34,932 nucleotides of DNA from Candidatus Krumholzibacteriota bacterium (GTDB lineage Bacteria; Krumholzibacteriota; Krumholzibacteriia; Krumholzibacteriales; Krumholzibacteriaceae), in the NCBI GenBank assembly GCA_030672805.1, contig DAOVFR010000001.1, forward strand, positions 1-34,932, in the 5' to 3' direction. How positions within the stretch are numbered: the stretch's first letter is position 1; every line of letters begins with the position of its first letter. Of the stretch, positions 1 through 34,932 are shown piece after piece. Under the pieces are notes generated by a model, which was not told where the DNA came from, did no database searches, and saw nothing but the letters and a program-made list of their open reading frames with translations. The translations under genes were made by a program, and so were the position numbers.

Positions 1-2124
1 CACCTGGATCGTATCGGAATACCTGCAGTGGTTGCGGGCCGTGACGGTGACGATGATCTGTCCCGTGCTCTGGCAGAGGAAGTTCTCGAACGTCACCTGC
101 CCCGACGGGTTGGTGTGATCATATGCGTAATCATCGCCCTCCTTGTACAGGCAGACCCACGCGGAGTCGTACGGCGAGCCGCCGCTGTAAACACCGATGG
201 TGATATCGTTGGATCCGAAGTCAGCCGACGCAGGGACATTGACGGAAAAAATCGATGCTTTGCGCTGGAAGATGTGGATCTCCGGATCTCCGAGATAGTT
301 ATAGATGAAATGCGTCCAGCGGTCGGCCGTCTCGCCCTGGGCGCTGCCCGTGTACGGTTCACGGGATTGCGTATGAACTTTGCCGAGCTCAACGACATCC
401 TTGCCGAACAGCAGGTAGTAATAGTAATCCATGTAGGGCCTTGAAGCGCTCGGGAATGCAGACCGGCTCGCCCCGGTTACGGCAAACGCGCCCCCGTTCT
501 GATTCAGAAGAAAGTACTCCGCAAGGCAGTCCGTGTCGAAGGCCACGTTAGTGCAGTTCATCAGGTACATGGCATAGAGACCGTCGCCGTTCGTCAGATT
601 GTTTGCATCATAATTAACGATGCTGCCGCTTCCTACCGACATGTTGTACTTGTACCCATGACCGACGTGTACAACGTGGTTAGTGCCGGCTTCGAGCGAA
701 TCTAGTGCCGTGACCTTCGTAAGACAAACGGTTCCCGGGTAGAGAGCGCACGTCTCGTACATCCGTGTGGTCGTCACATCGGGATCGCCCTGGAGGTAGC
801 TGTTGTAGATATCCTCCGTGAGCTCGGCGCCGTCCAGGATTATATCGTCACCGGGAGTATAATCGGACGGGAAGATGACTTCGGCCAGGAAGAGGAACTT
901 CTTCTTCGTCAGTGTATCGATGGGCGTGGAATAGGAAATAGCCTTGTCGACCTGAAGGTCCGCCTCCGACACCGACGAGACAGGGATCCTGCCGAGGAAG
1001 ACTTCGGCGTACATGTCCACCTCGTCTCCAGGATCCAGCGTCTCGTGGAAGGCCTCTCCCCAGAGCGAATCCCCATCGGCATTCCATGTGCCGTCGAGGC
1101 AGGAGTAATACATATCAGTCGGGATGAACTCGCCCGAGTAGAAGGTCACAAAACCGTACCTTGCGGGGATGATATCGGTATCACCACCGAGTACCACCCA
1201 CTCGGCTCCCCACTTCGCATACGCTTCCTGGAGGAAATTCCTGATCGACTCTCCCAGGTCAGCGCCACTTCGATAGTTCTGCGCTATCCACTCGACCGTC
1301 CTGACCACCGCGGGAACCCCTTTGCGCGTCTTCCAGTCTGCCAGCCTCTGGAAAGAGGACGACATCTCCTCGTTCGTCACGATGACGTACGCAACCTCGC
1401 TCCCCTCCATGCTTGGCTGGTAGCTGGGGAGAAAGCCCCTGTCCCCATTGTCGACGATGATCTCGTCAAATGAATAGGAATACGCCGCCTCGGGGTTGAT
1501 AACCTTTGCGCGTACCTCCGCTGCCGCCCGCTCCCTGAACCCGTCAACGTGCCGCATCCTTTCGAGACGGTCCGTCCGTGGCGGCGCCGGAACGGTCTCG
1601 ACGGCCAGCTCAACATCCGTTTCGAGCACCAGCCTCCCCGTATCCACGTTGTAGCGCATCGGGTAGACGGCGAAGGCCGCGATCTGGTATCCCCGGTACA
1701 GATTTGTTCCAACATGGCGGACACGCCACCCGGGAAACACAGAGTCCTTGCCCACGACTTCGACACGGTCACGATAGACACCGTGCCTGATCCCATCGTC
1801 GGCAAGTATCCCGTTGAATCCGGCAAGCGGGATCGACGGATCGACCTCGAACTGGCCCGTGACCTCGAGATGGTACGAGAAAACCTCCTCACCCTGCGGC
1901 AGCAGAACGTTCACGACCCGGTACGGAAGCTCAGGGTAACCGATGAATTCGGTGCCACGGTACCCTTCGATCGAAACGATCACCTTACCCGGTTCCGGTT
2001 CATGAAAATTCAATTCGGAAGGTTCAACAATCAATTTCCATGAAAGGGTCGTCCCCGAAACGGTGGCAAACGAGAACAGGGCGACAATCGCCGCCGCGAT
2101 GATCACGGATCCGGTCCGCCTCAT
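1..2124 (-). CDS. Secreted gingipain-like cysteine peptidase (peptidase family C25), 3' end cut by window edge
   Basis: Absent from the ORF track because it runs off the left edge. Reading the minus strand from the ATG (complement of 2122-2124, preceded by AGGAGGA) gives 708 sense codons with no stop down to base 1. The N-terminus MRRTGSVIIAAAIVALFSFATVSG looks like a signal peptide. AYVIVTNEEM..FQRLADWKTRKG and WVVLGGDTDIIPAR match typical C25 core motifs. NHVVHVGHGYKYN and AMYLMNCTNVAFD fit the His/Cys dyad context. Confidence 0.8.
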   Translation of the reverse strand, partial: MRRTGSVIIAAAIVALFSFATVSGTTLSWKLIVEPSELNFHEPEPGKVIVSIEGYRGTEFIGYPELPYRVVNVLLPQGEEVFSYHLEVTGQFEVDPSIPLAGFNGILADDGIRHGVYRDRVEVVGKDSVFPGWRVRHVGTNLYRGYQIAAFAVYPMRYNVDTGRLVLETDVELAVETVPAPPRTDRLERMRHVDGFRERAAAEVRAKVINPEAAYSYSFDEIIVDNGDRGFLPSYQPSMEGSEVAYVIVTNEEMSSSFQRLADWKTRKGVPAVVRTVEWIAQNYRSGADLGESIRNFLQEAYAKWGAEWVVLGGDTDIIPARYGFVTFYSGEFIPTDMYYSCLDGTWNADGDSLWGEAFHETLDPGDEVDMYAEVFLGRIPVSSVSEADLQVDKAISYSTPIDTLTKKKFLFLAEVIFPSDYTPGDDIILDGAELTEDIYNSYLQGDPDVTTTRMYETCALYPGTVCLTKVTALDSLEAGTNHVVHVGHGYKYNMSVGSGSIVNYDANNLTNGDGLYAMYLMNCTNVAFDTDCLAEYFLLNQNGGAFAVTGASRSAFPSASRPYMDYYYYLLFGKDVVELGKVHTQSREPYTGSAQGETADRWTHFIYNYLGDPEIHIFQRKASIFSVNVPASADFGSNDITIGVYSGGSPYDSAWVCLYKEGDDYAYDHTNPSGQVTFENFLCQSTGQIIVTVTARNHCRYSDTIQV

Positions 2125-2637
2125 GCCTCAATCCTCCTGGATACAGGTTAACGCCAAGTAATAAAAATAAGAAATAAACGTCTTCTGTTGGTAGCTGTCC
2201 GCCTCTAAGATGCAGCTCCTTGAGGGTGGTTTACTCCTCCCTTGTTTACTTCTTCCCGAGAGAGATTGAGGAGTATCAACTGATAACGATACAATTTTAC
2301 AACATTTCTAATCCTCTGTCAAGACTGAGTTTAATATCCACAATTACGAACAGGGTCCCGTGACAATCGCAGTTCAGAACCGCCCCGGTGGCAGTTTCCT
2401 TGCATCACTCCCCACGGGGAAATGCTTGCGCCCGCGGGATGGAGAAAAGAGAAAACCGTTCCGCGTGTACCGGCGGGGCAACCGTCTGCAACTTAACATA
2501 TTATTCAACTCCGGAGGCAGCCGCGCCGCTCGAGCCCCGTACCGGCACCGGCGGGGGGAAGGTAAATATTTCCCGTCGAGGGGGCCCGATTGTTCTCCCC
2601 CGGCATACGACGATCGATCAGCCAGGGAACGGTCATC

Positions 2638-3792
2638 ATGAGAGTCCTGATGGTGCTCAAGCGTTTTCATTCCGCCGAACTTTTCGGTGGAGCCGAGAAA
2701 TCGGCTCTCAGGCTTGCCGGGGCCCTGCTCGAATCGGGTGTGGAGGTGGAAATCGCAGGGGCCGCCCTGAAGCACGGCTGGGACAGGCACGAAACGGTGA
2801 AAACAGGAAGCGGCCGTATTCATGTCGCCCGTCTCATGCATCCACGGATACGCTTCGTCGGCACCTTTGTGTACAATGTGCAGCTTCTTTTCAAGATCCT
2901 TGCCGGACGGCGGACGTATGATCTCGTGCACGTTCACTTCGCCTCTTTCGAGATGATGACCGCGGCGGCCGCGAGGATGCTCGGCGGTCCGCCGGTACTG
3001 TGCAAGATCGCTTGTGCCGGAAAAACGGGAGAGATCTCGATCGCGAGGAAGCGATTCTTCTTTCCCCTGTACCGTTTTTTAGCCTCCAGGGTCGACAGGT
3101 GGATCGCCCTGAGCAGCGATATCGCTTCCGAGTTGAACGCGTCGGGAATCGATGGAATGAAAATAGCAAGGATACCGAATGGTGTCGACACAAATGCCTA
3201 CAGGCCGCCCGGTCCCGAAGAAAAGCTCTCCCTGCGTGCAGTAACAGGTATAAGACACGATTCAACCGTCCTTCTCTTCGTAGGGCGGCTTTCACGCCAG
3301 AAGGCACTCGACGTCCTGCTGGAAGCCGTTTCGAGGTTGAGGCACCTCCCGCTCGAACTCCTGATCGCCGGAAAAGGAACGGAGCGGAACCATCTTGAAA
3401 CGCTCGCAAGCGAGCTCGAGATCAAGCGGGTTGTTCACTTTCTCGGACCGGTCGAGAATGTCGATGAACTTTACCGGCTGAGTGACATCTTCATCCTGCC
3501 GTCGCGTGATGAAGGGCTCTCGAATGCCCTGCTCGAGGCGATGGCCAGCGGCATGAAGGTTATTTCAACAAATGTCAGCGGGTCGGCCGAAGTCATCACC
3601 GACGGAGTATCGGGCAGGCTCGTTCCACCCGGCGATCCATTCCATATAGCCTCGGCGATCGTCGAGGCGGCGCTCGATACCGGCAGGATGGGCGAGGAGG
3701 CGAGAAAAAGGGTGCTCGAACGTTACTCCATCGAGACGGTTGCGAGGAGTTATCTCGATATTTACGCCGATCTCTCCGGAGCCTGGAACTGA
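2638..3792 (+). CDS. Glycosyltransferase family 4 (GT-B fold)
   Basis: ORF 2590..3792; the likely start is the ATG at 2638 (MRVLMVLKRF, a typical GT4 N-terminus). The C-terminal EX7E region reads PSRDEGLSNALLEAMASGMKVISTNVSGSAEVITDGVSGRLV. Confidence 0.85.
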   Translation: MRVLMVLKRFHSAELFGGAEKSALRLAGALLESGVEVEIAGAALKHGWDRHETVKTGSGRIHVARLMHPRIRFVGTFVYNVQLLFKILAGRRTYDLVHVHFASFEMMTAAAARMLGGPPVLCKIACAGKTGEISIARKRFFFPLYRFLASRVDRWIALSSDIASELNASGIDGMKIARIPNGVDTNAYRPPGPEEKLSLRAVTGIRHDSTVLLFVGRLSRQKALDVLLEAVSRLRHLPLELLIAGKGTERNHLETLASELEIKRVVHFLGPVENVDELYRLSDIFILPSRDEGLSNALLEAMASGMKVISTNVSGSAEVITDGVSGRLVPPGDPFHIASAIVEAALDTGRMGEEARKRVLERYSIETVARSYLDIYADLSGAWN

Positions 3793-3842
3793 TTCGTCAT
3801 CAAGTTTTCAGGAGGGATGACGAATTCCGGAATAGAGAACGT

Positions 3843-5111
3843 ATGGCCGCCGGAGGTACGGTGAGAATCCTGTTCCTGATAAACAGCTACCACCCGAGAG
3901 TCGGAGGAGCGGAGCAGCTTGTCCGGTCGCTCTCACGAGAGCTGTGCTCATCCGGCCACCGCTGCATCATTGTTGCCAGGCTGTCCGGGGGCGCCCCGTT
4001 CGTCGAGCGCGGTGACGCCGGGACCGTGATCCGCATACCCGTGGCTGGCCCGAAGGTGTTCCGGTCGATGGTATTCAGGGCGCTGTCCTCCATGCTGCTC
4101 GTTATACTGAGAAAACGGTACGACTGCATTCACGCCCATTCGCTCGATGCACCCGCTGTCGTTGCAACCGCCCTCGGGGCCTTTCTCGGCAAGAAGGTCT
4201 ACGTCACGGTGCACAACACCGGAAAGGTCGCTGCCTGTCTCGAACGCTTCGGCGGCCGGCGTACCCTTGCACAAATCGTCAGCCGCTGCAGCGGCATGAT
4301 CTCCATCAACGACTACATCACCGGCGAGCTCGTCAAGGCGGGATGCCGGCGCGAGAAGATCGCGTTCATCCCGAACGGCGTCGATACTAAAATGTACGCC
4401 CCGCTGCCGGATGACCGGAGACGGCGCGGGCTGTTCAAGCTGGGATTCGTGAACCGGCTGATCTACGTTTTCGTCGGCAACTTCCACAGACAGAAGGGGC
4501 TGGACGTACTGCTCGAGGCGTGGGACCGCTTCCACCGGACCGTGGATGATTTCGATCCGATGCTTCTCCTGATCGGAGACGGGGCCTTGATGGGCTCGTG
4601 CCTGAAATTCGTCAAGGAAAGAGGTCTTGTTGACTCGGTGCGATTCCTCGGGCAACGTAACGACGTGTACCGCTACCTGCAGCTTTCGGATGTGTTTGTG
4701 CAGCCCTCCAGGTGGGAAGGATTGTCGATCGCACTCCTCGAAGCGATGGCGTGCGGAGTGGCCGTCATCGCGACCCCCGTAGGAGGAGCAAAGGCTGTCA
4801 TCAGGGCCGGGGTAAACGGACTGTTCACACGGATTGACGATTCGGAGGAGCTCGCGCGAATTATGAAATTACTCTTTGAAGATACCGCCGCAAGAAAGAG
4901 GCTCGGAACCGGCGCGAGAAGTACGGTAGTGGAGAGCTACTCGATCGCCGCGTGCGCCCGCCTGCACGTGCAACTGTTTTCCGGAGGTACGACCGTTCAT
5001 GGAACTGAAAGCCATAGCAAAGAAGCTGAAAGAAGCGATCCAGCCGCCGTCAAACGTGACGAACAGGCTGCAGGAGAAGAAGCTCGGGAACTATCTGGAA
5101 GGCTTCGATAA
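3843..5111 (+). CDS. Glycosyltransferase family 4 (GT-B fold)
   Basis: ORF with N-terminus RILFLINSYHPRVGGAEQ and the motif PSRWEGLSIALLEAMACGVAVIATPVGGAKAVIRAGVNGLF. An alternative GTG start at 3861 lies 4 nt after GGAGG. The low-complexity C-terminal tail overlaps the next gene. Confidence 0.85.
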   Translation: MAAGGTVRILFLINSYHPRVGGAEQLVRSLSRELCSSGHRCIIVARLSGGAPFVERGDAGTVIRIPVAGPKVFRSMVFRALSSMLLVILRKRYDCIHAHSLDAPAVVATALGAFLGKKVYVTVHNTGKVAACLERFGGRRTLAQIVSRCSGMISINDYITGELVKAGCRREKIAFIPNGVDTKMYAPLPDDRRRRGLFKLGFVNRLIYVFVGNFHRQKGLDVLLEAWDRFHRTVDDFDPMLLLIGDGALMGSCLKFVKERGLVDSVRFLGQRNDVYRYLQLSDVFVQPSRWEGLSIALLEAMACGVAVIATPVGGAKAVIRAGVNGLFTRIDDSEELARIMKLLFEDTAARKRLGTGARSTVVESYSIAACARLHVQLFSGGTTVHGTESHSKEAERSDPAAVKRDEQAAGEEARELSGRLR

Positions 5112-5685
5112 GGAAGCTGTCATCCTCGACCTCGGAGCCGGCCGGAAAAAAACGCGCCGGAACATCGTATCGATCGATCTCTACAGGGCCCCCGGCATCG
5201 ATATCATCGGAGATATCCAGCGGATCCCCCTTGCCTCGGATTCCATCGACGGGATCATCGCACGCGGGGTGCTGGAACACGTACCGGCCCCGGAAGCGGT
5301 TGTCGGAGAGATGTACCGGATCCTGAAACCGGGCGGACGTATCTACTCGTCGATACCGTTCATTCAGGGATATCACCCCAGTCCGGGTGATTACCGGCGG
5401 TACACGATCGACGGCATCGAGCTCCTCTTCTCTGATTTCAGGAAAATCGACTGCGGTATCACGAGAGGCAGCGCTTCTTCGTTCGTATGGATCTGCCGCG
5501 AATTTCTCTCGGAGGTCCTGTCGTTCAACAACGAAACGCTGTACAAGATCCTCAAGATCGCCCTGGGATGGCTGCTTCAGCCCATCAAGTATCTCGATCC
5601 CGTCACCGAACGGCACCGGAAAAGCCACATCGTGGCCTCCGGGTTTACCTTCCTCGGGGAGAAACCCCATACAAGATCCGCCTAG
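4999..5685 (+). CDS. Class I SAM-dependent methyltransferase (Methyltransf_11-like)
   Basis: Contains the SAM-binding motif I VILDLGAGRKK, then IIARGVLEHV and MYRILKPGGRIY, typical of this family. Confidence 0.8.
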   Translation: MELKAIAKKLKEAIQPPSNVTNRLQEKKLGNYLEGFDKEAVILDLGAGRKKTRRNIVSIDLYRAPGIDIIGDIQRIPLASDSIDGIIARGVLEHVPAPEAVVGEMYRILKPGGRIYSSIPFIQGYHPSPGDYRRYTIDGIELLFSDFRKIDCGITRGSASSFVWICREFLSEVLSFNNETLYKILKIALGWLLQPIKYLDPVTERHRKSHIVASGFTFLGEKPHTRSA

Positions 5686-8003
5686 AGTTTCGTCAGGATG
5701 AAGACCGTTGTCAGCGCGCTCGCGACTATGCCGAGCGAGGCCTGGAACATCTTGAGCCAGTTGCGGTCTTTACGTATCCTCTCGGGCACGATCACGGCAT
5801 CACCAAGCTCGAGCCTGTGCGAAAGAGCGTTACGCTTGATCACCCTTCCGTCCGCCTTGAGAACCCGGACCTCCCCCCTCGATGCCCTCATCGTGAAACC
5901 GCCCGCTCTCTCGATGTAGTACCTCGCCCGTTTCTCCCGCCTGAACTTGATCGTTCCCGATGACGCGACCGATCCGATTACATTTACCCCTGACGGGATC
6001 TTCGGAATAAATATCCGGTCACGGTCCTGGAGAAAGATATCCTCTTCGGGATCGCCCTTATCCACAATCCTCGGGAGATCGATAACAATCCTGTTCATCT
6101 TGACCGGATTGATATCGACCGCGGCCATCTCCCGCTGCAGCAACCCCGCCGAATCGATGTATGAGGGCTGCAGGGAAGCGATGATATCGCCCACGTGCCG
6201 CTGCCGGAGCTCATCGACGATCCCCTGCCGGGTGAAAACCGCACCTTCAGGGAATGCATCCACCGTGAATCCTCCGGCACGAATGATCAGGTTCCTGAGG
6301 GTCTCACGATCTCTGTCGAGAACGTATGTGCCGGGGAACTGAACTTCGCCCCCGATCATGACCTTCTCGTGGTCCTTTGACTTGGGAATCTCCCTGACGA
6401 ATATCGCGTCTCCCGCATCGAGCGGAATATCCTTTGGGCCGTAGGGACGTTCCAGAACCTCGAGTAGCGAAATCCCCTGCACCACCGATACCCTCGTACT
6501 GTCGGGGCTCAGCCTGGCGAGATCGGCATGCAGAAGATAGGCCTGCTTTTTCACCCCCCCCGCAAGGAAGATCAGATCGCCGATCGTCATGTTACCGGCG
6601 TACTCGTACCGTCCCGGGTCACGAACCTCGCCCGCGATATGCACGTTCTCGCGGTCCCGCATCCTGTCTGCATGAAAGATTCGGACCCGGTCCATCGGGC
6701 GCATCTCGATATCGCCGAACAGGGCGCCTTTTCTCTTTTGTCCACCATCGGCACGATGTGAAAGACCTAGAACAACCTCGAGATCCACGGAGAAGATCCT
6801 TATCGTCCTGTCGGGCATCGTCCGCGTAACAAGAGCCTTTTTCAGATACGAGAAGGGAAGCAGCATCCCCGGATCGATCAGGTCGGACACCTTCATGCCG
6901 TCTACATACTCGTACGTGCCGGGGTATTTCACCTCGCCATCGACGTAAACGACCCGCTCGGTAAGATCGTGAACGGTCTTGACCAGTATGACATCGCCGT
7001 CTCTCAGCTTGATGTTGCTCTCGTCACCTTCGTCGATGTCGGAGATATCGAGATTGACGAGAACGCGTCTCTCGTTGTCCTCGAACCGGCGGACGTCGAT
7101 ATTCCCGAGAAACGCGGAAGATCGCACTCCTCCAGCGATCCTTATCACGTCGAGCAGCCGCTCGCCTCCGAGGATCTCGTATACAGCGGGCCGCCGCACC
7201 TCGCCGCTGACCGTGACCAGTGGATTCACCACCGGCACGAATATGACATCGTTCGACTCCAGTTTCACATCCTCGCTCACACCCTCGACGAGGAGACGGT
7301 AAAGATCGACTTCCTTGACGATCCGGTTATTGCGAATGAGCCGTATCGAGCGGAGCGTGCCGCGCTCGTTGGGGCCGCCGGCGAGATACAACGTGTTGAA
7401 CAGGGTATAAAGCGAACTCGTCGTATAGGCGCCGGGCCGCTTCACCTCGCCGCTGACAAAAACGGTGATCGATCTGATCTTACCCAGGATCATGTTCATC
7501 TTGAAGGTGGAGTAGATCGTTTTCAGGAGATCCTCGATCCGTTTCTCCGCTGCTTCGAGCGTCATTCCCCACAACACAAGCTCGCCAGCCCTGGGAATGA
7601 ACACCTTCCCCTCCCTGTCAATAACTAGCTCGTGGCTGAGATCGGCTCCCCCCCACAAATTTATAACGATGTGATCCCCGGGCCCGAGAACGTAATCGGA
7701 CGGCACCGGTATCTCGGTCGACGAGATGAACTCATCCGGGGGGTGAGTGAACATGTCGAGTCCGAACCGCCGGCTCTCCACCGGCTCTCCGCCGGTTTTT
7801 TCCCTGGCGGGAGGGACCCGGGGGACGCTTCGCTCGAAGATATATACCGAATCCTGTTCCTCCGCCTTGCCGCCGGCCTTCTCCCGTGTTTCAAGGTACC
7901 GGTCGAGCGCCTCCCGCTGTTCGGCCGTCTGGGCGGCCGGGCCGCCAATCGGTGCAAGGAGCGCCGCACATAAGATAATTACAACGCAAGCGATCCTGGA
8001 CAT
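5682..8003 (-). CDS. Polysaccharide export protein, Wza/KpsD-like, with multiple SLBB repeats
   Basis: Signal peptide MSRIACVVIILCAALLAPIGGPAAQ and the Poly_export motif DYVLGPGDHIVINLWG. Six repeats of the G-E-V-x-x-P-G-x-Y type are present (VSGEVKRPGAY, VSGEVRRPAVY, VDGEVKYPGTY, IAGEVRDPGRY, IGGEVQFPGTY, VIGSVASSGTI). There is a C-terminal hydrophobic helix, and the RBS GAAGGGG precedes the ATG. Confidence 0.85.
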   Translation of the reverse strand: MSRIACVVIILCAALLAPIGGPAAQTAEQREALDRYLETREKAGGKAEEQDSVYIFERSVPRVPPAREKTGGEPVESRRFGLDMFTHPPDEFISSTEIPVPSDYVLGPGDHIVINLWGGADLSHELVIDREGKVFIPRAGELVLWGMTLEAAEKRIEDLLKTIYSTFKMNMILGKIRSITVFVSGEVKRPGAYTTSSLYTLFNTLYLAGGPNERGTLRSIRLIRNNRIVKEVDLYRLLVEGVSEDVKLESNDVIFVPVVNPLVTVSGEVRRPAVYEILGGERLLDVIRIAGGVRSSAFLGNIDVRRFEDNERRVLVNLDISDIDEGDESNIKLRDGDVILVKTVHDLTERVVYVDGEVKYPGTYEYVDGMKVSDLIDPGMLLPFSYLKKALVTRTMPDRTIRIFSVDLEVVLGLSHRADGGQKRKGALFGDIEMRPMDRVRIFHADRMRDRENVHIAGEVRDPGRYEYAGNMTIGDLIFLAGGVKKQAYLLHADLARLSPDSTRVSVVQGISLLEVLERPYGPKDIPLDAGDAIFVREIPKSKDHEKVMIGGEVQFPGTYVLDRDRETLRNLIIRAGGFTVDAFPEGAVFTRQGIVDELRQRHVGDIIASLQPSYIDSAGLLQREMAAVDINPVKMNRIVIDLPRIVDKGDPEEDIFLQDRDRIFIPKIPSGVNVIGSVASSGTIKFRREKRARYYIERAGGFTMRASRGEVRVLKADGRVIKRNALSHRLELGDAVIVPERIRKDRNWLKMFQASLGIVASALTTVFILTKL

Positions 8004-8339
8004 CAGTTACCCCTTCATTTCGTACTCATCAACACTCCGATATTCAGACTCAACATTACAAGTTCCGTTCCATACATCGAAGCGCCGGGCATCCACCGGC
8101 AATGCCGTAACGTTCACTCTATCAAGAGAATATGCGCTCCATGAAAGCACCTGTTCGCGCCTGGCGAACGTGGACCGGCCTCGACGTGCACCTTTTTTCC
8201 CGCGAACCCTGCAATCATTTCCTCTTTCAAACCGGGATTAAAGTCTCACCCGGATCGACCGATATCTCATAGAGAGTACACGCACTTGCATATGAATGCG
8301 TGCAGATGATCCTCGGGACACACAACACGGACTGGAACG

Positions 8340-8861
8340 ATGGAAACAATTATTTACGGAGCCGGACTTCTCGGCAGGACGGCCAAGGAGTTACTCGACG
8401 GCCAGGCTTCTATCGAGATCATCGGATTCATCGATGACGACCCCTGGAAGGAAGGGACAAAGGTCTGCGGTCTGAGCGTGATCGGAAGGGGACGCGAACT
8501 TCCGACGTTCCTTCGCTTCGGCGTGGAGGCGATCCTGGTCGCCATCTCGGACGGCGAAACGAGACTCTGGCTATCGAAGCTTGCGGGGCAAATCGGCTAC
8601 CGGCAGATCAGTGCGATATCGAAAACAGCACACGTATCACCGGACGCCATCATAAGCGATGGATGCATCCTTTCCGACCGGGTGCGTGTCGAGGAAGGGG
8701 CTGTGATCGGTGACAGCTGCTTCCTCGGAGCCGGCTGCACCGTCGAACGCTCGGCGAGGGTACCGGACGGCAGCAACGTCGCGGGCGGCACGACGGTCAA
8801 TGCGGAAAGCGTCCCGGAAACGATGGCAAGGGAGTTCATGTCTCGATCAGAAACGGAGTGA
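8340..8861 (+). CDS. Sugar N-acetyltransferase, NeuD/PglD-like (short left-handed beta-helix)
   Basis: The N-terminal Rossmann-like segment IIYGAGLLGRTAKELL..IIGFIDDD is followed by hexapeptide-like repeats (ISDGCILSDRVRVEEGAVIGDSCFLGAGCTVE). At 173 aa it is shorter than typical family members. Its stop overlaps the next start in an ATGA arrangement. Confidence 0.6.
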   Translation: METIIYGAGLLGRTAKELLDGQASIEIIGFIDDDPWKEGTKVCGLSVIGRGRELPTFLRFGVEAILVAISDGETRLWLSKLAGQIGYRQISAISKTAHVSPDAIISDGCILSDRVRVEEGAVIGDSCFLGAGCTVERSARVPDGSNVAGGTTVNAESVPETMAREFMSRSETE

Positions 8862-10084
8862 ACATGACGACGACCGAAATCAGTACAGGTACGAAAACCC
8901 GGACGCCCGCCGTTCTCGGCGGAAACCCCGCATTCGAGAAAACAGTGTCGATCATCAGGCCCAATCTCCCTCCCTGGAGCAGCGTGTCGAAGCGCCTCGA
9001 GGACATCTATTCATCGAGGATGATCACAAACCACAAGACGGTAGAGGAACTCGAGACGAAGATGGCCCGTTTCGTTGGCTCCCGTCACGTCGTTGCGCTT
9101 TCTTCCTGCTCGTCCGGCCTGATCCTCACATTGAAGGCGCTCGGGATCACCGGCGAGGTCATCGTCCCGAGTTTCACATTCTCCGCCACGGGGCATGCGA
9201 TCTACTGGGCCGGCGCACGACCGGTCTTCGCGGACTGCAGCGAACGTGACTGGAACATTTCGATCGAATCGATCAGGAAGGCCGTCTCGAAAGATACGGA
9301 AGCGATCCTCGCCGTCCATATCTTCGGAAATCCGGCCCCGGTTCATGCCCTCGAGGAGATAGCCGAACAGCTCGGGATCCCGCTGATCTTCGACGCGGCC
9401 CACGCGTTCGGCGCAAGCGTCGGCAACCGTCGGATCGGCGGGTTCGGAACAGCCGAGATCTTCAGCCTGAGCCCGACCAAGCTCCTCACCGGCGGCGAGG
9501 GCGGACTTCTCGTAACGGACAGCGACGAGCTCGCCGCGAAGGTCAGGATGCTCCGCAATTACGGCGATCCCGGCACCTATGACTGTTTCGCGCCGGGTCT
9601 GAACGCGAGGATGGCGGAGTTCAACGCAGCCCTGGTACTCGAGGGACTTCCCCTCGTCGACCCCGAGATCACGAGCCGGCAGAACCTTGCCGGGATCTAC
9701 TACGGGGAGCTTTCCAGGCTGCCCGGGATCCGGTTCCAGGAGATTTCCGACGGCAGCCAGCATACGTACAAGGATTTCACGATCGTCGTCGACGAGAACG
9801 GGTTCGGCATTGACAGGGACGCGCTCCACAGGTGCCTGCTTGCCGAGAATATCCAGACGAAGAAGTATTTCTACCCCCCACTCCACATGCAGAGCGCCTA
9901 CATGAACCTGCCGCACCGGTCCGTCGACCTCACAGTCACGGAATGGCTCACCCACAACGTACTTACACTTCCCCTCTACTCGGCGCTGGGAAAGAAAGGG
10001 GTGGCCGGGATCGCCTCGGCGATCGCCTCTATCCATGCACATACACGGGAAATCGGGCTCACCCGGCGGCAGCTACAGGGTTAA
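8858..10084 (+). CDS. DegT/DnrJ/EryC1/StrS-family PLP-dependent sugar aminotransferase
   Basis: Family-typical motifs are present: GNPAFEK near the N-terminus, VIVPSFTFSATGHAIYWAG, DAAHAFGA, and the PLP-lysine context FSLSPTKLLTGGEGGLLVT. The start is translationally coupled to the upstream acetyltransferase. Confidence 0.9.
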   Translation: MNMTTTEISTGTKTRTPAVLGGNPAFEKTVSIIRPNLPPWSSVSKRLEDIYSSRMITNHKTVEELETKMARFVGSRHVVALSSCSSGLILTLKALGITGEVIVPSFTFSATGHAIYWAGARPVFADCSERDWNISIESIRKAVSKDTEAILAVHIFGNPAPVHALEEIAEQLGIPLIFDAAHAFGASVGNRRIGGFGTAEIFSLSPTKLLTGGEGGLLVTDSDELAAKVRMLRNYGDPGTYDCFAPGLNARMAEFNAALVLEGLPLVDPEITSRQNLAGIYYGELSRLPGIRFQEISDGSQHTYKDFTIVVDENGFGIDRDALHRCLLAENIQTKKYFYPPLHMQSAYMNLPHRSVDLTVTEWLTHNVLTLPLYSALGKKGVAGIASAIASIHAHTREIGLTRRQLQG

Positions 10085-10094
10085 AGGAGCAGAA

Positions 10095-11213
10095 ATGGCG
10101 AATATAGAGAATAGGAAGGTGTGGATACCTGAAGAACTCGAACCCCGCGGGGTCACGTACGACATGCTCCACGGAGCGGGCAGGATCTCGAAACAGAAGA
10201 TCCTGATCCTCGGCGGAGGAGGGTATCTCGGCTGCATCCTTGCACGTCTGCTGGTGGAGGACAATTACGATGTGACCGTTCTTGACCGGTTTTTCTACGA
10301 ACCGCAATCACTCCAGCGGATGCGAGGCCTGAACAATATCACAATTCATTGCGGTGACATCCGGGACCGGGAGCTGCTCGAGCACGTCATGGAGGGAAAG
10401 GACGCCGTCGTCAACCTGGCCGCGATCGTCGGCGATGAGGCCTGCCGTATCAATCCCGGGGCAACCGTGGACATCAACGTGAGAACCATCCGGCTGATTG
10501 CACGGTTCGCCAGGCAGGCCGGTGTCCGGAGGATCCTGCACACATCCACATGCAGCACGTACGGTAAGAACTGCGGCGGGCTTCTAAACGAGAACATTAA
10601 GCTCGAACCGCTCTCGCTCTACGCGGAGAGCAAAGTAGAGAGCGAGAGGGTCCTGATGGAGGAAACGGATAATGGCACGGCGCCGGCCTGTTGTATTCTC
10701 AGGTTGTCGACGCTCTTCGGATATTCCCACAGACCGCGCTTCGACCTCGTCGTCAACACTTTCACCGGGCATGCATGGAAGCATGGCAAGATCACGATCT
10801 TCGGTGGAAACCAGTGGAGACCCTTCCTCCACGTTGGCGACGCGGCAAGGGCGCTGAAAACGGCGATCGAGGCGCCCGCCGACCGTGTCGCAGGTATGAT
10901 CTACAACACCGGCGGGGAGGATCTGAACCTGACAATCATGCAGGTAGGACGGATGATCAGGGAAGTTCTGCCCCGTATCGAGCTAAATGTGAAGGCGGGA
11001 TCGGTCGATGAACGTGATTACCGTGTCGATTTCTCGCTGATCCGGGAGAACCTCGGTTTCGATCCGGCGTACAGTATCTCGAACGGCGTACTCGAGCTCG
11101 TACACGCACTCGACACGGGCGAGATGATCGACCCTGAACACCCGGTCTATTCCAACTGCAAGTGGCTGACCGACAACCCTGAACTGCTCGAGGAGCCCGC
11201 GGTCCTCGTCTGA
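10095..11213 (+). CDS. NAD-dependent sugar epimerase/dehydratase (extended SDR)
   Basis: The preferred start is the ATG at 10095, 5 nt after AAAGGAG; the track ORF begins at 10035. The Rossmann motif is ILILGGGGYLGCILARLL and the catalytic YxxxK is YAESK. Confidence 0.85.
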   Translation: MANIENRKVWIPEELEPRGVTYDMLHGAGRISKQKILILGGGGYLGCILARLLVEDNYDVTVLDRFFYEPQSLQRMRGLNNITIHCGDIRDRELLEHVMEGKDAVVNLAAIVGDEACRINPGATVDINVRTIRLIARFARQAGVRRILHTSTCSTYGKNCGGLLNENIKLEPLSLYAESKVESERVLMEETDNGTAPACCILRLSTLFGYSHRPRFDLVVNTFTGHAWKHGKITIFGGNQWRPFLHVGDAARALKTAIEAPADRVAGMIYNTGGEDLNLTIMQVGRMIREVLPRIELNVKAGSVDERDYRVDFSLIRENLGFDPAYSISNGVLELVHALDTGEMIDPEHPVYSNCKWLTDNPELLEEPAVLV

Positions 11214-11245
11214 CGCACCTGCGCCCGGCAACTCTCATGAGGTGG

Positions 11246-13837
<2,592 letters not shown>

Positions 13838-13858
13838 GGTAGTTCTCCTTTATCGATC

Positions 13859-13886
13859 AGTATCACATCAATATCATATTGTTCAA
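13859..13886 (-). promoter_or_regulatory. Candidate sigma70-type promoter upstream of clpB
   Basis: In minus sense the site reads TTGAAC, a 16-nt spacer, then GATACT, ending about 20 nt upstream of the AAAGGAG RBS and ATG. This is a pattern match only. Confidence 0.3.
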
Positions 13887-14060
13887 TTCGCAGCAAGCAT
13901 GCCACTCGGGCCGCTTTCAACGACAAGCATTCAATTCCTTTAATTACAATATGTTAGCTGATCTGCCGGAATGGAGTGATACTACCGTGGGGAAAGGTAC
14001 ATTGACGGAATGAGTCATTTTGGCACATTGATTCAATGATTTAGCGCCAATATGGCATAT

Positions 14061-15899
14061 TTAATTCCTTTTTATGTGATCGAAATCAAAGATGTAAGGC
14101 ACATTGAACATGATCTTGGCGACATTTGCCTCGTCAACGGACACGTGTCTAACTTTCGGGCGGGTCAACCCGAGCATTATGTGGCCGTTGTCGTAACTGT
14201 GCCCCATCCCGAGAATATGACCGAATTCATGTGCGTAGATCATGTCGGCGTATCTGAAAACCCACACTCCGGAGTACTTGGTGTAGATTCTTATTTCCTT
14301 TCTCCCGGGAGTCCCGTCTGGATTGACTTCAGTAACTTTAACGTAATGAGGATGGTTAACCAATATCGTATCGTAGACAACCCTCACATCCGCTTCTGAT
14401 TCATCCTGTGTCTCTATGAAGAGATGATCCTTGCCGGTTTTAATCTCCCAGTCCTCCATGGCGCCCCGGCAGAACTCACCGAGGTCAAGGGTCATCGTGT
14501 CATGCCTGACGACGAATTCGGGGTTGTATACGGTTATCGGGAGATGATTCCAGTTCCTCTTGATCGTGGGTTCCGTCGGTCTTCCCGTCGTCAGCGAGAG
14601 TTGCCTGAAAAAGTCGAGGAAATCGGAATAATATTCTTCCGGGTTCACCGCGCTGACGAATTCGATGACCGGCATGATATACAGGTCGAGAGAGAAATGC
14701 CAGTTCAGATCTCCCAGTGGACACACCATATCATGATAGTCACCGATAAAGCCCCCACCGTAGAGCTCGTCCCGTGCGGCTATCTGGCTCGTGTACAGGG
14801 GAAGGTTATCGATCTGGTACCTCCCCGACGCATCCGTCGTGTCCATCTTGCCGTCCGCCGATACGAAGATACCCTCGACCCCATGCCCCGTTTGCAGGTC
14901 GATCACGTACCCCTCGGCGTCGATTCCCCTGATGAGAAGATGAACGTTGTTACCGATCGGCGACAGGTTGAAAAAGTCATCGATCGCCCTGATCGTCACG
15001 AACGTATACGTGCCGGGATTGAGTCCGGAGACGATCATCGATTCTCTCGTGCCCGCTTCGGACGGCAACGGTTCCCCGTTCTTGTCTGAGGCATCGCGCC
15101 AGTCGCATTCCGACAGAACAGGCGTCGTCGAGGTCCTCACGATATACGCGGCCGTCTTGCCTGAGGTGGTGTCGTCACCCGGCGCCGTCCACTCGAGCCG
15201 GATGGTGCCCGGGCTGTCCCCGGTCCAGCCCTCGAGATCGATGATCGAGGAAGGATGTATCGTATCGGGAAATCCCGTTACGTTCACGTCCCAGTTTACC
15301 GTGTCGCCGTACTCGCCGTCCCATACGATGCCCCTGAGATTGAAGACGCCAAGCTCCATGAAACGGTGTTCGAAATCAGGCGTGTCCGTATAAAAGTTCA
15401 CGCCGACCAGCTTGAACAGGTAGATGTTAAGATCCGGGTAATCCGGATCGACACTGAAGTGAAAATCGAGCGTATCCCCCACGACGACCGAGACGTCGTT
15501 CTGGTCCGGATTGCGCCATACGATCACGGGAGGCTCGATCTGCTTCTCGTAAACGGTTATATGCCAGTCATGGAAGGTGAACACACTGCCATCGTATGCC
15601 CGTCCCTCTATGCGGTATTTACCGGCACTTACCGCGTTGAAGACGGCCCGGTTCTCCGTGCTCAGTATGGAATCCCCAAGGAGAAACCGGTACTCGAGCT
15701 GGTCGTTATCGGGATCGATCGCATTCAACACCAGCGTGATCGATTCCAGAACCTCAAGCGTAATGTATGTTTCGACAGGCTGATATGACTTGATAATCGG
15801 GGGTGTGTTCGGAACAAGCGGATCATTCTGGAATAAACAGGACCCAACACCCAACATCAGAACGAGAACGGTTGCAAGCTCGATCCTCTTCCACATCAT
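14061..15899 (-). CDS. Surface lipoprotein with a C-terminal metzincin-type zinc metalloprotease domain and N-terminal Ig/cadherin-like, FN3-like and CarboxypepD_reg-like segments
   Basis: The preferred start is the ATGATG at 15894-15899 after GAGAGGGGAA, giving MMWKRIELATVLVLMLGVGSC, which has a lipobox. The zinc motif HEFGHILGMGH (HExxHxxGxxH) is encoded at 14199-14231. Upstream segments resemble cadherin/PKD-like repeats (NAIDPDNDQLEY), FN3 (GTIRLEWTAPGDD) and a carboxypeptidase-regulatory fold (GIFVSADGKMDTTDASGRYQIDNLP). Confidence 0.75.
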   Translation of the reverse strand: MMWKRIELATVLVLMLGVGSCLFQNDPLVPNTPPIIKSYQPVETYITLEVLESITLVLNAIDPDNDQLEYRFLLGDSILSTENRAVFNAVSAGKYRIEGRAYDGSVFTFHDWHITVYEKQIEPPVIVWRNPDQNDVSVVVGDTLDFHFSVDPDYPDLNIYLFKLVGVNFYTDTPDFEHRFMELGVFNLRGIVWDGEYGDTVNWDVNVTGFPDTIHPSSIIDLEGWTGDSPGTIRLEWTAPGDDTTSGKTAAYIVRTSTTPVLSECDWRDASDKNGEPLPSEAGTRESMIVSGLNPGTYTFVTIRAIDDFFNLSPIGNNVHLLIRGIDAEGYVIDLQTGHGVEGIFVSADGKMDTTDASGRYQIDNLPLYTSQIAARDELYGGGFIGDYHDMVCPLGDLNWHFSLDLYIMPVIEFVSAVNPEEYYSDFLDFFRQLSLTTGRPTEPTIKRNWNHLPITVYNPEFVVRHDTMTLDLGEFCRGAMEDWEIKTGKDHLFIETQDESEADVRVVYDTILVNHPHYVKVTEVNPDGTPGRKEIRIYTKYSGVWVFRYADMIYAHEFGHILGMGHSYDNGHIMLGLTRPKVRHVSVDEANVAKIMFNVPYIFDFDHIKRN

Positions 15900-15931
15900 T
15901 TCCCCTCTCAGGGGATGGGGTCTCTTCAAGT

Positions 15932-15960
15932 AAAATATAACATTGATCATGTTGAGTCAA
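15932..15960 (-). promoter_or_regulatory. Candidate sigma70-type promoter of the metzincin lipoprotein gene, with an inverted repeat in the spacer
   Basis: In minus sense the site reads TTGACT (15955-15960), a 17-nt spacer, then TATTTT (15932-15937), about 30 nt upstream of the start codon. The spacer contains the inverted repeat AACAT-N5-ATGTT (15939-15953). Confidence 0.4.
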
Positions 15961-15993
15961 ATATCCTTGCGACTTTCCCCCGGAAGGGTTACC

Positions 15994-16003
15994 GGGGGGG
16001 GGG
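15994..16003. repeat. G10/C10 homopolymer abutting a 7-bp GC hairpin
   Basis: Ten consecutive G are read directly at 15994-16003. CCCCCGG (15977-15983) and CCGGGGG (15992-15998) form a 7-bp stem around an 8-nt loop. The tract is intergenic, between the stop of the small ORF (16015) and the metzincin promoter. Confidence 0.9.
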
Positions 16004-16014
16004 TGTACGAGAGG

Positions 16015-16353
16015 CTACCCGGAGGAGGCATACCGCCTGCACGTAACAGCCAGGTAGGATTTCAGGGAATGATCGAGGGCCCAGAAATATTCATCGGCGC
16101 CGGAAACACGGATGCTCACCCTGCCTGTCGTTCCGACCGTGACCCGGAACAGCTCCGTGTAGGGAGAAACTGCGACCAGAAAACCGGATGGGGAACGGAA
16201 ACGGATCTCGAATGGAGCAACCTCTGTCACGATATCCCCGCCCAAACCCGCTACCTCGGTGCAGAGCCTGACAAACAGGAACCTGGTTGCATCCGCATCG
16301 ATGCGCGCTGACAGCTTTTCGATACCCGCCGCCGCGTTATCCAGCCGCTTCAT
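16015..16353 (-). CDS. Hypothetical small protein, third gene of the ParA-CBM48 module
   Basis: ORF 16015..16374. The start at MKRLDNAAAG (16353) would overlap the upstream gene's end by 17 nt. I recognise no motif, and it is the same-strand distal gene of a coupled operon. Confidence 0.45.
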   Translation of the reverse strand: MKRLDNAAAGIEKLSARIDADATRFLFVRLCTEVAGLGGDIVTEVAPFEIRFRSPSGFLVAVSPYTELFRVTVGTTGRVSIRVSGADEYFWALDHSLKSYLAVTCRRYASSG

Positions 16354-17137
16354 TCTCCTTGCTCCTCCTGGCACTGCTCAGAACCTGTAAGAGCGTCTGG
16401 GCCAGGTCCGTGAAAAACGGGTCCGATGGAGGCCTCCGCTGGCCGAGGCCCCGCAGGATACTGGCCGGCGCCGGCATGATCCCGCAGGCCGTATCGCCGG
16501 GCGGGCAGGCGGGCGCCGAGGCGGCAAGGTAGATGAACACATCGGGGTAACGATCCCTGATCCGCATCATCTTCCGTTGTAACGATCCCCTGCCGCTTCC
16601 CGGCTCCATGATGACGATCACGTCGGGTGATGGAGATCGACCGCCGCCGTTGACGCGGTAATGCACCGAGCACTCCTCGATCATACGGAACGGCTTGCTG
16701 TCCGGAACCGGGTCATCATATATGAATGCCGAGATAATGATATGCGGAAACCCGGGACACGGAGATCCCGGGTCATGATTCGCGAGGGAGTGCGGCGATG
16801 GGGAAAAACAGTACCGGAGCAAGGGCCCGGCCTGTCCCTCAACCACTGCCCCATCATCGAGGGTCACCGAAAGGTAGCGGGAAGGGTCGAGACCGTAATA
16901 GTAACCGATGTTCGGCAGGGAACGGCACACATCGAGAAGTGTGACCCCCATCCCCTGGCCGGCAAACCCTCCCGCGACACCCGCTGCAAGGAACGCACGT
17001 GCCGGATGGCGGCCGGAAACGGCCAGCCAGACACCAGCTTCCGTTTTGTTTTGCGGATACCCATTCGTATGTTCTCGTTCCGACAGAAAGAGGTGGGAAA
17101 CGTCAGCAAGCCGCTTTGGTGCTTTCCGTGAAGGCAT
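16337..17137 (-). CDS. ParA/MinD-like paralogue with degenerate nucleotide-binding motifs (putative pseudo-ATPase or adaptor)
   Basis: The start ATG (complement of 17135-17137) lies 2 nt after the upstream TAA. Segment order mirrors ParA: VWLAVSGRHPARAFLAAGVAGGFAGQGMGVTLLDV sits where Walker A and A' would be, but the KGG and GKT residues are lost. PHIIISAFIYDD sits at the Walker B position. DVIVIMEPGSGRGSLQRKMMRIRDRY parallels DVLIPFDPSYFSLQGLGKLRETL of the upstream ParA. The N-terminus MPSRKAPKRL is basic. Confidence 0.55.
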   Translation of the reverse strand: MPSRKAPKRLADVSHLFLSEREHTNGYPQNKTEAGVWLAVSGRHPARAFLAAGVAGGFAGQGMGVTLLDVCRSLPNIGYYYGLDPSRYLSVTLDDGAVVEGQAGPLLRYCFSPSPHSLANHDPGSPCPGFPHIIISAFIYDDPVPDSKPFRMIEECSVHYRVNGGGRSPSPDVIVIMEPGSGRGSLQRKMMRIRDRYPDVFIYLAASAPACPPGDTACGIMPAPASILRGLGQRRPPSDPFFTDLAQTLLQVLSSARRSKENEAAG

Positions 17138-17139
17138 GG

Positions 17140-18213
17140 TTAGACGATCAACAACGAGTTTTCCTGGCCGAACTCGTTCAGCACGGAGTCGGTATTGGCG
17201 GGATCCTTGATCCATACCCCGTCAACGATGAACCGGTACTCGTACTCTCCGGGTTCGAGATGAAGAACGGCCTTCCATAATCCGTCCTTGCCGTCCCGGC
17301 TCATCCTGATACCGTCGCGGGACCAGTTCGTGAATTCACCGGTTATGTACACGCTGTTTGAGTTCGGAGCATCCAGCATGAATAACATGCCCTCCTCCAC
17401 TTTCCTCGGTCCGTGAAGCCTGATCATCCAATCCTCGATATCGACTGTATCCAATACTGACACCCTTTCTTCGATCTCGCCCGCCAGCGAGAGGAATTCC
17501 CGCTTCAGCCTGCCGGTGTCCCGCATCTGGAAGATCGAAACACCCCTCAAGGCCGCTTCCTTGTACCTGACTGAATGGCTGATCGTGCTTTCCATCACGA
17601 CCGAACCGTGTTTCCTGTCGATCTCCGCCACGATGTCACGGGAGAAATTCGTTCTCTTCTCCAGGTTGTTGATCAACACGTGAACCGCCACCCTGTGCCT
17701 GGTTTCGCTCTCGAGGAGATCCAGCGTTTCCCTCAGTTTCCCAAGCCCCTGCAGCGAGAAGTAACTAGGGTCGAAAGGTATAAGAACGTCACTCGCCGCG
17801 ATAAGTGCATTGAATGTCAACAGACCAACGTTCGGTGGCGAATCGATGATGATATAATCGTACAGATCCGCGATCCTGGCTGTTTTCGATACCAGCTTTC
17901 CCTCCCGGGCCGGTTTTCCCGAAAGTTCCTGTTCGACCGCGCTGAGGATCGGCGAGGCCGCGATGATATCGAAATCCCCATCGATGTTCAATGCCGCTTC
18001 CGGTATCCTGAGACGGGGATTCATCAACAGGTCATACGACGTATGCTCGACATCGTCCAGAAACACGTTCAACCCTATCGAGGCATGAGATTGGGGATCG
18101 AGATCGATCAGAAGCACCCGCCTGCCCATCTCCTTGAAAGCAGCGGCAAGGTTGATCGAAACGGTCGTCTTGCCGCAACCTCCTTTCTGGTTTATCACCG
18201 AGACGGTTCGCAT
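17140..18213 (-). CDS. ParA/MinD-family P-loop ATPase fused to a C-terminal CBM48/AMPK-beta-type glycogen-binding (E-set) domain
   Basis: The preferred start is the ATG at 18211-18213 after AAGGGAGAG, giving MRTVSVINQKGGCGKTT with the deviant Walker A signature lysine. LLIDLDPQ is the A' motif and YIIIDSPP is Walker B. The C-terminal ~85 aa (17143-17391) read MLFMLDAPNSNSVYITGEFTNWSRDGIRMSRDGKDGLWKAVLHLEPGEYEYRFIVDGVWIKDPAN, the classic CBM48/AMPK1_CBM pattern. Confidence 0.85.
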   Translation of the reverse strand: MRTVSVINQKGGCGKTTVSINLAAAFKEMGRRVLLIDLDPQSHASIGLNVFLDDVEHTSYDLLMNPRLRIPEAALNIDGDFDIIAASPILSAVEQELSGKPAREGKLVSKTARIADLYDYIIIDSPPNVGLLTFNALIAASDVLIPFDPSYFSLQGLGKLRETLDLLESETRHRVAVHVLINNLEKRTNFSRDIVAEIDRKHGSVVMESTISHSVRYKEAALRGVSIFQMRDTGRLKREFLSLAGEIEERVSVLDTVDIEDWMIRLHGPRKVEEGMLFMLDAPNSNSVYITGEFTNWSRDGIRMSRDGKDGLWKAVLHLEPGEYEYRFIVDGVWIKDPANTDSVLNEFGQENSLLIV

Positions 18214-18267
18214 GATCTCTCCCTTCTGCCTGCCGCCGGGCGGCTTCACCGCAACGCTACCTAATGG

Positions 18268-18299
18268 AAAAAGGCCAAATCATCCTTGATGATCCGGCC
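18268..18299 (-). terminator. Rho-independent terminator in minus sense
   Basis: The minus-sense RNA is GGCCGGAUCAUC-AAG-GAUGAUUUGGCC followed by UUUUU. The stem is 12 bp including two G-U pairs. On the plus sense those pairs would be A-C mismatches, so the hairpin is strand-specific. It lies about 55 nt upstream of the ParA-CBM48 start and 240 nt downstream of the DUF212 stop. Confidence 0.6.
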
Positions 18300-18465
18300 C
18301 GATCAAAATCTATCGCTAATTCCAAGCATACCCATGAGGAACAGGGACTCCCGCCATAGATTCACCCTGTCCTTCGCACCTTTCTACATCCCGTGTATTT
18401 CCCTGTCGGCTATACTCCTTTGGACTTGAACAAACGCTGCCCTGTATGGTGAAAACATTGAATCC
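18268..18465 (-). ncRNA. Candidate ~200-nt sRNA or cis-regulatory leader (GGA-rich), bounded by a promoter-like site and an intrinsic terminator
   Basis: The unit runs from the predicted promoter at 18472-18522 to the terminator at 18268-18299. It contains no convincing ORF. It has nine GGA trinucleotides on the minus sense against three on the plus sense, and an internal hairpin AAGGACAGGG..CCCUGUUCCU. I recognise no Rfam family by eye. Confidence 0.3.
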
Positions 18466-18471
18466 ACAGTC

Positions 18472-18522
18472 ATTCTGGGTCGTATCCTGTATGAGTGTCA
18501 AGGCTTTTTTTAGGCTTTTTTT
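18472..18522 (-). promoter_or_regulatory. Candidate promoter with phased A-tracts (UP-element-like)
   Basis: In minus sense the site reads AAAAAAAGCCT-AAAAAAAGCCT, a perfect 11-nt tandem at 18501-18522, running directly into the -35 TTGACA (18496-18501). An 18-nt spacer precedes the weak -10 CAGAAT (18472-18477). Confidence 0.35.
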
Positions 18523-18538
18523 CCGGTTTCCTCCAACG

Positions 18539-18961
18539 TCAGTAAACGAGCAGCGCCACAAGCAGACCGAGGGCGAAACCTCCCAACACTTCCGCCCATG
18601 TATGGCCGATGAGTTCGCGTAGTTCGTCGGCGTTGAAATGGTGTGTTTCCTTGACTGTTTCGATGATCTCGTTCAGGACCTTCGCCTGGTTGCCGACCTC
18701 CTGCCTGAGCCCGGTCGCCTCGAAGATGAAGTAGAGACTCATGATCAGCGATATACCGAACAACGGCGACGAGACTCCCTGGTAAACCGCCACACCGACG
18801 GTAAGCGCGGTGACAACCGCGGTATGGGAACTGGGCATCCCTCCTGTGTCCATGAATCGTATCAGCTTGAATCCACGTCTCTGTACGAGGTCCACGAATG
18901 GTTTCAACGCCTGCGCCGAGATTCCGCTGATGAGCGCCGCAATGCCGATCTTGTGAATCAT
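18539..18961 (-). CDS. Divergent PAP2-family membrane protein (DUF212, acid phosphatase/vanadium haloperoxidase-related)
   Basis: 140 aa and multi-pass hydrophobic, with the hallmark GGMPSSHTAVVTAL and N-terminal AQALKPFVDL typical of DUF212. Confidence 0.8.
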   Translation of the reverse strand: MIHKIGIAALISGISAQALKPFVDLVQRRGFKLIRFMDTGGMPSSHTAVVTALTVGVAVYQGVSSPLFGISLIMSLYFIFEATGLRQEVGNQAKVLNEIIETVKETHHFNADELRELIGHTWAEVLGGFALGLLVALLVY

Positions 18962-19030
18962 TTACGTCCCCGTGATGTGAAACGGCCGGCCGGGATCTCC
19001 CTTCAGCGGGAATGCAGCCGGCGTAAACGC

Positions 19031-20632
19031 TTACTCATCCCCAACCCGCCACTCGTGCAGGTTGTGATAGAAACTGACCGCATTCGGCTTCACGTTTCTG
19101 TACCGCCGGTGCAGTGCATTGAGCGCGTGGCCCACGTAGAGAAACGTATACGGCTGCTCCTCGTAGATGATCTCCTGGACCTGGAAGAAAAGGGGCTTTG
19201 CCTCCTCGAAATCGAGCATGCCGCAGGCAAGGTCGTTTAGACTGTCGACGACCGCGTTGCAGTAGTTGATCCTGTTGTACCCGCCCGGACCGCGAGCCTT
19301 GCATGCCCAGATCGGCGACAGGTCGGCCTTGGTGCTGACACGCCATGCGTTGACCATCGCCTCGAAATCGGAGGCCTTGATACGATCGAGAAAAACAGTC
19401 CACTCGAACTGCTCTATGTTGACCTTGATTCCGATCTTTCGCAGCATCTCCTGAACCATCACCTGCACATCCATCCTGATCTGGTTTCCGTAATTCGTGA
19501 TGAGCTCGAACTCGAACCGTTCACCATTCCGGTCGAGCCAGCCGTCCATGTCGCTGTCGGTGAATCCCTCCCCGGCGAGAATCTCCACGGCCCGTTCCGG
19601 ATCGAATGGAATCGGTTCAATGCCGGGATTGTACGCCCAGAGGATAGGCACGAAGGGACTTGTACATTCCTCGGCGTATCCGAAACGCAGGTTATCGATG
19701 ATCAGTTTCCTGTCGATCGCCATGGTGAGCGCACGCCTTACCGTGCGGCTTTCGAAAAGGGGGTGCCCGTTGTTCCAGCCGATATAAATATAAACACGCG
19801 ACGGATAGCTGAGGATCTCGATCTCGGGATTGTTGTCTTTCAGGCTTCCAACCTCGCCGGGTGGAATACTCTCCATGCAGTCAATCTCTCCGCTGCGAAG
19901 CTGCGTCAGCAGTGTTACCTGGTCGGGGATGATCTTGAATATGGCCCTCTCGAGGTACGGTTTGTCTTTCTCGTAGTACCGGTCGTATGGAAGGAGGGTC
20001 AGCGATTGTCCCCTGATCCACTCCCCGATACGAAACGGGCCGTTCGTCGGCAAATCTTCGGCGGGAATCATGCGTATCTCCCCAGCCGGGATGCTCTCCA
20101 GGAAATGCTTCGGCATGATCGGACCATCAACGGCATCCATCAACTGGTACGGGTAGACCCTGTTGAAATAGTAGACCGCCGTGTAATCATCGATCGCCCT
20201 GACGCTGTCGATGTATTCCTTGAGATGCCTGCTGCTCCAGAGAACCTCGGGGTCCTTCTGTGCCATGAACGTCGCCTCGACATCATGGGCGGTGCACCGA
20301 ATCCCGTCGCTCCACACCACGTCGTCTCTCAGGTGAAAGGTCAGCAGCTTCCGGTCCCCCGAGAACTCATACGATCTCGCGAGCCGCGGCGTGAAGGTGA
20401 GAAAATCGCCCTGCTCAACGAGCAGGGTTAGAAACATCAACTTGTAGATATCACGGGCATGAGCGTCGGTTGTCCCCATCGGGTTGAGCGACTCGAAGTT
20501 ACTGATCTCGCCGATGACCAGGGTGCCCCGCCGGCGCGGCCGTCCCTCCCGCGAGCATCCCGTGAACGAGGCTGCGACAGACACCAGCGCCATGCCGAAC
20601 AGCAAGTGGAAAATTATTCCTCGTGAATGCAT
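19031..20632 (-). CDS. ABC transporter substrate-binding lipoprotein, family 5 (peptide/nickel/oligosaccharide type)
   Basis: The preferred start is the ATG at 20630-20632, giving MHSRGIIFHLLFGMALVSVAASFTGC with a lipobox. Length and motifs fit SBP_bac_5 (LNPMGTTDAHARDIYKLMF, LTFHLRDDVVWSDG, NGPFRIGEW). Confidence 0.85.
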   Translation of the reverse strand: MHSRGIIFHLLFGMALVSVAASFTGCSREGRPRRRGTLVIGEISNFESLNPMGTTDAHARDIYKLMFLTLLVEQGDFLTFTPRLARSYEFSGDRKLLTFHLRDDVVWSDGIRCTAHDVEATFMAQKDPEVLWSSRHLKEYIDSVRAIDDYTAVYYFNRVYPYQLMDAVDGPIMPKHFLESIPAGEIRMIPAEDLPTNGPFRIGEWIRGQSLTLLPYDRYYEKDKPYLERAIFKIIPDQVTLLTQLRSGEIDCMESIPPGEVGSLKDNNPEIEILSYPSRVYIYIGWNNGHPLFESRTVRRALTMAIDRKLIIDNLRFGYAEECTSPFVPILWAYNPGIEPIPFDPERAVEILAGEGFTDSDMDGWLDRNGERFEFELITNYGNQIRMDVQVMVQEMLRKIGIKVNIEQFEWTVFLDRIKASDFEAMVNAWRVSTKADLSPIWACKARGPGGYNRINYCNAVVDSLNDLACGMLDFEEAKPLFFQVQEIIYEEQPYTFLYVGHALNALHRRYRNVKPNAVSFYHNLHEWRVGDE

Positions 20633-20836
20633 TTTCAACCTTTCTCTTGTGTTCCTGTATCTATTTAAATATACATGCAATATTATTTTCCGTAATTCAA
20701 CGTTTCATAGTAACGATAAGGCGCAAAACTTGCAAGTCCCACGATAACGGCAATCGGGCCGGGCACAGTGGTATTGATGCCCGGGGAACGAATCTGGCCG
20801 GCACGGCCATAATCAAGCAGCAGGAAGGACCGATAC

Positions 20837-22477
20837 ATGAAGCCCGCAAAGTTGAGATCACTGGCCTTTTCAAGCATTGTCGCCCTGGCAGTGTTTGTTA
20901 TGGGCTGTTCCGAAGACACGACCGATACAACCGAACAGCCCGCACAGGACACAACCCCGCCGGAAGTGCTGGCATCCTTTCCCGCGGACGGGGCAACGGA
21001 CGTTACGAGGAGCGGACCGTTCTGGGTGCTGTTCAGCGAGGAAATGGACACTGAAACTGTCGAGTCGAACGTTTCATTCATCCCCGGTATTTACCACAAC
21101 CTCTCCTGGAAGAACGATACCCTTTTCGTCAACCTGACCTCGCTCCTCGAGAACGATTACCTCTATTCGATGGTGATCGGTGAAAACTGCGAGGACACGT
21201 CGGGTAACGAGCTCGGCGCCGACCACACCGTCTCTTTCAACACGACGGGCGAAGAGGACGTAACGGCCCCGTACGTCATCGGAACCGACCCGTCCAACGG
21301 GGAAAACGATGTCAGCCCGTCGAACCCGATTACGATCACCTTCAGCGAGATGATGGCCGGCATGTTCGACTGGAGTCAGCAGAACGATATCGAGATCGAT
21401 CCCGTACCGGACGAATTCGAAACATGGATGGAGTGGCTGGGTCTCGACCTTGTGATATATCACCCTCCCTTCCCGACCGACAGCCTCATCACGGTGACGG
21501 TCAGCGGAGCGGCGACCGATCTCTCGGGCAATCCAATGGGTGATGTCTGCCAGTTCTCGTTCAGGACGCTCGATGACAACGTAAGGCCGTATCTCGCCGG
21601 CACGTCACCACCGAACGGCGCAACGGGCGTTCCAAGAAACATAAGCCAGATCGTCATGACCTTCAGCGAGCCGATGTACCCGTATTTCGGTATGCCGGCT
21701 TCGAACGTCGACGCGCGGATCATTGGATTACTCTCATCCGAACCGGCTTGGAACGATGACTACTCATCGATCACGCTGACACCGGCAATGAACCTGTTTC
21801 CGGGCTGCACATACTGGGTGATCCTCGGTGCCGGTGTGACCGACCAGGCGGGCAACCCGATCGATCCGGATCCGACGGAATACTCATTTACAACCTCCGG
21901 GGCGCCACAGTACTTCCTCGTTGAATCGAGCATCATCTGGTACTCCTCAATCACCAGTGCTTACGAGGAAACCAGGAGAATCGAGAACTACAATCCCGGC
22001 ACGGGAACGTTCGACATCGTTTTCGAGGAAGTATCGGAGATCCGCGAGATCTGGCACATGCAGTGGACGTCGACCTGTATCCTGCATCTCGGCAGGGACG
22101 AGTACGACGGCGGTATCTACGAGTTCACCATGACATGGAACGATCCGATGTCATTCCTGAAACTGCCCGTAACGGACTGGGCCGACAGCACATGGGAGTC
22201 CTCGACCACGTTCGAGGGCGGATCGGGTACGGAAACGATCGACTGCGAGTTCCATATCGGAGGAGAAGCGGTTGACCTGGAAAACGATGAGCTCGAAGGC
22301 ACATTCAAGGGTTGCTACATTCACAGCATGTCGGTTACCCTGAACAAGGGAACGGGCGGCGAGCACGCGATACATTACACGTCATGGCTTGCACCGGGAA
22401 TCGGCTGGATCAAGACAGCGATCGAAGATGATTACAATCCGCCGGACACGCTCGTAGTTTACCGCTGGGAATTATAA
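20837..22477 (+). CDS. Lipoprotein with three SbsA_Ig/Big_5-like repeats and an uncharacterised C-terminal domain
   Basis: The signal and lipobox read MKPAKLRSLAFSSIVALAVFVMGC. Three repeats have the pattern D-x-x-x-P-x-x-x-x-[ST]-x-P-x-[DN]-G-x-x-[DG]-V: DTTPPEVLASFPADGATDV, DVTAPYVIGTDPSNGENDV and DNVRPYLAGTSPPNGATGV. I recognise nothing in the C-terminal ~200 aa. Confidence 0.75.
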   Translation: MKPAKLRSLAFSSIVALAVFVMGCSEDTTDTTEQPAQDTTPPEVLASFPADGATDVTRSGPFWVLFSEEMDTETVESNVSFIPGIYHNLSWKNDTLFVNLTSLLENDYLYSMVIGENCEDTSGNELGADHTVSFNTTGEEDVTAPYVIGTDPSNGENDVSPSNPITITFSEMMAGMFDWSQQNDIEIDPVPDEFETWMEWLGLDLVIYHPPFPTDSLITVTVSGAATDLSGNPMGDVCQFSFRTLDDNVRPYLAGTSPPNGATGVPRNISQIVMTFSEPMYPYFGMPASNVDARIIGLLSSEPAWNDDYSSITLTPAMNLFPGCTYWVILGAGVTDQAGNPIDPDPTEYSFTTSGAPQYFLVESSIIWYSSITSAYEETRRIENYNPGTGTFDIVFEEVSEIREIWHMQWTSTCILHLGRDEYDGGIYEFTMTWNDPMSFLKLPVTDWADSTWESSTTFEGGSGTETIDCEFHIGGEAVDLENDELEGTFKGCYIHSMSVTLNKGTGGEHAIHYTSWLAPGIGWIKTAIEDDYNPPDTLVVYRWEL

Positions 22478-22536
22478 TCGGGTGATGCACACAGGAACGG
22501 ACCGGCTCGGTCCGGTTCGAGCCCTCGGGAATTCGA

Positions 22537-23700
22537 TTGGTAGAGACGGGAATCGATATACTGTTGCGGGAGGCCCGGACACGCCTGCAGGGCAGGCGTA
22601 TCGGGCTTCTTGCCAATCCGGCGTCAGTGACGGCCGACCTTCGTCACGCGGCGGAAGCACTCGTCTCGAACGGTGTGCGTCTCTCCTGCCTGTTCGGTCC
22701 CCAGCACGGTTATCGCGGTGACACCCAGGCGAACATGGTCGAATGGAAGGGCTTCAGGCACGAAACGCTCGGGATACCGGTACACTCGCTCTACGGGAAG
22801 AGCCGCGAACCGGATGCGTCGGTGCTCCGGGAGCTGGACACAATCATCATCGACCTGCCCGACGCCGGGGCCCGGCCGTACACATATATCTGGACCGCCG
22901 TCCTGATGATGCGCGCGTGTGCCGGGACGGGTACGGAGGTTATCGTCTGTGACCGGCCGAACCCGATCGGGGGCGAACTGGTCGAGGGGCCGCTGCTCGA
23001 ACCGGGCCTCTTCTCCTTTGTCGGGCTTTTCCCGCTCGTGATGAGACACGGGATGACGCCGGGCGAGATACTCACGATGATCGACACGGCCGGGGAACCG
23101 GCCTGCCGTCTCGAGGTTGTGCGGATGGCCGGATGGAAACGCTCGATGTACTTCGAGGAAACCGGCCTGCCGTGGGTGCTCCCTTCGCCGAACATCCCGA
23201 CCGCCGACACTGCCGCAGTCTACCCGGGAACGGTGATGCTCGAGGGAACGAACATCTCCGAGGGACGGGGCACGACACGGCCCTTCGAGATCATCGGCGC
23301 CCCATGGATAGAACCCGGTCCCTTCGCAGACGCGCTGCGCGGGTTCCCCATCGAGGGAGCGGCACTCCGGCCATGCCGTTTTACGCCGACGTGGGATAAA
23401 TACCATGGCGAGGTATGCGGAGGCGTCCAGGTCCACGTACTCGACCGGGAACGTTTCCGGCCGGTGCGGTTCGGGGCCGAAGTCATCGGAGCCGCCGCCG
23501 CTCTGTATCCGGATCGGTTCGCCTGGAGCGAACCTCCGTACGAATACGATTTCGAGCATCCCCCTATCGACATCCTTTCGGGAAGCGAGAAATTGAGGAA
23601 ATCGGCCGGGAAGAAGACGGGGCTGGCGGAACTGTTCCGGTCGTGGGATAGGGACGAGGCGGAGTTTTCACGCCGGAGAGAACCTTTCCTGCTTTACTAA
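22537..23700 (+). CDS. DUF1343 family protein (NamZ-like exo-beta-N-acetylmuramidase)
   Basis: TTG start with no in-frame ATG nearby. Hallmark DUF1343 motifs are present: RIGLLANPASV, LFGPQHGYRGD, IIDLPDAGARPYTYIWT and VCDRPNPIGG. Confidence 0.85.
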   Translation: MVETGIDILLREARTRLQGRRIGLLANPASVTADLRHAAEALVSNGVRLSCLFGPQHGYRGDTQANMVEWKGFRHETLGIPVHSLYGKSREPDASVLRELDTIIIDLPDAGARPYTYIWTAVLMMRACAGTGTEVIVCDRPNPIGGELVEGPLLEPGLFSFVGLFPLVMRHGMTPGEILTMIDTAGEPACRLEVVRMAGWKRSMYFEETGLPWVLPSPNIPTADTAAVYPGTVMLEGTNISEGRGTTRPFEIIGAPWIEPGPFADALRGFPIEGAALRPCRFTPTWDKYHGEVCGGVQVHVLDRERFRPVRFGAEVIGAAAALYPDRFAWSEPPYEYDFEHPPIDILSGSEKLRKSAGKKTGLAELFRSWDRDEAEFSRRREPFLLY

Positions 23701-23783
23701 TCGGCCCGCTTTATCAATAATCGCCCCCAGCAAGTCCACTGACCTATCTCGAAGCTGCGCCCTACGGTAACCGGGTCTGTCAT

Positions 23784-24767
23784 ATGGATCGTTCATCCAA
23801 TCGTGAATCGGTCGCAGGAGTGATCCTCACCGCCGGGCTCGGAAGGCGGATGAGGCCTATCACGGAGACCGTTCCGAAACCGCTTCTTCCCGTCCTTGGA
23901 ATTCCCCTCTTCGAGGTCATCGCAGAGAAGCTCCTGCGGAGCGGGGCCGCCCGTATCCACTGCAACCTCTTTCACCTCGGCGAGAGAATCGAGGCGTTCG
24001 CCTCATCGATGGACCGGCCGCTCACCTTCCATCACGAGGAACGCCTCCTCGGAATCGGAGGCGGAATCGGACATATGGCCCAACACCTGGAGCGGTACGG
24101 AGTTATCATGATCCATAACGGGGACATAGTCTCGAACATCGATTTCGCACCGGTTCTCCGGTACCACGCGGAACGGGGGCAGCTCGTTACCCTTGTTCTC
24201 TCCCCGGAGGGACCGGTACGGAACGTCTGGTGTACCGGTACGGGAGAGGTGCGGCGCTTCGGCACGTTCGATTCGCCGGATGAACCGGACGTCAAGGCAC
24301 TCGGGTACACGGGACTCTCTGTCATATCGGCTGGAGCCCTCTCCTTCTTCCCGCGCGGCGTGCCGGGAGGTCTCGCCCCGATCCTCCATGCGATGATCGA
24401 GGAGCATCCCGGCTCCGTGCATGGACTGGATATTTCCACGATCGACCCCCGGTACCTGTGGAACGAGATCGGATCTCCACGGTCGTACCTCGACGTGCAC
24501 AGAACAATACTGGTCGAGAAGACCGTCTACGACCGTCTTCTCCCGCCCCCTCCCCTTCCGCTTCACGTGGGTGAAGGGGCTTTCGTGGCGCCGGATGCAG
24601 TCTGGCGGGGCTTTCTCGAGGTCGGTCCGGGAGCCCGTGTCGGACGAAACACGGTTCTCGAAAACTGCGTCATCCTCGAAGGGACGGCCGTACCCGGGGA
24701 CACCTCGTACCGCAACGCGATCATCTATCCCGGAGGAAGTCTCGAAACGGAGCGGAGCAATGAATAA
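23784..24767 (+). CDS. Sugar-1-phosphate nucleotidyltransferase (MurU-like) with a C-terminal hexapeptide-repeat extension
   Basis: The NTP_transferase N-terminus is GVILTAGLGRRMRPITETVPKPLLPV. The C-terminal ~70 aa carry left-handed beta-helix-like repeats (VGPGARVGRNTVLENCVILEGTAVPGDTSYRNAIIYPGG). Its end overlaps the downstream kinase start by 8 nt. Confidence 0.8.
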   Translation: MDRSSNRESVAGVILTAGLGRRMRPITETVPKPLLPVLGIPLFEVIAEKLLRSGAARIHCNLFHLGERIEAFASSMDRPLTFHHEERLLGIGGGIGHMAQHLERYGVIMIHNGDIVSNIDFAPVLRYHAERGQLVTLVLSPEGPVRNVWCTGTGEVRRFGTFDSPDEPDVKALGYTGLSVISAGALSFFPRGVPGGLAPILHAMIEEHPGSVHGLDISTIDPRYLWNEIGSPRSYLDVHRTILVEKTVYDRLLPPPPLPLHVGEGAFVAPDAVWRGFLEVGPGARVGRNTVLENCVILEGTAVPGDTSYRNAIIYPGGSLETERSNE

Positions 24768-25794
24768 CGATCCCGCATTCCTGAAAGACCTGGCCGAAAC
24801 CGCCGTCCGCCTCGCCGTACAGTCGGACCGGGGCCCGTTCGACGGTCCGGCGGAATTGACCCCGCTCGCGCACGGCGGGTCGCACAGGGGTTTCTACCGT
24901 ATATCGGACGGAATACGGTCGGCCGTCGTTCTCTCCCAGCCCGGCGCCGGCGAGTTCGAACGGTACGTCGAGATTGGCGCTTTCTTGCGCAAGAACGGCG
25001 TCGGCGTACCTGAATTCTACAACGTGGACCGGCAGCGCGGCGTGCTCCTGATGGAAGACCTCGGCGGGCTCCACCTCGAGGACTGGCTCGAGGAAGCGGA
25101 TCCCGGGAGTGAACTCGCACTGTACAGGATGTGTATCGAGATGCTGGTACTTCTCGAGACGGCGGTCACGGCAGCGATGAAGCGGGAAGGTTTCCTCGAG
25201 GAAACCGTGTTCGACGAAAAAACACTTCTCGGCGAGACGGAATACTTTGCGAGGGAGTTCATCGACGGGTACTGCCCCGTTAGATACGCCGGCGGGTGGG
25301 AAAGCGAGAGGACGCTCCTCGCCGGGACGCTCGCCGGACGTCCCCGACTGTTCATGCACCGCGATTTCCAGTGCAGGAACATCATCGTCAAGGACGGCAA
25401 GCCGAGATTGATCGATTTCCAGGCGGCCCACCGGGGACCCGGCCTCTACGACGCCGCGTCGCTGCTCAAGGACCCCTATCACCCGCTCGACCGGGAAGCG
25501 AGAATCGGACTTCTCGCCTTCTTTCATGACAGGTTGAAGGAAGCCGGGGCGCCCGTACCGCCCGGTTTCGGGGAATACGCCGGGCTCTTCGTCCTTGCGG
25601 GAATCCAGCGGAACCTGCAGGCGCTCGCCGCCTTTGCACGACTGGGCCTGAGAGAGGGAAAACGGCATTTCCTCCGTTACATCCCCGCCGGCGTGCGGCT
25701 TCTCGAAGAGGGTATCGAGGAGGCGGGATGCCTGCCCGCCCTGAAACAGATGGTCACCGAGATCGGAGAGAAAATATCGAAAGGAATTGAGTAG
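24760..25794 (+). CDS. Aminoglycoside-phosphotransferase-fold sugar kinase (AmgK-like anomeric MurNAc/GlcNAc kinase)
   Basis: The start is the ATG at 24760 (MNNDPAFL); the track ORF 24421.. begins inside the upstream gene. APH-fold catalytic motifs are LFMHRDFQCRNIIV and RLIDFQAAHRGPGLYDAASLLKDPY. It is coupled to a nucleotidyltransferase, as in known amgK-murU pairs. Confidence 0.75.
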   Translation: MNNDPAFLKDLAETAVRLAVQSDRGPFDGPAELTPLAHGGSHRGFYRISDGIRSAVVLSQPGAGEFERYVEIGAFLRKNGVGVPEFYNVDRQRGVLLMEDLGGLHLEDWLEEADPGSELALYRMCIEMLVLLETAVTAAMKREGFLEETVFDEKTLLGETEYFAREFIDGYCPVRYAGGWESERTLLAGTLAGRPRLFMHRDFQCRNIIVKDGKPRLIDFQAAHRGPGLYDAASLLKDPYHPLDREARIGLLAFFHDRLKEAGAPVPPGFGEYAGLFVLAGIQRNLQALAAFARLGLREGKRHFLRYIPAGVRLLEEGIEEAGCLPALKQMVTEIGEKISKGIE

Positions 25795-25795
25795 A

Positions 25796-26062
25796 ATGTG
25801 GAAGATCTTCGCTGCTTCGTTCGGGATCATGTTTCTAGCCGAGATCGGCGATAAGACACAACTCGCGGCAATCTCACTCGCAACAAGATACCGATCACCC
25901 TGGGCCGTCTTCGCCGGAGCGGGACTCGCCATGCTGCTCGCCACCGCCGCCGGCATCCTTGTCGGAAGCTACCTGCCGGCCCTGATCGGAGAACGGGTGA
26001 TCCGCTTCGTCTCGGGCGGGCTGTTCGTGTTGTTCGGTGTCCTGATTATACTCGGCAAGTAG
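25796..26062 (+). CDS. UPF0016 (TMEM165/GDT1) family cation transporter, single-repeat half-size form
   Basis: The ATG at 25796 lies directly after the kinase stop. The protein is 88 aa with three hydrophobic segments and the family signature E-x-G-D-K-T (LAEIGDKTQLA). Confidence 0.75.
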   Translation: MWKIFAASFGIMFLAEIGDKTQLAAISLATRYRSPWAVFAGAGLAMLLATAAGILVGSYLPALIGERVIRFVSGGLFVLFGVLIILGK

Positions 26063-26099
26063 TATCAAACAGCCTTATCTTGGCAGGGGCGCCCCATCT

Positions 26100-26360
26100 C
26101 TACTCCTCGATAACCTTGAAAACCAAGTCGTGCGATCTCACACGGTCCTTCACCTTGATACCGACATTCGAGCCGACTCCGGCCTCTTCCACGGACTCGT
26201 GCTCGATCTGAATCGAGTTGATCTTCTGCGTGAAATCGGTAGTGTGCCCTTTGAAATGGAGGGTGTCACCCACCTTGATATCTTCCGAGGTGATCTCTAT
26301 CGCCACGACGCCGATATGCGCGAAATAATCGGCCACCTTTCCGACCTCGATCTCCTTCAT
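26100..26360 (-). CDS. Small translation-elongation-factor-like protein (EF-Tu domain II-like beta-barrel)
   Basis: 86 aa, MKEIEVGKVADYFAHIGVVAIEIT..IKVGDTLHFKG..IEHESVEEAGVGSNVGIKV, resembling stand-alone GTP_EFTU_D2-like proteins. The RBS GAAGGGAGGG precedes the ATG. Confidence 0.6.
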   Translation of the reverse strand: MKEIEVGKVADYFAHIGVVAIEITSEDIKVGDTLHFKGHTTDFTQKINSIQIEHESVEEAGVGSNVGIKVKDRVRSHDLVFKVIEE

Positions 26361-26386
26361 GTTTCCCTCCCTTCAACATATCAACG

Positions 26387-26415
26387 ATTATCCTTAAATC
26401 CCGATTCACTTTGAA
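26387..26415 (-). promoter_or_regulatory. Candidate sigma70-type promoter of the EF-like small gene
   Basis: In minus sense the site reads TTCAAA (26410-26415), a 17-nt spacer, then GATAAT (26387-26392), about 25 nt upstream of the start codon. Confidence 0.4.
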
Positions 26416-26550
26416 CTGTAGAGAATTCATCCAGCGTTTACAAGCAATAAAAACCTGTGCAGAAACAACAGCGCACGGCGAAGGCGAGCACGGTGGGGCT
26501 GGCCGGCGACAGGACCCGCGGTGGGTCCGTACGGGAAAAAGTTCATGCGG

Positions 26551-27858
26551 TCATGCATCGTCTGCACTGTCTTCAGATCCGTCCGGCGACGGAAGACCAA
26601 GTAGATCCGCTGTCGATTCCTCGGGCAGCTGTTCCACATCGCGAAGTTTCCGTTCCATAGCCCTTGTCCTGCGGCCCGTTTCCTCGATCGTGTTCGACGC
26701 GGTGTTTAGCTGGCGCTTCACCCTGTCGAGGACTGTACCGAACCTTCCGAACTCGGTCTTGATCGCTCCAAGGATCATCCAGACCTCGCTCGATCGTTTC
26801 TCGATCGCCAGTGTCCGGAATCCCATGCGCAGGCTGTTCAGTATCGCGGCAAGCGTCGTCGGTCCAGCCACGACGACGCGCAACTTTACCTGGAGATCCT
26901 CCACCAGTCCCGGCTGCCTGAGCACCTCGGCGTACAGGCCCTCGGTCGGCAGGAACATGATTGCGAAATCGGTGGTCCTCGGTGGATTGAGATACTTTTC
27001 GCTGATATCCTTCGCGGAATTCTTGACGGCCCTCTCCAGCTCGTTTGCCGCCTGCTTCACCGCATCCGCGTCGGCCGTCTCCGCGGCCTGGACGAGACGC
27101 AGGTACGGTTCCTGCGGGAACTTCGAATCGATCGGAAGCCAGACGCAGGAATCGCCATGACCATCCCGGCCGGGAAGTTTGATCACATACTCGACATACT
27201 CGTCCGAGTCCTCCTTCGTCTTGACATTCATGCCGTACTGCTCCGGCGTCATGATCTGTTCGAGGATCGCCCCGAGCTGGACCTCTCCCCAGGTCCCGCG
27301 AGTCTTGACGTTCGTAAGCACTCTCTTCAGATCACCGACGCCGTCGGCGAGGCCCTGCATCTTGCCAAGCCCCTCGTGAACCCTTTCGAGCTGCTCGCTT
27401 ACCCTCTTGAACGATTCACCGATTCTCTTTTCGAGCGTGCTCTGAAGCTTCTCGTCGACCACGTTGCGCATCTGGTCAAGCCTTCGCTCGTTACTCTCCT
27501 GGATGCTCCTGAGTTTATCCTCGATCGTCCCGCGCATCAGTTCGAGCTTCGCCTCGCTCGAGCCGGTCAGCTCCTTGATACGCTTCGCCACCTCTTCGAG
27601 ACGGTCAGCCTGGGCCGTGCCCATTTCCCCGATCGTGCTCACCATCGCCTCCGTTGACAACCGCTGCCCGGCCGCGACCTCCTTCCTGAGTTCCGCCGCC
27701 GACCCCGCCGCCTCCTCCCGGTTCAGGCGGAACTCCTCGCGGAGCGTCTTTCCCGTTTGTCCTTCCCCCATCGCCGCCGACCTCTTGAGGAGAATCAAGA
27801 GAAGCGTAATCACGGCGATCGAGAGCACGATGACGACAACGACCAGGACATTTGTCAT
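26551..27858 (-). CDS. rmuC: DNA recombination protein RmuC
   Basis: N-terminal membrane anchor MTNVLVVVVIVLSIAVITLLLILL, then a long coiled-coil region. The RmuC core motifs are NVKTRGTWGEVQLGAILEQ and FAIMFLPTEGLYAEV. Confidence 0.9.
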   Translation of the reverse strand: MTNVLVVVVIVLSIAVITLLLILLKRSAAMGEGQTGKTLREEFRLNREEAAGSAAELRKEVAAGQRLSTEAMVSTIGEMGTAQADRLEEVAKRIKELTGSSEAKLELMRGTIEDKLRSIQESNERRLDQMRNVVDEKLQSTLEKRIGESFKRVSEQLERVHEGLGKMQGLADGVGDLKRVLTNVKTRGTWGEVQLGAILEQIMTPEQYGMNVKTKEDSDEYVEYVIKLPGRDGHGDSCVWLPIDSKFPQEPYLRLVQAAETADADAVKQAANELERAVKNSAKDISEKYLNPPRTTDFAIMFLPTEGLYAEVLRQPGLVEDLQVKLRVVVAGPTTLAAILNSLRMGFRTLAIEKRSSEVWMILGAIKTEFGRFGTVLDRVKRQLNTASNTIEETGRRTRAMERKLRDVEQLPEESTADLLGLPSPDGSEDSADDA

Positions 27859-27918
27859 TTCCCGATACCTCCGTCAAGCGGGACACCGCACACCGGCAGT
27901 CCCGTTATCACACCATTA

Positions 27919-28689
27919 TCACGCGTCACCGATCAGCCTCTCGATGTATCGCCGTCCCCGGACAGCTTCCTCGATGCCGACCTCGAAATCGAGCAGCGGC
28001 AGCTCGCCGCGCTCCTTCATAAGACCGACGAACGTTCCGAAATCGAACGTTCCCTTTCCCGGGGGCAGATGATCGTCGGAAAGGCCGTCATTGTCATGCA
28101 GGTGAACCGCGACTACCCGGTCCCCGAGGCACTTCCACCAGCGCCGCACGGGCAGACGCGAAAAAGCATTGATATGCCCGGTGTCCAGGCAGAACCCGAC
28201 GTACTCGCCGGGGAGCATCCCGGCGAGGTGAAGCAGAACTTCCGGCTTGTCCTCCCATGTATTCTCCAGCGCGAGTATCACGCCCAGTTCCGCGGCTTTA
28301 CCGGCCACACCGCTCATGCGCTCCGTCCAGTTTCGAAACCAGTGCCTCCTGCCCCCGCGTGAGAAAAACGGCGAGTATCCGGTATGGACCACCATGACCT
28401 TCCCGCCGATCGCGGCGGTCACCTCGAGTCCCCGTACGATGCTCTCAATTGAGTACCGCGAGATCGTTTCGTCGATTCCGGCGACATCGAGCCCGAAGAA
28501 CGGACCATGCGTGAAACCCGTCAACGACCGCTGCTCGAGACGGCGCCGCAATCGATCGATGTCCGCGTCTGACAGCTCCATCAGGCGGCCGACGTTCGAC
28601 ATACGGATCTCCGGGTGAAACCCGTTGCTGACGACCGCTTCGACCTTCTCCTCGAACCTCGAAAGCGTGACGCTGACGTAATATACCAT
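27919..28689 (-). CDS. Sugar phosphate isomerase/epimerase (xylose isomerase-like TIM barrel, AP_endonuc_2)
   Basis: Only the C-terminal 256 aa of track ORF 27919..29979 are credible. The start is the ATG at 28687-28689 after GGGGAGG (MVYYVSV). Family-typical motifs are VMVVHTGY, LALENTWE, CLDTGH and VHLHDNDG. Confidence 0.8.
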   Translation of the reverse strand: MVYYVSVTLSRFEEKVEAVVSNGFHPEIRMSNVGRLMELSDADIDRLRRRLEQRSLTGFTHGPFFGLDVAGIDETISRYSIESIVRGLEVTAAIGGKVMVVHTGYSPFFSRGGRRHWFRNWTERMSGVAGKAAELGVILALENTWEDKPEVLLHLAGMLPGEYVGFCLDTGHINAFSRLPVRRWWKCLGDRVVAVHLHDNDGLSDDHLPPGKGTFDFGTFVGLMKERGELPLLDFEVGIEEAVRGRRYIERLIGDA

Positions 28690-28721
28690 CCGCCTCCCCG
28701 CTGCGGGATGCAAGCTCGTAC

Positions 28722-28750
28722 TTGACCTAGGCATGCGACCTTTATATGCT
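28722..28750 (+). promoter_or_regulatory. Candidate sigma70-type promoter of the FTCD gene
   Basis: TTGACC (28722-28727), a 17-nt spacer, then TATGCT (28745-28750), about 45 nt upstream of the ATG at 28798. Confidence 0.4.
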
Positions 28751-28797
28751 ACCCCCATATTGTCAGATAGTCGAATGGAACACAAGGAGTGATACAT

Positions 28798-30477
28798 ATG
28801 ATGAAACTGGTTGAATGCGTGCCCAACTTCAGCGAAGGCCGCGACATGGCGAAAATCGACCAGATCACGAACGAGATCGGTTCTACCGAGGGCGCCGAGC
28901 TCCTCGACGTAGACCCGGGCAAGGACACTAACAGAACGGTTGTCACCTTCGTCGGCACTCCGGAAGCGGTCATCGAGGCTGCGTTCAGGGCGATCGCGAA
29001 GGCAGCCGAGGTGCTCGATATGTCGAAACACCACGGTGCACACGCGCGCATGGGCGCAACGGACGTCTGCCCGTTCGTGCCCGTGTCCGGTGTTACGATG
29101 GAGGACTGCGCCGGGTTCGCACGAACGCTTGGAGCCCGTGTCGGCGACGAGCTTGGCATTCCCGTGTACCTGTACGAGGCGGCCGCGATGAAACCCGAAC
29201 GGAGAAACCTTGCGGCGGTCAGGTCCGGCGAGTACGAGGCCCTGCCCGAGAAGCTGACGAAGCCCGAATGGAAACCTGATTTCGGGCCCGCAACTTTCAA
29301 CGCCAGGGCGGGGGCAACGGTGATCGGAGCAAGAGAATTCCTCATCGCTTATAATATCAACCTGAACACGCGGGACCGGTCGATCGCCCGGGATATCGCA
29401 TTTACGATCAGGGAAAAGGGACGGTTGAAACGCGATGTCAGCGGAAAGGTCGTTCGAGACAAAAACGGCAAGGCGCTCCGGGCACCGGGGCTCTTCAAGG
29501 AATGCAAGGCGGTAGGCTGGTACATTGAAGACTTCGGGAGGGCGCAGATATCGATGAACCTCACGAACTACAAGATGACCTCCCCCCATGCAGTCTTCGA
29601 CGAGTGCTGCCGCCTGGCCTCCGAACACGGTGTGAGGGTCACGGGAAGCGAGCTCGTCGGCCTGATCCCTCTGCAGGCAATGATCGAGGCGGGCAGGCAC
29701 TACCTGAGGAAACAGGGCAAGACGACCGGGGTGCCCGACGCCGAGTTGATCCATATCGCCGTTCTCTCGATGGGCCTCGACGATCTCTACGCCTTCGAGC
29801 CGGACAAGAAGATCATCGAGTACCAGGTGAAGCGGAAATCGATGCTTGCCTCGATGAAGGTGGACGATTTCTCCGACCTGCTCTCGACGGACGCCCCTGC
29901 GCCGGGAGGCGGAAGCGTTGCGGCGCTCTGCGGCGCCCTGAGTGGTGCGCTCTCCTCGATGGTGGCGTCCCTCACGCACGGCAAGAAGGGATACGAGGAA
30001 ACGTTCGACGAGATGGAAAAGATCGGCGTCGAGGGCCAGACGCTCAAGGACGAGTTTCTCGCAGACGTCGATCGCGACACTGACGCTTTCAACCGGGTCA
30101 TGGACGCGATGCGCATGCCGAAAAAGACCGACGAGGAAAAGGCCGCGCGTCAGGCCGCCATCGAGGAAGCAACCAGGGAGGCAACGCTCGTGCCGCTCGG
30201 CGTGCTGCGGCGGACCGGGAACGCGGCGGCGCTAGCACGCCGTGTCGCCGTGAAGGGAAACAGGAACTCGGTAAGCGACGCCGGCGTTGCGGCGCTCACC
30301 GCACGGGCGGCGGCCGAAGGGGCATACCTGAACGTACGGATCAACCTGCCCGGAATAGAGGACGAGACGTTCAAGAAGGAAACCATCGAGAAAGCGGAAT
30401 CGATCCGCACGGAAGTCGTCACGCACACGGAAGAGACGATCGAGCTGGTCGAAAAAACCCTCGCCGGAGCGGAATGA
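28798..30477 (+). CDS. ftcD: Bifunctional glutamate formimidoyltransferase / formimidoyl-THF cyclodeaminase (FTCD)
   Basis: The ATG at 28798 lies 8 nt after AAGGAG. The N-terminus MMKLVECVPNFSEGRD is the formiminotransferase hallmark. The C-terminal ~190 aa carry the cyclodeaminase motif APAPGGGSVAALCGALSGALSSMVASLT. Confidence 0.9.
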   Translation: MMKLVECVPNFSEGRDMAKIDQITNEIGSTEGAELLDVDPGKDTNRTVVTFVGTPEAVIEAAFRAIAKAAEVLDMSKHHGAHARMGATDVCPFVPVSGVTMEDCAGFARTLGARVGDELGIPVYLYEAAAMKPERRNLAAVRSGEYEALPEKLTKPEWKPDFGPATFNARAGATVIGAREFLIAYNINLNTRDRSIARDIAFTIREKGRLKRDVSGKVVRDKNGKALRAPGLFKECKAVGWYIEDFGRAQISMNLTNYKMTSPHAVFDECCRLASEHGVRVTGSELVGLIPLQAMIEAGRHYLRKQGKTTGVPDAELIHIAVLSMGLDDLYAFEPDKKIIEYQVKRKSMLASMKVDDFSDLLSTDAPAPGGGSVAALCGALSGALSSMVASLTHGKKGYEETFDEMEKIGVEGQTLKDEFLADVDRDTDAFNRVMDAMRMPKKTDEEKAARQAAIEEATREATLVPLGVLRRTGNAAALARRVAVKGNRNSVSDAGVAALTARAAAEGAYLNVRINLPGIEDETFKKETIEKAESIRTEVVTHTEETIELVEKTLAGAE

Positions 30478-30516
30478 TCGGTGGGGATAACGGATGCGAA
30501 GATAAAGGAGACCGAC

Positions 30517-31788
30517 GTGATCGCCCTGAATACGGACCACGTGAATCGATTCGTCAGCGAACAGGAAATCGCCGGCGCCATGCCCGGGGCATTCGACGCG
30601 CTGCAATCCCTTCTCCGGCATGAAGGACCGGGATCCGATTTTCTCGGTTGGCTCGACCTCCCCCGGACGCCGGAAAGAGAGATCGGCGAGATCACCGATG
30701 CAGCGAAACGTATCCAGGACGAGAACGACCTCCTGGTCGTCGTGGGAATCGGGGGTTCGTACCTCGGGTCGCGGGCCGCGATCGAAGCGCTTCCGGAAGA
30801 AACCCCTTTCCCCGTGCTCTTTGCGGGGAACAACCTTTCACCGGAGTATCATTCCCGTCTTCTCTCCTCACTCGAGGACAAACGCTTCGCCGTATGCGTC
30901 ATCTCGAAATCGGGGACGACGACAGAAACCGCGATCGCCTTCCGCCTGCTCCGCGGGAAGCTCGTCGAACGCTTCGGAAAAGACAAAACCGGAAAGCGGA
31001 TCATCGCAATAACGGACCCCGATAAGGGCGCATTGAGACAGATGGCGGCGGAGAAAGACTGGCAGACTTTCCCGATCCCGCCCGATGTCGGCGGCCGCTA
31101 CAGCGTTCTATCGCCGGTCGGCCTTTTTCCATGTGCAACGGCAGGCATTCCGCTCGCGGGTCTGCTCGGCGGCGCCGTCTCCGGTATCGACCGGTTCACC
31201 CGGACGGATGCATCGAACGAGGCGCTGCGGTACGCGCTGGTGCGCTCTACGCTCCACGGGAGGGGAACGATCGTCGAGGTCCTCTCGACCTTCCACCCGG
31301 AACTCGCGCTTTTCTGCGAGTGGTGGAAGCAGCTCGCCGGCGAGTCGGAGGGCAAAGAGCACAAGGGTCTTTTCCCGGCATCCACCGTGTTGACAACGGA
31401 CCTTCACTCGATGGGCCAGTACCTGCAGGAGGGCAACCGCAACCTGCTCGAGACATTCCTCATCGCTGCAAATCCACGTTCCGATATCCCGATCCCGCAT
31501 GACGGGGATGACCTCGACAACCTCAACTATATCTCCGGAAAAACCATTTCCCATGTCAACCGCAAGGCATTCGAGGGAACCCTGGCCGCGCACGCCGCTG
31601 GAAACCTGCCCGTTATGACGATCGAGGTGCCCTCGATAACGCCCGAATCGCTCGGCGTTCTCTTCACCTTCTTCGAGGTCGCCGTCGCCGTCTCGGGACG
31701 GCTCGCCGGCATCAACCCGTTCAACCAGCCGGGTGTCGAGGAATACAAGACGAGGATGTTCAAGCTCCTCGAAAAGCCGGGATACTAG
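30517..31788 (+). CDS. pgi: Glucose-6-phosphate isomerase (short Bacillus/Thermotoga-type PGI)
   Basis: Motifs GSDFLGWLDLP, VVVGIGGSYLGSRAAIEAL, ISKSGTTTET and GGRYSVLSPVGL. The GTG at 30517 lies 6 nt after AAGGAG and aligns the N-terminus with known short PGIs. The ORF could also start at the GTG at 30481. Confidence 0.9.
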   Translation: MIALNTDHVNRFVSEQEIAGAMPGAFDALQSLLRHEGPGSDFLGWLDLPRTPEREIGEITDAAKRIQDENDLLVVVGIGGSYLGSRAAIEALPEETPFPVLFAGNNLSPEYHSRLLSSLEDKRFAVCVISKSGTTTETAIAFRLLRGKLVERFGKDKTGKRIIAITDPDKGALRQMAAEKDWQTFPIPPDVGGRYSVLSPVGLFPCATAGIPLAGLLGGAVSGIDRFTRTDASNEALRYALVRSTLHGRGTIVEVLSTFHPELALFCEWWKQLAGESEGKEHKGLFPASTVLTTDLHSMGQYLQEGNRNLLETFLIAANPRSDIPIPHDGDDLDNLNYISGKTISHVNRKAFEGTLAAHAAGNLPVMTIEVPSITPESLGVLFTFFEVAVAVSGRLAGINPFNQPGVEEYKTRMFKLLEKPGY

Positions 31789-31790
31789 AG

Positions 31791-32852
31791 ATGGCGCCGT
31801 TTCGCATCAACGGCGCCGCATCCGGCAGCGCCCGACCGCCCTGCACGGGGGCACCCGCCCGGACCGCACTGGTCCTCTTGACGTGCATCACGTTCGCTTC
31901 CTGCTCGCAGGAGGAACCGTACTTCCAGGAAACGTTCGTCATGGGAACGGCCGCCTCGGTCACGATCTGCGGCCTGGACGAGGAGCAGGCCCGGGAGGCC
32001 GCGGCTTCCGCCCTGCACGAGCTTCACCGGATCGAGAGCATCATGAGCTCGTGGAAGGAAGACAGCGAGCTCTCCCGCCTGAACCGCCTGTCGCGGGGAA
32101 ACCGGTTCAGGGTCTCGGCCGAGCTTTTCGTCCTCGTCGACAGCGCTCTCCATTTCTCCATGGTAACATCGGGGGCATTCGACATCACTGCCGGCCCGGT
32201 GATCAGGCTCTGGGGATTCCATGGAGGGGATGTGAGACTCCCCACGGAAAACGAGATCGATGAGGCCCTCTCGCGCGTCGGGTACCGAAGAGTTACACTC
32301 GATGCCGGCGATTCGTCAATAACCCTCGAGCCGGGAATGGAACTGGATCTCGGCGGCATCGCGAAGGGTTACGCGGTTGACCGCGCCGTTTCGCTGCTGC
32401 GGGAGAAAGGCGCCACGAGTGCCCTCGTCAATCTCGGAGGAAACATCTACGCACTGGGAACACCGCCGGGAAAGGATGGCTGGTCGGTCGGGATCCGCGA
32501 TCCGCACGGCGGCGCCGCTATCACAGGCACTATTCTCCTCAGGGACGAGGCGGTGGCTACGTCAGGCAACTATGAGAACTTCGTCGTGATCGGAGAAAAA
32601 CGGTACGGCCATATTGTCGATCCGCGTACCGGCAGACCGGTGGACCGGGTGCTCAGCGTTACCGTCGTCGCGCCCACGGCGCTCGCGACAGACGCCCTTT
32701 CGACCGGACTCTTCGTCCTCGGTCCGGACGGGGGAAGGGACATCGTCGACCGCCCCGGCTGTATCAGGGCGCTGTACGCCCTGCCGGGGAACGGCGCGGC
32801 GCGGTACAAGGCAATAGGTGATTTCGAGGGCCGGTTGTCACTCACCGAGTAG
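31791..32852 (+). CDS. apbE: FAD:protein FMN transferase ApbE (lipoprotein)
   Basis: Lipobox ITFASC, then MGTAASVTI, SELSRLN, FDITAGP, DLGGIAKGYAVD and ATSGNYENF, the typical ApbE motifs. Confidence 0.85.
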   Translation: MAPFRINGAASGSARPPCTGAPARTALVLLTCITFASCSQEEPYFQETFVMGTAASVTICGLDEEQAREAAASALHELHRIESIMSSWKEDSELSRLNRLSRGNRFRVSAELFVLVDSALHFSMVTSGAFDITAGPVIRLWGFHGGDVRLPTENEIDEALSRVGYRRVTLDAGDSSITLEPGMELDLGGIAKGYAVDRAVSLLREKGATSALVNLGGNIYALGTPPGKDGWSVGIRDPHGGAAITGTILLRDEAVATSGNYENFVVIGEKRYGHIVDPRTGRPVDRVLSVTVVAPTALATDALSTGLFVLGPDGGRDIVDRPGCIRALYALPGNGAARYKAIGDFEGRLSLTE

Positions 32853-32876
32853 GGCCGTCCCTGCAAATTCAAAATT

Positions 32877-33566
32877 CTATTCCCCGCCGCCGCCGAGGCC
32901 GAACCACGCGCGATGAATCGTGCAGTTTGCACAGTCGTGTTCCTTGCGAATCAGCGGTGTGCGTCCGGCACGCTCTGCGAGGCAAATCTCCGCCTTGTTC
33001 ATGAGGCCGAGGAGAATGCCTAGCACGATGAACGCTCCCGGCGGCAGGATCATTAGAAGAAGCGGGAGATAGGAGCTTCCAAGTATGGGGACGTTGAAGA
33101 TACTTCCGTTGCCGAGGATCTCGCGAATCGCGCCGATCAGCACGAGCGAAATCGTGAATCCGAATCCCATGCCGATTCCGTCGATCATCGAGATGAACAC
33201 GCCGTTCTTCGACGCGAAGGCCTCGGCACGGCCGAGGATGATGCAGTTCACGACGATCAGCGGGATGAAGAGCCCGAGACTCTTGTGAAGAGCGAAGAAG
33301 TAACCTTCCATCACGAGATCGACTATCGTAACGAAGGTGGCGATGATGACGATGAAGGCGGGAATACGGATCTTCTTCGGAATGAAGTTCCGGATCATCG
33401 CGATGACCGTGTTCGAACAGACAAGTACGAATGTCGAGGCGAGACCCATCCCGATGCCGTTCTCGGCTGTCGTCGTCACCGCGAGGGTCGGACAGATCCC
33501 GAGCACGAGGCGAAAAATCGGGTTCTCGCTCCAGAATCCTTTCGTGAACTCTTTCCAGGCATTCAT
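32877..33566 (-). CDS. rnfE: Rnf electron-transport complex subunit E
   Basis: The start ATG (33564-33566) overlaps the rnfG stop in an ATGA arrangement. It carries the RnfE/NqrD signature NPIFRLVLGICPTLAVTT and six hydrophobic segments. The track ORF 32877..33860 over-extends into rnfG. Confidence 0.85.
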   Translation of the reverse strand: MNAWKEFTKGFWSENPIFRLVLGICPTLAVTTTAENGIGMGLASTFVLVCSNTVIAMIRNFIPKKIRIPAFIVIIATFVTIVDLVMEGYFFALHKSLGLFIPLIVVNCIILGRAEAFASKNGVFISMIDGIGMGFGFTISLVLIGAIREILGNGSIFNVPILGSSYLPLLLMILPPGAFIVLGILLGLMNKAEICLAERAGRTPLIRKEHDCANCTIHRAWFGLGGGGE

Positions 33567-34192
33567 TCCTTCTGCTCCTTGACCGGTACTCGATCGGCCT
33601 CCTTCGAGGGTTCCTCGATCTCGAGGATGCGGGAACTGTGCTTGCGGAAGAACTCGAGGCTCTGCGCAACCGCAAAGGTGACGGCCCGGGACGATATCGT
33701 CGCGCCCGTTATCTGCTTGAACACTCCGCCGTCCTTCATCACTTCCCACTGCTCGGGGTCGCTGAGACTTTTCCCCTTGAACTGATCCCTGAAATCGGAC
33801 GTTTCGATCTTCGATCCGAGGCCCGGTGTTTCGAGATGCTTCAGAACCTCTATCCCCCACACGATGCCCTCGGTGTCAACACCGATCATGATCTCGATCT
33901 CGCCCGAGTAACCGTTCGGGGCAACGGCGGCGAATGCAACACCTGTTATTGCTCCGTCCTTCCTGCCGCGGTAGAACAACGTTGTGCCGGCCCCATCTTC
34001 CTTGATTTTTACCGTGTCCCTGTCCGGTTCATTATCGAACGGGGGCAGCACGCTCCGGACGGCGCTCATCTTCTCATCGAGGTGCGACTTCCCGATCGGT
34101 TTCTCCGTCTGCTGGTTCACGAAGGCGAGAACTCCCGCGGAAACGGCAGCGATAATCGTCAGCACGAAACAGAGTCTCAATATCTCTTTCAT
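33563..34192 (-). CDS. rnfG: Rnf complex subunit G (FMN-binding)
   Basis: N-terminal anchor helix, an FMN_bind domain with ETPGLGSKI, and the flavinylation motif ITGATISSRAV. The RBS GAGGAGG precedes the ATG. Confidence 0.85.
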   Translation of the reverse strand: MKEILRLCFVLTIIAAVSAGVLAFVNQQTEKPIGKSHLDEKMSAVRSVLPPFDNEPDRDTVKIKEDGAGTTLFYRGRKDGAITGVAFAAVAPNGYSGEIEIMIGVDTEGIVWGIEVLKHLETPGLGSKIETSDFRDQFKGKSLSDPEQWEVMKDGGVFKQITGATISSRAVTFAVAQSLEFFRKHSSRILEIEEPSKEADRVPVKEQKE

Positions 34193-34229
34193 GACAGATG
34201 TACCTCCTCGGGTTTCACCGACACCGCCG

Positions 34230-34932
34230 TCATGCCGCCTTCTTCTTGACCGCTCCGAAAACAGCCGGTTTCATGAACCGGTCGATGAGCGGCGTTGCGG
34301 CATTCATGAGTAAAATGGCAAAACTCACACCTTCGGGATATGCTCCGAACAGTCGTATGATGACGGTCAATACACCGCATCCCACACCGAATACCAGCAT
34401 TCCCCTGCCCGTGATCGGGCTCGTAACGTAGTCGGTAGCCATGAATATCGCACCGATGAAGAGGCCGCCCGTGATCACGTGGAAACCCGGGTCGGCGTAT
34501 CGCGCCGGGTTGATCAGGTGAAAGATGCCTGTCATGACCCAGACCGTTCCGATGAAAGCGACCGGCGTGTGCCACGAGATCACACGTTTTGCGATGAGAA
34601 AGATCCCCCCCGCGAGCAGCAGGATAACAGAGACCTCTCCGAGGCATCCGGCACGGTTGCCAATCAGGAGATCGATTATCTCCTGCCGGGTGAACTGCAC
34701 GTCGATGTGTCCCTGCGTCATCAGGCTCTCCCTGAGCCTCGTAAGCGGGGTCGCCGTCGTAACCGCGTTCAGCCCCCATTTCGAGGGTGTCACCCACCGC
34801 GCCGTCATATGGACGGGGAACGAGATGAGAAGCACGACGCGTCCGACCAGGGCCGGGTTGAACGGATTGTACCCGAGACCGCCATACAGCTGCTTCGCGA
34901 CGACAATCGCAAACAGGTTTCCAACGAGTATC
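34230..34932 (-). CDS. rnfD: Rnf complex subunit D, 5' end cut by window edge
   Basis: The frame stays open to the last base of the window, reading ..ILVGNLFAIVVAKQLYGGLGYNPFNPALVGRVVLLISFP.. upstream of the track's GTG at 34835. This is a typical RnfD/NqrB sequence, including FMATDYVTSP. Confidence 0.85.
   Translation of the reverse strand, partial: ILVGNLFAIVVAKQLYGGLGYNPFNPALVGRVVLLISFPVHMTARWVTPSKWGLNAVTTATPLTRLRESLMTQGHIDVQFTRQEIIDLLIGNRAGCLGEVSVILLLAGGIFLIAKRVISWHTPVAFIGTVWVMTGIFHLINPARYADPGFHVITGGLFIGAIFMATDYVTSPITGRGMLVFGVGCGVLTVIIRLFGAYPEGVSFAILLMNAATPLIDRFMKPAVFGAVKKKAA

Follow-up and report, generated by a model that had tools for sequence, protein, structure and literature searches.

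What kind of protein is encoded directly behind a ParA ATPase that ends in a glycogen-binding-type module, and what might it do there? The question is raised by a locus in 34,932 nt of DNA from a Candidatus Krumholzibacteriota bacterium (GCA_030672805.1, contig DAOVFR010000001.1), the whole of which is referred to below as the window. Here the gene of a ParA-CBM48 fusion is followed by that of a 266 aa protein, termed the partner, and by a third, small gene (Table 1).

Organisation of the locus

The stop codon of ParA-CBM48 and the start codon of the partner gene are separated by two nucleotides (TAA-CC-ATG), as the preliminary description had it, and no Shine-Dalgarno sequence is visible before the partner ATG, an arrangement that fits translational coupling. 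At most related loci the two genes lie 2–5 nt apart or overlap by 4 nt, and the partner is usually translationally coupled to ParA-CBM48. A longer partner ORF beginning at ATG 17215 was considered and rejected, since every one of the 42 homologues in the alignment has its first residue at the point corresponding to 17137 (M-P/S-x-R-R), which is therefore the start.

Table 1. Features of the module and its upstream region; positions are those of the window.
Feature	Position	Strand	Remarks
Third module gene, 112 aa	16015..16353	-	Shares the last 17 nt of the partner gene; ATG follows AAGGAG Shine-Dalgarno
Partner gene (predicted pseudo-ATPase)	16337..17137	-	266 aa; predicted MinD/ParA fold; conserved partner of ParA-CBM48
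Walker B-position strand HIIISAFIYD, residues 132-141	16715..16744	-	Aspartate lost; family consensus AIVxAFPYP
LPNIGYY, family signature after strand 2	16898..16918	-	Switch I position; translation checked
Degenerate, shortened P-loop AVSGRHPARAF, residues 39-49	16991..17023	-	R47 at Walker A lysine position
N-terminal tag MPSRKAPKRLADVSHLFLS	17081..17137	-	ParB-like putative ATPase-binding motif; compare ParB 4UMK, MAKNKVLGRGLADIF
Spacer CC, 2 nt	17138..17139	-	ParA-CBM48 stop TAA at 17142-17140; partner ATG at 17137
ParA-CBM48 ATPase, 357 aa	17140..18213	-	Soj-type ParA domain and C-terminal AMPK-beta-type CBM48
CBM48/AMPK-beta-like glycogen-binding module of ParA	17143..17439	-	Match to AMPK beta-1 CBM 1Z0N/4YEF, 3e-9
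Promoter-like site TTGACA, 18 nt, CAGAAT	18472..18501	-	Within the 325 nt upstream of ParA; consensus scan only

The partner is a real and conserved gene. It has 48 homologues in 90% clusters, and its family profile finds 111 matches among 1.8 billion representatives. Doubt as to whether the ORF is translated at all was not borne out, the gene being under purifying selection (dN/dS about 0.4; 0.2–0.5 between close relatives). The ratio is threefold higher for the partner (0.39) than for ParA-CBM48 (0.13). The partner has no match in Pfam or NCBIfam (E up to 1) or in PADLOC, and a sequence-profile search of the PDB returned a chance match only (E 0.14). Assignment to a defence system was rejected, as PADLOC gave nothing for the partner and only a weak P-loop match for ParA. 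A Tat signal peptide was also considered, the sequence RRSSRSL...FLS resembling S/T-RRxFLK, but it was rejected because no hydrophobic h-region follows (ESRPVRDE...). An Rfam scan of the whole window found nothing.

ParA-CBM48 has intact nucleotide-binding motifs (KGGCGKT, DLDPQ and IIIDSPP). In Pfam it matches AAA_31 (1e-44), AMPK1_CBM (2e-13; score 50.5 bits, cut-off 26.8) and CBM_48 (8e-7), and its best PDB matches are ParA 8RAY (4e-39) and Soj 1WCV (1e-32). Its start is most likely not GTG 18249 but ATG 18213, which has the Shine-Dalgarno sequence AAGGGAGAG and yields a 357 aa product. Residues W298, W335 and N353 of the CBM48 module are present in all 58 family members, and R328 in 56 of the 58. 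In AMPK the conserved Trp, Lys and Asn positions of the CBM have sugar-binding roles.

The third gene (about 110 aa) belongs to the module. With phmmer and hmmsearch, 64 such ORFs were located, each directly behind a partner gene of subtype A, B or C, and the protein carries the motifs FExRF, SPYRELFxVxVG, xRV and ALD. The 112 aa protein has no match in Pfam, NCBIfam, PADLOC or the PDB, a word-index homologue search returned only itself, and a single-sequence AF2 model was uninformative (pLDDT 37). The loci of Zixibacteria and Omnitrophota carry a different third gene, for which hhalign detected no relation to the 112 aa family.

Fold and degenerate motifs of the partner

The AF2 model of the partner (pLDDT 82, pTM 0.82) is predicted to have a MinD/ParA-type SIMIBI alpha/beta fold, in agreement with the relationship proposed in the preliminary description. 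When the model was compared with the PDB by Foldseek, the best 16 matches were MinD, FlhG, FleN, BcsQ, NifH and BchL, with Soj also among the top matches; SIMIBI-class P-loop proteins make up nearly the whole of the top 50 (best probability 1.0, TM 0.44–0.57). The segments that had been quoted as parallel in order to those of ParA were each found at their relative positions, and the model places them where they had been assigned. A strand (residues 33–41), a short loop and a helix (46–60) occupy the P-loop position; strand 64–70 the A' position, with TLLDVCRS at residues 66–73; and strand 132–140 that of Walker B. The later block, DVIVIMEPGSG... from residue 172 onward, comprises strand 173–177 and helix 183–196.

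The whole partner family has lost the Walker A loop, which in ParA/MinD (A/D) ATPases has the deviant form KGGxxGK[ST], together with two aspartates, the second of switch I and that of Walker B. Neither GxxxxGK[ST] nor, at the P-loop position, GK[ST] occurs in any of 223 partner-family members, while the adjacent ParA has KGGxGK[ST] at 61 of 62 loci. The family consensus at the P-loop position is ADASLNRAH, where the partner of the window reads SGRHPARAF; R47 is invariant in the family, and hhalign aligns it with the Walker A lysine. Of the switch I/A' acidic pair only the first member survives, as D69 (E in at least 90% of relatives), with Cys or Gly at the second position. The earlier statement that all nucleotide-binding motifs have degenerated is thus nearly but not literally true: it stands for Walker A, Walker B and the second A' acidic residue, and fails for D69.

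The origin of this fold is seen most clearly in a relative from Zixibacteria, the least degenerate of the family. Its partner protein matches FleN (E 7e-21) and FlhG (E 5e-15) over the full length, with GDHRSLEKS in place of GGKGGVGKT. By BLASTP its match to its own neighbouring ParA has an E of only 0.033, and an hhalign comparison of the partner family with the neighbouring ParA is not significant (27 columns, E 0.086). The paralogy proposed between the partner and the adjacent Soj-type ParA therefore had to be given up, at least as a recent one, and descent from the FlhG/MinD branch is indicated by the sequence comparisons with the Zixibacteria protein. The partner of the window itself is related to FlhG/FleN only by fold and through an 86-column hhalign match between its family and the Zixibacteria partner (probability 90%, E 1.6e-6). 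It is predicted to be a catalytically dead protein of the MinD/FlhG branch.

A ParB-like tag at the N-terminus

The translation of the partner begins with MPSRKAPKRLADVSHLFLS. No part of this fast-evolving protein is better conserved than these first 19 residues, and no other linear segment of it is strongly conserved. Positions 4–19 are at least 90% conserved (alignment A2), and L16 and S19 are invariant across three subtypes. Residues 1–28 have a pLDDT below 50 in the AF2 model, so the tag is probably flexible. Four Lys/Arg fall within the first nine residues, as had been noted, and the central basic residue K8 is followed by L10, D12 and V13. The spacing [L/S/A]-x-[K/R]-x-L-x-x-[I/V] corresponds to L11, R13, L15 and L18 of Myxococcus xanthus ParB (PMC12462528).

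The relatives in Zixibacteria and Omnitrophota carry LGKGL[EG]DI, to be compared with LGRGLADI in the N-terminus of H. pylori ParB (PDB 4UMK). Together with the conservation of the tag, this strengthens the previously suggested resemblance to peptides that stimulate ParA ATPases. The tag of the window is a derived form, APKRLADVSHLF (APKRLADV), that lacks the glycines of LGxGL, and its likeness to ParB rests partly on these relatives. A short-peptide search of the PDB with the Zixibacteria tag gave no matches. Partners of A/D ATPases work via a charged, disordered N-terminus (PMC10241942).

On the ParA side, most counterparts of the M. xanthus ParB-binding pocket exceed the average conservation of ParA-CBM48 (Y 57/58, E 56/58, G 58/58, L 56/58, F 58/58), although these residues lie near Walker B and their conservation may have other causes. 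Variation in the tag and in the ParA pocket tracks clades and is inseparable from phylogeny.

These features are best explained if the partner is a pseudo-ATPase whose N-terminal tag activates ParA-CBM48, a reading to which we assign a probability of roughly 0.6. The tag would dock in the dimer-interface pocket of ATP-bound ParA-CBM48 and trigger ATP hydrolysis, much like the N-terminal peptides of ParB, McdB, MinE and PomX. The dead MinD-like body and the third small protein would supply oligomerisation, attachment to a positioned cargo, or both. We infer in this way both that the partner would be an activator and that it would act in place of a ParB.

Conservation of the former nucleotide face

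Conserved residues also occur outside the tag. In the globular body the most conserved ones, R47-A48-H49, LPNxGYY and AF-P, lie on the former nucleotide/dimer face, which suggests that this face is functional beside the tag. Within LPNIGYY, P75, G78 and Y80 do not vary at all, and conservation reaches at least 90% at L74 and Y79 (alignment A2) and at N76 in alignment A4. The same pattern fits a face-to-face complex equally well, in which the dead body would pair with a ParA-CBM48 monomer via the former ATP-sandwich face and would cap, inhibit or bias the ATP cycle of ParA; in that case the tag would make a different contact, perhaps one with the third protein. The invariant or near-invariant core residues, which belong to the P-loop remnant (R47, A48, H49), the switch I position (L74, P75, N76, G78, Y79, Y80) and the Walker B/switch II strand (A137, F138, P141), fall in the region that forms the dimer interface of real MinD/ParA proteins, and the alignment of R47 with the Walker A lysine is in keeping with such a pairing. 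Yet partner and ParA come from different branches (FlhG/MinD and Soj-type), published work emphasises that A/D ATPases are specific in forming homodimers (PMC10241942), and the likeness of the tag to ParB peptides would be left unexplained. A pseudo-dimer of this kind is compatible with activation of ParA-CBM48 by the tag, and we regard it as unlikely, though the best of the alternatives.

The invariant arginine at the Walker lysine position and the retained first A' acidic residue might instead mean that the partner binds a nucleotide or a phosphorylated ligand by an unconventional loop (R47, H49, D/E69), acting as a sensor or enzyme with a regulatory link only to ParA. The Zixibacteria relative, which retains Lys-Ser and the Walker B aspartate (GDHRSLEKS, LMLVDTPA), lends this some weight, but the ADASLNRAH loop is 2–3 residues shorter than a P-loop and contains no glycines, and none of the subtypes A, B and C retains the Walker B aspartate or the second one of switch I. 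We regard this reading as improbable.

Linkage to ParA-CBM48

If the partner acts on ParA-CBM48, the two genes might be expected to occur together, and co-conservation was found at each locus that could be checked. ParA-CBM48 lies directly upstream of the partner in every locus with upstream DNA, about 75 in all. In genomes, 36 of 37 loci hold upstream DNA, and ParA with CBM48 is immediately upstream in all 36; in metagenomes, two further and very divergent subtypes show the same arrangement wherever upstream DNA is available. No partner gene without ParA-CBM48 was seen among the loci with upstream DNA. The phyla that carry the module include Krumholzibacteriota, Latescibacterota, Zixibacteria and Omnitrophota.

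Part of this co-occurrence is inherited gene order, since subtypes A, B and C share a wider synteny (SBP_bac_5, DUF212 and an M10-like protein); in subtypes A and B the block reads SBP_bac_5, DUF212, ParA, partner, small gene, M10-like protein and ClpB. This syntenic block might suggest that the partner merely shares an operon with ParA-CBM48 and has no functional tie to it. Such a reading is very improbable given that the two genes stay together in Zixibacteria and Omnitrophota amid entirely different flanking genes, that the spacers are 2–5 nt or the genes overlap, that the tag is ParB-like, and that the partner is never found apart from ParA-CBM48 at these loci.

Taken together, the dead ATP loop, the ParB-like tag and the constant place after ParA-CBM48 indicate that the partner most likely belongs to an undescribed positioning system, possibly one for storage-sugar granules.

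Possible cargo of the module

ParA/MinD ATPases organise chromosomes, plasmids, carboxysomes, flagella, chemotaxis arrays and the divisome. The fusion of a glycogen-binding module to the ATPase points to storage polysaccharide as the class of cargo. ParA-CBM48 retains, in predicted roles, both the DNA-binding arginine of Soj and the sugar-binding tryptophans of CBM48, and the likely task of the module would be to place alpha-glucan (glycogen) granules with respect to the nucleoid, by distributing or anchoring them. Positioning of glycogen granules would be a plausible role. Against this, no glycogen genes were found near the Krumholzibacteria loci. A fuller scheme, in which the three genes form an alpha-glucan granule positioning system, CBM48 gripping the cargo and the Soj-type surface the nucleoid while a pseudo-ATPase of the FlhG/MinD branch replaces ParB as the timer of hydrolysis, is put forward tentatively and has somewhat less than an even chance of being right.

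Were it correct, carbohydrate would be a cargo new to ParA/MinD systems; such cargo is absent from a 2024 review and a 2023 survey of ParA/MinD systems. Our literature search returned no paper that describes a ParA-CBM48 fusion, ParA/MinD proteins that position glycogen, or pseudo-ATPases of the ParA family. New to the searched literature are thus a partner derived from the superfamily itself, a CBM48-fused ATPase and a universal third small protein. The partners of ParA/MinD proteins are so diverse that many of the ATPases remain "orphans" (PMC10241942). The present partner would be a burnt-out member of the superfamily, a positioning ATPase recycled into a regulator while gaining a ParB-type tag. 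The module is compact (about 2.2 kb), is found in several uncultured phyla, and would give synthetic positioning systems a new "luggage tag" and ATPase pair.

Comparison with known systems

In TadZ/CpaE and BcsQ, whose main use is as scaffolds, the MinD fold has likewise been reused for protein-protein organisation and not for a normal ATPase cycle. These proteins still bind ATP via a recognisable Walker A motif, whereas the partner family has none (0/223).

FlhG/FleN, MinD-like ATPases by which flagellar number is controlled, are closest to the partner family, both by fold and, through the Zixibacteria member, by sequence. The N-terminal peptide of FlhG stimulates FlhF, another SIMIBI NTPase, but its DQAxxLR helix is unrelated to the sequence of the tag. 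The partner further differs in its destroyed Walker A motif and in its presumed client, which would be ParA-CBM48 instead of FlhF, and neither the window ORFs that were scanned nor the related loci that were inspected include flagellar genes.

ParB (Spo0J), which belongs to the ParABS systems of chromosome and plasmid partition, resembles the partner in being encoded directly after a Soj-type ParA and in its flexible N-terminus, where a central Lys/Arg is flanked by aliphatic residues. In contrast to ParB, the partner has neither a ParB/Srx CTPase domain nor an HTH (Pfam and NCBIfam, E up to 1), and there is no evidence of parS; its body is MinD-like, and its motif runs into an invariant SHLFLS that is absent from ParB.

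The McdA-McdB, PomZ-PomXY and MinD-MinE systems offer a more general parallel, each combining a positioning ATPase with a fast-evolving partner that has a charged, disordered N-terminus (PMC10241942, PMC11407121). The module described here differs from them in having a partner that comes, in degenerate form, from the superfamily of the ATPases themselves, an ATPase that bears a cargo-type CBM48, and a third small protein conserved beside the pair.

A conserved gene pair

The partner encoded directly 3′ of ParA-CBM48 has a MinD fold with a dead nucleotide site and carries a conserved ParB-like N-terminal tag; it is always co-encoded with an intact ParA-CBM48 and usually translationally coupled to it. 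The ParA-CBM48 stop codon (TAA, 17142–17140, minus strand) is followed by CC and then the partner ATG at 17137, the 2 nt spacing reported in the preliminary description. The 266 aa product begins MPSRKAPKRLADVSHLFLS and contains every string quoted there. A longer reading frame from ATG 17215 was rejected, as all homologues begin at the 17137 position.

No Pfam or NCBIfam match to the partner was found (E up to 1). A first homologue search gave three relatives, and a profile search 48, nearly all 262–267 aa, the few named ones being called Candidatus Krumholzibacteria; an exhaustive profile search (1.8 billion representatives) gave 111 matches. Among close relatives, dN/dS was 0.2–0.5 (median 0.39, against 0.13 for ParA and 0.33 for the next gene, of 112 aa); the partner gene is therefore coding and constrained, which favours the ORF being translated, and changes at about three times the rate of its ParA-CBM48 neighbour. 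One homologue (P0004, 296 aa) diverges past about residue 200, the remainder lying in a second ORF in another frame; an assembly frameshift is the probable cause. The same locus (L001) has a split ClpB, as do L009 and L017.

Co-occurrence, proposed earlier as a check, was seen throughout. Species-representative genomes supplied 37 loci (Krumholzibacteriota, Latescibacterota, Zixibacteria, Omnitrophota and one labelled Patescibacteria). Of these, 36 include sequence upstream of the partner, and in each a ParA+CBM48 gene comes directly before it, with a gap of mostly 2–5 nt or an overlap. The exhaustive search also returned two very divergent subtypes, B (RHIRDIAHLYIS...FPGFHAANLAAAL) and C (RRLRDISHLYLS...CANLAVQFARLGRRTLVLDLDPxLPNVGF), matching the window's family (subtype A) only over the first ~90 residues. 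A metagenome scan for B and C gave 42 loci, and ParA+CBM48 directly precedes the partner in each one that includes upstream sequence. Inherited gene order accounts for part of this co-occurrence: subtypes A and B also share synteny for SBP_bac_5, DUF212, an M10-like protein and ClpB, and subtype C for DUF212. In Zixibacteria and Omnitrophota the pair is intact between different flanks, with DUF3467 on the upstream side and, downstream, DUF4912 and a GH57 branching enzyme. The branching enzyme is the sole direct genomic link to glycogen metabolism.

Locations of features in the window, the partner protein and related loci
Feature	Location	Strand	Remarks
ParA-CBM48	17143-18213	-	DNA-binding arginine and sugar-binding positions both kept
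Leader, 325 nt	18214-18538	-	
Promoter-like site	18501-18472		In leader
13-bp hairpin, then T-run	18300-18272		In leader, ~60 nt before ATG
Third gene, 112 aa	16353..16015	-	Starts 17 nt before partner stop; preceded by AAGGAG
Predicted lipoprotein, 629 aa	14061-15950	-	LGVGSC lipobox, Ig-like repeats, C-terminal metzincin motif HEFGHILGMGH; syntenic 3′ of module in 34 loci, subtype B included
DUF212 (divergent PAP2) membrane protein	18539-18961	-	Immediately precedes ParA-CBM48 in 44 loci, subtype C included
NamZ exo-muramidase, NTP-transferase, APH-family kinase in a row	22537-25794	+	Looks like a MurNAc recycling cluster, AmgK/MurU type
Polysaccharide export/biosynthesis cluster	2590-11213		Two GT4 glycosyltransferases, Wza-like Poly_export/SLBB protein, DegT aminotransferase, NAD-dependent epimerase
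AVSGRHPARAF	Partner residues 39-49		
TLLDVCRS	Partner residues 66-73		
HIIISAFIYD	Partner residues 132-141		
DVIVIMEPGSG...	Partner residues 172 onward		
P-loop position	Partner strand 33-41, short loop, helix 46-60		AlphaFold2 model
A′ position	Partner strand 64-70		AlphaFold2 model
Walker B strand	Partner 132-140		AlphaFold2 model
'DVLIPF...' block	Partner strand 173-177, helix 183-196		AlphaFold2 model
P0004 and second ORF	L001 8001-8891; 8392-8796		
GH57 glycogen branching enzyme (Glyco_hydro_57 + BE_C), after module	L037 7641-9398; L038 8473-9651 and 9781-11421		Zixibacteria/Omnitrophota; DUF4912/glucodextranase-B protein in L038
Extra stand-alone CBM48 ORF, 108-139 aa	L044 5396-5722; L048 6505-6924		Subtype B, ~1 kb 3′ of module; also L043, L046, L049, L051
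NucS_C-like third gene	L037 6939-7520; L038 6907-7572; L036 4866-5555		

ParA-CBM48 and its leader

Upstream of the partner is a genuine ParA fused to a CBM48 domain (Pfam AAA_31, 1e-44; AMPK1_CBM, 2e-13; CBM_48, 8e-7). Its start is most likely ATG 18213, preceded by AAGGGAGAG, which gives 357 aa as in relatives. Of 58 ParA-CBM48 sequences, 56 have R or K at the position of the Soj DNA-binding arginine (SVR217YKEA; R238 in M. xanthus). W298, W335 and N353 are present in all 58 and R328 in 56; these correspond to the sugar-binding positions of the AMPK carbohydrate-binding module. With both surfaces kept (R217; W298/W335/N353), this one protein could bridge nucleoid and alpha-glucan. The leader has no Rfam match, and its hairpin could terminate transcription of the upstream gene or serve as an attenuator.

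Fold and ancestry of the partner

The AlphaFold2 model of the partner, built from a 42-sequence alignment, has a pLDDT of 82 and a pTM of 0.82, with a core of alternating strands and helices; residues 1–28 are of low confidence. Foldseek against the PDB returned MinD (4V03, 1HYQ), FleN (8P53, 5J1J), FlhG (4RZ2), BcsQ (6YAY), NifH, BchL and Soj (2BEJ), and lower down more SIMIBI-class P-loop proteins, with probabilities of ~1.0 and TM scores of 0.44–0.57, bearing out the ParA/MinD fold proposed previously. The earlier placement of the P-loop, A′, Walker B and later block likewise matches the strands and helices of the model.

Neither GxxxxGK[ST] nor, at the P-loop position, GK[ST] occurs in any of 223 partner family sequences, in contrast to KGGxGK[ST] in 61 of 62 neighbouring ParAs. 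The family loop is 2–3 residues shorter than a P-loop (consensus ADASLNRAH), with R47 and A48 invariant, and R47 aligns by hhalign with the Walker A lysine of a less degenerate Zixibacteria relative. The second A′ acidic residue is lost and the Walker B aspartate replaced (consensus AIVxAFPYP). Judged from these residues, the nucleotide site is dead across the whole family, although the earlier statement that all nucleotide-binding motifs are degenerated went too far in one respect, since the first A′ acidic residue is kept (D69 in the window, E in relatives).

The genome scan found partner relatives of 303–317 aa in Zixibacteria and Omnitrophota (L035–L038), just below Pfam thresholds for ParA and CbiA. 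The Zixibacteria relative carries GDHRSLEKS in place of GGKGGVGKT, retains Walker B as LVDTPA, and matches FleN (E 7e-21) and FlhG (5e-15) along its entire length, against only E 0.033 for its own neighbouring ParA. The window family aligns to it by hhalign with 90% probability (E 1.6e-6) over 86 columns spanning the tag, strand 1, loop, helix 1, strand 2 and switch I; to the neighbouring ParA it aligns over 27 columns, not significantly (E 0.086). These matches point to a lineage that split from the FlhG/FleN/MinD branch and was degraded step by step. Given the two weak ParA matches, an origin by duplication of the adjacent Soj-type ParA is rejected, and the description of the partner as its ParA-like paralogue is abandoned.

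The N-terminal tag and its putative pocket

Within family A, conservation of tag residues 4–19 is 90% or higher, and the linker that follows is variable. Only three columns, L16 and S19 among them, are invariant across subtypes A, B and C. The N-termini of the Zixibacteria (MKKDKRLGKGLEDISHLFLS) and Omnitrophota (MTTARKLGKGLGDISHLFLS) relatives share the string LG[RK]GLxDI with H. pylori ParB (PDB 4UMK; MAKNKVLGRGLADIFPE). In M. xanthus ParB, residues L11, R13, L15, L18 and I19 bind ParA, and ATPase stimulation requires R13, where half of all ParBs have Lys (PMC12462528). The partner family keeps this spacing in its pattern [L/S/A]-x-[K/R]-x-[L/I]-x-D-[I/V]; the version in the window is A6-P7-K8-R9-L10-A11-D12-V13, and almost every locus has K or R as the central basic residue.

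Alignment to 8RAY was used to place the pocket residues of M. xanthus on 58 ParA-CBM48 sequences. Y81 is Y in 57, E117 is E in 56, G151 is G in 58 and L152 is L in 56, while L155 corresponds to F in 58 and V116 to Q in 57. Most mapped positions are more conserved than the domain average (column entropy 0–0.22 bits, against a domain mean of 1.34 bits). This agrees with what holds for A/D ATPase partners in general, which act via a charged, disordered N-terminus (PMC10241942).

The third gene

Homologues of the 112 aa protein are encoded directly 3′ of the partner in all three subtypes (64 ORF matches), with the motifs FExRF, SPYRELFxVxVG, xRV and ALD; no relative was found in Pfam or the PDB. 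This translationally coupled gene probably belongs to the module as a third integral part, and the DUF212 protein may also be functionally linked. Zixibacteria and Omnitrophota have a different third gene (193–229 aa, weakly NucS_C-like), whose L037 and L038 versions, the two compared, are homologous (E 2e-9) and are not related to the 112 aa family.

Proposed mode of action and comparison with known systems

We propose, with a probability of roughly 60%, that the protein is a partner and activator of ParA-CBM48. Its tag would bind the pocket of the ParA-ATP dimer and trigger hydrolysis, while the partner body and third protein would supply multimerisation or localisation. The system might space or anchor alpha-glucan granules on the nucleoid, a glycogen cargo that we put forward tentatively. 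The main rival, a face-to-face pseudo-dimer of partner and ParA, is suggested by how strongly the former nucleotide face is conserved (R47-A48-H49, LPNxGYY, AF-P); we consider it unlikely, and it is compatible with the activator role.

Glycogen is absent from a 2024 review of A/D ATPase cargos and from a 2023 survey on the coexistence of several A/D ATPases in a single bacterium (PMC10241942), and a full-text literature search returned nothing on ParA-CBM48, ParA-family pseudo-ATPases or glycogen positioning by these proteins. In its mode of working the activator we propose would resemble the ParB, McdB, MinE and PomX partners. It falls outside ParB because it has no Srx or HTH domain, and it shares the fold and descent of ParA/MinD ATPases but fails their defining Walker A test; among its true relatives, FlhG and FleN are the closest.

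Follow-up and report, generated by a model that had tools for sequence, protein, structure and literature searches.

The window analyzed here, i.e., a 34,932-nucleotide stretch at the start of a Candidatus Krumholzibacteriota contig (DAOVFR010000001.1), carries on its minus strand three tightly packed genes, the first of which encodes a ParA-type ATPase fused to a CBM48/AMPK-β-type module (parA-CBM48). This gene starts at ATG 18213 and stops at TAA 17142–17140. Gene 2 begins (ATG 17137) 2 nt past that stop, and gene 3 begins, at GTG 16374 or ATG 16353, within the end of gene 2, in agreement with the translationally coupled three-gene operon headed by parA-CBM48 that a first-pass annotation of this DNA had proposed. 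GTG 18249 is an unlikely start for parA-CBM48, since more than 120 full-length homologues (357 aa, 55–75% identity) begin with MRT and a Shine–Dalgarno-like GGGAGAG lies 5′ of the ATG. Rfam searches of the window and of the 325-nt leader upstream of parA-CBM48 returned no RNA match, and the fold energy of the leader is ordinary (z −0.19). The features of the locus, with the evidence for each, are as follows.

17140..18213, minus: parA-CBM48 gene, 357 aa plus stop (ORF list, translation, Pfam AAA_31 and AMPK1_CBM, homologues)
17464..18213, minus: Soj/ParA-type ATPase domain, residues 1–250 (Pfam, PDB sequence search, motifs, alignment)
17401..17463, minus: linker, residues 251–271, containing the conserved DWMIRLHGP (alignments)
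17143..17400, minus: CBM48/AMPK-β-type module, residues 272–357 (Pfam, PDB search, AlphaFold/Foldseek, alignment)
16337..17137, minus: gene 2, 266 aa, putative MinD/FlhG/ParA-like pseudo-ATPase (conserved partner; profile searches)
17081..17125, minus: N-terminal peptide of gene 2, residues 5–19, KAPKRLADVSHLFLS (alignments; ParB N-termini)
16015..16374, minus: gene 3, 119 aa from GTG 16374 or 112 aa from ATG 16353 (small conserved protein)

The ATPase and its carbohydrate-binding module

Pfam assigns residues 1–174 to AAA_31 (E = 1e-44), with CbiA as a further match (3e-18). All the features by which ParA/Soj family members are recognized, i.e., the deviant Walker A signature lysine, the Walker A′ DxDPQ and the Walker B aspartate, are present: KGGCGKTT at residues 10–17 (18163–18186), DLDPQ at 37–41 and IIIDSPP at 121–127, with K10, K15, Q41 and D124 invariant among 124 fused representatives. 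In a PDB sequence search, the ATPase matched the ParA 8ray_B (6.5e-39; perhaps from Myxococcus), T. thermophilus Soj (1wcv, 2e-32) and McdA (6non, 3e-10), and its identity to the Soj/ParA proteins of Thermus, 8ray and Listeria is 34–36%. None of the NCBIfam equivalogs for ParA/MinD partition proteins (ParA_partition, RepA, MinD, BcsQ and others) reaches its cut-off, the best being ParA_partition with 125 bits against 180, and in a neighbor-joining tree two canonical ParAs branch outside all fused sequences. Homologues are automatically annotated as “chromosome partitioning protein” or “AAA family ATPase”.

Residues R187 and R216 align with R189 and R218 of B. subtilis Soj, basic residues on its surface that serve to bind DNA non-specifically, and with arginines of T. 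thermophilus Soj and 8ray. Position 187 is R in 107 of the 124 fused representatives and position 216 is R or K in 97; additional K/R occur at positions 189 and 218, and basic character at the Soj R189 and R218 positions is kept or reinforced. ParA-CBM48 may, judging from these conserved residues, bind DNA non-specifically.

The C-terminus matches AMPK1_CBM over residues 285–355 (E = 2.3e-13; 50.6 bits against a cut-off of 26.8) and CBM_48 (7e-7; 29.9 bits against 22.4). PDB sequence searches with this part recovered the CBM of AMPK β1 (1z0n, 2e-9), and SEX4 and LSF1 were also among the matches. When the C-terminal 130 aa were modeled with AlphaFold, the CBM part reached a pLDDT of 80–91, and the top PDB matches found by Foldseek are all CBMs of AMPK β1/β2 (probability 1.0, rmsd 1.3–2.0 Å, 32–33% identity, target-normalized TM-score 0.84–0.86), which confirms, at the level of a predicted structure, a β-sandwich superposable on the AMPK β CBM. 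Both domain assignments of the first-pass annotation, an intact ParA-type ATPase with the motifs given above and a CBM48/AMPK-β-type C-terminus, are thereby borne out.

The residues that contact sugar in 1Z0N (W100, K126, W133, L146 and N150 of AMPK β1) correspond to W297, R327, W334, F348 and N352 as the predicted sugar-binding residues of the window protein. Among 129 fused sequences, the W100 position is W in all 129, the W133 position is W in 124, the K126 position is K/R in 124, the N150 position is N/D in 118 and the L146 position is F/Y/L/M in about 99; overall, about 95% of members keep the sugar-binding residues of AMPK-β. It is reasonable to suppose from this pattern that the module binds glycan, bearing in mind that CBM48/E-set domains may also mediate protein contacts, as does the CBM within AMPK. 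Most members have 0–2 residues beyond the module. The linker is short in the clade of the window and elsewhere spans 5–355 aa of low complexity, rich in A/P/E/D. Proteins with many repeats of the CBM48 module, up to 18 copies, also exist.

Operon partners and the ParB-like peptide

We found no ParB-like ORF (box II-like) and no second ParA in the 35-kb window, nor any parS within three mismatches of TGTTTCACGTGAAACA, and ParB adjoins the fusion gene in 0 of 168 related loci. A cognate ParB and a parS next to parA, the hallmark of ParABS systems, are lacking. The earlier statement that no parB or complete parS is nearby holds for the window, and the finding that would have spoken against a dedicated system, homologues sitting beside parB/parS, was not made at any of these loci. 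The accompanying notion of a system without an adaptor does not hold: gene 2, coupled to parA-CBM48, is a conserved partner that bears a ParB-like LG(R/K)GL..SHLFLS peptide. Neither minC nor minE occurs in the window, and the C-terminus is CBM48 in place of the amphipathic membrane-targeting helix of MinD-type proteins; a MinD-like membrane switch was rejected for want of this helix. A BcsQ-like role in exopolysaccharide synthesis was also rejected, on account of a weaker Pfam match, no bcs genes and the cytoplasmic α-glucan module.

A homologue of gene 2 lies directly downstream of the fusion gene in 62 of 68 genome loci, with conservation of the partner gene extending from Krumholzibacteriota to Nitrospirota and Glassbacteria. 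Its profile matches FleN (1.8e-5) and, over the full length (positions 36–256), MinD 1hyq (8.6e-5) in the PDB; hhalign relates it to the ParA part of the fusion (E = 4e-4), and weak CbiA/AAA_31 matches occur in 3 of 41 members. Gene 2 lacks the Walker A lysines (VWLAVSGRHPARAF) and is therefore not an active member of the MinD/FlhG/ParA group. An AlphaFold model built on 13 sequences was of low quality (pLDDT 47, pTM 0.45) and Foldseek on it gave only noise, so that the fold assignment rests on profile matches at E ≈ 1e-5. These matches support a MinD/FlhG-like pseudo-ATPase, a similarity at the level of the fold. No ParB/Srx or HTH domain was detected in gene 2 by Pfam or NCBIfam. Gene 3 has homologues in 48 of 64 loci and no Pfam or NCBIfam match among 40 members; jackhmmer found it unrelated to the third genes of other lineages, and downstream partners in general vary between clades.

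The N-terminus of gene 2 reads KRLADVSHLFLS in the window and K-LG(R/K)GLEDISHLFLS in relatives. The window peptide, PKRLADVSHLFLS, is a degenerate form of K..LG(R/K)GLEDISHLFLS with K8 at the Arg position, which is basic in 49 of 63 members of the Krumholzi-type partner alignment. No ParB was retrieved from the PDB with a profile covering 25 residues around this motif, which is explained by the short profile and by truncated PDB constructs. Instead, ParB N-termini were read from annotated plasmid and chromosome records, and the motif matches MSRKRGGLGRGLEGLL and MAKGLGKGINALF in records annotated as Thermaerobacter and Listeria. The peptide resembles, in sequence, the ParA-activating N-terminal peptide of ParB, and it may likewise stimulate the ATPase of the fusion protein. 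At one locus (L137), the motif occurs a second time (KRLGKGLKDISHLFFS), in a Lys-rich DUF4912 protein adjoining GH57, and no LG(R/K)GL partner was found in the clade with GH57 upstream.

Spread of the fusion and its neighboring genes

A survey of the domain architecture, suggested at first pass, found the fusion conserved across phyla: 128 of the best 150 cluster representatives (50% identity) combine ParA with a C-terminal CBM48. The CBM always follows the ATPase, whatever the length of the linker, and the members with a named source belong to Krumholzibacteriota, Latescibacterota, Fibrobacteraceae, Glassbacteria, Nitrospirota and Planctomycetota. A genome scan yielded 383 stretches encoding a relative of the C-terminal query, and 72 of the 80 loci kept from it have a fused ORF of about 357 aa with the Walker A motif. 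In the Krumholzi clade, the C-terminal stretch (GEYEYRFIVDGVWIKDP..NEFGQENSLL) is near-invariant beyond the sugar site alone.

GH57 α-glucan enzymes, including a GH57 branching enzyme, and GlgA-type synthases accompany the fusion gene on the same strand at 18 related loci from at least five lineages. In 14 loci, a GH57 gene with Pfam E of 1e-62 to 1e-68 is located upstream at a distance of about 0.65 kb, and in four others (L088, L090, L137 and L047) the same-strand genes downstream encode GH57, a GH57+BE_C branching enzyme, DUF4912 or GlgA-type synthases; at L047, the fusion protein shares 54% identity with that of the window. Since the upstream cases belong largely to one clade, whose fusion proteins are 52–71% identical among themselves, the linkage to GH57 amounts to about 5 independent events and not 18. 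By another count, 37 diverse loci have a flank of 5 kb or more, and 14 of them carry GH57. The recurrence of GH57, GlgA and branching-enzyme genes at related loci provides independent support for a link to α-glucan. Beyond GH57, searches seeded with E. coli GlgA/B/C/P/X added a weak GlgA-like match in L047 and a single GlgC in L159, and a Pfam search of large neighbors without GH57 revealed no further recurrent glucan family among the 25 families listed.

The window itself contains no glycogen gene in its 35 kb, and exopolysaccharide genes lie 5–10 kb from parA-CBM48. In its own clade, the conserved neighbors are DUF212, an M10-like peptidase and ClpB, with GH57 at just 1 of 61 genome loci. 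In the neighborhoods examined, the module is not accompanied by any conserved division, flagellar or other target gene, and the position of the fusion gene shows no conserved proximity to origin-type genes.

A candidate granule-positioning system and its alternatives

ParA/MinD ATPases are the general means by which bacteria place large cargos, be they chromosomes, plasmids, carboxysomes, chemoreceptor arrays, flagella or division sites. For glycogen, the commonest carbon store, we know of no machinery that organizes or partitions it; full-text literature searches for ParA with CBM48 or for ParA-like proteins with glycogen gave nothing relevant, “ParA/MinD” with a slash being unsearchable. We hypothesize that the three-gene module couples α-glucan (glycogen) granules to a ParA-type ATPase cycle, tethering granules to the nucleoid or positioning them, and give this reading of the sequences a probability of about one half. 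With ATP, ParA-CBM48 would form the sandwich dimer typical of deviant Walker A ATPases, which would bind nucleoid DNA non-specifically via its conserved basic residues. The CBM48 of each protomer, on its flexible linker, would hold α-1,4-glucan chains of glycogen particles, and granules would in this way become tethered to the nucleoid. The gene-2 product would display its ParB-like N-terminal peptide, in which a hydrophobic SHLFLS helix comes after a basic residue, and stimulate ATP hydrolysis, releasing ParA-CBM48 from DNA; gene 3 would act as an accessory protein. Cycles of binding and release could then distribute or partition the granules, as in ParABS or McdAB, and at minimum the module would be an ATP-regulated tether. 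The granule-positioning reading of the first-pass annotation gains an α-glucan link from the GH57, GlgA and branching-enzyme neighbors and loses, with gene 2 as partner, its supposed absence of an adaptor. Positioning or segregation of granules itself is what we infer from these features.

A glycogen-status sensor is one alternative: CBM48 would sequester or regulate a nucleoid-binding ParA switch according to the glycogen level of the cell, by analogy with the AMPK β CBM, and couple carbon storage to a further process under ParA control, e.g., division-site choice, chromosome organization or localization of the gene-2/gene-3 proteins. A domain of the AMPK1_CBM subfamily would suit such a sensor, and so would a partner of the MinD/FlhG-like fold used in division-site and flagellar regulation, as well as downstream partners that vary by clade. 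It would also account for a cargo-binding module on the ATPase rather than on its activator, an arrangement that fits a classical diffusion ratchet poorly and counts against positioning. We nevertheless hold a sensor to be unlikely, as the linkage is to glucan-metabolizing enzymes themselves and not to any conserved division, flagellar or other target gene, and linkers of up to 355 disordered residues suit tethers more than allosteric couplings.

Two further explanations change the cargo. The C-terminal β-sandwich could be a module for protein interaction or for another ligand, such as the gene-2/gene-3 products or another polysaccharide, with different cargo being positioned. E-set/CBM48 folds can serve as protein-contact modules, and the near-invariance of the whole C-terminal stretch in the Krumholzi clade, the multi-repeat proteins and a window with exopolysaccharide genes yet without a glycogen gene all agree with this. 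However, the sugar-contacting residues are kept in about 95% of 129 highly diverged members and α-glucan genes recur beside the fusion in at least five lineages; an extracellular polysaccharide is no obvious ligand either, because ParA-CBM48 has no signal peptide or membrane segment. A non-glucan module seems rather improbable on balance. An ordinary chromosome or plasmid partition ParA with an extra domain, gene 2 being a highly diverged replacement of ParB, would explain why the closest solved relatives are chromosomal Soj/ParA, why the DNA-binding arginines are conserved, why the partner has a ParB-like peptide and why automatic annotation speaks of chromosome partitioning. Nonetheless, a partner free of ParB/Srx and HTH domains, the missing parS and ParB, partition-ATPase models that all stay under cut-off, canonical ParAs outside the fused sequences and the lack of any conserved place near origin-type genes make this explanation very improbable.

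Returning to granule positioning, the module is probably a system of the ParA/MinD positioning kind, hitherto uncharacterized. More tentatively, and at somewhat less than even odds, the family as a whole may be a widespread and previously unrecognized ParA-based organelle-positioning system for glycogen granules, in which the motor carries a tethered CBM48 and its ATPase is triggered by a pseudo-ATPase partner or, in some lineages, by glycogen-cluster proteins (e.g., the DUF4912 protein), all with a ParB-like peptide. If true, it would be the first dedicated bacterial machinery for the spatial organization and inheritance of a polysaccharide storage granule, and hundreds of entries from poorly known phyla, labelled “AAA family ATPase” or “chromosome partitioning protein”, would gain a function. 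With the motor itself carrying the cargo binder and a pseudo-ATPase in the role of activator, its design is unusual and would challenge the standard picture of an adaptor on the cargo stimulating ParA. The fusion family is a directly testable candidate, with a small and well-understood cargo handle, an intact ATPase and a predicted trigger peptide, and glycogen-producing E. coli can be used as a host.

Among known systems, chromosomal ParABS (Soj/Spo0J) shares with the module the deviant Walker A, the level of sequence identity noted above, the basic Soj R189/R218 positions and, as a resemblance in sequence, the LG(R/K)GL-type peptide on the partner. It differs in having ParB and parS, where the fusion system has a MinD-like pseudo-ATPase partner and CBM48 on the ATPase, and in having origin-region neighbors where the fusion loci have α-glucan enzymes. 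McdAB, ParC/ParP, PomXYZ, MipZ, FlhG and BcsQ offer the parallel of a ParA/MinD ATPase for non-DNA cytoplasmic cargo, as proposed here, encoded with a small fast-evolving partner, and McdAB and other ParA/MinD cargo systems share the presumed nucleoid-matrix logic. In known systems, an adaptor (McdB, ParP or PomXY) recognizes the cargo, whereas here it is the ATPase that carries the cargo-binding module, and the cargo would be a polysaccharide granule.

On the carbohydrate side, AMPK β CBM, PTST, SEX4 and LSF1 have the same CBM48/AMPK1_CBM fold and sugar-binding residues, and, as with PTST, a non-catalytic CBM48 serves to bring another activity to glycogen or starch. Unlike AMPK β and the plant CBM48 proteins, the protein described here is bacterial and fused to a ParA ATPase, with no kinase, phosphatase or coiled-coil partner. 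PhaM, which is not an ATPase, provides for the distribution of PHB storage granules by tethering them to the nucleoid; the concept of a storage granule on the nucleoid is the same, with no sequence relationship to the fusion system. Finally, PadC of Myxococcus, a ParA-like pseudo-ATPase adaptor, sets the precedent of a ParA being served, as partner or adaptor, by a catalytically dead protein of its own fold; gene 2 is nearer to MinD/FlhG than to PadC and has the ParB-like N-terminal peptide in addition.

The parA-CBM48 gene and its surroundings

Two more genes lie downstream of the ParA-CBM48 fusion gene on its strand, gene 2 (the partner) and gene 3; no family was found for either in Pfam or NCBIfam.

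18213 to 17140, minus: parA-CBM48, ATG at 18213 to TAA at 17142-17140; 357 aa by ORF translation
17137 to 16337, minus: gene 2, 266 aa; starts 2 nt past the parA stop
16374 or 16353 to 16015, minus: gene 3; overlaps the end of gene 2
Upstream of the module: DUF212 gene, SBP_bac_5 gene
Downstream of the module: M10-like peptidase gene, ClpB gene
Farther off: exopolysaccharide genes, NamZ/NTP-transferase/APH cluster, PGI, other housekeeping genes

An alternative, longer start (GTG 18249) is unlikely, since more than 120 homologous clusters of 357 aa begin with MRT and a GGGAGAG stretch precedes the ATG. Across the window we found no ParB-like ORF, no second ParA and no parS within 3 mismatches, in agreement with the first-pass annotation, which had seen no parB or complete parS nearby; no glycogen gene was found in the window either.

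Within the 325-nt gap between the DUF212 gene and parA-CBM48, the stretch 18272-18501 (minus) has a promoter-like site close to consensus (TTGACA, 18 nt, CAGAAT; 18501-18472). About 170 nt past it, shortly before parA begins, comes a hairpin of 13 bp with a T-run (18300-18272). These could form a leader, an attenuator or a small RNA; the gap has no Rfam match and its overall fold energy is not unusual. Elsewhere, NamZ (exo-beta-N-acetylmuramidase), NTP_transferase and APH-family kinase genes stand consecutively (22537-25794, plus), in an order shared with the related locus L001, and look like an AmgK/MurU-like cluster for MurNAc/peptidoglycan recycling.

Domain architecture and breadth of the family

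The first-pass annotation had described a ParA ATPase fused to a C-terminal CBM48/AMPK-beta module, and this was confirmed by Pfam, PDB sequence search and AlphaFold/Foldseek; the intact ATPase motifs that it quoted lie where it placed them. All the Pfam families that it expected were matched: AAA_31 on residues 1-174 (E=1e-44), CbiA, AMPK1_CBM on residues 285-355 (E=2.3e-13, 50.6 bits vs a cut-off of 26.8) and CBM_48 (E=7e-7). For the N-terminal part, PDB sequence searches gave ParA 8ray_B (6.5e-39) and, from T. thermophilus, Soj (2e-32); the C-terminal part matched the AMPK beta1/beta2 glycogen-binding domain (~2e-9). The AlphaFold prediction for the C-terminal 130 residues is confident across the CBM domain (pLDDT 80-91), and the Foldseek comparison, also proposed earlier, placed AMPK beta CBMs on top: all of the best PDB matches to the predicted structure belong to them (probability 1.0, target-normalised TM 0.84-0.86, rmsd 1.3-2.0 A). 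On its sequence, predicted fold and key residues, the module is a bona fide CBM48/AMPK1_CBM.

Sugar-site conservation over 129 very divergent fused sequences. The five AMPK beta1 residues are those of its CBM that contact cyclodextrin (1Z0N).
AMPK beta1; window; conservation
W100; W297; W in 129/129
K126; R327; K/R in 124/129
W133; W334; W in 124/129
L146; F348; F/Y/L/M in ~99/129
N150; N352; N/D in 118/129

The fusion is a large, old family that recurs across several phyla, as emerged from the survey of this architecture that the earlier annotation had suggested. The 120 homologues among the matches listed by an initial protein search all carry the fusion, at ~357 aa and 55-75% identity, the best being named Krumholzibacteriota, Latescibacterota and Eisenbacteria. 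Scanning one genome per GTDB species with a C-terminal alignment gave 383 stretches encoding a relative of the query, and 72 of the 80 loci kept, Fibrobacteraceae included, have a ~357-aa ORF with a Walker A motif. An exhaustive HMMER search over 1.84 billion 50%-identity representatives, with domain HMMs applied to the matches, found ParA with a C-terminal CBM48 in 128 of the best 150 (33-57% identity to the query); the names on some add Glassbacteria, Nitrospirota and Planctomycetota/Phycisphaerales. The CBM is invariably at the extreme C-terminus, after a linker of 5-355 aa, and A, P, E, D and S abound in the long linkers, as expected for a flexible tether. The ATPase domains share a mean mutual identity of only 40% and are 37-39% identical to the two canonical ParAs used as outgroups. 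A neighbour-joining tree places both ParAs outside the whole fused set; with no more than two outgroups, this is weak evidence that the fusion arose once.

Variant arrangements also occur. In L064 (214-1084, a Chitinivibrionia MAG), the ParA and CBM48 parts are encoded in different frames of a single stretch; the fusion gene is probably frameshifted or mis-assembled there. Small stand-alone CBM48 proteins (~125-190 aa) are encoded in Spirochaetales, Verrucomicrobiota and delta-proteobacterial MAGs (L078, L079, L082, L083) and directly downstream of the fusion gene in L095/L096; they have a basic Lys/Arg-rich N-terminal tail and a CBM48 47-50% identical to the fusion's, and may be unfused counterparts or adaptors. 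Very large proteins with up to 18 tandem CBM48-like modules and no ATPase domain (P0134, P0144, P0217, P0228 and others) include one of 1,812 aa with 18 repeats.

Partner genes and a ParB-like peptide

In 62 of 68 genome loci the next gene downstream of the fusion is a gene 2 homologue; gene 3 homologues occur in 48 of 64. Gene 2 is fast-evolving: at 72% identity in ParA-CBM48, it keeps 37%. Its profile matches FleN/FlhG (E=1.8e-5) and, over the full length, archaeal MinD (E=8.6e-5) in the PDB; its beta1-helix1-beta2 segment aligns to the P-loop region of the ParA domain (hhalign, E=4e-4), and a few family members have weak CbiA or ParA matches. The Walker A lysines are missing (VWLAVSGRHPARAF), so the product is best read as a predicted MinD/FlhG-fold pseudo-ATPase.

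Counterparts occupy the same place in Nitrospirota L084, Glassbacteria L085, L087-L090, L099 and L135/L137. Partners from distant lineages begin with K/R..LG(R/K)G(L/I)(E/D)(E/D)(I/V)SHLFLS, and in other clades a peptide of identical type stands on shorter, unrelated bodies of ~190, 210 and 500 aa. ParBs adjacent to ParA begin alike in annotated records (Thermaerobacter ParB, MSRKRGGLGRGLEGLL; Listeria Spo0J, MAKGLGKGINALF). Such an N-terminal peptide and its basic residue reportedly stimulate the ParA/Soj ATPase, as found for T. thermophilus Spo0J (R10) by Leonard et al. in 2005 and for B. subtilis Spo0J (K7) by Scholefield et al. in 2011. The peptide of the window's gene 2, PKRLADVSHLFLS, is degenerate and retains K8 at the Arg/Lys position of the ParB peptide; 49 of 63 partner sequences have R, K or H there.

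A second copy of the motif (KRLGKGLKDISHLFFS) occurs in L137, 7 kb downstream of the ParA-CBM48/partner pair, in a 526-aa protein (10872-12452, plus) adjoining GH57: the motif is embedded in a Lys-rich disordered N-terminal region, followed by DUF4912 and a glucodextranase-domain-B-like C-terminus. This single, striking case suggests that glycogen-cluster proteins can carry a putative ParA-interaction peptide.

The third genes of L084 (9929-10495), L087 (8895-9485), L088 (9216-9833) and L137 (4685-5374), of 188-230 aa, show no relation to the window's gene 3. They have a 'D..G....VVVEFE/VLVDFE' stretch which, by sequence inspection only, looks like a degenerate PD-(D/E)xK (NucS/DUF91-like) core. 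In L126, L132, L134, L147, L149 and L150, the first downstream gene encodes a 130-150-aa protein with an extremely Lys-rich N-terminal tail and then a small barrel (weak GTP_EFTU_D2 match, E=7e-5), which could be another partner type.

Glycogen-gene linkage and a proposed granule-positioning model

In L088 (fusion protein 39% identical), GH57, DUF4912 and GH57+BE_C branching enzyme genes follow the module on the same strand. In the Latescibacterota MAG L047 (fusion protein 54% identical to that of the window), the genes downstream are two for GlgA-type synthases (Glyco_transf_5 + Glycos_transf_1) and one for a GH57+BE_C branching enzyme, and GH57 is also downstream in L090 and L137. In a further, metagenomic clade of 14 loci, a GH57 gene for 510-520 aa (Pfam E 1e-62 to 1e-68) precedes the fusion by ~0.65 kb on the same strand. 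Among 37 diverse loci flanked by at least 5 kb, 14 carry GH57; we estimate roughly, by inference rather than from a computed control, that chance alone would give fewer than one GH57 gene across the ~560 kb of flank examined. Because fusion proteins of the 14-locus clade have 52-71% mutual identity, and the four other cases share at most 48% with them and with one another, we count about five independent associations. These neighbourhoods independently support alpha-glucan binding by the CBM.

The catalytic residues K10, K15, Q41 and D124 are invariant among 124 fused representatives. The residues equivalent to R189 and R218 of B. subtilis Soj are mostly basic (R187 in 107/124; R/K at 216 in 97/124), with extra K/R at 189 and 218, where canonical ParAs are neutral. 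On these residues we base the proposal that ParA-CBM48 would be an ATP-dependent dimer on the nucleoid. Its two CBM48 modules may hold alpha-glucan granules and, by analogy with ParB, the N-terminal peptide of gene 2 may trigger ATP hydrolysis and release, the net result being regulated tethering and distribution of glycogen granules. We infer all of these functional steps from observed architecture, conservation, motifs and gene linkage. The conceptual weak point is that the cargo binder sits on the motor, and a classical ratchet then requires an activator on the granule as well; the L137 DUF4912 protein hints at one, and in the window's clade such an activator would be hypothetical.

Two rivals keep the architecture and change its role: the protein could be a glycogen-status sensor governing another ParA-dependent process, or its beta-sandwich could bind a ligand other than alpha-glucan, a reading against which the sugar-site residues and gene neighbourhoods speak. 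A partition ParA of the ordinary kind, whose partner has diverged, is disfavoured, since neither ParB nor parS was found in the window and the fusion loci are linked to GH57. Database labels remain 'AAA family ATPase' or 'chromosome partitioning protein'.

On the glycogen-granule model, the module would work like ParA/MinD positioning systems (ParABS, McdAB). It belongs to no named system, because the ParB/parS pair that defines ParABS is absent, ParA-CBM48 scores below the curated equivalog cut-offs of all NCBIfam ParA/MinD models, and it has no MinD membrane helix. Full-text literature searches turned up neither a ParA-CBM48 protein nor glycogen positioning that depends on ParA. The family is broad and the hypothesis is directly testable by simple biochemistry and heterologous imaging; if true, a polysaccharide storage granule would join the list of ParA cargos.

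No LG(R/K)GL partner was detected in the 14-locus clade (L110, L117, L123, L126, L133, L142, L143, L147, L148, L156, L158, L161, L162, L165). In its loci a conserved cluster encodes an Alginate_exp-like porin of the outer membrane, GH57, a single-pass membrane protein of ~190 aa whose C-terminal domain is beta-rich, and ParA-CBM48; a polytopic membrane protein of ~109 aa often comes next.
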